From: Selaginella moellendorffii
Lineage: Eukaryota; Plantae; Lycopodiophyta
Assembly (NCBI RefSeq): GCF_000143415.4
Contig: NW_003314307.1
Coordinates: forward strand, 138,922-202,921
DNA length: 64,000 nt
Direction: 5' to 3'
The stretch's first letter is position 1. Each line of letters opens with the position of its first letter. Under the pieces are notes generated by a model. The model made no database searches. It was not told where the DNA came from and was given only the letters and a program-made list of their open reading frames with translations. The translations under genes were made by a program, and so were the position numbers. This document shows, piece by piece, positions 1 through 64,000 of this stretch.

Positions 1-431
1 CGTCCTCAAAACTTGAGGAGGAGTCCGGTTGCTTAGGCTTAGCTGGTTTAGCTGCCTCAACTTCTTTCTTCCTCTTCTTGTTCTCCTTCTTCAATTTGCG
101 AATCTCCTTTCGCAAATTCTCAATCTCGACTTCCTGAGCTGTATGCTATAGCGCTGCAGCATCCGGCTCTTCCTCTTCTAACTCAGCCTCTGCCTCTTCC
201 GCAGCATCTCTAGCAGGAGTTTCCTCCTCTCGATTTGCCCGTCTAGAGGTTTCAACGTCATCAACATGGTTCCTCTTCACCATCCTACTAGCTGCATGCA
301 TGCCTCTATCAGTAATTGAACATGCATAAAATGTTCTTACCGAATGGTGCAATCCAACTAATCCTACACAAGTTGCTTCGGATCTACTAGAAAAGTCTCT
401 GCGTATGCAACTTGAGTCAGAAAAGCCGACC
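1..431 (-). mobile_element. 5' gag fragment of a decayed gypsy element (family C), truncated by window edge and a TRIM LTR
   Basis: Clearly homologous to 36890-37318 (ORF 146..439 MVKRNHVDDVETSRRANREEE vs ORF 36997..37383 MVKRNYTNDAETSRLANQEEE). Confidence 0.8.
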
Positions 432-593
432 TGTAGCACACCTCATTTCTCTGCCCTTAAGCCAACTGGAAAAAGGGCAATTTCTTGATGAGAGAGCCCT
501 TAGTGGCTATTTTATCCCCATTTATCCCCCAAGATTCCAAGGATCCACGGTGACAGAATATCCAAATCTTATCCTATGATCATATGCGTTACA
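432..593 (-). mobile_element. Solo 162-bp TRIM LTR without TSD
   Basis: TGTAGCACA...GCGTTACA, matches LTRs of the TRIM at 49756-50420; flanks cgacc/tccta differ. Confidence 0.85.
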
Positions 594-1399
594 TCCTAGG
601 AGTGGGCCTATCCTTGAGGAGTAGCAAATTGGGAAGATATGACTCTCCACTACAGTTCATGTGGGAACTTGTAGGCGAGGTGGTGGATACAAAAGGGCCA
701 ATAATGGAACGACTTTGGGATCTTAGAAACAATATAAGGTTTTCTTCATAGAGTTGAGGATGTGATCCAGATGAGCGTTTGACTTAGAAAACTGGTTAAG
801 ATAGTTGTGGTAAACAACTATAGTTGGGATCACGGTAAAGATAGAGACTCCAAAGCAATAAAGGAGTCACAAGATTATCCTCATATAGTTGAGGTTGGTG
901 CTCATGAATGTGAGACCAGAAGTAATGACCGCGGGAAGTTAAATACAGAAGAGGACACAAGTCATTGAAATGGTAGCCAGGGCTACCTCTAATAGATGCT
1001 GGAACAACCCAAGGAGTTGGGGGTGTACTTAGATAATGAGTTGGTATCCTTATCACATGGACAAGTAGTCCTAAGGGGCAAAGGTTGCCCCCAGAGAACA
1101 AAATAAAGTGTTGGAATAACACTTATAATGGTGGTCCTGGGGAATAGGACATGAATACAAGAAGTTGTATTCCAATGACCTGGCACCTCAAAAGTAAGAC
1201 CTTATAGGTTGGGGGATTAGGAAAAGTCCAAAAGGCTGAATGACCAAGTGGAGTCAAGGAATGGTCCTAAAGGACAGATGGAAGAATTTGAACTGAGGTG
1301 TGTTGTGCCCCACGAAGGATGGGGAGGATCATAAGATCCAAGTATGAGAACAGTGGGTATCTCATGGGCGGCTCTCTCTTTGCGTGTGGGGGAGAAGTA

Positions 1400-4300
1400 G
1401 CAATACGAGATGTACTTGACGACTTTTCTGATGTTTTTCCATATGAACTTCCTCATGGGTTGTCTTCGTTACGAGGTATGGAGCATGGGATTACATTGGA
1501 GCCAAGGACACGGCCAATTTACCGGCGTCCATTTCGGTTAAATTATGTGGAGGAGCAAAAAGTTCAATGACAAGTTAAGGAGTTACTTGAGTTTGAATTT
1601 ATTCAGCCAAGTAAGTCTCTGTTTGGTGCTCCGGTCTTGCTTGTGAAGAAGAAGGACAGTTCAATGCAGATCTGTATTGACTATCGTGTTTTGAACAAGA
1701 AGACAGTGAAGGATAAGATGCCGATGCCACATGTGGATGATATCCTAGATAAGTTTGGTGAAGCACGAGTGTTTACCAAGATTGATCTAAGGAGTGGATA
1801 TCATCAGATTGCAATGGATGATGCATTTATCTCCAAGACGGCATTCAATACAAGCTTCAGACATTTTGAGTTTACAGTTATGCCGTTTGGTTTGACAAAT
1901 GCACCAGCCACATTTACTAGGTTGATGACGGAAGTATTTGGGTGTTATCTTCATGAGTTTGTGGAGATTTTCTTGGACAATATTCTTGTTTTTAGCAAGA
2001 ATATGGAGGAGCATAAGATGCATTTGCGCAAGGTTCTTTTGTTCCTCCATATCTTTTCCTGCAAAGGACGTCAAACGAGTCAAAAGGAAGATAATTCCAA
2101 AAGCTACAAGACGGCCATTTGCTACCTTGAACATCACTCTTCCTATCAAAATTGAGAGTAGCACGTTGCTGTGCTTAGCCTGCACTCAAAGTCCACATTA
2201 GAAAAGTCCCCAGTTTGCTTTTCTTGCGCCAGAAACAAAGGAGAGAAAAGACCAAAGAAATGGAGAAAAGAGAAAACAAAGAGGGGCTTACCACAAGAAA
2301 ACAAAGATTGCTTACTGCAACAGTGTACGAGACAAGCAGGATCTCCAAGCTCTTGAGGTAGCAAATGAAGGCTACAACCTCAAATAGAGAGATGGCCAAC
2401 AGCACTGGAAAGAAGTGAATCAAAAGCGAGAACGACTTTGGGCTGTAAAAGATAACGCAGGAGTCAGCCAAGCTATCACCTGAGAGAGATAAACAAGCCA
2501 ACCTTGTGACAAGTAGATATAGAACCATGGGAACAGCCATAAAGCCTCATTGGAGAGCAGCAAAATTGAGAAGCGATGGTGCCAAGTGACCAGCCATTTT
2601 GTCAAGGCTGCAAAGACAATGGAGCTAAGAAGCCATAAATGAATCTCGAGAAAATGAACCTGTTACTTATGCTCATTAACGCTGCAACACCCAGCATGAG
2701 GAGTGTCCCCTCTTCCCTTTTGCAAACTTTAAAACAGGAAAAGCAAAAAAAAGAGAGAGAGAAATCTTTACCATTGAATCTGTGGCCAGCAGGAAGAATT
2801 CCCTCCAGGAATCGCCACCGGAGGGGGGTTCTTCTCACTGAAATCCAACACGACACCATTGCCATTGGTGGAAAACTTTGGGACCTTGTCACATGCCTTG
2901 GACGAGTTCCAAGGAAGCAAAGGAAGAACCGAGACGATCTTGCCTGGGGGCTCGTCGGATTTCTTCACCTCCACCTCCACCGGGTGATCAAGCACGAAAA
3001 CTTTATGCAAAGAAGAGCAAATGTGAGTATGCAAAGTTAGAGGTGGAATATCTAGGCCATATTGTGACATTTAAGGGTGTCAAGACGAATCCAAAGAAGG
3101 TGTCTATGGTGGAAAATTGGCCTACACCGATTACAGTGGTCGAGTTGCGTTGGTATGGCTAGTTACTATCGACGTTTCCAGCATAAGTTTGCAAATGTGG
3201 CTATTCCTTTGACATGGTTGTTACGCAAGAATGTGCCATTCGAGTGGAAGAAGCCACAAGAGAAGAGTTTTATGGTGCTAAAATGATTGTTGAGCGAGAC
3301 TCCAGTGCTTTGCATTGCTGATCCATCAAAACCTTACGAGGTGACATGCGATGCGAGTGGTTATGCACTATGCAAGAGGGACAGCTTATTGCATATGAGA
3401 GTCGAACTTTGAATTCCACGGAACAACACTATTTCACATATAAGCAAAAGTTACTCTCTATTGTTCATGCTTTGCAGACGTGGTGGCATTATCTTTATGG
3501 TGCAGTGTTTGTGGTGTTGACAAATCACAAACCATTTGTGTATCTTTTCACACAGAAGGAGTTGAACATTAGACAAGCTTGTTGGATGGTCAAATTCATG
3601 GAGTTTGGGGAGTTTCCTATTGAGCATCATCTGGGAAAATCAAATATGGTGGTTGATGTTTTATCTCGTGTTCATCATATGACGACATTACAAACATGAC
3701 TTTGTCATCATTTGAGTAAGGTGGTCAGCGAATTTGGGCAATTGGTTGAGCATGCTCAGGCTCAGGATGCTAAGGTGGCCTCTTTGCGAGACCAGATGGA
3801 AGCCCCTTTCTCATTGGTGGATGGGATTCTCTACTAGAACGGTTGTGTATATTTGCCACAAGTGGATGTGCTAATTACTCAGGTTTTATTCCACTATCAT
3901 GATCATCCAGAGGCCAGTCATTTTGGGGAGAAGAAAACATATAACTTGATTAAGCACAATTTTTATTAGAGGAATATGAAGGCCAATATCCTCAAGTATT
4001 GTAAATCATGCAAGCTCTATCAGCGGGTTAAGGTGCCACAAGAAAAACCAGGGGGACTTCTGCAACCTTTACCTATTCTTCAGAGCCGTTAGTGTAGTAT
4101 CTCTATGGACTTTATCACTTATTTGCCACGAATACAGAGGCAAAAGGAGCAAGTATGGGTCATAGTGGATCAATTGACGAAGTATATGCAGTTGTTGGCT
4201 TTTCGGAAGACTATCACTACCTCAGACTTGGCTACAGTTTACTTGGAGAAGGTTTTTCTTGATTTTGGTTTGCCAGAGGATATCATTAGTGATTGAGATT

Positions 4301-5350
4301 CAAAGTTTTCCCGTGGATTTTGGAAAAGCTTTGCAAAAGCTATGCAAGTGACTTTGAAACTCTCGAGTGGAGATCATCCTTAAATAAATGGGCAAACCAA
4401 GCATGTGAATCAAGTGATGGAGGATATACTACGTTATAGCATTGGTCAAAGGCAAGGATAGTGGGATCTATATCTTCCGTTGCTGCAATTTTCTTATAAT
4501 AATAGCCAATACAGTGGAACCAAGCTAAGTCTTTACTTTGCCATATTTGGAAGGCATCCTCTAACAGCGGTGGAGTTGGGATTGCATTTGAGTAAGGACG
4601 TTCAAAATAAGCTTGATTCCAAGATAATTGATCTAGCCACAGAACTTGATGAGATTCTAATGGTGTGCAAACGGAATTTGTAAGCAGCTCAGGATAGAGC
4701 GGAGAAGTTTGCCAATAAGCATCGCCAATTCCGGGAATATAAGGTGGGTGATCTCGTCTTTGTGCGAGTGATCTTTCCGTCAAGTGAGTGGCAGAACACC
4801 TTGGTGCCTTTACAGATAAGGAAGAGTGATAAACTTTCCCATCGATATACTAGTCCATATGAAGTGTTGGAGTGCATTGGTAAAGCGGCTTATCGGGTGC
4901 AACTGCCAGCTGGGGTGAAAATTCATCCGGTATTTTATATCAGCTAATTGAAAAGTGTACTATCTTGGAGTGACAGGTCCAATGCCTCCTTGATGTATAC
5001 GGCTGTGGAAGATGGACTAGAAGCTTGAGCAAAGTTCCCCAGAAAGGGTGATCACCGGTACAACTCATCCTTGGGACAAAGACTTTGTTTGGGGGGGAAG
5101 GGGGGGGGGGGAAGAATTGTTAGGTGCCAGCTTTGACCACGTGGTCAACATCAGTCAAAGGGAGGCTCAAGGGTATATTAAGGCATGTTAAAGTAAAGGA
5201 CTAAACCCTACCCTAGGGCTCATAGTGGAGCGGCGGCGCAGTAGAGCTTTTGAGGTAGCTTGGGGGTGGTTGGGTGGTGAGGAACCTCAAGAGGTGGCAT
5301 AGCATAGTCTAGGGCAATTAAATCTTTGTCTTTTTGTGCCGGATCATAAC
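1400..5350 (+). mobile_element. Decayed Ty3/gypsy retrotransposon (RT-RNaseH-integrase, PPT, 3' LTR 5119-5350); 5' part missing
   Basis: RT motifs KIDLRSGYHQI, MPFGLTNAPATF, FLDNIL; RNase H IAYESRTL; integrase MDFIT..VIVDQLTK, GPY/F-like tail IHPVFYIS. G-rich PPT 5091-5118 then TGTTA...TAACA. Many stops and frameshifts. Confidence 0.9.
2039..2988 (-). pseudogene. Intron-containing fragment of a host EamA/DMT-family transporter gene inserted in the gypsy RT
   Basis: GT-AG exons join to EEGTLLMLGVAALMSISNSLDKMAG...Q*GFMAVPMVLYLLVTSPKSF...YLKSLEILLVSYTVAAKHSNVLLSILIGRVMFKEKIW, resembling an EamA C-terminal repeat; one internal stop. Confidence 0.75.
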
Positions 5351-8300
5351 AAATGTACACAGCAACTAGGAGAAAATTGTCACCACACTTGTACAGGTAC
5401 ATGATTCCTTCCACTGCAAGAGGAACACACCCCAGGCTCTTGAAGAACACATCAATGCGTTCAAACCAAACCCTTAGGGATTGTTTAAGCCCATACAGGG
5501 CACAATTTAGCTTGCAAACAAGATGTTCCTCGCCAGGTTTGATGAATTCAGGTGGTTGCATGATGTAGACCTCCTTGTTCAACTTGCCGTGCAGGAAAGC
5601 AGTGCGAATGTCCAACTGGTGCAGTTCCAGGTCGTACTTGGCAGCTAGTGCAAGGATCACTCGCACAGAGGTCAACTTCACAACTGGTGAGTACATCTCC
5701 ATGTATTCCAAACCTGGAATCTGGCTGAATCCCTGTGTGACAAACCTGGCCTTGAACTTTGCTACAGTTCCATCAGGTTTGTACTTGACTGTGTAAATCC
5801 ATTTCAAGCTCACAAGGTGAGCACCTTCAGGTAAGGTTGTCTTTGTCATTGTATTGTTTCGCTCATGCAAATGCATTTGAGCATTTATGGCTTCTCACCA
5901 CTGGGCAGCATGAGGTCCAGCTAATGCCTTGTCAACATTTGCTGGAATGGGGATTTGCTCTGGATTAGCAGCCACGAAATTAGCCTGGTGTGTTCCTTTC
6001 TTTTTAATTTTTCCAAAACTAAAGAAGGGACAAGATTGCTCAGCTTCCAGTTGCAGCCTCAATGGTACAGGAACTCGAGCAGAGCGCTGAGGTTCAGGAC
6101 GTGCTAGAGGGTGGATCACAGGTGGTGGAACAAGTGGAGAGTCTGGGAGAGCTCCCACTGAAGTTGGAAACCTGCTTCCAGCTCCCACTGAAGGTGATGA
6201 TCCACGTCCAGCTCCCACTGAAGATGAGCCGAGGAAGAACTCAGGAGCAGCTTGAAATTCCTCGTCACCCTCGAAGTAAGTGTTCATCAGCTCTTCAGAG
6301 AAGCTAGGTGTTTTCACTGGAGGAGATTCTTGTAGAGGCGTAGCTGGAGGGCGTGCTGGCAGTGCTGGAGGAACCACCACGTTACCACCAGCAGGAGCAA
6401 GAGGCAGCAACGGGACTTGAGAAGTAGCTGTAGTCATGTGAATTGTGTCCACCAGCTGGAGTTCCACGAAAGTAGCAGGAACTTCAGTACGATCCTTGTA
6501 CAGCTTGCTCTCATCAAAGAGCACATCCCGTCTTTCCAGCAAAGTCTTGCGCTTGAGAGAATAAAGGCGATATCCTTTCATGCCTTCCAAATATCTCAGC
6601 CTTTGACTCCAGCTTTGACATTGCTTGTGTGCATAGGCGAAACAGCCAAAAATGCGGGTGCGTGACCAATCCAAAGTTCATAAAGAGTGGTCTTCCCAGG
6701 CAGGGCACGTGTTGGCAACCGGTTTCAAACATAAACAGCCGTGTTAACTGCCTCACCCCAGAAAGCAGCTGGCATTCCTGCGTGAAGCAGCATACAGCGT
6801 GCAGCTTCTCTGATGGTGCGATTCACCCTCACAGCAGCACCATTCTGGGCATGTGCATCAGGGACAGCATACTGGCGCTGGATCCCAGCTTCAGCACAAA
6901 ACGTCTCAAATTCTCCAGAGACGAATTCTCTTCCATGATCGCAGTGGAGCACACGAACTAAACAGCCGTGTAAATTTTCTACCAAAGCCTTGTATTGGCT
7001 GAAGCAGGAGAACACCTCTGACTTGTGAGCCAGCAGGTACACGATCAGGTACCGCGTGTAATCATCCAGGAAGGTGACTACGTAACGTTTGCCTCCCAAA
7101 GATTCAACCATAATCGAACAAACGTCCGAGTGTACCAACTCAAGAACAGAACTTGCTTGAGAATGAGAAATCTGTGGAAAAGGAAAAACGTGGTGTTTTC
7201 CACCAACACAAGCTTCGCAGAAGGGCAGCGCGCTCCCAGGCGCTACAGGAACGCTGGTGTCAGGTTGCAAGTGTCGGTGGAGCCCGAGCCATCAGCGCCA
7301 CAGGTGGAAGGATCACGTGAGCATCCAGGCGGTAGAGCGTATCAACTGGAACTCCAAAAGCAACCTTGTCTCCAGTCTCGGCATCCAGCACGAACGCTCC
7401 CTGTGCTGTGAAGAGAGTATCGAAGCCTACTTGAGCAGCAGTTCCAATCGACAGCAGCGTGTGTGTAAGTCCCAGAACATAAGACACAGGATAGATCTCC
7501 CGGATTTCTCCAGAAGAGAGCTGAACGCTGATTGTTCCTTTGCCTAGTACGTCGTGAGCAGAGGAGTCACCGAGTCCCACGGCGTCACTCTCACACGGTT
7601 CTTGGTAGTCAAAAAACAAGGAAGCCATGGGCGTCATATGGAATGACGCTCCAGAATCCAGCCACAGCTCTGGTCCGAGCACGGGCTGGTGGCTGCTGCT
7701 TGCAGAGAGAGCCATCAAGAGCTTACGAGGAGTCCCAGAGCCCTTGTCTTTGTTTCCTTTGTCTTTGTTCTTGGCAGCTTTAGCACGATCAGCTTTCTTC
7801 TTCTTGCAATGTCCAGGTTTGTGGCAATAGTGACAAATGCCACGAAAACCAGTGTCGTTCGGCTGAGCTTGAGATGATCCTCCCGCAGCGCCAGCATAAA
7901 GCAAGGAAGATTTGGCAGAGGGCATCGCTTCTTTCTTCCCCTTTATCTTGCGTTCCTCTTCAATTAGGGCACCCACGACTGATCAAAGTTCATGGCCATG
8001 TGAGATAGAACAGATGCGAGCGTGCTAAACGCAGGCGTGACGGTTGCAAGCAGCAACGCCCTAGCGCGATCGTCCGTGACAGGAGACCCAGCACCAGTCA
8101 ATTCAGCCATTAGCCCTCGAATCCGTCCCACGTACACAGCAATGGTTTCACCCGTTTCCATGTGAAGCGCCAAGAATTGTTGATTCAGCAACATGGAAGA
8201 ATTTGCGGCTTGAGCCACGAAGATCGTGCGAAGCGACGTCCAGATTTCAGCAGCGGTCTTGGTGAGATCAATCAGCGGCAAGAATTCATCGCTCAATCCC

Positions 8301-8853
8301 AAGCCAATGACGGTGATGGCTTGCTGATTGCGAAAATCCCAATCTGATTGTAGCGTCTGCTCAGCGGGACGAGGCTCAGTCCCATCAAAGATGTTGAAGC
8401 TACTGTCTAGAATACCTGAATCCTCTTCGCTCACGACCACGGCATCACATCCCTGCTGCGCGGCCTTCTTCTGGAGCTCCTCGTCGTCGTCTTCATTCTC
8501 CAGAGAGGATCAGCCTGATTCTTGTCGCCCATGTGAAGAAATTCGTGCCACCGAATTTCTCCACTTTCTCTGTGGAAGCCACGAGAACTTGAGCAGCAAC
8601 CGGTGGCGGTGGCAGCAGCAGCGGCTGGTGGGGGCGGCGGAGGTGGTGGTGTGGTTGAAGCGGCCATGACAGCAACGTCAAATCAACCAACCAGGATCGC
8701 CCCCGAAATCCGATACCATGTTGTGATGTGAAAAGGGATGGACATAACACTCATGAGCTCGTTCATTGTTCCGACTATATTTACATGACTCAAGGGACAT
8801 GACTCATGACCACGTGGACATGCCACGTCAGCTGATCGAGACTGACATCCAAC
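5351..8853 (-). mobile_element. Ty1/copia retrotransposon, frameshifted, RT interrupted by the gypsy 3' LTR; 5' LTR 8719-8853
   Basis: Gag with Zn knuckle CHYCHKPGH, protease WLDSGASFHM, integrase LELVHSDVC..QNGAAVRVNRT, RT KARFVTQGFSQ/LHQLDIRTAFLHG in copia order. 135-bp TGTTG...CAACA LTR abutting PBS TGGTATCGG. Confidence 0.92.
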
Positions 8854-8889
8854 ATAGGTTTTATTTTCAGGGTTTGGTGTCTCCTCCAC

Positions 8890-11800
8890 ATGATGCCGGC
8901 TTGGGGAATCAACATTGTGAGCGCGTTTTGTTATGCTTAATCTTATCAATGAGATCTATCCTTTCTTTTCTTTGTAGACCATTGCAGCAGTTCCCCCGCC
9001 AGTCAATGCCACAAGTGGCAGTGAGGAAAATGGGGAAGAAGCTACGCATGCAGCTGCAGTCTCAATTATGGTCCAGATTATCATGCTGGGAATATCGTTC
9101 CTTGTAGGACATATGCTTAGACGCAACAAGATTATGGTGATTCACGAGGCTGGAACTGCGCTTGGGCTTGGTACGTTGCTGTTTGTCATTTTTCGTTTGT
9201 TTTCAACCTTACGTGCTTCCTAGAGTCATTTGAGAGTTTGTTTAGGGGTTCTTGTTGGACTGTTTGTACGCCTTGTCGGGCAAGCACAAGGTTTCAGGTA
9301 TCTTCCCTTTGTCTTTCAATAAAGATTCTGATCGAAGAACTCGATCAGGTCATGGATTAATTTTAACGAAAGCTTTTTCTTTTATTTTTTGCTCCCCCCG
9401 ATCATATTATATCCTTTTATTTCTTCTCTGAGGCATGATCTTTGTGTCCTTAACCAACTTGTATCTACTGAGTCAGGCTGGAGTTTGCGCAGTGTAAGCT
9501 GCAACCGTGAGAATATTATCACATGCCTCCTCATGTTTTAAACGCAGAAACCATTTTTCCACAACTTCGGAGCCATATGTGTCTTTGCATTTTTAGGAAC
9601 CGCTATCTCTACGTTTGGTGTTGGAATTCTCATGCAAGTCTTTGAAATCTCCACCATTTTGTAACGCTTATATGCATGTTTTAGCAGTTACATTTTTGGA
9701 ACTCTCAATTGGACTTACTCAATGCCATTTTTAGCTTGTCTTGCTTATGGTGCTCTGATATCAGCAACCGACCCTGTCACTGTCCTTGCAATTTTTCATG
9801 TAAGCTACAGTTACAAAGCCAACAACATTTTGCCTATTGTCCTTTCAATACAGGCTTTGGGAGCAGATGCTAATTTATATGCTTATGTCTTTGGAGAGTC
9901 AGTGCTTAACGATGCTGTGAGTAATGTTGTTCATTAGCCTGAAACAATGTTCTTCGTGTGTCTCAGGTGGCTATTGTCATGTATAAGTGAGTCTGCGAAA
10001 AGAAAAGACCCATTGTCGGTTTTTTTAGTTTCATACTTTTTAATTTGTGGCAGGACAGTTCTCTCCTTTATCAAGCATCCAGAAAGCACGGGCATTTTTA
10101 GTGCATTTTGGTTTTTCATTGCGATTTTTATTGGATCTTTTTCAATTGGTGCGTTAAGCAAATATTTCATCGTATACAAGCTGATCATGCGTATCTGTAG
10201 GTGTACTGACGTCTATGCTTAGTGCGGTCATGTTTAGGCATTGTGGCCTTCAAGAAAAAGGGTAGGTTCCTTGTGTTTTTTTTTTCGTAACGTGTACCTT
10301 TTTCTTTGCAGGCTTGCTATTCTAGAATCATGTCTTATGGCACTATTTCCCTATCTTGCATATAATATGGCAGATGCTCTTGAACTATCTGGGATCGTAG
10401 CAATACTATTTGCAGGCATTGTAAGTTCTCCTTGGTAATAGATTATTTACATTTCATTATTTAGACGATGAAGTATTATACTGCTCCTAATCTCTCATCA
10501 GAAGCACAACAAATTACAACAAGTTTTTTTGGAATGCTTTCAAAACTTTCTGAGACATTTGTGTAAGCGTAGACAAGTCACTCTTCGAACTGACAATAAA
10601 AACAGGTTTATCTATATGGGTGTGGCTCTTTTCCTAGAAGAACAGAGCTGGAACAACTTTGGGTTCACAGTGTTCACAATTGTATCCTTTTTAATGAAAT
10701 TTGAGCAGTGCCAAAGGTTTCTTTAACTTTGGTGACAAATTGTAGATCAGTATATTGGTTGCAAGGTACAGCTTTTCCTAAACATAAATACTCTGACTGT
10801 TTGTATTGTACAATATAAACAGAGCATGGAATGTCTATCCTTGTGCTGCCCTGCTCAACAATTTTAGAGAACCAGCAAGACAGATACCCATGAATCAACA
10901 GCACGCTCTTTGGTACGGTGGTGAGTTTCCTCGTCTGAAGAAGAACATTACATCTCTAAATAAAATCTCAGGTTTACGAGGAGCTATGGCCTTTGCGTTG
11001 GCATTGCAGTCTGTTCAGGACATTCCTGATCATCATGGGCGGGTGATGCTAACCGCTACAATGTTCACAATATTTTTCACGGTTGGCTTTATTTGTGTTG
11101 AATTTTTAAAGCAGTCTCAGATTATTTCAATTTACTTTGAATTTCAGGTTATACTGATTGGTGGCACAACGTACTACGCGCTTATGTATTTAAATATTGA
11201 ATGCCATGGACCAGATTATCACGGAGCAGAGGTATCCTGTAACATCACACACACTAGAACGTTTAACAAACGCCTTTGATTGTAGGAAGAGGAGACCATA
11301 ATCGAAGAACAACAAGATGTATTTTTTATTGCATGCATATATACTAATTGTCTTTGTCCCGGAGTTTTGTTGCAGGAAACAGTTGAATATGATCGTAATG
11401 TTGATGGCTTTGGCATTAAGGCTTTGAAAAAGCAGAAAGCACTAATCAAGAATAAGCTGCGAAAGCTGAAGAATTATGAGTTCGTTATTTCAACCCCTTT
11501 CTTTCGTGGCTGACATTATGTTTTTTTATGCAGAACATCGTTTGCAACTTTAGACAAAAAGTATTTAAGGCCGTTTTTTGTACCTGAGACAGTTTCCGAA
11601 GGCACAACATCTCAGGATGTAGAACTGCAAGAACGTAAGTTTTAAAGGGATTTTAGTAAAAAATACGGCCTTTTTGCTCTTCTTACAGAGATGAGTCAAA
11701 ATATAGCTAGAATGTCTGCAATACACAAGCATGAGGCAGAGCTTGCTAGAATAACACAAATAGAAGAACACCAAAAGAGAAACAGCCAGCAAAGTTATTT

Positions 11801-11954
11801 TTCTCAGCAACGATCTGTTCCGCAGCCAACAAGCTCTTACATTCAACCAGAACATTACACTGACAGTTACACAAACTATAACCCGGAAAGATACCCAAGT
11901 TACTCGTTTGATGGCTACTCCAATACGAACGACACCAATCGTGAAAATAATTAG
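8890..11954 (+). CDS. NHX5/6: Endosomal (class II) Na+,K+/H+ antiporter, NHX5/NHX6-like, about 22 exons
   Basis: Spliced translation [14 protein letters not shown]...[15 protein letters not shown]...[30 protein letters not shown]...[16 protein letters not shown]...[16 protein letters not shown]...[12 protein letters not shown]...[12 protein letters not shown]...[14 protein letters not shown]; open throughout, TAG 11952-11954. True start may lie in a further upstream exon. Confidence 0.93.
9409..9468 (+). other. U12-type AT-AC intron in NHX gene
   Basis: ATATCCTTT donor, TCCTTAAC branch point 9447-9454, AC end; removal restores LLPPIIF/ESG. Confidence 0.95.
9634..9687 (+). other. GC-AG intron in NHX gene
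   Basis: AT|GCAAGT donor, tagcag acceptor; restores GVGILI-YIFGTL frame. Confidence 0.8.
10682..10745 (+). other. U12-type GT-AG intron in NHX gene
   Basis: GTATCCTTT donor, TTCTTTAAC branch-like site about 18 nt before AG; restores FTVFTI-ISILVAR. Confidence 0.85.
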
Positions 11955-12379
11955 CTTTGAAATGTGAGGTTGTCAGAAATTTCCCTTTCAGTGAAAATCA
12001 GATCTTAGCCATTTTCCAAAAATTTAGATAAGAATCTACATTATACACACCACTTCTGACGTTTTCCCAGAAATGTTTTAGCTAGGCTATCGCCCTCACA
12101 TTCCAGAAAAAAAGAAAATGCTATGTGAGATTCTGGACAACATATGGGCTGCCTTCTGTTGTTCAATAGGAAAGGCCACAGAAACTAGAAGGAATACTAG
12201 AAGCTTATACTCGTGTATAAAGAATCTTGGCCCAGCAATTGATTGCCACTGTCTCGCCTAGCAATTGTCACTGCTCCCGATCTGAGGAAGATGAAGCTAG
12301 TAAATTCTTCTGTGTATGCATTCTTACTTTCCTTTCTCCTTGTGAGTTATTTTTACTTTCACATTTTCAGTCGAGGATT

Positions 12380-12608
12380 TTTAGTTTCTTTCTCCTTTCT
12401 CTGAGCTTTATTTACGCTTATCTTTGTACAGGGCAGCGACAACCCTTTAGAATCGGCCCTGATTTTGAGTATAGTTCTACGAGCTATGGATGATATCCCG
12501 GGTAGCCTCTCTTTTCGTTTCGGTTTTTTAGTTTTTTTCTCTGAGCTTTATTAGTAAAGTTCTAGCGAGCTACAGGTGATATCCCGGGTAACCTCTCTTT
12601 TTAGTTTG
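12380..12608. repeat. Short direct repeats (about 85-bp period)
   Basis: agttcta(g)cgagcta..tgatatcccgggta.cctctctttt twice; ttctctgagctttatt twice. Confidence 0.6.
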
Positions 12609-13099
12609 ATATTTCATCATTGCACAGTATGCCATTGTGGATTTGAAAGGTTGCAAGGCTTTATCTGCTGATCCCAGCGGCAGGAATAGCGAGCTTCTTT
12701 GCTGGCATATCAACACCTACTAAAACTCGGAAATGACAGAATGACCACCAGCATATAGGCATTAATGGTGCCTGCAAGCTTAACATTTAGTAGCGCAGTG
12801 AAACGATTGAGTGAAACCTTTATTAATGCTGTGCTGTAATATTCGAGATATAAGCAATGAAATGCCTCCAAAAAGGAGGCTATCAGATTGTTTTTTTCAA
12901 ATTTGTTTATGTTTTACAAGCATGTGCAGAATATTAAAAGCAGGATGTTGTACCAAGTTGAAACCTTGTTGTCTGCAAATATAGATAAGCACACCCTGGC
13001 CACGAACTTCAAGCATATGCGCAGGATATCAACATCTCCCTCATCCAGCTTATGTAGCGCATCATTCATGTCGGCCATTCTCTATCTGGAATTCACATT

Positions 13100-13600
13100 T
13101 TCTCCCACGCATTCTCAAACTTGTTTCCATGTTGTAGATTTGCATCAACACATCTCCTGCATTTGTCAAGAAAACTAAGAAATCAGTCACAGAGATATTG
13201 AACCACATCTTCAATAGCAGGTAGATCAGCTGTGACAATAGAGAGTAAAGCTCGCTGCTGAAACTCTCGTGTCAGCCTAGGGGCATCCAAAGCGTACTCA
13301 ATTGGATTGCCCGTGTAGAACAAGCTCTCCAATTCTCGGATGAGATGTTGTAGAAACACATCCAAAGAATCTGGTCCTTTCTGTAGTTTCTCCTTTGAGA
13401 TCACTGGCAGCACTAAGTCTTCAACTCTGCTTAATGCTGTCACCTCCACCGTTTAGTATCACAATTTCCACGGCATAGATAGTGTGTCCAAGCATTGACG
13501 TGAAACATATGGAAGCCAAGTTTCAAGGATTACCATGCTTCAATACTTGCTTCCATGGAGTAGTTTGTTCACACCAGAAACACGGCACCTCGAGCCTTTG
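13100..13600 (-). mobile_element. Degenerate CACTA/EnSpm (Tnp2/Transposase_21-like) transposase
   Basis: GPDSLDVFLQHLIRELESLFYTG...FQQRALLSIVTADLPA, preceded by HGNP*NLA...IYAVEIVILN; termini not found. Confidence 0.6.
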
Positions 13601-16600
13601 ATGCAGGTTCTTTCAAGCATGGAAGTGTCTGTGGTCATGTAGCAAGCCATTCACTGCACTGATAACACTTGAAGGCAGCTCCATAGTTGGAAGGCCCATA
13701 GTCTTGCACGTAGCCTCAAAGGCTAAGATAGACTCTACAAATTTTAAAGCCACAAATTAAAATGCATTCGACTTAATTTCTAGATAGAACTTTGACGCTG
13801 CTTAGTTCTCCCTTCCTGCTTAAAAGCTGGAACAAGCTAGGAACTTGATCATCTCCTTTGAAGAGCCTTCGAACAGCCTGGGTCACGTGATGTTCATCAA
13901 GCATTGCGAACAATTTAAGAATAGCTTTCCATATCAGATCATGTCAGGGCAGTTTTGCATTGAATTTCAAGCTTTGTAGACCCCAGCTCCGCTGGGAGTA
14001 GTAGATAATTTTTTCAATCTAAAAAGATGTAGTTGTAATTGTTCAATATATTTCCTTGTCTTGCTTTCTCTTAACATGTTTATTCCCGGCTGCTTTTGCT
14101 TCCACTGAGCAAATTTCACTGGATGACCAAGAACATATAGGTTGCTACTGAGACTTACAGCTTTGATTCCAATCTGTGCATTCTACAGTGTTACCAAGTT
14201 TGCAAGTTCTTCATGCCTTTTAGTCGTTTCTTTCCTGCACTAACTGGTTTTTCTCACAAGTTTGAGCCACAAAATCACAGACATCATGCAGCAATGGCAA
14301 TAGTGACAGTTTGGTGACCCTTGTGCGGAAATCCACATTCGCAGCTAAGTTCTTAAGTGTTGTGTCATAATTCTGAAGAATGGAGCTCTACCTCGGCTGC
14401 ATTCAAAAATAAAGAATGATTGAAATCAGCAAACGAGGAAGGTAAGCAAATTGTAAGTTCAGTGCGGATAATGTTACCTGCTGATAAATCTCGCAGATGG
14501 TGTCTTCTTTTTCGTTGCACCAGTGCTGCCACTTTTGATGAGCATACTGCCAAACACAAAAGAGAAAAAAAAAAATGAGGAAGAGCCAGAAACTCACTTA
14601 GAACTCTCACACAACACAAAGAACAAAGTTCCCTACCCTCAACCTACTGCAACAAGAGCATGGGATTTCGGGATTCCCAGCCTCGTCCTTCTCCTACCAG
14701 ATTCTACTTTTGTGATGGTGGCTTTGCAGAGTGATCCTTGTGATGGTGGTGATGCTGCTGAACATGAAAAAACTGGTTTTGGGTCAGCAGCAATGAGCTG
14801 GTTCCATTCTTCCAGAAATGGGATTCGCCCAAACGAGCACCGAGTCTCTCGATGTGTAGAGCATATAAGCCATTTGTGGAGAGAAAAGAACACAACCATA
14901 ACGCCTTTGATTGCATGGCATCCAGGAGCACTGTGCCATGAAACTTACAGCCAGGTAGGAGATATCAAACAAGGAGAACTCTGACTCAAGAAACTTTGCC
15001 ATGCTCAGCAGGGGATGAGCAATTCTCACAGTCAACTTGGATGCATAACTCCAAGCAATGTCGACAACATCAAATGAGAAAGAGTGAGCATGACAAGGAA
15101 ATTGACACAAGCATGACAAGGAAAAGAAAGAGTACACATACCTCAAGTGGTCATCAGGGAGAGAGCAACAGAGTGGCAGGAGACCGGACTGGTGCTGTGT
15201 AGCATTTAAAAAGGCTGAAAAACAGAGGTGAGGCATCAGACACCAAGAAAAAGAAAGCAATGATCAAAATCAGCAAGAAAATCATAAGTTCAATGAAGAT
15301 GACGTTACCTGCTGACAAATATCACAGATGGTGTTCCCTTATCCTTATTCCCAGTGACTTCACATTGGGAGCTGAGAACTATTCCAAGCCGCAGTGCTTC
15401 TGGCCTCATGGAATAAAAAACGTTCTGGTTCCTATTGAGCGCGTCCTGCATGAATCAAGCACAGAGGTCCAGAGAACATCATCGAGAGCATCTTCGCAAG
15501 GTATGAATTGAAAGATTCTGTCCAGTCTATCTCTATCTGAAAATCCTTGTTAGAAGCTTTTGACATGGCTTGAACAATGATGTGCACAATGTCCTCCTGT
15601 CTAGAGGAGTTGAGACAAGATATTACACAAAGTGCTCAAGGTATCTTGCTTTTGTCTTCCAACCTCGCTATTCTCCGAAGGTTTAAAACTCTACTCTCTA
15701 CCAGGAAGTTTTCCCGAGCCCCTCCACCCAAGCTGTGATCTTCCACATACAGCCTAAGCAGCAATTTCACACAGCTTGTCTAATGCAGAAGAAAGTGATC
15801 ATTCAAGTCCTTATGGAAGCCTTCAAAACTGGATCAAAATTTTGATTCACTAAGTGGATCAAGAAACTTCAGCAGCACATGCAAGACAATAGCTGGATGA
15901 TTAAACTGTAACTATAACCCACACCTGAGCAGCATTCTCAGCTTTTGGTTCCAGAATGTTTTCTCACTTTCCAATATTGATGTCAAGAGACATCAAAAGT
16001 CCCTTCCTAAAGGATCAATGGCAGGATTTGTTAGATGCAAAACATTAATCTTTATGTCCATCCAAAGCCATTGCTCTAGTTAACGTAGACCATCTATCCA
16101 CAGCCGCATAGATCATTGGATTGTTAGTCGCTTGAGAATTCATAGTTTGTGAGTTGTTTGAGGATTGCATCGCTCAGAAATCATTGGACTATGAGTTGGC
16201 TCACAGATCAATTGGGATTGCGAGTTATTCAATGTTCATGGCTAGGGTTGAGATTTACCAGGAAGAAAGACTGAGCTGGGCAAACAGTTTAGCTGAGTAT
16301 TTGCACCCTAGATGTGGTGCTTTGTGCACCAAGAGTGATGTTCACATTGTAGGATGTTCCGTGTATGGAAATTACTGCAGAACGGGCTCCTAGAGGAAGC
16401 CAACTGGGTTTTGAGAAGATGACACAGTGGAGTTTCATTGCCTGGAACATGATTGTGGTAGGGTGAATCTCTTTTGGCAAAATGGCCGGGAAAACTCAGT
16501 GTTGTGCCTCTATGATCGCACGTTGGCAAGCTCAAGCAGGCAAAGTACAAGATGCCCATGTAAACGATGTGAAACTCCATGATGGCGGGCTTTGCTCTCT

Positions 16601-17151
16601 GGACAAGGATGGGAAGCTCTAGAGCTGTGGAAAATGGTCGTGGCAGTGGGGATAGAGTTTGCAAAAATACCCTTCCATATGTGTACCCTCAGCAGGGAAA
16701 GAAATTTTTCCACTCACTCCTCCCCCCATCTTCCTGGGGCACTATAAACACGGTCCTCATTCCAAAAAAAAAAAAAAACGTGGCCAACATATTTAGCACA
16801 TTTGACTAAACCTGTTGTAGTTGTAGAACTAAAAGTTCTTTCAACCAAATGTAGTGTACGAAGAACCAGTATTACAATGCAGAAGCATCTTCCAAACTCA
16901 GAGCTGGTAATCAAAGTGTTCCAGTGGCTATGGGACAGAGGAAGAAACTACAGGGTGGTGTCGAGGGGATTTTAAGTATCAAGAATGGAAAAGATCAACA
17001 CTCAACTCAGTTTCGAAGGAAGGCAATAAAACCACTCTTTCTTGGACCCTCCAGGACTCATGTAGAAGCATAGGACTTGTGGTATATCTAGAATGAGGGC
17101 TTGAGGCCCAGTATTTGTACTATCATAAGGAGACAATAGAGTTTTATAAAT

Positions 17152-20100
17152 ACTACAAGGAATCCAGATCTGCTGGAATTGATAGGAAATCTGTTACATT
17201 GGTGATATGAATCCTAGAGAATTTCTTTGTGCACTTTGTTTTTGTATAGACAGTATCGTTCTGGAGCACATCTTGTCCCACACATTGTTTGATGGACATT
17301 GTAATTTGTTTCTTTGTGTTCTCCTTGAAAGTGCAGCATAAAGTTGACCATGGCCAAAAACTGGCCTTGGCAAGTAGATACCCACATTCTGTAATGTTTG
17401 TCCCTAAGATTTACAAATTGTTATGGAGATTACAAGCCTTATTGGGACTTGTCGTCAATTGAGAATAAATGACATATCTCCATCAGTTGGTTTTAAAGAG
17501 ATTCTTGGTAGAAGGATTTTTTTTCCTTGCATACCATTATGTAGAATTTCAGCTTCTATAACATGTGGCAATGCCTTGGTTATAATTTTGTAATGTTTGT
17601 CCTTAAGAGTTGCAAATTGTTATGGAGAATGCAAGCCTTATTGGGAATTTTTGTCATTTGAGGATAAATGACATGTCTCCATCAGTCGGTTTTAAAGAGA
17701 TTCTTGGTAGAAGGACTTTCTTTCCTTGCATACCATTATGTCAAGTTTGAGCTTCTATAACATTTGGTAGCACCTTGGTTATAATTAGTTTAGTACCCTT
17801 ACAGAGGCCTTTTTTAGTGTTGATGTTGCATAACAACATTACAATACATCCAATTTTTATATGTAGCTTGTGTAGAGGCATTTCAGATGGTGTTATCTAT
17901 CAATGCTTCTGTATTGTATTGTTCTGCCAATCATTCTTGAAAGGACTGGTCATTCACTTGAAGAGAGAGATTATTTAAAGTCATGAGAATAGCTTTCTGT
18001 GATAGGTTTGGATCATTTGGTTGTATGTGTTTTCTCTATCATTTGTTCTCTGGTGGTGGATGTTAGAGGTAATTTTGTAACTTCCTGGTTGAATCCTTGG
18101 AGGCTAGGTAGGTTACTATCTGGACCATTTCCTTTCTTCAGAGTTCACCCTCACATTTGTGTGTAATGAGAACTTTACAAGTCTCCACCAGAGATGTAAA
18201 ATGAGGATTTCATGCTATTTTGGATAATTTGTGTGTGACGGGCTCATTTAGAATAGGTAATGTCTGTATGAACTCTCCTCCTGTTACTAAAATGATGCCA
18301 CCATCACAGTTTTTTATGTCACACAAGACCCTCTCGACAGCTTTAAAAGTGTGAATGATACTATGCTTATCTTGTCCCATATGAGCAGTTCAGCTCTCCT
18401 TATGACCTCAGCAAGTGCTGAATTCTCTCTCAGATCCGAGGTGCATGTTTCTGTGATTGGTACCAGTAGCTTAAATGTTGAAGGAGCCGTTTGGCCAGAG
18501 TACTCGCTATTCCTGTCCATGTGACTGCTAAGACTTTCATGTCATAAACAGTGGCATATTTTATCAGTGTGTTAAAAAGGTATGATTTCCCCTTGCCTCT
18601 GAATCCATCAAGAATAATCTGTGTGTTTCTTTTTAGTTTTGTATTGTGTTCAAGATGTTGTTAAATATGTGAAGCTGTTCCATGTGCAGTCTGGTTTTAA
18701 ATAATTCAGCTTCATCAGGCATGCATGGCATACAGCTTGTTTGGTTGTTGTTCTGCTATCTCTTATAAAATCTGGATCTAGTGACTCATAGTCAGAAAGT
18801 TTCTTGCCATGTTCCTGGAGTAATATCGACATTTTATGCAATCCATGTTGCACTGCTTCATAGTTGTGAATTCATACCAGGTCTTCACATATGCTTTCTT
18901 TGAATTTATCCCATAGTTTTTTGGGATCAAGGAGCTCACAAAAAAAAAACATACATCACTGAATAGATATCTTAATTTTGCAGGCATCTGAAATGTCAAC
19001 GACTCTTCTAAGCATTTTTCCCATGTAGAAGTCCCATTTCTTATGCAGTAGAACAGTATGTGTCATATGCAACACTGTTTAGTACCTTTAAATCACTATA
19101 ACTTGTAGCTCCTTTTTTGTAGAGCAGGAGCATACATAGGTAGAAACATTCAGAGTCATGCAGTGATACAGTGTACATTCTACCAACAACTTTGAATGCA
19201 TGTTGGCATGGTGTCCACATTCTATTTCTTGAATTCCATGTATACCACTTAGAAATCTCATGGTACAAGAGTGTCCTTGCAAATTCATCAGTCTTGTTTA
19301 GCTCAAACCATTCTGTCAGTTTGGTTTTACGGCCTCTTTCTAATACGATCTCTTCCTTGCCCTAATTGAAATAAATACTTTGAATGTTTTCCAGGTGGAT
19401 GTCCACTCTTTTGATAGAATGTGATCTCCCATGCAAGTCATATCCATATATCCTCCATATTCCTTCTGATGCAGAGATATAGTGGCAGTTTCTGAAAGCC
19501 TCTATTTTGTCCCAGTCTAGTACTTGTTCAGGTGTTGAGTTCTCATCCCTTCGAAGGCGTACCTCCACACAATCATGTTGTATATGTATTTAAATATATA
19601 CTTAACACTTTTCACAGTGGAACACACCTTAACATTTATGTGTGCTCTGTTGTATGGCACGACAAACCTGTTGTCAATGGGTTTGTTCTTTATTAGGATG
19701 GTACGTCCTTGCCACCTTCTATTCTAGCCACCAACATTCTGTGTTTCTTCACAGTAATCTCTTGGGTAGTTTGACTTACATTCACCATCCTTCGTGCACA
19801 GGCTGTTTGGAAATTCAGGCCTACAAGAGCCATGTATCATGTGTTTTTTAACCAATGCATACAGTTCTAGGTTTAGTTTAGCATTTGGTATTTCAACATT
19901 AACTATATTGTCTATGTCATCGACAGTTCTGATTTTATTATCTTTACCATGGATCACCAATATATGACAGTGTGGCAGTCCTTGTTTTTAGAATTCAATC
20001 ACATAGACATAAGCATTGACTTGGCCAAATATTTCTCATTTGTAAATGTCATCTATGAGTTCTTGTTTTGTGATGTGGAACACACATGCAACCAAGTCAG

Positions 20101-20285
20101 GTCTGTCTGCAGTTGTTTGTCCAGGTAGAAGGTTTTCAGTGATCTCTTTCCATTTAGGATTGCAAGTGAATGTTATGAACAAATCAGGTTTTCCATACTT
20201 CCTCATAAGGCTCATGAGATCCTTGTAGTTCTGATTCATCTGTCATGGGCCTCCAGTGAATGAGGATGGAATTATTATTATTTTA
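17152..20285 (-). mobile_element. Decayed Helitron (Rep-helicase) with 3' terminus
   Basis: Rep motifs YGKPDLFITFTCNPKW, DRPDLVA, VIEF*KQGLPHCHIL; PIF1 helicase LLIWDKIS, GIYLPRPVFGHGQLYAALSR; subterminal hairpin TCCAG-atctg-CTGGA near 17163-17177. Confidence 0.9.
17389..17786. repeat. About 198-bp diverged tandem duplication within Helitron helicase
   Basis: tgtaatgtttgtcc...ttggttataatt occurs twice back to back. Confidence 0.85.
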
Positions 20286-20622
20286 TTATTATAACACTTT
20301 AAATTCTCAAGATATCATTATTCAGCAATCCGGGTTGTGCTGGAGCATGGAGTGCAGGTGTTCTTTAGCCATCATATACCTGCAAAGCTCAAGAGCTCAC
20401 TCATTATGAGGACATAAATGTGTATAAACTTCCAATGCCTCACATACAGCAAGGAAGAAATCTCCTCCTGGGATCTCTCTAGCTTCTTGGACACTTCCAA
20501 TGCTAGTGTAGCCAGCCACAACTTAATCACAAGCCTCTTTCCAATGTCACACTAACTGGCAAACTGATGCTCCAAGAAAGTGTTGATGTCATTTCATTAG
20601 TAAATGTATGTTGGAATCATCA

Positions 20623-23600
20623 AGAGAAAGGTGGGGACTTATGATCAATCTATAATAGTTATCCCCATGGTTATGGATTAGACCCATGTGCCAAAGTTAG
20701 CCTGCCAAAACTGACCCAAGTACAAACAAACAAGAGAAACGAAACTTTGATTTATAGAAATATATTATTTTATTGATTTGCAAGATTTATTACAAGATTT
20801 ACAAAAGCTAGTCTTTATTATGATTTTCATACTCTGTGACAAGCTCACAAGCATGCGTAAGATTCCTAAGAGGCTCCCAAGTTGATTCACAAGATGGGTA
20901 ACCTTTCCATTTAACTAAATATTCTTTAGTTCGACCACCACGTGCCTTACGAGATAAAAGAATAACCTCAACCTCATACTCCGGTTCACCATCAATAACA
21001 TTTAGAGCTGGATGGACATCCCTAGAGTGGCTAGGATCCTTATGATATGGGGCCAGTAAATTGACATGAAACACAATATGAAGTCTAGACATCTCTTGTG
21101 GAATATCCAACTGATAGGATACATCACCAATTTGTTTCAACACCCAATAAGGTCCAACATATCATGGTAACAGCTTCCAAGACAAAGATCCCTTAATATT
21201 CAAGTTCTGGGAAGATAGCCACATCTGATCTCCCACATGATAGAATACATGTCGACAATGCTGATCCTTATCATGATACCTATCCTGAGCTTCGCCCATT
21301 GCCTTAGTAGCTCTAGACCAAACTTGGCATAGCTGCTCCACATAAGTCTCAACAGCAGGGGTTAACATTCGGGACATTGGTTTCGACACAACAATCTTCC
21401 CTTCTAGCATTGTGTGTGAAGATTGTGATCCAAGATCCTTCACACAACAATCTTGGATCCCACGGTGCGGTGAATTGAGGAGGAATGTACAATCTTCGGT
21501 AATGGTGATGTTATTGCTGCCTGGAAGTCCTCTCCTCACTATTGTGTGACTGATCCCTCCAACTAAAATTGCTGTTTCCAGACTCCCATTAGGCCATGCA
21601 AGTGTAGTGTTGCCATGCCAATCCCACAACCTCATACCAGTATAGCTGTACCCTTGGTGCTATCCATTAGGAATCACAACCAAAGGTGAGCCGCTCCTCT
21701 CAGATCCAGGTTGAAGTTACATTTCTGCACTCCAACAAGCTAGCTTGATGCAGCCTCTAACACGAGCCATGCCTCTCGAAACATCCCATACATCTAAATG
21801 GCGGTGCTTTGAGTGCCTTGATCATGGTGAATCTAGCCGCTTTTCTACACCAACTCCAAACTCTATCTAACTCAATTGCCAAAATTTCAAAAGTCAATAT
21901 CCCTTTCGGGCCACATCATACAAATTACAAACTAAGGTCTAAGCTAACCAAAGTCAACTCCAACCCTTTCACTAATTTGTACTAATTTATAAAAATGGAA
22001 AGGTTTTTGAGCAAAATTATCAAGAGATTAGCTATTGGAAAAGTCTAAGAAAATTTATGGAAATTTTTCCATCCTAAAGAAAGAATGACTCTTAGTCTAA
22101 GAATATAAACTTTTAAGACTTAACCAACTTCTTCCTATTTACAATTTCACATAGATTCACCTCAACACAAATTTTTATGACCCAACACTAGGCTTAAACA
22201 TTAAACATTATGCCCATGTTTCCAAATCTAATATCGACATTTATAAAATGCAAAATAAATATCCAAGGCTCAATCACAAAGACTACATCTTTGATTATCC
22301 ACATTGCACTAATACTTTTCTTCAACTACCTTCAGGATCCAATGTGAAGCCAAAACACTAACAAAAAAAATGACATGGAAAATCAAGTTCTAAGGAAAAT
22401 TCCTCATTACTCGAAATAACAATACCACTTCCACTAACAGAAGTGCTAATAATGTCAATACCTCAACTACACACCTTTTTCATTTAACAATCTACTCCAA
22501 GTGCTAATGGATAGACCAACAAACTATAACAAGTGAATACTATAACCCTTTCCAACACCTTATGGGCAAACTCTCAAGGAAACAAGGTACCAACATAAAC
22601 TTAACATATCATAGATCACTATTAAAAACTTAGTTAAAGCTACTACAAAGAAATTTTATAAACACATTGCTCACAATCATATAGATATAATATAAAATCA
22701 CAATGACTTGATCATCAATTGAGCAACACCATAAGTAATGCTCATGTCATTATTTTGAAGGTTTATGTGAATATCAAATGCCAACTTGATTTGATAAAAT
22801 GCAACATAAATGCCACACCTCACTAATAAAGATTTACAACACTAAAGAACACTAACTTTATTCGCAACATAGATAAGCTCATATTACTTTTTATCTGACT
22901 AAACTCAAAACTGATCCAACACTAAGCTACTCAAAGAGCAATAGCAAGGTTCCCTGGAAAAGAATTGAGCATTGCAACCCAAGTTATGAATAGTAAGCCT
23001 AAACAAAATGGTTTAGTGCTTCATTGCTATCCATCCCACGACTCACCATTTGCAAGACTACTACAACTAACATGCATCAAGGTAGGGACTCTTGATCGTA
23101 TAATATGAACACAAATAATGAGTTAACATCTTATTGCAAATCAAAAAAAGTAAATGATTTACATGTTTGATCCTTCATCCCTGAGGATTCTTTTTTCGGT
23201 CTCCATCTTTGACTAAAATTTAAGCTTGCTTTCGCACTGCCTTCAGTTCAATCCAAGAAAAATTTATTAGAGAGCATGGCAATGACTACTTGAACCAACA
23301 GATTAATCCCAATAGTCTTGATTGATCCACTTATAATCATACTTAAGAAGAATCTACTAGTACCATAGTAAATAGCTATAGACCAGCCTATTTACCACTC
23401 ATAGTAAACCCAAAGAAGTTTTATTTTTTCCCATGGCACATAGAACAACTCATGGAACCATTGGAACAATTCATGGAACCACTAATGGGCTAATATTAAT
23501 CCTACCAACTCAAAGTGTAACCTTGAGTTGCTAATATGCCTCACTCACAAGCCCAAGTGCAAACTTGTATAAGCAAAATATCTTACATCCATCTTGTGAG

Positions 23601-23778
23601 CCCAAGTGCAAACTCACATAATCTAGTATGAAAAGGTAACAAAAATCCATACCCAAGGAACGAATACGAAGCCTTTGCACCCAAACATATACCCACTTGA
23701 ATCATCTGTGTGTGCAATGAGATTAGTTGTCCAATCTCATTGGATAGTACTCACTGAGATGTATGCTCTGATACCAAA
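20623..23778 (-). mobile_element. Non-autonomous gypsy internal region (family B): PBS, about 2 kb non-coding DNA, integrase tail and chromodomain; 3' LTR missing
   Basis: PBS TGGTATCAGAGC at 23765-23776; ORF 20808..21143 EYEVEVILLSR...EYLVKWKGYPSCESTWEP. Confidence 0.8.
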
Positions 23779-24938
23779 TGTAGCACACGTGGTTTTCACC
23801 CTTCATCTTATGATGATTTACCATAGGATAATCACGAAGTGGAACCTAAACCTTCATATGCCACGTGTTACATGCCACATGCCATATGCCACATGTCCAA
23901 AGAACAGTGGTGTCGAACCCAAGTTTCAAGGCTTTGGGCCATTGAATGAACAAATGGAGCCAAACTCCCAAACATAGAGCCAAAAAGCGAAGGAACTAAA
24001 GCATAGAGTAACTCTTAAGTGTATAGCCTAAGGAGCGAAGGGACAGGAGCACAGAGTGACTTTGAGTAGTCCTAGAGTATTCAGCATCCCAATGTTACGA
24101 CTAACACGCAAAACAGAGCCAAGCAGAGTTTGGTGCTATTTCAGTATATTGGTGGCCTAACATGAGGATATGGGTACTCCACCAACTAACATGGTATGGA
24201 ACTTGAGCTTAGACCCAAGTCGGATGTAGAACAAGGATAGGCACGCAAATGGGAGTTAGACTATGCCTCAAGTTGGTTGGCCATGCCCAACTTACCCACT
24301 ATCCCTATTATACATTTATAACCTTCTACATCACCCCCCCCCCCCCCCCCCCCCCCTTGAGGAATGCATGCTTTGGGCTTTCACTCTTAGCCATCTTTAG
24401 TACTAGAAGTTAGTCTTTGGGACTAACTCAAAACTTACTAAATAAGGAATGTCCCTAAATTGTGAATTTGAACATGGGACGAACACCATTGTGTTTAGGA
24501 CAATTTGTAAATTTTGTAAATATGCCAAATGAGTAAATCTAGACACTTTCCATAAATAACATTTAAGACCAAATTGAGACTAACACAAAAGGTATGATAG
24601 CAAGGGTGTTTGGCAAACACGGTAAGTTATCATTTAACGAATATTGAGGGACTAATCTCAATATTGCAGAGGTTCCCAACATTAGCAAGTGCAAGCCAAC
24701 AACATGAGTTTTTCATCATCATATTGAGTATGTTTGACTTAATGACAACTTAGGATTTCCTTCCTTAGTGCCCTTTTAGTCTAAGTGCACATGTGTTGAC
24801 TAATTTCTTAATTAATATGGGTGGAGACCATAAAGGGAACTAATAATACCGACCTCCTACCCTTGTGGTAGTAAAGAAAGAGTGTCCATAAGAATTAGTT
24901 AACAAGTATCTTTGATACCCGAAATCATATTCACAACA
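23779..24938 (-). mobile_element. Chimeric LTR (left part family B, right part family C), flanked by PBS and PPT
   Basis: Left part matches 44828 onward; right part matches 38040-38283; PBS on left, PPT ctctccccccct on right. Confidence 0.8.
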
Positions 24939-25679
24939 CTCTCCCCCCCTAGGGAAGATTGATGTCCTTGTTGATGTATACCCAAGTTTAGCAAACTGTC
25001 ATGGAAACAATTCCAAAAGTTAACAGAAAGCACACTATATAAGAAACACACTGACTTAAATGAGTTATGGAACGACCTTTCCTTTATGTCTAAAGATGTT
25101 AAAACTCAAACACCCTTTGGCCATCACCGACAAGGAAATGACTAATGGAGTTAGCCACCCTTGCTGCTCTGAGTACCACTCGGCTTATAAAGGAATGATA
25201 CATCCTTGCCTGCAGAGACATAGGAAGAGGGCTAGAGGCTGAATTACCCCTAAGCAAAGAAATCAACCCTATCGAGAAGATTTAGACAAGTATTATAAAT
25301 GGGCAGATTAAGTTGTTTATATGACTACACCCCTTTCAAAAATGAGTCATTGAGAGAGAGGTAGGGACTTGTGATTAGTCTATAATAGTTATCCCTGGTT
25401 ATGGATTGGACCCATGCACCAAAGTGCTGAAGTCAGTCTGCCAAAACTGACCCAAGTACAAACGAATGAAAGAAACAAAACTTTGATTTATAGAAATATA
25501 TTACTTTATTGATTTGCAAGATTTATTACAAGATTGACAAAAACTAGTCTTTATTATGATTCTCATACTCTGTGACAAGCTCACAAGCATGCGTAAGATT
25601 TCTAAGAGGCTCCCAAGTTGATTCACAAGATGGGTAACCTTTCCATTTAACTAAATATTCTTTGGTTCGACCACCACGT

Positions 25680-25935
25680 TGTCACGAATGTGACTTTGGG
25701 TATTGAAAATTACCTATCGGCCAATCTTTACGGACAATCTTTCCTTACTGCCACGATGGTAGGAGGTCAGTATTGCTGGACCCTTTATTAGTCCCTCTTG
25801 TTCAAGTGTTAGTAAACTGGACTTTGCTGTACTTGGCCGGACGAGCATAAGGAAGGAATTCCTACGTGTCTATTTAACCAAGTATATTTGGCCTAGCTTT
25901 TTAGTTCTCTTTTGCTTTATCTTGCACTGTCCTAC
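25680..25935 (+). mobile_element. Truncated family-B LTR fragment in opposite orientation
   Basis: tgtcacgaatgtgactttggg is the reverse complement of the LTR end at 47700-47719. Confidence 0.7.
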
Positions 25936-27129
25936 ACAAGTTCTGGGAAGATAGCCACACCTCATTTCCCACTTGATAGGATACATCCCAATGATGCTAA
26001 TCCTTGTCATGTCAATACCTATCCTAAGCTTTGCTTATTGCCTTAGTAGCTCTAGACCGACATTGACATAGCTGCTCCACATAAGTCTCAACAGCCGGGA
26101 CCGACACTTCGAACATTGGTTTTGGCACAACAATCTATTAAGGCACCCCACAAGCATTCCCTTGTAGCATCTCCCATGGAGAACAACCAATAGCGCTATG
26201 GAATGTGTTGTTATAATAGATTTCTGTTGTATCTAAATGCTCAACCTAGTCGCATTAGTCCACTACAACATAGTACTATAGATAATCCTCAACTTGAGCA
26301 TTCACGTGTTCAATCTGCCCATTGGTTTGAGGATGATAAGCTGTACTAAAGTGTAAGCCACAAATTTTTCCTTTCCAATTTGCCAGCTTACCTCGTCTAT
26401 CCGTCCAACACTGCCTTGGCTTTTGCTAAGTTCCCTTGCCAAGGTTCTCGCCTATGGTACCAGCTCCTACTTGGTTTCAGCTACTCACTGCACGAGCAAC
26501 AGAGTGTTAGCCATCCTTCCACGGATTCCCAAATCACTCCCAATCCCCCTCCCCGGGTTAGACTGGACTTAAGGTTCGGCTACACTCCCCGCAAGCACAA
26601 GCAGCCAAGCACACCAAGCTTCCAGGTTCCTAACATCCCTTGGTACCACAAGACTTGATCATGGGACCCTCTAAATCCCAAGTCTTGAGTGCAACACTTG
26701 CTTCGGGACGCCGGGGCGAAACACCGTGGCCTAACGGCCCGGTATGGGTACCTCTCGCCCCCCACATCCATCCCGAAGGAAGGCCCAAGCCCCTAGGAAG
26801 GGCGAGGACCAATGAGCCGCATGGTACTCAAGTGGGGCACCACTCCACATGAGCCGGGAGCACCGCAATCGGTTTCCCTTTCGGGAGTGGGAGCTGCTCT
26901 TGAGCACTTCCTTGGATGGCCCCTCCGGCACCAGCCAAGTCCATGCTCACTCCCACCCAAGGCCCCTTAGTCCCAGTCCCAACCTCAAGTCGGTTTGGAA
27001 GCCCAACTGGAGAGTCCCTTCAAAACTGGTTCCTGGACCTCACTATCCCTACTATACTTTTGGAACCCCCTGCAGCCCCCCCCCCCTGGGGGACGCACGC
27101 TTTGGGCTTTCACCCCTTGACCCGTATTA

Positions 27130-27410
27130 GTATTTGGACTTAGTCTCTGGCTCGATCTTGGATCCGATTTCGGATCCGACTTCGGATTCGGTCTCGGACT
27201 CGATCGCGGACTCGATCTCGGACCTGATCTCGGGCCCGACCTCGGACTCGACTTCGGACTCGGTCTCGGACCCGATTTCGGATCTCGGACTCCGTCTCGA
27301 ACTCGGTCTCGAACTCGGACTCGAACTCGGTCCCCGAGTCGGTCTTGGACTCGATTCCGGACTCTATCTCGAACTCGGTCCTAGAGTCGGTCTTGGACTC
27401 GATCTTTGAC
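27130..27410. repeat. Hexamer-based (ctcgga-type) tandem array inside LTR A (also 33514-33794)
   Basis: Direct reading; source of spurious SD/RD-repeat ORFs. Confidence 0.9.
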
Positions 27411-27820
27411 TTGGTCCCATCCGATGAACTCTTTGTCATTTTGGTCATGCTTTCGGGGTTCCCTTAGCCTACGACACCTCGGCGAGTTGGTTCCTTACAA
27501 CTCCACCACCCATAGAAGAAGTTCGATGCCCACATCGAACGTCTCTTTTTTATCCTACGACTTGTTGACCATGTCTCCGGGGGCATCCCCCCACTTAGCG
27601 GTGTGCCTAAGTTAGCCTCCCCGGCCAAGAGCTCATGACAACGGAATATAGGTGTCCCTATACTCCACCCCTCACCACGCCCTAGTATGGGGTCGGGACT
27701 TGAACCCAGCCTTGCTTTACTAGGGGGTTGGGACTCGAACCCAACCTCCGTAGAATACGTCTACGGTTTCGACATCCCCGCAGGGAGTCGGGCGTAGCTC
27801 CCTACGCCTGGTCGACCTAG

Positions 27821-30800
27821 CTAACCCATGCTAATTAGCTCACCTTTGGCGCGCCTTCGGGTCCCAACATATGCCACTTGCTCAACTTTGCAAATTGATA
27901 TTTTTAATTGAACTTTGCATAAGTACATAGAGTTCTGCCTTGCAGAAATTCCTCCACTAGATCTCGCGCGTTCGCTAGGTTCTCCTCCGGTTCCCATGTT
28001 GCTTCGCAGTGTGGAAATCCTTTCCACTTCACATGGAACTCTCTCACCTCGCGTCCTTGTCGCTTGCTCTTGCGCGCATTGAGGATGGCCTCGACTTCGT
28101 ATTCCTCTTCCCCTTGGATAACCTCAGGTAAAGGTCTTACTTGGTCTTTGCGAAGCGGATCCTCAAAGTACGGCTTGAGTAAGTTCACATGGAACACTGG
28201 GTGCATCTTCCCCATCTCTCGAGGAAGTCGGAGTCGGTAAGCCACTTTACCGATTCGTGCCTCAATCTCGTAAGGCCCCGCGAACCTGCTTAAGGAACTC
28301 AAGATCAATTCATTTACAGGAATACATGCATTTTTACCTTTGGGTCAACTTTCGGCTGATCCCACTTGGTAGCCTAAGGTTCTTGGTGTTCAGCCACACC
28401 TTCTCCCCAGCTTGGAACTCTACGTCCCGGCGCTTTAGGTTCGCGTACTTGGTTTGCCTTTGTTGAGCCCGTTCCAAGGAATCCCTCACTAGATTCCAAA
28501 TGTTGAGTCTTTCCGCCGTGAATGCCTCCACTGCGGGTAACTCTCCATGATACTCGGCCACGCCGAGTTCCACAGGACCTTCAATAGCTCGCCCATTGAT
28601 GACTTCCCATGGACTCACCCCGATACTCGAATGTGGTGAGTTGTTATAACACATTTCCGCAAGTCCCAAATGACTTACCCAATCGGTCTGGTCTCCCGAG
28701 ACATAGCATCGCAAATAATCCTCCAGCTGCCTATTCACCCTTTCCGTTTGTCCGTCTGTCAAGAAGTGTTAGGACCACCAAACTTGACTTAATACCCCAT
28801 ACCTGTCTGTGGGTGATAGGCTGTGCTGAATTTCAACTTGGTGCGATACTGTTCTAGGAGGGTCCTCCAGAACCTACTAGTGAAGATCTTATCTCGATCT
28901 GAGATAATCTCCTCTAGCCTTCCCCGCACTCGAACCACTTGTTCGAAGAACAGTTTCGCCACACCTTCCGCATCCACCTCCGTTGTGGTGGGTATGAAAT
29001 GTGCCATCTTCGAAAATCGGTCCACCACCACGAATATCGCATCGAACCCCTCGCTTGGGGGTAGTCCCGTGATGAAGTCCATCGTGAGACATTTCCACGG
29101 ACGATCTGGAATTGGGATGCTTTGCAACAAGCCCCCACTAGCCTTAGTCACGGCTTTGACCTGCTGACATGTTGGACATGTCTTTACATAGTCTTGGACG
29201 TCCTTAGCCATATCTGGCCAATGGTACTTCCTCTTGAGTAAGCCCATCGTCTTGGGCACTCCGCCGTGTCCCGCAAGAGGTCCGTCATGACACTCTTCTA
29301 AGGCTACCTTCCTTAGTCCACCTTCTGGAACATACACCCTCGTTTGCTTGTAATAAATGAGTCCATTGCGTTCCGCATAGCCCGTTTTCTCTTCCGTTGG
29401 CGGCTCACCTCTCTGGTGAGCTTCCCGTGCCTCCAGATTCCTCAACAACACTTCTTGTGCTAGACCATCGTTCTCATATGCTGTCCGCACATCGTCCCAG
29501 AAGGTTGCTGTTGCGCTGGAGATCGCCAACCTCAAGCTCGCTTTTCGACTTAGCGCATCTGCCACGATGTTGCTCTTCCCAGGCTTGTACAGAATCTCGC
29601 AATCAAACTCGGCCAAAGCATTGGCCCACCGACCTTGTTTCCCTCTCAGGTCGGGTTGTGACAAGAAGTGTTTCGTTGCCACATTCTCCGTGTAAACCTT
29701 GAAGTGTCTCCCAAGGTAGTGTCGCCACTCCTTGAGCGCCTTGACCACCGCAAACAATTCCTTCTCGTGGGCAAGCCACTTCCGTTGAGCCTTGTCCAGC
29801 TTCTTCGAGAAGAACGCTACTGGATGGTTGTCTTGCTTCAAAACTGCGCCTAACGCAAAGTCCAAAGCATCCGTGTCTACCTCAAAGTCCTTACCAAAGT
29901 CCGGTAATGCCAACACCGGAGCCTTCCTCAACTTCCCTTTGAGGTGGACGAATGCCGCCTCGCATTCCGCTGTCCATACCATCTTCCCTTTTCCCGTTTG
30001 ATCCGTTAAGGGCAGGGCTACTCTCGAATAGTGTCTGATAAACTTTCGATAGTAGTTGCATAGCCCCAAGAACGCCCTCAACTCATGTACATTCGATGGT
30101 CGCTCCCATTCCTGGATCGCTTAGACCTTCTCCGGGTCCACCTTGAGCCCGTCCTGGCCCACCACATGCCCGAGAAACTTTACCTCTTGCTGAGCAAAGT
30201 CACATTTGCTCTCTTTAGCATACAGTTTATATTCCCTTAGTTTCTCAAACACCTTCGCCAAGTGTTCGGCATGCTCCTCTAGCGTCTCGCTATAGATCAG
30301 GATGTCGTCAATATAGACGACCACGAAGTGATCCAGATAGGGTACAAAGATGTGGTTCATCAACGCCGAAAACGTTGCCGGCGCATTGCACAGCCCAAAG
30401 GGCATCACCAAAAACTCAAAGCTCCCATACCTCGTTCGACAGGTTGTCTTCTCGACATCTTCCTTGGCTACCCTGATCTGGTAGTATCCTGACCTTAGGT
30501 CAATCCTCGAGAAGTATTTTGCCTTTCCCAACCTATCGAAGAGGTCCTCAATCCTTGGCAACGGGTACTTGTTCTTCTTGGTATACTTGTTGAGCAACCG
30601 GTAATCTATGCACATGCGCATAGATTCATCTTTCTTTTTCACAAATAGCACCGGCGCCCCATATGGCGACTTGCTCAACCTAACATACCCTTTGCCCACC
30701 AACTCCTCTAGTTGGCACTTGAGCTCCGCAAGTTCTTTTTCGTTCAAACGATAGGGGGGACGAACCACCGCCTCAGCGCCCTCGACAAGCTCAATCTTAT

Positions 30801-32676
30801 GTTCTATCGGTCGTGCGGGGGGCAACCCCGCCGGTAGCTCCTCCGGCATGGTATCCTGGAATTGGTCCAACACTCGCTGGATCACTAAAGGCACTTCTTC
30901 CGTTCTTGTCTTTTTGTCACTCTTCACCGAGAGTAAGCACAAAAAGGCTGCCTTAGTTCCTTTAGTGAGTTGTCCTCTCGTGGACACCAGGTTCAAGCAT
31001 GACTCTTTGGCCTTGCTTTGCCCTACCTTTAGATCCTGGGCCTCCACCCTAGACCTTCTTCCTTGGGCATTCGCCAATACCACAAGGTTCCTACCTTGTC
31101 CATGCAGGGCTACCACGAACCGATTAAACCAATCCATTCCGAAGATCACGTCAAATCCCGCCATATCCAAGACGGTGAAATCCATGTCCACTTTCCATGT
31201 CCCCACTTCGACTCTCGCTTGTCGAAGTACCTCATCGGTGCTTTGGCTACCCTGAACAAACTCTATAGTCCTTGGTTCGCCTAGCCGCTGCACCGTTAGT
31301 CCGGCTTGCCGGACTATGTCTGCAGCCACAAAATTATCCGAAGCACCCGTGTCAATAAGGATCTTAACAAAGCTACCTCCGAGCTTCCCTCGGAGGGCTA
31401 GTAGATGTCGCGAACGACTCTCTACCAAAGTTGCTCGTGTAATGAGTAACTTTGAGTTAGGGACTGGATCACATACCTCAGTTTGGACTTCACCCGACTT
31501 GATGGCCATATTGGCTTTGGCCTTCTTCGGGTAGGGACATTCCCTCGAGAAGTGTCCCGCTTCGCCGCAGTTGTAGCATACGTTGTTTCCCACGCTGCTA
31601 TACGACTTGACCTTCTTATCTGTGGGTTTGTCCTTTTTCGCTTGACTCCCCCACGTACTCGCTCGCTGGCCACTGGATTTGCCTTTCCGGAACCCCGAGG
31701 ACTCATTCTTAGAGAAACTCCTTTTGAATTTCCCCTTGCTATACGTTCCCCTTGGTTTGGCCCCTTTGCTAAATGTGGATCCCGACCCCGTCGTGTTCCC
31801 CTTTCGCAGGTTATCGTTGAAATGCACCTTGATGGCCGCATCCAACGCTTCCTTGTAGTTGGTCGGGTTCCACCTCATCACCTCGCCGTGAGCCCAGGTT
31901 TGCAAACCTGATATGAAGGCATGGAACGCATCCATATCCCCCATGTCCGTGACAAGTATCCTCTTTGCCATGAACCCATTCACATATTCCTGGATGGTTC
32001 CTGTCTGTTTCAGCCTACTCAGTTCATCCCTCAGATGCAGAGTGGCATTCGGAGGAACATATGTTGCGCGGATCCTCGCCTTCATCATGTCCCAAGTGAC
32101 CACCGGTCCTTCGTTGGCCTCCGTTGTTCTCCACCAAGACTTGGCATTATCTGCCAAGTATGGTTTTGCACATGGGACCTTCTCCGAGCTTGGTAACCGC
32201 AACGCTCGGAAGTAGTCCTCCATATCGTAAAACCAATCCTCCACCACCTTATAGTCATTCACTCCCTTGAAGACCGGTGGGGGCTTTGGTTTGTACTTGG
32301 GAACTGCCTGAGGGACTGATTCCACTTCGGTCTGTTCGACCTTGTCTGGTTTTGCCTCAGTCCCGGCCGAAAGATCCGCACCTTCTGCGCTGCCAGCATC
32401 CGCAGTCTTTCGCCTTTTCTTCCGCCTCTCGTCACGCTTCAGCTTGCGTACGAGAGTTTCCAGCAGGGCATTGGTCTGTGCCAACTGTCCTTCTAGCACG
32501 TCCAATCGAGCCTTGGACGACCGAACCTCGCCACCGGACTCCTGTTTGGAGGTTTCCTCACTGGAGTCCTCCTCATGCAAGGATTCCTCATCCATAGCCT
32601 CTTGTTCGACCGGAGGCTCCAGCTCTGGCGGAGGTTCCGTCTCCGCCTGGGTTCGCTTACGCCCTGCCCTTGCCAT
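27821..32676 (-). CDS. Gag-Pol polyprotein of element A; one premature TAA (30121-30123) and intron-like inserts 28756-28802, 28286-28337, 27886-27938
   Basis: Zn knuckle [14 protein letters not shown], protease LIDTGAS, RT YIDD, integrase HHCC and DDE, GPY/F, chromodomain. HPQT|DGQTER and KLTQR|FAGPY are restored exactly by GT-AG removal. Confidence 0.9.
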
Positions 32677-35600
32677 CTCCCAGCAATCCGCCTCTATCCT
32701 TCGCTAGAACTGAGGAAAAGGCTCCGATACCAAATTGTAAGCCACAAATTTTTCCTTTCCAATTTGCCAGCTTACCTCGTCTATCCGTCCAACACTGCCT
32801 TGGCTTTTGCTAAGTTCCCTTGCCAAGGTTCTCGCCTATGGTACCAGCTCCTACTTGGTTTCAGCTACTCACTGCACGAGCAACAGAGTGTTAGCCATCC
32901 TTCCACGGATTCCCAAATCACTCCCAATCCCCCTCCCCGGGTTAGACTGGACTTAAGGTTCGGCTACACTCCCCGCAAGCACAAGCAGCCAAGCACACCA
33001 AGCTTCCAGGTTCCTAACATCCCTTGGTACCACAAGACTTGATCATGGGACCCTCTAAATCCCAAGTCTTGAGTGCAACACTTGCTTCGGGACGCCGGGG
33101 CGAAACACCGTGGCCTAACGGCCCGGTATGGGTACCTCTCGCCCCCCACTTCCATCCCGAAGGAAGGCCCAAGCCCCTAGGAAGGGCGAGGACCAATGAG
33201 CCACATGGTACTCAAGTGGGGCACCACTCCACATGAGCCGGGAGCACCGCAATCGGTTTCCCTTTCGGGAGTGGGAGCTGCTCTTGAGCACTTCCTTGGA
33301 TGGCCCCTCCGGCACCAGCCAAGTCCATGCTCACTCCCACCCAAGGCCCCTTAGTCCCAGTCCCAACCTCAAGTCGGTTTGGAAGCCCAACTGGAGAGTC
33401 CCTTCAAAACTGGTTCCTGGACCTCACTATCCCTACTATACTTTTGGAACCCCCTGCAGCCCCCCCCCCCTGGGGGACGCACGCTTTGGGCTTTCACCCC
33501 TTGACCCGTATTAGTATTTGGACTTAGTCTCTGGCTCGATCTCGGATCCGATTTCGGATCCGACTTCGGATTCGGTCTCGGACTCGATCGCGGACTCGAT
33601 CTCGGACCCGATCTCGGGCCCGACCTCGGACTCGACTTCGGACTCGGTCTCGGACCCGATTTCGGATCTCGGACTCCGTCTCGAACTCGGTCTCGAACTC
33701 GGACTCGAACTCGGTCCCCGAGTCGGTCTTGGACTCGATTCCGGACTCTATCTCGAACTCGGTCCTAGAGTCGGTCTTGGACTCGATCTTTGACTTGGTC
33801 CCATCCGATGAACTCTTTGTCATTTTGGTCATGCTTTCGGGGTTCCCTTAGCCTACGACACCTCGGCGAGTTGGTTCCTTACATAAAGTTCAACTTGGTA
33901 CCGAATAACTAAAAGAGTGTGCCCCAAAACTTCCATGTAAATTTCGAATCCCTATCCGAAATCATCTCTTCAAGAAGACCACGAACCCGTACTACTTCAT
34001 GGAAAAAGAGATTTGCTACTTGCTTCACATTCACTGTTTCCACATTTGGAATGAAGTGTGCAATATTTAACAACCAATTTACAACCACCATCAAAGTATC
34101 ATAACCCTTAGACTTCAACAAGCAAGTAATGAAGTCAAGTGTCATACTCTAAAATGGCCATGCTAGTGCTAGAATGCACTGCAACTTTCCAGCCTGCTTC
34201 TCAATTCTGCACTTATATTGCTAGCATATAGGGCAAGAATAGACATAATCTGCTACATCACCTTCCATACCAGATCAAAAAAATCCCTTTTCAATAAAGT
34301 AAGAGTCTTTCGTTTTCCACCATGTCCCGCTACTAGAACATCATGATGTTCCCCCAAAAACAACTACTATAGATCCTCAGAGGGAAGATACAATCTTTTT
34401 TGTTTTTAGAATATAAGCCCATCATGAACTGAGAAGTGAAGCTTTGCATTTGTACAACTAGCAACTTTCATTGCATTATTATCAGGGTTCTGTTTTGACA
34501 ACTTCGCATGGTGAAAGATTGCCTTTGCCATTGGATCACTTCCATACAAAGTTCAAACGTCCTCCAACTAGTTTGAACTGAATGCTGATACTGCCTAGAA
34601 CTGAGTCTGATGACTCAACGCATCCAGAACAATATTGTCTTTACTAGGTTATATATGATTTCAATATTGAATCTAGTGAGCTTCTCTTGCCAATGAGCCT
34701 GCTTTGGCATAAGCTTAGGCTACATAGCAAAGTAGCTTAATGTGTTACTATCTATATAAACTTTGGTATGTCCACCCAAATAATGTCTCTAGTGTTCTAA
34801 CGTAGACACTATAGCAAACATCTCTTTCTCGTGGGTCGGCCATCTTTGTTGGGTTTCATCCAATTTCTTGGAATAGAATGCAATAGGACAACCATGTTGC
34901 CTTAGCATAACATCAATTGCTTTGTCACAATCTTGTTGCAACATGGCACCAATAGCATAGCCAGATGCATCACAATGCATTTTAAAAGGTTTATCAAGAT
35001 CCGGGATTCTGAGAATAAGAACCGTAGTCAAGATCTCCTTTAACCGTACAAAAGCATGCTGATAAACTGGTGTTCAATGAAATAGTATATTACTCTTTAT
35101 TAACTCAGTTAATGGAAGAGCAATTTTTGCAAATTGCAGATAAACTTGCAATAGTATCCCACCAAGATAACTTACTTGGTCAGAAATGACCTTTATCAAG
35201 AAGCTCTATGAGTTGCTTCTTGGATTCAACCATCTCCTTTATGTTCAAATGATACAAAGCTTTTGTAAGTGGTTTAGAACCCAGAATAACCTCAATCCAA
35301 CGATCAATCTCACAACTAGTAACCCTGGTGGCAAATCCTTCAAAAAGGTATTCTGATTCTTTGCCAACAACTCCAATATTTTATTTAATACAAGATCAAC
35401 CCTGTCACTGATTTGAACTGAGTCACCATCACCCTCAACTTCCATCACTTGAACCCAAAAGATCCAACATCCCTTCTTAGCTGGTTTTTAAGCAACTCTC
35501 GCAATCAAGAACTTAGCATCCCAATCCTTTGAGGAGCACATATTAGGACGTCCTTCTGACTTCAATGTGATGTGACTTTGTCCAGCACCATAAATCCCTT

Positions 35601-38283
35601 TAATATATTTGTGGAAAAAATCCATACCAAACACCATATGAAAATCTAGTATCTTTAACACTACTAAGTCCATTCTTTCTTTTCACTTGGATATTTTTAT
35701 TGAAACATCACTCACAAATTTTCTGGCTACTTGCCCACCTTTTGCAAACTGAAAGTATATGGGTGCCATCTACTCAGCATTCAATCTTAACAACTTAACT
35801 AAGTCTTTGGATATCATGTTGTGCATAGCTCTTGTATCAATCATCACTCGGATTCCGTGTCTGTAGACAAAGTTTACCAAATACATCAACAGATCAATGT
35901 TTGCATTGATTGTGAGAAAAACTTGAGGAAAGTAATGAAAGTAACTCACCTCATTTTCCTTATAGTTTGCATTGACCAACTCGTCAACCCCTTCAGCTTC
36001 ACCACCACCATCTTCCCTCATGACATTAACATGAGATCTTGTCTTATACTTATTGGGATATTCTAAGGACCTATGTCCTGACTCTCCATAATGGAAGTAA
36101 TGACCCACACTACTCATTCCGCTAGGAGTAGGTTTTGCAGGTTGCTACTACTTGTACCCACTAGGAGCAAGAACAGAGGGCCTAGGACTAGAAGAAGCTA
36201 CTAGTGGTTGCCAACCACCACCACCTTTGTTAACCATTGCTTGTGAGCCTTGAGGGTAGAACTTTCCTTTTAGCCTTTGTTTTCGATCACCTTGTTTATT
36301 CCCAGAATTCTTATTCTTGTCCAAGGTACCAACATACGGCTATTGATACTGTTCCATGACTGAGTGAATAAAGACAACGTGCTATGTTGCCTCATTACAC
36401 TCCAGGTACGTTTTTGGCTTAAACATCAAAATCTCATCGCAAGAAAGTGAACTTAAACCTTCTAGGAAATAACTTCGAGCATCTTCGTCACTCATATTTG
36501 CAATTATAATGCACTTTTGAGCAAACGCATTAACATAATGCAAAAGGCCCCCTCACTACTTTAACCACTACATCTCTAAGCGAAGTCTCAGACCTAGATC
36601 ATCCAGCAAGTATTCCTTACAAATACGAGACCACATCTTGGTTCAACTTCTAGTCTGCCCTTTTTCAACACACACCTGGTGCCACCAAGTTTTGGCATGA
36701 TCGATGAGAAAAGATTGCGTGCATGCAACTTTCGTACGATCATTTATGTCTGCCGCTATGAAATATTTTTCCATATCGTAGACCCAGTCTTCCAAAACCT
36801 GATAGTCCCGTATGCCTATGAAATTGGGTTGTTTCAGAGGCTTGATTTTTGAAACTCATGCAACCGGAGGCAGTTGCAAAACTTCATCATTCTTAGAACT
36901 TAAAGAGGAGTTCGATTGCTTAGGTTTAGCTAGTTTAGCTACCTCATCTTATTTTTTCCTCTTCTTGTTCTCCTTCTTCAATTTATGAACTTCCCTTCAC
37001 AAAGTCTCAATCTCAACTTCCCGAGCCGTATGCTGTAGCGTTGTAGCATCTAGCTCTTCCTCTTTTAACTCAGCCTCAGCCTCTTCCACAGCATCTCTAG
37101 CAAGAGTTTCCTCCTCTTGATTTGCCAATCTAGAAGTCTCAGCGTCATTAGTATAATTCCTTTTCACCATCCCACTAGCTGCATGCATGCATCTATCAGT
37201 AACTAAACATGCATATAATGTTCTTACTGAATGGTGAAATCCAATTAATCCTACACAGGTCACTTTGGATCTACTAGAAAAGTGTTTGCATATGCAACTT
37301 GAGTAAAAAAATCTGACAAAAGTTGGATAGGAATTTAAGACAATTCCTCTGATACCAAATGTAGTGCTTGAATTTAGAGCCAAAATCCAAGCCTATTGAG
37401 GGTCCGGTACAATCCCATGAGCACCAACTCCCTGTATCTAGCACCTACATGCAAAATGGTGTCAGATAGTGCCTGGCATGATTTTGGCATACCGGTGGCC
37501 TAACATGAGGAGGAGGGTACCCCACCGACTAGAGCAACATAGAGCTTGGGCTTAGACCCAAGCTGAATGCAAAACAAAGAGTGATACAACTTAGTGGAAG
37601 CTAAACTAATGTCTCAAGTGGTTAGCCATGCCCGACTTACCCACTATCCCTACTATACATTTGTAACCCCTCATAGTCCCCCCCTTCCCCTTTAAGGAAC
37701 ACACGCTTTGGGCTTTCACCCTTAGCCATCCTTAGTACCAGGAGTTAGTCTTTGGGACTAACTTAAAACTTACTAAATATAGAATGTCTTGGAGTGTCCT
37801 AAGTTGCAAGTTTAGACATGGGACAAACACCATTGTGTTCAAAACAATCTCTACATTCCGTAGATATGCCAAATGAGCAAATCTAGACACTTTCCATAAA
37901 TAGCATTTGGGACTGAAATGAGACTAATACAAAGGGTATGATAGTAAAGGTGTTTAGCAGACACGGTAAGCTATCATTTAGTGAATATTGAGGGACTAAT
38001 CTCAATATCATAGAGGTTCCCAACACTAGCAAGTGCAAGCCAATAACATGAGTTTCTCATCACCATGTCAAGTATACTTGATTTAATGACAATTTAAGAT
38101 TTCCTTCCTTAGTGCCCTTTCGGTCTAAGTGCACATGTGCTAATTAGTTTCTCAACTAGCTTGAGTGGAGACTATAAAAGAAATCAACAATACCAACCTC
38201 CTACCGTCATGGCAGTAAGGAAAGAATGTCTATAAGGACTAACTGACAAGTATCTTTTGATACTCAAAGTCATATTCACGACA

Positions 38284-41200
38284 AGCAAGCTTAAGCAAAA
38301 TAGTTTAGCGTTTCACAGCTATCAATCCTACGATTTAGCACTTGTAAGACCATCATAACCAACATGTATCAAAATAAAGATTTTGACCACATGATGTGGA
38401 TAAGAGCAATGAGATCATACCTCATTGCGAATCATCTTTTGAAGAAGAGAAAATGATTTACATGTTTGATCCTTTGTCTCTAATAATTTTCTTTTTGAAC
38501 TCAACTTGACAAAACTCAAACTTGCATTTGCACTCCCTTTAGTCTAATCCAAGAAATGTTTATGAAAGAGCAAAATAATGACTACTTGAATCAATAAATT
38601 AATCCCTACAATCTTAATTGATCCACTCATAATCATACTTAGGAAAGATCCCTTAGTGTTGTGTTAAACAGCTATGGACCAACCTTTGCAAACCCAGGGG
38701 AGGTTTACTTTTACCTATGGTAACACAAAACCACTCATGGTAACATGGAAGCACTCATAGTAACCACCAATAAGCTAATATTAATCTTGCCAACTCAAAA
38801 TGTAACTTAAGTTGCTAATATGCCTTACTCACAAGCCCAAGTGCAAACTCATGGAAATGGAACATCTCACATCCATCTTATGAGCCCAAACAAAAACTCA
38901 TATGATCTAATATAAAAAAGTAACCAAAATCCATACCCAAGAGACATATTTGAAGTTTGTGAGGCACGAATCCCTAAGCCCCAAAGTAGAGCCGAAAGGG
39001 TGCCATGTGGTAGTGGCCAAAGCAAAAGCCAAACGAGCATAACACGTTTGGACTAAAAGGCTTCGACTTGAAAGGTTGAGAGCGGGAGTGGAACTCCCAA
39101 CGGAGTGCTCAAGGAACAAGCATGAAGCGAGCAATAAGTGAGGCTCCAAAAAGAGACCCAAAAGGACCAACACATGACACGTGGAAGTGTCTGCGATGGA
39201 GTCCGAGATGGACCCGAGTTGGAGTCCGAGGTGGAGTCCGAGATGGACCCGAGATGGAGTCTGAGATGGACCCGAGATGGAGTCCGAGATGGAGTCCGAG
39301 ATGGACTTGAGATAGAATCCGAGATGGAGTCCAAGAAGGACCCAAGATGGAGTCCGAGGTCGAGACCAAGACCGGGACTGAGACTGGGACCGAGACCGAG
39401 ACTGAGACCGAGACTGAGACTGAGACCGGGACCGAGACCGAGACCAGGGCCGAGGCCGAGACTGGGGCCGAGGCCGAGACTGGGACCGAGGCCGAGTCCG
39501 AGTCTGAGTTTGAGTCCAAGTCTGAGTCCAAGTTCGAGTCTGAGTCCGATTCCAATTCCGAGTCCGAGTCCGAGTCCGAGTCCAAGGCCGAGTCCGAGTC
39601 CGAGTCCGAGTCCGAGTCCGAGTCCGAGTCTGAGTCCGAGTCCGAGTCCGAGAGGGTGAAAGCCCAAAGCGTTTGTCTCCCAGACCCTGGGGGGTTTGGT
39701 GAGCTCCAAAAGTATAGTAACGGGGAGGACTGCAGTGGAGCCAATTTGGCCAGGAAAGGCCAGTTTGGCTCAGGAAGGCCAGACCCAGTGTTGGGTGATG
39801 AATTGACCACTGGGAAGTCCAAGACTAAAGTGAATACAGACCGACAAGCAGGGTAGCTTGGTGAAGTGTTCAAAAGCCGGCTCTAGTTCCCCCGGGAGAT
39901 CGACTGGCCGATGCTCCCAGTCCAAGTGTGGGTGGCACTACCTACTTGGATACCTGGTGTGGCTCAATTGAACCTCGCTCTAAGCCCATGGCTAAAGCAC
40001 CTAAAGGCGGAAGGTGGGGAGAGTACCCACGGGGCTCACGTAGGGCCACGGTGTTCCGAAATGTTGTCCCAAACTCCTAAATGGGGGAAAGGAGGAGGAG
40101 TAGTCCTCTAGTGTAGTGACTACGGATACGGTCACATGGTGAGGAAGTCCCAGAGGACAATGGGACTTAGTGGCCGGGCCTGCGAGCCTTGATCTAGTGG
40201 CAGTGTTGGTGAACATGGCCATTGATGGGAAAGGGACTTGGCAGGAACTGACAAAGGGAAGGCTATTCCCCATGTCTGTGGGCATCCTAAGGATGCTAAG
40301 GAGTGGATTTGGGATGACCACTCATAGACAGACAGCTTAGTCTTGGAGAGACGGGATTGTGATGCAAGTGGTATTGGACCACTAGTGCAGCAAAGGTGAA
40401 TGGGCATGGCCTTAGTGTAACGGGCCAATATGTCAATGGTACCTTTGGGTGTCGGTCTTGGGACTGGACACATGGAGCACTTGGACCAAGTGCAAGGGAG
40501 GAGTGGCATGGATGCCATTCTCGAGACTAACAAGTCCCAAGTCCTGAATTGGACTTAAGGAAGTCATGAATGAGACTCCTCCAAGGGGTCAGAGGTGTGG
40601 TTAAGTGATGAAAATAGAATGGAAAAAGTTATAGCAACCAAACATGTATCCACTCAGATTATCCCTTGGACACATAGGCTAAAGGCACTATAGTGAAACC
40701 CAAGTTTAGGGCTTTGGGCCACTAAACAAAGAGACAAAGCCAAACTCTTGAGCATATAGCCAAGGGGCATAGGAAATGAGAGCATGAAATAATTTTGAGC
40801 GTACAACCCAACGAGCAAAAGGATAAAACCATGGAACAACTCTTGAGTGTACAGCCCAAAGAATGAAGGGACATGAACAAGGAGTGATGTTGGAGCAATT
40901 CTAGAGCTCATAGCATCCCAACACCAAGACCAACATGCAAAATAGAGCTCAATGAAGTTTGAGGATATAGGTACTCTATTAACTACCATAGTATGGAGTT
41001 TGGGCTTGGACCCAAGCCAAACACAGAACAAGGACAAACACACAAGTGAGAGCTAAACTATACCTCAAGTTAATCTGCCATACTTGACCTATACATTTGA
41101 AACCTTCTATACCCCCCTCCCCCTAGAGGAACACATGCTTCAAGCTTTCACCCCAATCCCATGAGTTAGTCTATGGGATAATCACAAAAATTTACTAAAT

Positions 41201-41300
41201 ATGAAATGAGGCTAAATTGCAAATTTGGACATGAGAACAACACCATTGTGTTCAAGACAATCTCTACATTCCATAAATATGCCCAACTAGGATATCTAGA
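38284..41300 (-). mobile_element. Second diverged copy of family-B internal region plus partial B LTR (LTR remnant continues about 42579-42850)
   Basis: 38284-38955 homologous to 22990-23670; 40670-41300 homologous to B LTR. Confidence 0.7.
38958..40625 (+). mobile_element. Solo LTR family D with GAGTCC/GAGATG array; one terminus clipped
   Basis: Reverse complement of 45332-47064; TSD AAGTT at 38953-38957 and 40626-40630. Confidence 0.85.
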
Positions 41301-41309
41301 CAGCCAATG

Positions 41310-42573
41310 TGTTGTGAATGTGATTTCAAGTTTCGAAAGTTATCTATCGACTAGTTCTTTCAGATATTCTTTCCTTACTGCCATGATGGCAGAAAGAGGT
41401 TAGTATTGTTAGACTCTTTACAATCCCTCTTGTTCAAGTGTTAGTAAACTAGATTTTGCATCTGTACTTGGCCGGATGAGCATAAGGAAGGAATTCTTAA
41501 ATGTCTATTTAGCCAAACATACTTGGCCTGGCTTGTTAGCTCTTTTTTGCTCTGTTTTGCATTGCCTTGACAAAAACCCTCGCGTATTGAGACTAATCCC
41601 TTAATATCGCTAAATGATAGTTTATCGTGTTTGTCAAACACCCTCGCTATTATGCCTTTTATGTTAGTCTCATTTCGGTCCTAAATACTATTTATGAAAA
41701 TTATCTAGACTTGTTCATTTGGTATATCTATAGAATGTAAAGATTGTCCTAAACACAATGGTGCTCGTTCCATATCCAAATTTGCAATCTACGGACATTT
41801 CATATTTAGTAAGTTTCAAGCTTATCCTAGAGACTAACTCTTGGTACTAAGGGAGGCTTGGGGTAAAAGCCCAAAGCATGTGTTCCTCAAGAAGGGGGGG
41901 GGGGGGGGGGGGGGAAAAAAAAGGGTTTTTACTTGATAATAAAGATTGGGGGTAGGTTGGGCCCCATTGAATAAACTGAGGAAAAGGCTAGCCCCCCCTT
42001 GCAAAACTAACCCTGTTCTACATTTGGGTTGGGGCTAAGCCCAAATTTCATACCAAAATAGTTGGGGGAGTACCCAATCCCCCCGGTAAACCACTAGAAT
42101 GTTGAAAAAGGGCCAAAATCCGTTTGCCCCCATTTTGGGGGCCAACCTTGGCGTTAGAAAGTTGGATACTCCAGGACTGTTTTAAAACAGTCCAAGGGTC
42201 TGGCTTTTTGNNNNNNNNNNNNNNNNNNNNNNNNNNNNNNNNNNNNNNNNNNNNNNNNNNNNNNNNNNNNNNNNNNNNNNNNNNNNNNNNNNNNNNNNNN
42301 NNNNNNNNNNTTCATGCTTCTGTCTTTTTGCTTCTTGGGCTGTATGCTTGAAAGTCGCTCCATGCTTCAGTACCTTCACTCCTTAGTTCCATGCTAAGGA
42401 GTTTGTCTCCGTACCTTCGTTCAATGGCCCAAAGCCTTGAAACTTGAGTTCCACATGATTGTCCTTGAACATGTGGCATGTGACACATGGCATATAAAGG
42501 GTTTAGGTTCCACTTTATGTTTATCCTATAGTAAATCACCATATGATAAAGGGTAAAAACCATGTGCGCTATA
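41310..42573 (+). mobile_element. Solo family-B LTR, inverted, inserted in another B LTR (contains N gap)
   Basis: Reverse complement of 44828-47719 core; degenerate TSD caatg/caata. Confidence 0.8.
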
Positions 42574-43947
42574 CAATAGGACTAAATGGAAGTAACACGT
42601 GGGAGAATGATAGTGAGGGTGTCTTGGTATATACAGCAAGCTATCATTTAGCAAATATTGAGAGACCAAGTTTAATATTGTGGGTTCTTGTTAAGCCAGT
42701 GGAAGACAGAGCAAAAGAAAACTAAAAGTCAAGCCAAGTATGCTTAGCAAAAAACACAAAAAAGCTCTTACCTTATGTTCATCTGGCTAAGTATAGATGC
42801 TAAGCCTAATTTACTAACAGTTGAACAAAAGAGACTGAAAAGGGAACTAGCAATACCATACAGATAAACAAAAATAAGAGAAACATCAAAAGAAAAGAAA
42901 TTTAAAAAACTACAAAAAAGAAGGATATAAATGATGCAAAAACTACATCTAAACCAAAAGCATAAATCCAAACACTCTTCAGGGACAATTAGAGTTGCCC
43001 TTCAACTCCACCAATGTGAGTGCATAAAATATGAAAATGGAATATAGAAATTTATATATTCAATTAGCCCAAAAACCTTAGCTTATATACAAAAGTGGGG
43101 TTTGGATTGAAACCAATCCAATGACTATTGAATCCCACTATGCTAATATTAGTATATGGAATCATAGTTATACACTTGGATCTCACATATTCATATTTTA
43201 TTAAGTGTCTATTAACATGTATTTAAAATTTATATAGTANNNNNNNNNNNNNNNNNNNNNNNNNNNNNNNNNNNNNNNNNNNNNNNNNNNNNNNNNNNNN
43301 NNNNNNNNNNNNNNNNNNNNNNNNNNNNNNNNNNNNNNNNNNNNNNNNNNNNNNNNNNNNNNNNNNNNNNNNNNNNNNNNNNNNNNNNNNNNNNNNNNNN
43401 NNNNNNNNNNNNNNNNNNNNNNNNNNNNNNNNNNNNNNNNNNNNNNNNNNNNNNNNNNNNNNNNNNNNNNNNNNNNNNNNNNNNNNNATCATGGCAATAT
43501 AATGCTTGATCTGATGAGCACTTCTTTTGCTGATGATGATAAACTTTGTTTCAGGCCATGAGGTGCTAGAAGAACATCTGGGTAGTCTTGAAGAATTGCA
43601 AGGTTTATGACAGTGAGGCATCTGAATTTACATCCTTTGTGATACAATGGATTTGCTTGCTATACTTGAAGAAATGAAGGCTTCAAGAACTTTCACAAGC
43701 TACCTAGACATTTGTCTCCACCACAATTAAACCCATTCTTTTGGTGGCTACCAAACCTCAATCTTCAAACAACTCATCTATCCATAGGATCCTATAGTGA
43801 GCATTTCCAAAGATCTAATACTTCACATGGAACTCCAATTATATTTGTTATGTTATGATGTGTGTTATGATTTTTGTCAATTATAAATGTGAATTTTTAT
43901 ATAAAGATTATATTATGTTATGTTTACTGTGTATGTTATAATTATGA

Positions 43948-44035
43948 CTAGCAAGGAATCCAGCTCCACTCGAATAGATAGGAAATCTGTTACATTGGTG
44001 ACATGAATCCTAGAGAATTTCTTTGTTCAGAATGT
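43948..44035 (-). mobile_element. Helitron 3' terminus fragment (same family as 17152)
   Basis: Near-identical to 17152-17230; ends in CTAG on the minus strand. Confidence 0.75.
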
Positions 44036-44827
44036 TTTTTATATCATCCTTCTATATTTAAAAGATATTCAATCGAGATTCTTTATAAGCTTAATGGTGG
44101 AGATAAAGACACGTGGGATAAAAACAGTTGAGGGTGAAACATCTTTTTTTTAGGGTAAACCATTGTTTTTCAATGCATTTTCCAAGAGAGCGTATTTAGG
44201 CATTTCATCGCAGCTGCATGCCATGAGGTTCACTGCATGATTACATTGGTCCTTGCCTGGGTGTATTGCTTAGCTGTATGATGCCACACACGGCAGATAG
44301 ATTAGCTGAGTTGAAGTGGCAGGTTCAAGAGCATACGCCAGACGAAAGGGAAGATGAGGAAAGTCTTTGAGAGACACTTTGATGGTACATTTTCTCTTTC
44401 TTATGTTGTTCTTGTTGATGATTTCTTTAGGCTAGAGATATGTTGTGAGGTTTGGAGGTGACGGTGTTGTCAAGACATGATGCAGCTGCATACCTGGTTC
44501 AGATGTATGCATATACTCAGTGCTTCTTTACATGTGAGGTATGCAAGGTATGGCTTGTGTTCATCATTTCATCATGCATATTTTACTCTCTCTTATTATG
44601 TAAAATAAGGAGTACGTGCTTGGGCAGCTCATATGTGTTCAAGCAATGAAGAGACTACTTGGTGCTCCCAGATTTCTCATCCTGTCATGCCAAGGGCTTG
44701 CAACAAGATTCCTAGCATGCATATGGATCTAGGTTTCAAGATGATCTCTTATTTCTCTTGATCTTTGTGGCTAACTTGGTTCTTGTTGCATAGGAGCGAG
44801 TAATAGAGGCTTGTTTGGGAGTCCAAT

Positions 44828-47719
44828 TGTAGCGCACATGGTTTTTACCCTTTATCCTATAGTGATTTACCATAGGATAACACCACGAAGCAAAACCTAA
44901 ACCCTCTTTGTGCCACGTGACAGATGCCACATGTCACATGCCACGTGTCCAAAGGAATGTGGTGTGGAACCCGAGGTTCAGGGCCTTGGGCCACTGAACG
45001 AAGGAACGGTGCCAAATTCCCAAGCGTGGAGCCAAGGAATGATGGAACCGGAGCACAGAGCAACTCCTGAGCATACAGCCCAAAGAGCGAAGGGACAGGA
45101 GGCCAGAGTGACTTGGAACAGTCCTGGAGCAACCAGCATCCCAATGCCAGGACCAGCATGCAAAACGGAGCCAAACGGAGTCTGGCATTATTTCGGCATG
45201 TCGGTGGCCTAATGCGAGGACATGGGTACTCCACCAGCTAGCATGGTGTGGAACTTGGGCTTATACCCAAGCCGGACAAGCATGCAAGAATAAGGACAGG
45301 CACACAAGTGGGAGTTAGACTATGCCTCAGGTGTAAGGGACTAAATTTTCCATTCTACTTTAGTCACTTAATCACACCTTTGACCACTTGGAGGAGTCTC
45401 ACTCACAACCTCCATAAATCTCATTTTGGACCTGGGCTTGCTAGCCTCGAGATTGGCATCCTTGCCACTCAACCTTTGCACTTGGTCGAAGTGCTCCACG
45501 TGTCCGATCCTATGACCGACACCCCAAGGTACCATCGACATATCAGCCTGTTACACTAAGACTATGCCCCTTCACCTTGGTCACACTGGTGATCTAACAC
45601 CACCTGCATCATAATCCCGTCTCTCAAGGACTGGGCCATCCATCCATGAGTGATCATCCCAGATCCACTCCTTAGTATCTTTAGGATGCCCATAGACATG
45701 GGGATAAGCCTTCCCCAATACCCCTTTTCCAGTCCCCACCAAGTCCCTTTTTGTCCATGGCCATGTTTGCCAACACTGCCACTGAACCAAGGCCCACAAA
45801 CCCGATCACTAAGTCCCATGGTCCTTTGGGACTTCTTCCTCACACGATCGTATCCTTGGTCTCTACACTAGAGGATAACTCCTCTCCCTTTTCACAGACT
45901 AGGACTTTGGGGCAACATTTCGGAACACCATGGCCTTAAGCGAGCCTCGTGGGTACTCTCTCCACCTTCCACCTTTGGGTGCTCTAGCCATGGGCTTAGA
46001 GCGAGGTTCTGTTGAGCCATACCAGATATCCAAGTAGGTAGTGCCACCCACACTTGGACTGGGAGCATCGACCATTCGATCTCCCGGGGGAACTAAAGCC
46101 GGCTCTTGAACACTTCATTAAGCTACCCCACTTGTCGGTCCATATTCACTCTAGTCTTGGACTTCCCAATGGTCAGTTTATCACCCAACACTAGGTATGG
46201 CCTTCCTAGGCCCAACTGGCCTTTCATGAGGCCAAACTGGCCTTTCCTGGCCAAACTGGCTCCACTGGGCTCCAACCCCCACACTCTCCCTACTATACTT
46301 TTGGAACCCCCCGCAGCCCCCCCCTAGGGGACGATTGCTTTGGGCTTTCACCCAACAGCTAGTATTAGTATTCGGACTCGGACTCGAACTTGGACTCGGA
46401 CTCGGTCTCAGTCTTAGTCTTGGTCTCGGTTCCATCTCAGACTCCATCTCGGGTTTGTCTCAGACTCCATCTCGGGTCCATCTCAGACTCCATCTCAGAC
46501 TCCATCTCGGGTCCATCTCGGACTCCATCTTGGGTCCATCTTGGACTCCATCTCGGGTCCATCTCAGACTCCATCTCGGAATCCATCTCGGGTCCATCTC
46601 AGGTCCATCTCATACTTGATCTTGGGTCCATTTCAGACTCCATCTCGGGTCCATCTCGGAATCCATCTTGGGTTCATCTCAGACTCCATCTCGGGTCCAT
46701 CTCGGACTCCAACTTGGGTCCATCTCGGACTCCAACTTGGGTCCATCTCGGACTCCAACTTGGGTCCATCTCGGACTCCAACTTGGGTCCATCTCGGACT
46801 CCATCTCGGGTCCATCTCGAGTCCATCTTGGATTCCTCCACGTGTCACGTGTTGGTCCTTTTGGGTCCCTTTTAGGAGCCTCGCTTATTGCTCACTTTAT
46901 GCTCGTTCCTCGAGCACTTTGTTGGGAGTTCCACTCTCGCTCTCGACCTTTCACATCGGAGGTTTTAGTCCAAACATGTTATGCTCGTTTAGCTTTCGCT
47001 TCAGCCATTACCACGTGGCACCCTTTCGGCTCTACTTTGGGGCCTAGGGATTTTGTGTCTCACATCAAGTTGGTCAGCCATGCCCGACCTACCCACTATC
47101 CCTACTATACATTTGGAACCCCCCACAGCCCTCCCCCCCCTTGAGGAACACACGCTTTGGGCTTTCACCCTAAGCCTCATTTAGTATCAGGAGTTAGTCT
47201 CTAGAACAAGCTCAAAACTTACTAAATATGGAATAGCGCTAGATTGCGAATTTGGACACGGGATGAACACCATTGTATTTAGACAATCTCTACATTCTGT
47301 AGATATGCCAAATAAGCAAATTTAAACACTTTCCATAAATAGCATTTGGGACCAAAATGAGACTAGCACAAAGGGCATGATAGCAAGGGTGTTTGGCAGA
47401 CACGGTAAGCTATCATCCAGTAATATTGAGGGACTAATCTCAATATGCGAGGGTTTCTTGTCACTAGCTAGTGCAAGACATAACGAGATGGGAACTCCTT
47501 ACCAGGCTAAGTATGCTTAGCTAATAACATGTAGGAATTCCGTCCTTATGCTCGTCTGGTCTAAGTACACTCGAAATGCCCAATTAACTCCACTAGCACA
47601 AAAGGGACTGATAAAGAGTCCAGCAATACCGACCTCCTGCTGTCGTGGCAATAAGGAAAGAGTATCCGAAAGGACTAACCGATAGGTAACTTTCGATACC
47701 CAAAGTCACATTCGCGACA
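44828..47719 (-). mobile_element. Solo family-B LTR carrying a nested solo D LTR
   Basis: TGTAGCG...CGCGACA with perfect TSD CCAAT. Confidence 0.92.
45332..47064 (-). mobile_element. Solo LTR family D (1.7 kb) with ctccatctcgga array
   Basis: TGTAAG...CTCACA, TSD tcagg/tcaag; the empty site ctatgcctcaagttgg is seen in the LTR at about 24260. Confidence 0.9.
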
Positions 47720-48216
47720 CCAATGCTGGATGCTTCAAGATTTTGTTTCTTTTATTCGTGTCCAGACAACCAATGACATTTAGGCTAAACACTCTAAAGT
47801 CGTTTATTTGAACTCTTTAGATGCCATTAGAAAGGTTCATAAAATAATGTTTAGTTTGATAACTTCTCCAGTTTTCTTGTTTGTTTTAAATGCGAATTCA
47901 AACTAGTGGTAAGAAACTGACTCCACCATTTTCGGCCTGTCAAATCTCTTGGTTTTGGTGACATAGGAAGGTGAGTTTTTTCATAGTTGTTTCTTATATA
48001 TGGGATTAAAAAGCCTTTTTGTGATGCAAGTGTACATTTAGTAGAGTTGAAAGGTTCCTGCCAGTATTTTGCCATGAATAATAAGCAGAAACAAGGTGAT
48101 ATATCTGTCTTGAAACTTGCACTAATCTTTTGAACAGATTCATTGTACATGTGCTGAAAAAGAGATTCTTGGATTGATGGACCATCTTGCTTTCTAAATT
48201 GACTTTTTCCTTGCAG

Positions 48217-48336
48217 ATTGCAACTCATGTTTGCTTAGCAATAGACTTTTATCTTGCAGAGGAACTCTTTCTTCAAATGGAGAAACAACCACTAAAATTT
48301 GTTGATCAATGGATTGATCTCCAATCCAGTGTTCAG
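48217..48336 (+). pseudogene. Isolated exon fragment resembling phototropin/AGCVIII kinase domain
   Basis: ttgcag|IATHVCLAIDFYLAEELFLQMEKQPLK resembles the PHOT motif THxCLITDxxPGGELFxLLDxQP. Confidence 0.6.
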
Positions 48337-48949
48337 GTAGCATTTTTCCCTTTTTTGTTTTGTACTTGTAAGATCCAATTTTCACTGTGTTTTTTCTCTT
48401 TTCTCTCCAGTTGCAAGGGATTGTCATGAACATCAAGGGCAGAGCCTAAGATCTGTGTTGGTTGGCTTTGGGATCACATTGCCTCTAGGGACGTTTAGTT
48501 TATGAGACAATGATGGCAACTGTATGTTAGAAACAAATAAATTGCGAAGTTCACATTTCTGATTTGTGGTTGAAGGGGATGTTATTTCCTCTGATCACTT
48601 GTCACAATATTTCCTAGAATTTATATTTATATTTATATTAGTGGTCTTCTATACAAACACTAAGGGTAGTTAAGTTTTTCTCTTTAGGTATTTTAAGCAA
48701 TGGAAGAGAATGTTGAGAACCAGGAAATTTGGAAGTTTCATAAGCATCAATGTCTTAAAGTTAATGGCAGATGTTAATCCTTTTGCCCTACATCACATGG
48801 AGAGGCAGAGGGCATAACATTTATTTATCTCACAGATGACATGTGCAAGTTCATCAGTATCGACAAAATATCTGGACATGGCAACACTTCCAAGGTTCTA
48901 AAGAATGTTATCATAGTGACATCCAATTTTAGAAGTCAATATTTATTTA

Positions 48950-51112
48950 ATACTCAAAGAAGTATCTAGGCAAGAAACTCTTAGATCAGAAATTGGTGCT
49001 ACTATAAGAGATTTCTCCTTAGAGGAGGATGTTGCTTATAAAATTGATTAACCAAGAAATTATATTTTATATATTTCTTGTGATCAACCACTTGAGCAAA
49101 TCAATTTAGCAAATGAGAATAATACTCATACTGTCACAATTGTTCAAGGATTGCAAAGTGAATTTCACAATCAGGCTATAAATCTACTAAAAGACTATAA
49201 AGACATTTTTGCCTAATCTTACATAGATTTAAAAGGCATCCCGGCAGAACTCTATATACACCATATTCAAATATTCTCAGGAAATATGCCTAAAAGGCAA
49301 ATGCCCTATAAAATGAATCTTAATTACTAAAGTAAAGTTATGGAAGAAATTGATAAAGTTCTCAAAGCAAGATTCATCTATTCAATCGAAAATGCTCAAT
49401 GGCTTTCATCACTTGTAATTATGCTTAAGAAAAATGGTAAATTACGAGTTTTTAAATTACAAAAAGTTAAATGATGCAATAAAAAAGGATAAAGTAACAT
49501 CTAAAGATCAATATAAAACGGCTTTTATAAGCTTATGGGGAGTTTATGCCTATTATAAAATGCCTTTTGGTTTATGCAATACTTCTTTTACATTTCAAAG
49601 AGTTGTTATGGACACTTTTAGAGAATATCTCATATATTTCATGAGAGTTTTCATGGATGATTTTAGTGTTTTTAGCTCCATAAAGGAATATTTAATTTGC
49701 TTGTAAAAATATTTCAAAAAATATAGAGAACATAACATTTTTCTTAATCCAGAGATGTAGCGCACCTTATATCTCTCCTTTTAAGCCAATTGGAAAAGGG
49801 GCAATTGCTTGATGAGAGAGCTCTTAGTGGCTATTTTATCCCCATTTATCCCTTAAGGTTCCAAGGATCCACAGTGACAGTATATCCAAATCTCATCCCA
49901 TGATCACATATGTTACATTCACCCCCCTTTAGAAATGTCAATTTCTTCATTAATTATTGATTAGCAACCCCTACTGAGCCAAGGGAGAACCAACACCTCC
50001 ATTTCTGCATTAAATTTACCAATTTTTCTATTGTGTAAACCAACTATTCCATGTGAGGCAACTAATCATCCACCCGTACCGCAGTTCCACAGTGGATACT
50101 TTTGTCCGTGGATACTCCACACAAAAGGAAGGACGTACGCACGGATGCCCAATATATACAATTTCAAATTTATGGGTGGAAATATATTTTGCTCAAAGGT
50201 ATATTATATTTTTAAGTAGCCACTAATCAATGGGAATCAAACTCGTGCCATTTGCTTCGATACCACATTTAGTGCACCTTATCTCTCTCCTCTTAAGTCA
50301 ATTAGAAAAGGGGCAATTGCTTGATAAAAGAGCCTTTAGTGGCTATTTTATCCATATTTATCCTTCAAGGTTCTAAGGATCCATGGTGACAGTATATCCA
50401 AAATGATCATATGCGCTACAAGAGAAATGTACTTTCTTTGTAAATTTGGACATACTTTTAAGTCATATTGTATGTAAGGAGGGTATTCTTATAGACAAAA
50501 ACAAAACTCAAGTGATTGAGACTATGTCTTAAAAAGTCTTTATTGCTTTATAGGCAAAGTTGACTATTACAAATGATTTGTAAAAGCTTATGTAAAAATT
50601 GCCAAGCTAGTTATTGATATTTTAAAAAAAGATACTCTATTTATATGGAATGAAAATTATCAAGAAGAATTTTTAAGGCTTAAAGAATTCCTCAAAAAAG
50701 CACTTATGCTTATTAAGCTCAACTGGACAAAAGAGTTTCACTTACAGATAGATACTTCTGATATTGCCACAAATGCAATATTATCCTAGACACAAGGTGA
50801 TCGAAAAGATCATCTTATCTACTATGCTACTAAACATTTAAATCTTGCTGAGTATGACTACACAACGACTGAAAAAGAAGCCTTATACATAGTTTACACT
50901 TTACAAAACTTTAGGCATTATCTTTTAGCAACAAAAGTAATTGTCTTTGCAAGGCTCTTTTATATCTCATCAACAAGCCTTGCATATTTGCTCGACTAAC
51001 TAAATAGTTTTTACTATTACAAGAATATAATCTTGACATAATACATAAACCTGGAAAATTCTATGAATAAACTAATTACCTAAGTCACATCACTACAGAA
51101 GAGTTACATAAT
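48950..51112 (+). mobile_element. Highly decayed non-chromovirus gypsy (Athila/Tat-like) RT-RNase H
   Basis: DIFA*SYIDLKGIPAEL, WGVYAYYKMPFGLCN, FMDDFSV, YTTTEKEAL, NYLSHI. Confidence 0.8.
49756..50420 (-). mobile_element. Complete TRIM (665 bp)
   Basis: LTRs 49756-49917 and 50268-50420; PBS TGGTATCGAAGC; PPT AAAGGGGGGTGAA; TSD AGAGA; splits RT peptide LNPE|KC. Confidence 0.93.
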
Positions 51113-53270
51113 TGTAAGCAACTAAATTTTCCATTCTATTTAAGTTATTTAACCCCACCTCCGACCACTTGGAGGAGTCTCACTCACAACCTCTATAAGT
51201 CTTATTCCAGACTTGGGGTTTGCTAGCCCCGAGAATGACATCTCTACTACTCAACCTTTGCACTTGGTCCAAGCGCTCTACGTGTTCGATCCCATGAACG
51301 AAACCCCAAGGTACCACCGATATATCAACCCATTATGTTAAGGCCATACCCATTCACCTTGGTCACACCAATGTTCTAACACTACCTGCATGACAATCCC
51401 GTCTCTTAAAGACTGGGCCATCCATCCCTAAGTGATCATCTTAGATCCACTCCTTAGCATCTTTAGGATGCCCGCAAACATGGGGAATGCCTTCCCGAAT
51501 ATCCCTTTTATATTTTCCACCAAGTCCCTTTTCTGTCCGTGGTCGCGTTCGCCAACATTACCACTGGGACAAGGCCTACAGGCCCAACCACTAAGTCCCA
51601 TTGTCCTCTGGGACTTCCTCATCACATGACCATATCCTTGGTTGCCACACTAGAGGACTATTCTTCTTCCTTTTCACAGTTTGGGACTTTGGGACAATAT
51701 TTTGGAACATTGTGGCCCTACGCGAACTTCATAGGTACTCTCCCCACCTTCTGCCTTTGGGTGCTCTAGCCATGGGCTTAGAGCAAGGTTTTGTTGAGCC
51801 AAATCAAGGATCCAAGTAGGTAGTGCCACCCACGCTTGAACTAAGAGTATCGACTATTCAATCTCCTAGGGGAATTAGAGCTAGCTCTTGAATACTTTAC
51901 CAAGCTACCCCGTTTGTTAGTTCATATTCACTCTAGCCTTGGACTTCCTAGTGGTTATCTTATCACCCAACACCTGGGTACAACCTTCTTAGGCTAAACT
52001 AGCCTTTCCTGGCCAAACTGGCTCCACTGGGGTCCCTCCCCTGGGGGACGATCACTTTGGGCTTTCACCCAACTTTTGGTATTAGTATTTGGACTCAGAC
52101 TCAGACTCGGTCTCGGTCTCAGTTTCAGACTCAGACTCAGTCTTGATCTTAGTCTTGGTCTCGGTCTCGGTTTCATCTCAGACTCCTTCTTTGACTCCAT
52201 CTCGGGTCCATCTTAGACTCCATCTCAGGTCCATCTTGAACTCCATCTTGTACTCCATCTCAGACTCCATTTCGGGTCCATCTCAGACTTCATCTTAGGC
52301 CCATCTTGGACTCCATCTCAGACTCTATCTAAAACTCCATTTCGGACTCCATCTTAGACTCCATCTCGGGTCCATCTCAGAATCCATTTCGGGTCCATCT
52401 CGGACTCCATCTCAAGTCTATCTTGGACTCCATCTTGAACTCCATCTTGGACTCCATCTCGGTCTCCATCTCATACTCCATCTCAGGTCCATCTTAGACT
52501 CCATCTTGGACTCCATCTCGGGTCCATCTTAGGTCTATCTTAGACTCCATCTCAGGTCCATCTCGGACTCCATCTCGGGTCCATCTTAGACTCCATCTCA
52601 GGTCCATCTTGAACTCCATCTTGTACTCCATCTCAGACTCCATTTTGGGTCCATCTCAGACTCCATCTCAGGTCCATCTCAGACTCCATCTTAGGCCCAT
52701 CTTGGACTCCATCTCAGACTCTATCTAAAACTCCATTTCGGACTCCATCTTAGACTCTATCTCGGGTCCATCTCAGAATCCATTTCGGGTCCATCTCGGA
52801 CTCCATCTCAAGTCTATCTTGGACTCCATCTTGAACTTCATCTTGGACTCCATCTCGGTCTCCATCTCATACTCCATCTCAGGTGTATCTTAGACTCCAT
52901 CTTGGACTCCATCTCGGATCCATCTTAGGTCTATCTTAGACTCCATCTCAGGTCCATCTCGGACTTTTCCACGTGTTATGTGTTAGTTCTTTTGTGCCCC
53001 TTTTTTAGAGATTCACTTATTGCTTGCTTCATGATTGTTCCTCAAGCACTATATTGGGAGTTTTACTCTGGCTCTTGACTTTTTGAGTCAAGGCTTTTTC
53101 AGCTCTCGACTTTTCGAGTCAAAGCTTTTAGTCCATATATATTACACTCATTTGGCTTTTGCCTCAGCCACTACCACGTGGCTTTCGGCTCCTCTTTGGG
53201 GCTTAGGGATTTTATGTCTCACAACTCCACCACCTATAGACAAAGTTCAATGTTCTCATCAAACGATAAA
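51113..53270 (-). mobile_element. Family-D 3' LTR (51113-53223, array expanded to about 870 bp) plus PPT
   Basis: TGTAAG...CTCACA followed by actccaccacc, the same PPT as element A. Confidence 0.85.
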
Positions 53271-53660
53271 CTATTTTATAAAGTAACACCAGCTTGTATT
53301 ACCCTTTCCATCCTTGGCACCTAACTAATATTCATCAATGGTTTGACACCAAAGGCTCACCATGCCTTGTCCATCCTCTAAGGAGTATATTCTCTCCAAC
53401 TGAGAGACTCATTAGACCGCTTATGGTGTTCCTCCCTCTTTTACTAGTTTAGTTTATGCTAAACTCGCTAGAGACACCTTCTCTATTTCAATTGGACTAC
53501 TCATTTGGGAATAACCTCAGCTTCTACCAGCATAACTATCGCATTTTGGAACTTTTAATTTTGATTTTTAAAAGTCAACTTCCTAAGTGTTTCTGACATC
53601 CTGTTTTGTACATGTTATGCAAGCTCCACTTCCCCATCCAAGGAAGATTTTTATTCAAGG

Positions 53661-53822
53661 TGTAGCACATGTAATCATGGGATGAGATTTGGATATACTA
53701 TCACCGTGGATCCTTGGAACCTTGGGGGATAAATGAGGATAAAATAGCCACTAAAGGTTCTCTCATCAAATAATTGCCCCTTTTCTAGTTGGCTTAAGGG
53801 GAGAGAGATAGAGTGCGCTACA
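53661..53822 (+). mobile_element. Solo TRIM LTR
   Basis: 162 bp, reverse complement of 49756-49917, TSD CAAGG. Confidence 0.92.
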
Positions 53823-55499
53823 CAAGGGCTCTACCTGAAAAATAGTGACAAATAAATAGAGACAAAAATGTAGAAGAAGAGAAGAAGATAGAAGAGAATA
53901 GAATTCAACCTCAAACCCCAAAGGTGTGAGTAAGGATAAATATATGTCACTCTCTCAACTCTACTTTGCACTAACAATCATAGGTGGGAAAAAAGATGGT
54001 TAATTCAATGCAAATTCATATAACAGTGAGTGGGGGTTGTTTTCCAGCACGTCTAAGTGTTACTTATATACTACATGATTTTATAACTATTCCTAACTGC
54101 TTTTTGTCTAGGTTGGGTTTTTCTTCTTTGAATGCTTAAACTTAAATGTAACTCCATTTTGCTTAAGCTTCCTTTTTCTGCTCTATATGGGAAGATATAC
54201 AAGATAAAACATTTACCTCTTCATCACTCCCTCACAACAAAGCTACTACCTATCCTCAGGCAGTTAGATTCTCCAAATCCTGCTCCAGATTGCTGAGCTT
54301 GGTCTTCATAGTGACAAGCTCAACACTTCTATATAGATTGTCGAGTTTCTGATGCATGATTTGATTCTCCTAGTTAAGCATAGTGATATGCTAGTCTTGG
54401 CGGTTGATGCACTCTACATCAGTGGTTGTGGAAGTTGGGATTGCACTCTTGAGCCCTTGGATTATATAGTGGTGATGATTCTGCTCATCCATGACTTCAT
54501 CCACTTCCTTAGTGATTGTTTTAAGGTAGCTCAAGATTTGTGTGAGTACTTTGTAGTTTCCTCATCTTCTACCAACTGCATTGGCTTGTCAACTGGCTAT
54601 TTGCCTCCTTTGATGTGTTGAGTAAGCTCCTCCATGAAGCTTCACATTGTTGGCTCACTAGGCTGACTTGCAAACTTGCGCAAAGGCGCAACTAGCCTTG
54701 ACTTTATAGTGTTGTTGTAGCATTTGCTACTACTATGGCTGCCTCATCTCGCTAGACTTGTCGGCCAAGGGAGTGTTGCTGTCGAATGTGTAGGTGGATT
54801 GGAGAAAATTTAACCCATACTCCTTTAGTTCACCTAAAATCTCCTTTGTGGCCTCATCCTCTTTGTCCTATTGAGTTTCTTGGCTATGATCTTCTTGGCC
54901 TAAACTCACCTCATTGGCTATATCTATAGCCAATGGTTTTACAACATATGTAGGCACATCATATGTTGGACCTTGTGGCCTAAGTTCTAGAATTTCTTCC
55001 ACAACTTCGGCATCCATCATTTGCATAGTGTTGTCCATTTGTGTACTCATCACTTCTTCGATACTCGAAGAAATTTGTATAGGCATCAGAGTTGTCTNNN
55101 NNNNNNNNNNNNNNNNNNNNNNNNNNNNNNNNNNNNNNNNNNNNNNNNNNNNNNNNNNNNNNNNNNNNNNNNNNNNNNNNNNNNNNNNNNNNNNNNNTGG
55201 TGTTAGGCAATTGGGAGACAAAGTGTGGTACCAATGGAGGTGCCCAAGAGAGATCTTGCATCGATAGTGCAAAAGTTGAGTCGATGGCTTGTGGTGGTAG
55301 CGTGAGGACAAATCCACTCTGCTGAATTGAGAATGCACTCAACCCAGTAGGTGGTGACAATGGCATTTGCTCTTGCGTGGCCTTAGGTGTCATACATTGC
55401 TTCGGAGTTAAGTCTAGAGTGTTAGTGCATCTTGAGGCGTAGGCATAGAGTGAGTAAAAGGGAAAAAGCAAGAGAGAAAAAGAAACTCCCTAGCCATCT

Positions 55500-56233
55500 C
55501 CAAGTTACTTAAGTCACCTTGCTTTATTGTGTTAGTCTTAAGCTTTGTCCTCTTGCCTTTGTTATTTTTATATGCAAACATATTGTGGAAAGTTTTTTCC
55601 TTGTTGGCCTAGTAATCTCTGCTCATTAATCCTCATGGTTTGTTCGCAAAGTTTATAGAATGGGGCAAGAAAAATGTAAATGTTACTTTTAGAGTATTTT
55701 CCCCTTCTTTTCTTTTTTTCTAAGTCTTGCATTGCTTGGGGAACATTTTTATAGGCCATATCAGCAAGATTTTGAGGAAAGGTCTGCTCCAAAGAAAGAA
55801 ATATCTATCCAATATATCCCTTGATTTCTTGTTTTAGAATTTCCCCATCAAAGAAAGCACTCAGATATATGAGGGTTTCTCTAGCATAAAAAAAACTTTC
55901 TTTATAAAGGAATTTGGTAGTGTTAGCAATTAAGGCCTATTTTATAAGCATAACTTCTGCCCATTTAATTATATAATCAATGGTGACTAAAATGTATTTG
56001 TTCCTCTTATTGCTTGTCACCATAAAACCCACAAAATTGAATCCCAATTTTTGAAATATTTCATATGGATAAGTAGGATTTAGTTTGTGAATTTTCTTTT
56101 TAGGCAGTAATTTATGTTTTTGGCAAAAGTTACAATTTTTACAGGAAATTGTTGTATCTTTCCAAAGTGTAGGCCACCATAATTTTGCTTGTAAGACTTT
56201 TCTAGTAGTAATTTTGTTTGTAAAATGGCCTCC
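55500..56233 (-). mobile_element. Decayed Athila/Tat-like integrase
   Basis: GGHFTNKITTRKVLQAKLWWPTLWKD...KYILVTIDYIIKWAEV on the minus strand. Confidence 0.7.
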
Positions 56234-56941
56234 TGTAGCGCATGTGGTTTTGACCCTTTATCCTATGGTGATTTACCATAGAATAACATTACGAAGCGGA
56301 ACCTACCCACTATCCCTACTATACATTTGGAACCCCCCCCCCCCCCCTTCTTGAGGAACACATGCTTTGGGCTTTCACCCTAAGCCTCCCTTAGTATCAG
56401 GAGTTAGTATTTGGGACAAGCTCGAAACTTACTAAATATGGAATGTCTTTAGATTGCGAATTTGGACACGGGACGAACACCATTGTGTTCAAGACAATCT
56501 CTACATTCTGTAGATGTGCCAAATGAGCAAATCTAGACACTTTCCATAAATAGCATTTGGGACCGAAATGGGACTAACACAAAGGGCATGATAGCGAGGG
56601 TGTTTGGCAGACATGGTAAGCTATCATCCAGCGATATTGAGGGACCAATCTCAATACACGAGGGTTTCTTGTCACTAGCCAGTGCAAGATAAAACGAGAC
56701 GAGAACTCCTTACCCGGGCTAAGTATGCTTAGCTAAATAAACACGTAGGAATTCCATCCTTATGCTCATCTGGCCAAGTACAGATGCAAAGTCCAGTTTA
56801 CTAACACTTGAACAAGAGGGGCTGATAAAGGGTCCAGCAATACCGACCTTCTGCCATCGTGGCAGTAAGGTAAGAGTGTCCGTTAAAGGGACTGGTCGAT
56901 ACCAAGGTACTTTCGATACCCGAAGTCACATGCGCGTGACA
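56234..56941 (-). mobile_element. Family-B LTR with internal deletion at ACCTA microhomology
   Basis: Start matches 44828 and jumps directly to cccactatccc. Confidence 0.8.
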
Positions 56942-59382
56942 ATTTATATTGGCCGACAGGTAACTTTTGATACCTGAAATCCTCCAAGTAAGTTATCATC
57001 CGATAAACTAATATTATAGTATAGGAACCACCAAGATCATCAAAATTGGTAAACACAGGATTCACCATCCAACAAAATTTAATAGCAAGTATATCATCAA
57101 GTAAACTCAATGATGAAACTTAACTACCGAAGATAGCAGATAATAAGCCAACAACTTACTAGAGATAACTCAAGGAACACAAAGTATCATTGACTGGCAA
57201 GCGAAATGCTCGCGAATGTATCACCCAAAGGAAATAACATCCCAATTCATCAGAACTAACTCGAGTAATAATCAACAAAACAGAATGAATATGCCAAGAC
57301 CAACAAACACTCATTCATGCCAACTATTCCACCAGCTAATCTGAATGGATCCCAATCAATAATACTAAGGAACCAGAGTTGTCTAAGCAAGTGCCAACAA
57401 CATCCTACCGATGTCTCAAACCCAAAAAACCAATCCAGAGCAAACCACAAAGAACGTGTGGTATCGCAAAAAGCCAAAAGCCATCAAAGAGAACAACTAA
57501 CTATCATGAGAGATGATCAATCATCCCATCAATGCAGTGATGCATAATCATCGTTGAAGAAAGAATCTACCATCCCGAAGAATGACAAATCATTCTATTT
57601 CAACAATAATCAAGAAAAACCATTGACAAAGATAATCAACTATCTTAGATGATAATCAATCATTACCAATGATTGCCATATGCAAATACTAACTTCTATA
57701 TCAAAGCTAACAAGCCAAAATGCCTTCCCCAACAACTTCTAGCAAATGGAACTTTGAGCATAAAAACTCAAAGAACCAAAAGCTTGAAGAAGTCTATAGC
57801 TAAATCTTTGTCTAACAATGATCACAAGTCTCACATGAACTAACTTCAATGCTAAAGAAGAAATTATGGTACAACCCACAATATCCTCCTCAATATATCT
57901 AGAGGCTAAACTTCATAATGCAAAGCTAATGAAGAGCACAACTGCATCAATCCAAAAGCTAAGCATAATGAAGTTATGCTCAACAAGTGATCATCTAATC
58001 AATCCTCCATGAATCCATCTATAGCAAAACGTAACTCACTTCATAGCAAGCGCAAGAAGAATCATCAATGATCGATATATTCCAACTCAAACCCAATAAG
58101 GATTCAAACACTTCAATATCAATCACTAACTCTTCTGCTTGTAGAGTTAGCATAGTCCACGATTAAATCACTTTTCAAGGAAAAGCTCAAAACTCAACCC
58201 CTACTAAATAATCTCATCTAGAACATAACTAACTCAAACTTGCCACTCAGTTCATTTGAATGTCAACATAATTGCTAATTAGCAAATGCGCAAATGCTAA
58301 TAACACAAAGCTATAGCCAAATCATCAACACTATTTTCATTGAGCCTAATGAAACTCAATATCAATCCTAAAGATAGACATCTCATCTCACTTGGAATCT
58401 CAACATCAAAGAATGTCAATAACAAGGCATCACTTTAATGCCATCAACACCAGAACAAAGCTAAAAGAAAGCAGAAGTGAATCACCACTCAAAACTCTCT
58501 TGCAACCAAGCTAACCAAAGTCGAAGACACTATACTTAGTATCCAAGACTAGTTCTTCAACAATACTCAGTTACAGATAACACATCATCAAGGAGTAATT
58601 CACCACATCCAAGACTCAATGAAATCCAACACCACGGACTAAACATAACCAAATGATATCGATAGAGATAAAGTCGGTAAAGCAAGCATCATCATTCGGT
58701 AAAGCAAGCCCATCACTGCTGAATCATCATCAAGTGAAGCAAGTGTCAACAGTCCTTGACAAAGTCTACAAGCAATCATTAGTTGCAAAGCAACCAACAA
58801 TCACTCTTCAACTTGCCTTCACAAGACCCAAACACTAACTCTTGTCATCAAGTTATATACTTGTCCAGCATGAACCTAATACCTCAGATATGAGATAAAA
58901 GTTCATAGACAAGCACAAACCAAATGACCACTCAAATCCAACTCAACCGCAATAAGCTCACTAATGTGTTCAGCCAATGGCTCTCAGCATGCCTTGAAGA
59001 GGCTAGCTATGCATAATCAACACTCAGTCGAAACTAAAGTGAAGACTATGAGATGAACTCATTTCGGTATACAACCTTCTCATAGACAAAGCTATAATAC
59101 GGGTACCAACATCTCAAACTCAAACAACTAAATTGGACATCACCATCCTCAGCCAAAGTGCAGGGCCACCAAGACTAAGTCAAGATCAGTGAGAGCTCAC
59201 TACTCTCATAGAGTCTTACGAAATGCAAGGTGTAACCTGCCACCAAGCATAATGCTACAGAAGAAAGGCACAAGGGTCACCCTTCTTAGAAAAGCGTAAT
59301 GGCCACTTTTCTACACTAACTCCAGACTCTATCCAACTTAATTGTTTTAGCCCCAAAAGTCAGCATCCCTTTCGGGCCGCAT

Positions 59383-59706
59383 CTGTAGCGCACCTGAATT
59401 TGGAGCCAAACTCCAAGCCCGTTGCACTACGAAACAAGGGTCCGGTACAATCCCATGAGCACCAGCTCCCCGTATCCAGCACCTGCACGCAAAATGGTGT
59501 TAGACGGAGTCTGGCACAATTTTGGCATACCAGTGGCCTAACGTAAGAAGGAGGGTACTCCACTGACTAGAGCAACATGGAGCTTGGGCTTAGACTCAAG
59601 CCGACAGCAGAACAAGGAGCGACACAGCCCAGCGGGAGCCAAACTAATGTCTCAGGTGGTCAGACATGCATTTCAACCACTATCCCTACTATACATTTGG
59701 AACCCT
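59383..59706 (-). mobile_element. Partial family-C LTR
   Basis: Matches 37360-37670. Confidence 0.75.
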
Positions 59707-62700
59707 TTTGCTTCCTTTGTGATTGCAACTAAACACTATTTCTTAAATGGTTTACTGAAATAGAATAATGGACTCAAAGTTTAAAAGGATTATTCAACAC
59801 ATGATAAGGTGGCTTAATCATCATCCTCAATTTGGTATATCATTTGGGCATTTTAGAGATAAGGGCAATTTATGGGATGGCAACTGTGTACATTTCTTCT
59901 ACAACTTTGTTGGTAATGAATGGCTGATTTTGCATTTGCAAGCGCTATGTGTCTAAGTATAAATGACTTTATTTACTGGTGGACTATCTCTTTAACATGT
60001 TGAATTTTGATATTGTTGATGCATTGTCATTTATTGTACATTTCGAATCATGTGCTGTTATTCTTTCCCTCTTTTTTGTTTTTGTATCCTAACATTCCTA
60101 TCTTGCTACAACTAACCATCAAATAAAGCTGATGTATGCTAGGATGTGTGTTTTAAATTTTTTTGCAAGTTCCATATAACTACAAAAAATAACACAAATA
60201 AATATATCAACAACATGTAAAAGATTACAATGGAATTTGCATATCTTAGGTGTCAAGACTGAGTATATAGAACTTGAGCTCCATGTCTTGGTATTTTTTT
60301 AATTGTGTACTGAGTAAAAATACTTTTATCTGAGCTGTAATGATGCCACTAAAATTCATAGTTTACCAAATAATAATAGAATTTCTATTATATTTTTGGT
60401 TTTACATTTTAAAAAAAACATAAGTAAATTTATCTAGATTGCTACTATATTTATATTGAACCTCATAAGGCAGCAACAAAGAATATTGAGAACATATAAT
60501 TATGGGTCAAAAAATAAACATTATTTATCACACAATATTAAATATGCAAACTTGAAAAGCAAGATTTAAGCTACAGTTATATGGTGAGTGAGAACCATCA
60601 GATAATCTATACACTTTTTATACATTAAAGAATAACTTTCACTTATTGGCTAGAATTATGCTAAAAGTTTTGTTTTAGTTGTGTATATATTAAGAACCAC
60701 AATCTTCACGGCTCATTTGTGCCATTATGGATTGTAGTTTTTGATCTTTTAATAGCTGTAGATCATGAAAACACAAATATATAATCTTTGATATAGATTA
60801 TAATATAAAAATAAAATACTTATAAAATCTCAAAATTTATGAAATTTAAGTCATTATATAATTATAAATAAAAAATAAAAATATTTTAAAATTCCAGATT
60901 TTACTATTATAGGTAATTTAAATAATATTTTGAATCATTACTAACTTTACAGGTCATTGATCTAAAATAGTCAAAACATCAAAAACTACAATCCGTGGTA
61001 CTGATGTAGAAATAGTACTTTGCACTAACAAATCATGGAAAATGAGGAAAGATAAAGTAAAATATAAATACTCAAGTTTTACCATCCACTAGAGATAGAA
61101 AAAAAATGTAAAGAATCACATAAAAGAAACTTTATAGATCTTCTTAAAATTTTATCTCTTTTTTTATTAATATTAGATCAATTTTATCTGAATATGACAT
61201 TTTTAATATAACTCTAACAGGCTTTATGAACTCTACATAGTTTCATCAGTCACTGATCAAGAGTTTGTAAGACATTTTGTAACTTATAATGTATAAGATA
61301 ACTACTATGAAAATAAAATGATGAAGAGGTAGAATACTTGAAACATAAAATAATGGAAAAGAAATTTTATGGAAATAAAAGGTTTAAAAATTCAAAAGAG
61401 TGATCTAAATAAGTTTCTCGAGAAAAGTGATTTAGATTAAAATGTAGTTATTAAATAGTGAGATTATAGGGATAATTTTTAAAATGATAAACCATGCTTC
61501 ATTAGGATTATATTTAGTTCATATACTTTTAGTAAACTAAATCTATTAAATATATAAGTCATTAATGTATTTAAATAAGTTATGATTTTGAAAGCTTTAA
61601 GAAAGTTTGAAAAATTTATCAATTTTCTAGGAGATTTTCTCTAGCAAAAATATTTAAAATCATATTAAGATGAAAATATTTAAATTAAGATTTAAAAATA
61701 AGTTACTTCTGAATGATTGAACAATACTTACTACTCAGTAATTATATAATTATATAATTATATATATAGGAAAATAAATAAACTTTAAAAATTATAAAGA
61801 TGTCAGTATATACTGATCTCATTACAGTTTACTATATTATAATACCATAATTTTATTTTGTATATGGTATTTTATTTAATATAATATAATACTGCTATTA
61901 TAATATTTATAAATATAAGTATGTATATATATGTATTACCCTATCTAAGTGATACACTAATTATAGTACTAAAGCATATGGACCATCAATTTGAAATTGG
62001 ATTTGGTCCATCCATTCTTGTATATAAACAGGGGTCTAAACCCCAATTAAGATACCCTTTCCAATATCCCGAACACTCACACTGGTGGAGGTGAGGGGCA
62101 TTATAATTTATCCATGAAAGGCAAAGCCTTTTGATAGTGTTTTGCTATAGTGTTTGGGATTGTGCTTTTTTATTCTTATTTTTTCATTCTCTTTTAAATC
62201 TAGATTTGTATTAGTTTTTTGCAAGATTTAGAATTCTACTTATCGTTGTGCTTAGATTTACTCTTTCTTTTGATCTTCATTGCATTCTCTTCTTTTACCA
62301 TGCCACACCATCATTGATCAAGGAATATATCACTTGAGACTACTAATGCTACTTTGTTGGATTGAACTTTTGGTGTTATGGGGTGTGATCATATTGATAT
62401 TGCACCCATCGTTAGTGTGTTGCCGTCTTTAGCTTTTGTGGGATGTGATTACACGTTATATCTTGTTCTCGGTGTTCTACCATCGTGTGTTGATGTCGAG
62501 TGTGATCATGATATTGATTGGTGAGCTATGGATGATGCAATCTAATTCTTGGAGAATGTTCGAGGATCAAGTTTATGGGAAGATAATGTGTACAAACTCG
62601 AGTGGATTCCAGAGTGTGATGATAAGCTTGATTATTATGGAGATAGCTTTGGAAATGAAATGGAGATTTTGCAGGGTAGATGTCAATATTTCAATTTGTC

Positions 62701-63717
62701 ATTTGATCCTTTCTCTTTCCTTTTGGCTCTTTCCCAACTTTTTCTTATTTCTCGGCTTGAGCCACCTTCTCATGTTCCTAGTATTTCTTCCTTATCTACA
62801 ATGTTTTCTTCTTTTAGCACATCGATCATTTATGACCCTTATGATTTTCTTTTTCAATCCAGTGTTGAGTTGAGTGTTTTTTATCCTCCTCATACTAATT
62901 TGGATGTTGAGTGTGTCCATGAAGTTGAGAATTTTACTTTTATTTCATTGGTAGAGTCTTTAATTAGTTCTAGTGTTGAGTATTCCCCTATTCCAAAAGT
63001 TGAGTCACTTTGGCCAGAGTTTCAAGTTAAATGCATGTCCCTACTTGTGAGTGCCACTAAGAGCCTTTGTTTTACTGTTACTGCTGAGGAATTTATATAT
63101 TCTCTTGAGAGTGTGGATTGTTATTGATTTTCCTATCTCAAGTGTTGAATTGTGTATTAACGAGGTTGAGCAGTGTGAATCTTTTGCTTATAATGTGATG
63201 ATTGAAATATTTTATGATAAGAAGTCCTTTATTTTCCAAGATTTAAACACATGTTCTTCTAATTTCCCCATTTCTGCATTGCCAGTTGTTGCAAATTCTT
63301 CTTCTAATGTTCTTTTTCTTCTTCCATAAGTGTTTTTTCTCAATTTTTCTTGGTTTTTTCTCAATTTTTGACCTAACATTCAAACTTTTTTTCTTCAGAG
63401 GAAGAGGGGATAGATGGGAGTCTGGCCCTGACGATGGAGTGAGGATGAGTGAATACAGTAATGGAGCGAGGACAAATGACATGGATTGTGGAGTGAAGAT
63501 AAACATAGCAAGTCTGAACAAAACATCCAACCCTAATGTAGTGAGGCTGAACGGATGAAATAGTGGAGTGAAGCTAGACATAGATGGTGGAGTGAGGATG
63601 AGTGCAGCAAGTCTAAATTGAGCCAGTGCTTCAAAACTTCTTTTTCTTCGAGAAAGGGATAAGGAGAATGTGAAGGACGAATGGAGTTCCTCTAGCCTCC
63701 CCAGTTCAAAGTTATGG

Positions 63718-64000
63718 TGTAAACTGCTTACAATCCACCACACTTCCCTGCAAGTTCACGCCCTCGTGAACAGAAGCTGAAAGCCGCAGCTCTCCCGGGT
63801 CGAGCCTAGCGGGAGCAAACTGGACCAGTTAGATGTCAATCAACATGTGGTGTGATTCCCTTAGCCAACCAACAGAGTCGGACCCGAGACCCCCTCTGAT
63901 ACCAAATGTAAACTCCTGAGTTTGGACTTCCCGGGAGGTCACCCAGCCTAGTACTATTCAAACCCAAGGACGCTTAACTCCAACTATCCCAAGACCCTTA
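63718..64000 (-). mobile_element. Cassandra TRIM with 5S rRNA-derived LTR core (runs off window)
   Basis: Minus strand of 63924-63979 reads AGTTAAGCGTCCTTGGGTTTGAATAGTACTAGGCTGGGTGACCTCCCGGGAAGTCC (5S A-box/IE/C-box region). LTR from 63907; PBS TGGTATCAGAG; 174-bp internal region; PPT GGGAAGTGTGGTGGAT. Confidence 0.9.

What the first reader, a model, noticed from the sequence alone, without database searches (positions are those of the whole stretch)
28286..28802. A young LTR retrotransposon whose integrase is split by spliceosomal introns
Seen: two AT-rich inserts in the GC-rich integrase of element A. The first is 47 nt, gtatgg...ctaac...ttgacag (28756-28802). The second is 52 nt, gtaaaa...taagcag (28286-28337). 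Both are GT-AG, both fall in the host's intron size range (43-75 nt in NHX), and both carry stops or frameshifts. Exact removal restores conserved HPQT|DGQTER and KLTQR|FAGPY. The other gypsy integrases in the window (about 4380, 21165, 26330) lack them. Knowledge: reverse transcription of spliced RNA removes introns; known LTR-element splicing (Ogre PR/RT intron, copia and BARE-1 Gag splicing) does not normally interrupt the integrase core. Inference: with LTRs about 99.6% identical, several unrelated post-insertion gains are unlikely. The family probably packages unspliced genomic RNA and translates integrase from a separately spliced mRNA.
Basis: partly seen in the sequence, partly recalled or inferred. 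Interest (0 to 1): 0.95.

Follow-up and report, generated by a model that had tools for sequence, protein, structure and literature searches.

The report
Retrotransposon carrying four working introns
A young, very abundant plant LTR retrotransposon (a chromovirus) has two short host-type introns inside its integrase gene, plus one in the leader and one over the protease, and RNA assemblies show all four cut out exactly, so a complete integrase can only come from spliced RNA while only unspliced RNA can found new copies.

Summary
Element A is a minus-strand chromovirus at 26352-33883. Its LTRs are 1148 nt with 4 mismatches, and it has a TAAAG target duplication. Its integrase frame is broken by a 47-nt GT..AG insert (28802-28756, phase 1) and a 52-nt one (28337-28286, phase 2).

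- **Splicing:** contigs from two RNA-type runs of separate studies run collinear with the window but skip exactly these two inserts.
- **Junctions:** in uninterrupted homologues the three exon pieces abut, with only the split codon between them.
- **Selection:** 31 of 40 listed differences from the expressed relative are synonymous. In the two downstream exons it is 13 of 15, in frames reachable only by splicing.
- **DNA:** a DNA run lays about 52,000 family contigs with no dip over intron 2, an inconclusive small one over intron 1, and no intron-less joint among those listed.

The same RNA contigs reveal two more introns. A 157-nt one (31476-31320) removes the protease active site and leaves a Gag-only frame. 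A 66-nt leader intron (32775-32710) removes the LTR end and the primer-binding site. That would explain why spliced RNA leaves no intron-less copies.

Packaging of unspliced RNA is inferred, not shown. This copy also has an in-frame stop. The scan noted the same two-intron pattern on at least nine other pieces of this genome. The nearest precedents are Ogre and copia/EVADE splicing.

The parts
32736..33883 (-). 5' LTR (1148 nt, TG..CA); holds the leader splice donor and an array of 12-nt repeats
   Evidence: Offset-6384 identity scan shows 4 mismatches to the other LTR.
26352..27499 (-). 3' LTR
33884..33888 (.). Target-site duplication TAAAG (its partner is at 26347-26351)
32710..32775 (-). 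Leader intron, 66 nt, GAG|GTAAGC ... CCTTTTCCTCAG|. It removes the last 40 nt of the LTR, the primer-binding site and the bases after it.
   Evidence: X15 contig record 11 matches the window up to 32711. It then continues with letters that match LTR 32807-32778 at 28 of 30 positions (table 7).
32721..32732 (-). Primer-binding site TGGTATCGGAGC, 3 nt after the LTR. It resembles the initiator tRNA-Met site with one mismatch (own knowledge).
30124..32676 (-). Open frame of 851 codons: Gag (Retrotrans_gag, zinc knuckle), protease, reverse transcriptase
31320..31476 (-). Alternative intron, 157 nt, GTATGT..GCAG, phase 0, inside the open frame. Removal deletes the protease DTGA motif and leaves Gag (400 codons) + Thr + TAG.
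   Evidence: X15 contig record 10 skips exactly 31320-31476 (table 8).
30121..30123 (-). In-frame TAA between reverse transcriptase and RNase H (DPEKV*AIQEW). It breaks this copy's frame.
28803..30120 (-). Exon with RNase H, the integrase zinc finger, and the integrase core up to HPQT
   Evidence: Pfam RT_RNaseH, Integrase_H2C2, rve
28756..28802 (-). Integrase intron 1, 47 nt, GTATGG..GACAG, phase 1. It splits the Asp codon three codons before the catalytic Glu of DGQTER.
   Evidence: Skipped by X15 record 9 and X17 record 13.
28338..28755 (-). Integrase exon 2 (end of the core up to the start of the SH3-like domain)
28286..28337 (-). Integrase intron 2, 52 nt, GTAAAA..AGCAG, phase 2, inside the Tf2-type SH3 domain
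   Evidence: Skipped by X15 record 9 and X17 record 12. The aligner writes 28284-28335, which is the same joint shifted by the repeated GT.
27904..28285 (-). Integrase exon 3: the rest of the SH3-like domain, the chromodomain and the stop codon
   Evidence: Pfam SH3_Tf2-1 (profile positions 24-63), Chromo
27501..27511 (-). G-rich tract next to the 3' LTR (polypurine-tract-like; not tested)

Best explanation
Element A belongs to a high-copy, recently active chromovirus family (Ty3/gypsy with a C-terminal chromodomain). Its transcript carries four ordinary U2-type GT..AG introns of host size.

**Shown**
- RNA assemblies of a 95-97% identical family member have all four segments removed at exact GT|AG borders.
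- Removing the two integrase introns restores a frame collinear with uninterrupted integrases.
- The exons behind those introns are under purifying selection in the spliced frames.
- Unspliced, the frame ends before the catalytic Glu of the integrase core and lacks the SH3-like domain and the chromodomain.

**Inferred**
- The family runs on three RNA classes.
  - Fully unspliced RNA keeps the primer-binding site. It is the only template that can be reverse-transcribed, so every new copy inherits all the introns.
  - RNA spliced at the leader and both integrase introns, but keeping the 157-nt protease segment, encodes complete Gag-Pol with a working integrase.
  - Fully spliced RNA, the form that was assembled, ends just after the nucleocapsid and gives Gag alone. 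This supplies the excess of structural protein.
- The leader intron removes the LTR end and the primer-binding site. Spliced RNAs therefore cannot prime minus-strand synthesis, which would explain why intron-less copies do not take over.
- This particular copy is probably dead, because of an in-frame stop between reverse transcriptase and RNase H.
For: - **Anatomy:** LTRs, target duplication, primer-binding site and domain order Gag-PR-RT-RH-IN-chromodomain.
- **Splicing of the integrase introns:** X15 record 9 (2500 nt) lies on 28803-30555, 28336-28755 and 27957-28283 with contiguous record coordinates. X17 records 12 and 13, from a different study, show the same two skips (table 8).
- **The other two introns:** X15 record 10 skips 31320-31476. 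X15 record 11 jumps from 32711 into LTR sequence 32807-32778.
- **These runs behave as RNA:** only 3 and 6 family contigs were laid, at depth 2-11, with no intron-bearing form. The DNA run laid 52,578 contigs.
- **DNA keeps the introns:** X1 depth in the intron-2 bin is 1.03 million against 1.01 and 0.89 million beside it. Nine contigs carry a variant intron-1 sequence at 28772. No 47-, 52- or 157-nt joint is among the best-supported joints.
- **Collinearity:** in 13 uninterrupted homologues the pieces abut with exactly one residue between them at both junctions. All the listed top homologues whose sequence reaches the site (44 of 59 compared) read HPQT/DGQTE without a break, apart from a substituted residue in some; the rest end before it.
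- **Selection:** 31 of 40 listed differences are synonymous (P = 3e-8). In exons 2 and 3 it is 13 of 15 (P = 4e-5).
- **Host introns** in the same window are about 50-67 nt.
Against: - The run type of X15 and X17 is a guess ('RNA?'), and these are assembled contigs, not reads.
- The expressed copy is 3-5% diverged from this one. Its own DNA was not seen, so in principle it could lack the inserts.
- The list of X1 joints is truncated (18 not shown, some not counted), so rare intron-less DNA copies are not excluded.
- Depth in the intron-1 bin is about 19% below its neighbours, which is within the scatter of the bins but not decisive.
- No unspliced RNA was seen. The one raw RNA run gave only 8 reads.
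- No isoform was seen that keeps the 157-nt segment while lacking the integrase introns. The existence of a Gag-Pol mRNA is therefore inferred.
- A Gag-only mRNA with two downstream exon junctions should attract nonsense-mediated decay (own knowledge), which the model does not address.
- The synonymous count uses only the 40 best-supported of 241 differences.
Confidence: 0.8

Rival explanations
1. The inserts are lineage-specific insertions, not introns. The RNA contigs would then be plain transcripts of sister copies that never had them or lost them.
For: The expressed sequence differs from this copy by 3-5%, and its genomic source was not seen. The X1 joint list is truncated.
Against: - All four skipped segments start with GT and end with AG, with good donor motifs (GTAAGC, GTATGT, GTATGG, GTAAAA).
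- One skipped segment is coding sequence that holds the protease active site. Another holds the primer-binding site. A DNA copy lacking both would be dead.
- No such joints are among the best-supported ones in the DNA run, while intron-bearing sequence is present at full family depth.
- At least nine other pieces of the genome were noted with the same 516/517-nt pattern (unchecked notes).
Confidence: 0.05
2. The introns are spliced, but they are a tolerated handicap with no role. Intron-bearing copies would be non-autonomous passengers, supplied with integrase in trans by other chromoviruses.
For: - The window holds several other gypsy elements with uninterrupted integrases.
- No cis signal was found in the introns: folding z-scores are -1.5 and +0.1.
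- This copy itself is broken by a stop.
Against: - The integrase exons behind the introns are under strong purifying selection in the spliced frames. This is not expected if the family's own integrase were dispensable.
- The other integrases in the window are only 25-51% identical.
- The Gag-only splice and the removal of the primer site look like an integrated programme.
Confidence: 0.1
3. Technical artefact: X15 and X17 are DNA runs, or the assembler or aligner created the skips.
For: The run kinds are guessed. Logan contigs can collapse repeats.
Against: - Two studies give the same exact joints.
- Record coordinates are contiguous across each skip.
- Assemblers do not delete GT..AG-bounded segments.
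- A DNA run of this organism would show the family at huge multiplicity with its introns, as X1 does.
Confidence: 0.03

Closest known systems
Ogre LTR retrotransposons of legumes (Tat/Ogre lineage)
   Same: This is a plant Ty3/gypsy element whose polyprotein frame is interrupted by a spliceosomal intron. [quoted passage not shown] 2019, PMC6317226, citing Neumann 2003 and Steinbauerova 2008; review PMC12786077). In both cases the intron survives retrotransposition.
   Different: [quoted passage not shown] Here there are four introns. Two of them sit inside the integrase, one next to the catalytic Glu and one in the SH3-like domain. The element is a chromovirus in a non-seed plant.
Gag-only splicing of Ty1/copia elements (Drosophila copia, barley BARE, Arabidopsis EVADE)
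   Same: An alternative intron centred on the protease domain yields an RNA that encodes Gag alone, giving an excess of structural protein (Oberlin et al. 2017, PMC5580714; Chang et al. 2013, PMC3735527). The 157-nt intron here removes the protease active site and leaves a stop two codons after the joint.
   Different: That strategy was described as particular to Ty1/copia, whereas this is a Ty3/gypsy chromovirus. Coupled premature termination was not tested here. The copia-type elements have no introns in the integrase.
Retroviral leader splice donors (in HTLV/BLV and foamy viruses the donor lies in R, upstream of the primer site; own knowledge)
   Same: A donor inside the LTR-derived leader makes the spliced RNAs lack sequences needed for replication. 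Unspliced RNA then serves as the genome.
   Different: In retroviruses splicing gives access to env and accessory genes, and Gag-Pol is read from unspliced RNA. Here the unspliced RNA cannot encode a complete integrase.
Other intron-retaining retroelements (Penelope-like elements, some DIRS/Ngaro; own knowledge)
   Same: These are retroelements that keep introns through retrotransposition.
   Different: They belong to different element classes with different replication mechanisms. They were not compared here.

Membership tests
Ty3/gypsy chromovirus | Two LTRs with TG..CA ends, flanked by a short target-site duplication | tested here: met
   LTRs of 1148 nt, 99.65% identical, with a TAAAG duplication
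Ty3/gypsy chromovirus | Domain order Gag-PR-RT-RNase H-IN | tested here: met
   Pfam hits in that order along the pieces
Ty3/gypsy chromovirus | Chromodomain at the integrase C-terminus | tested here: met
   PF00385 Chromo, E = 1.3e-16, in exon 3
Ty3/gypsy chromovirus | Primer-binding site after the 5' LTR and a polypurine tract before the 3' LTR | tested here: inconclusive
   TGGTATCGGAGC lies 3 nt after the LTR and looks like an initiator tRNA-Met site with one mismatch (own knowledge). The tract before the 3' LTR is G-rich but interrupted.
U2-type spliceosomal intron | GT..AG termini with donor and branch-like motifs | tested here: met
   GTATGG..CTAAC..ACAG; GTAAAA..TTGAT..GCAG; GTATGT..GCAG; GTAAGC..CCTTTTCCTCAG
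U2-type spliceosomal intron | Exact removal in RNA | tested here: met
   Contigs of X15 and X17 (two studies) skip the segments exactly. Caveat: the run kind is guessed and these are contigs, not reads.
U2-type spliceosomal intron | Present in genomic DNA of the copies that are transcribed | tested here: inconclusive
   The family's DNA shows full depth over intron 2, a small inconclusive dip over intron 1, variant intron-1 contigs, and no listed intron-less joint. The locus that produced the RNA was not identified.
U2-type spliceosomal intron | Size and composition like the host's introns | tested here: met
   The introns are 47, 52 and 66 nt, against about 50-67 nt in the NHX-like gene read by eye. 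GC is 0.33-0.43 against 0.51-0.54 in exons. The 157-nt one is longer and exon-like (GC 0.48).
Ogre-type intron-bearing element | [quoted passage not shown] | tested here: not met
   The introns lie in the leader, over the protease and inside the integrase, and the element has a chromodomain. It works like Ogre but is not a member.
Copia/EVADE-type Gag-only splicing | Alternative intron over the protease that leaves a Gag-only frame | tested here: met
   Skipping 31476-31320 removes DTGA, and the frame then reads Thr-stop
Copia/EVADE-type Gag-only splicing | Ty1/copia element; premature termination coupled to splicing | tested here: not met
   The element is Ty3/gypsy. Termination could not be tested with contigs.
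Transposon-derived introns (introners) | Intron sequence repeated at many loci, with terminal repeats and a target duplication | tested here: not met
   There is no second copy of any of the three introns tested (the leader intron was not searched) in the 64-kb window. The short direct repeats at the borders (GACAG; AGGT) overlap the splice consensus. The rest of the genome was not searched.

The most novel reading that the evidence does not exclude
A plant chromovirus has evolved a retrovirus-like 'complex' expression programme built wholly from host-type introns. Integrase activity depends on the spliceosome, and Gag excess comes from an alternative intron over the protease. A leader intron strips the primer-binding site from every spliced RNA, so that only unspliced RNA can be copied. 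That would make the introns heritable and let the family reach very high copy number.
Probability: 0.5. Interest if true: 0.8.

Novelty: new variant of a known kind. Interest (0 to 1): 0.68.

Why it matters
Reverse transcription of spliced RNA should erase introns. A 2025 review states that plant LTR retrotransposons generally lack them, apart from Ogre and EVADE (PMC12786077). Here a young, very abundant family keeps four introns, two of them inside the integrase.

This turns an old question into a concrete test case with exact junctions to assay. The question is how a retroelement divides one transcript between translation and replication, and how its genomic RNA escapes the spliceosome.

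It also shows that the Gag-only splicing trick, thought particular to Ty1/copia, occurs in a Ty3/gypsy element. There is a practical warning too. Annotation pipelines that demand one open pol frame will score such elements as degenerate, even though the family is evidently active.

Tried and rejected
- **Same-family proteins in the databases, to fetch other genomic copies.**
  - Exon 2 gave one weak hit.
  - The RNase H-integrase piece gave at best 48% identity, apart from two partial matches at 53% over under half the query.
  - The RT region gave at best 68%.
  - The exhaustive representative search gave at best 50%.
  - No sister copy could be fetched, so the census of copies rests on the DNA run and on unchecked scan notes.
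- **Raw RNA run X22.** Only 8 reads were laid. The one read near intron 1 fits both the spliced and the unspliced form. It gives no information on splicing ratios or on unspliced RNA.
- **A packaging or other cis structure in the integrase introns.** Folding z-scores are -1.48 and +0.13, and with flanks -0.48 and +1.10. Rejected as unsupported.
- **Introner or transposon origin of the introns.** There is no second copy in the window. The border repeats are explained by the splice consensus.
- **Identity with the published Selaginella element SM-Tcn1** (5704 bp, 440-bp LTRs, two frames, no tRNA primer site; PMC2864245). Rejected, because element A is 7532 bp with 1148-bp LTRs, one frame and a tRNA-type site.
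- **Literature searches** found no description of introns inside an LTR-retrotransposon integrase. The Ogre splicing paper itself is not held.
- **Whether the in-frame stop at 30121-30123 is private to this copy** could not be decided.
Full report
**The sequence**

On the minus strand the frame that encodes the integrase core runs to ...HPQT and then meets GTATGG...CCTAAC...TTGACAG (28802-28756, 47 nt). After 418 nt of coding sequence it meets GTAAAA...TTAAGCAG (28337-28286, 52 nt). Read through, the frame stops after four codons in the first insert and at once in the second. The inserts have GC 0.43 and 0.33, against 0.51-0.54 in the surrounding coding sequence.

**The element**

An identity scan at offset 6384 gives two LTRs of 1148 nt, at 26352-27499 and 32736-33883. 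They have TG..CA ends and four mismatches (99.65%), and they are flanked by TAAAG on both sides.

Three bases after the 5' LTR lies TGGTATCGGAGC, a tRNA-type primer-binding site. It resembles the initiator tRNA-Met site with one mismatch; that comparison is from my own knowledge.

Pfam places these domains, in order:
- Retrotrans_gag, a zinc knuckle, an aspartic protease and RVT_1 on the 851-codon frame 32676-30124.
- RNase H, the H2C2 zinc finger and the rve core on 30120-28804.
- The second half of the Tf2-type SH3 domain, plus a chromodomain, on 28284-27907.

This is a chromovirus. It is inserted into the integrase of an older gypsy element, whose halves lie at 35133-33885 and 26320-25565.

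One in-frame TAA at 30123-30121 interrupts this copy between reverse transcriptase and RNase H, so this copy is probably not functional. I could not tell whether the stop is private to it.

**Are the inserts introns? Collinearity**

I kept the three coding pieces apart and aligned each to 13 uninterrupted homologues that carry the whole integrase. In every one, piece 1 ends at residue n and piece 2 starts at n+2. Wherever the alignment reaches the end of piece 2, piece 3 starts one residue after it.

The single missing residue is the split codon each time. It is phase 1 (G|AC) at the first site and phase 2 (AG|G) at the second. All the listed top homologues whose sequence reaches the first site (44 of the 59 compared) read HPQT/DGQTE without a break, some with a substituted residue; the rest end before it. 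The three other gypsy integrases in this window are also continuous across both sites.

The inserts are therefore specific to this family. The first one sits three codons before the catalytic Glu of the integrase core.

**Are the inserts introns? RNA**

Twenty runs of one organism hold the stretch or part of it, out of 24 listed. I laid one DNA run, two runs guessed to be RNA (from different studies), and one raw RNA run on 27500-32735.

- In X15 a 2500-nt contig lies on 28803-30555, 28336-28755 and 27957-28283, with contiguous coordinates of its own. It therefore lacks exactly the 47 nt and the 52 nt. The aligner's 28284-28335 is the same joint as 28286-28337, because GT stands on both sides.
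- In X17 one contig shows the first skip and another contig shows the second.
- These two runs behave as RNA. They give 3 and 6 family contigs at depth 2-11 and contain no intron-bearing form. The DNA run X1 gives 52,578 contigs.
- In X1 the bin holding intron 2 is as deep as its neighbours (1.03 million, against 1.01 and 0.89 million).
- In X1 the bin holding intron 1 is about 19% lower than its neighbours. That is within the scatter of the bins.
- In X1 nine contigs carry a diverged version of intron 1 from 28772 on.
- In X1 none of the best-supported joints is a 47-, 52- or 157-nt skip. That list is truncated, so rare intron-less copies are not excluded.
- The raw RNA run gave only eight reads and says nothing either way.

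**Selection**

The lay-out lists 40 positions where the X15 contig differs from the window. Placed in the frames of the separate exons, 31 of these are synonymous. About 34.5% of transitions in these exons would be synonymous by chance, which gives P = 3e-8.

In exons 2 and 3, 13 of 15 are synonymous (P = 4e-5). Those frames are reached from the upstream frame only if 47 and 52 nt are removed. The integrase tail has therefore been translated, in the spliced frame, throughout the divergence of these lineages.

Only the 40 best-supported of 241 differences were printed, so this is a sample.

**Two more introns**

The same X15 contigs show two further skips.

*The protease intron.* A contig skips 31320-31476, which on the minus strand is GTATGT...GCTGCAG.
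- It is 157 nt and lies inside the open frame.
- It starts at a codon boundary after codon 400, downstream of the zinc knuckle.
- It contains the protease DTGA motif.
- After the joint, this copy reads Thr and then TAG.
- The product would be Gag alone.
- A neighbouring note (s1-420496) proposed the same donor with a nearer acceptor. The RNA supports the donor but uses the acceptor at 31320.

*The leader intron.* The contig covering gag matches the window up to 32711. It then continues for 110 letters that do not match the window there (table 7).
- The first 30 of those letters match the LTR at 32807-32778, with two mismatches.
- In the window that LTR segment ends ...GACGAG|GTAAGC.
- The break lies at CCTTTTCCTCAG|TTCTAG.
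- This is a 66-nt GT..AG intron (32775-32710) that removes the last 40 nt of the LTR and the whole primer-binding site.
- A note on another copy (s1-344432) had proposed such an intron from sequence alone. I found that note only after deriving the intron from the RNA contig.

**How it most likely works**

What is shown:
- Four exact GT..AG removals in RNA.
- The dependence of a complete integrase frame on two of them.
- Purifying selection on the downstream exons.
- High multiplicity of intron-bearing DNA.

What is inferred:
- Only fully unspliced RNA keeps the primer site. Only it can be reverse-transcribed, so new copies inherit all the introns.
- RNA that has lost the leader and integrase introns, but keeps the 157-nt segment, would encode full Gag-Pol.
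- Fully spliced RNA, the only form assembled in X15, would encode Gag alone and supply the needed excess of capsid protein.
- The three short AT-rich introns resemble the host's. By eye these are about 50-67 nt in the NHX-like gene at 9300-10400. They are probably spliced efficiently.
- The 157-nt segment is longer and has exon-like composition, so it is probably spliced less efficiently.

How the genomic RNA escapes splicing is unknown. So is how a Gag-only mRNA with downstream junctions escapes decay. The integrase introns show no unusual folding, and no copy of three of the introns (the leader intron was not searched) occurs elsewhere in the window.

**Comparison with what is known**

- **Ogre.** A 2025 review states that plant LTR retrotransposons generally lack introns, with Ogre and EVADE as exceptions (PMC12786077). 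[quoted passage not shown] The present element works like Ogre in that respect. It is not a member of that lineage, since it has a chromodomain, and its introns sit elsewhere.
- **Copia-type Gag-only splicing.** Splicing centred on the protease that yields a Gag-only RNA was described as a conserved strategy of Ty1/copia (PMC5580714; BARE, PMC3735527). Here the same device occurs in a Ty3/gypsy element.
- **Retroviruses.** Leader donors upstream of the primer site are known from some retroviruses (own knowledge).
- **SM-Tcn1.** The published Selaginella chromovirus SM-Tcn1 differs in length, LTR size, frame structure and primer site (PMC2864245).
- **Prior description.** I found no paper describing introns within an LTR-retrotransposon integrase. 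No protein in the databases is closer than 48-68% identity.

**Verdict**

It extends to a four-intron expression programme. I class it as a new variant of a known kind. The scan's first readers noted the same two-intron pattern, with spans of 516-517 nt, on at least nine other pieces of this genome. Those notes are unchecked.

Because the host is a plant, I built no consensus and no joined or repaired frame. The coding pieces were always handled apart.

Noticed in passing
window 31320-31476 (-): A 157-nt GT..AG segment inside the open gag-pol frame is skipped in an RNA contig. It removes the protease DTGA motif and leaves Gag + Thr + stop. A neighbouring note gave the same donor but an acceptor at 31398.
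   Followed up: yes
window 32710-32775 (-): A 66-nt leader intron (GAG|GTAAGC ... CCTTTTCCTCAG|) spans the end of the 5' LTR and the primer-binding site. An RNA contig joins LTR sequence directly to 32709.
   Followed up: yes
window 30121-30123 (-): An in-frame TAA lies between reverse transcriptase and RNase H (DPEKV*AIQEW). It is unknown whether it is private to this copy or shared by the family.
   Followed up: partly
window 33885-35133 and 25565-26346 (-): Element A is inserted into the integrase of an older gypsy element. The two halves of that integrase continue across the TAAAG duplication and lack both introns.
   Followed up: partly
window 27132-27430 and 33516-33814: Each LTR holds an array of about 25 degenerate 12-nt repeats (TCGGACTCGATC-like). 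Related arrays occur at about 39200-39720, 46280-46810 and 52030-52910.
   Followed up: no
window 9300-10400 (+): A host Na+/H+ exchanger-like gene ([19 protein letters not shown] motifs) has at least five GT..AG introns of about 50-67 nt, read by eye.
   Followed up: partly
window 27500-32735, DNA run X1: The family is extremely abundant: 52,578 short contigs were laid and the summed word depth is about 0.7-1.2 million. At several sites (28147, 29320, 29402) nearly all of the family depth carries a letter different from this copy's.
   Followed up: no
window 3122-4953 (+), 20829-21476 (-), 50538-50924 (+): Further gypsy pol fragments of other families, 24-51% identical in protein to element A.
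   Followed up: no
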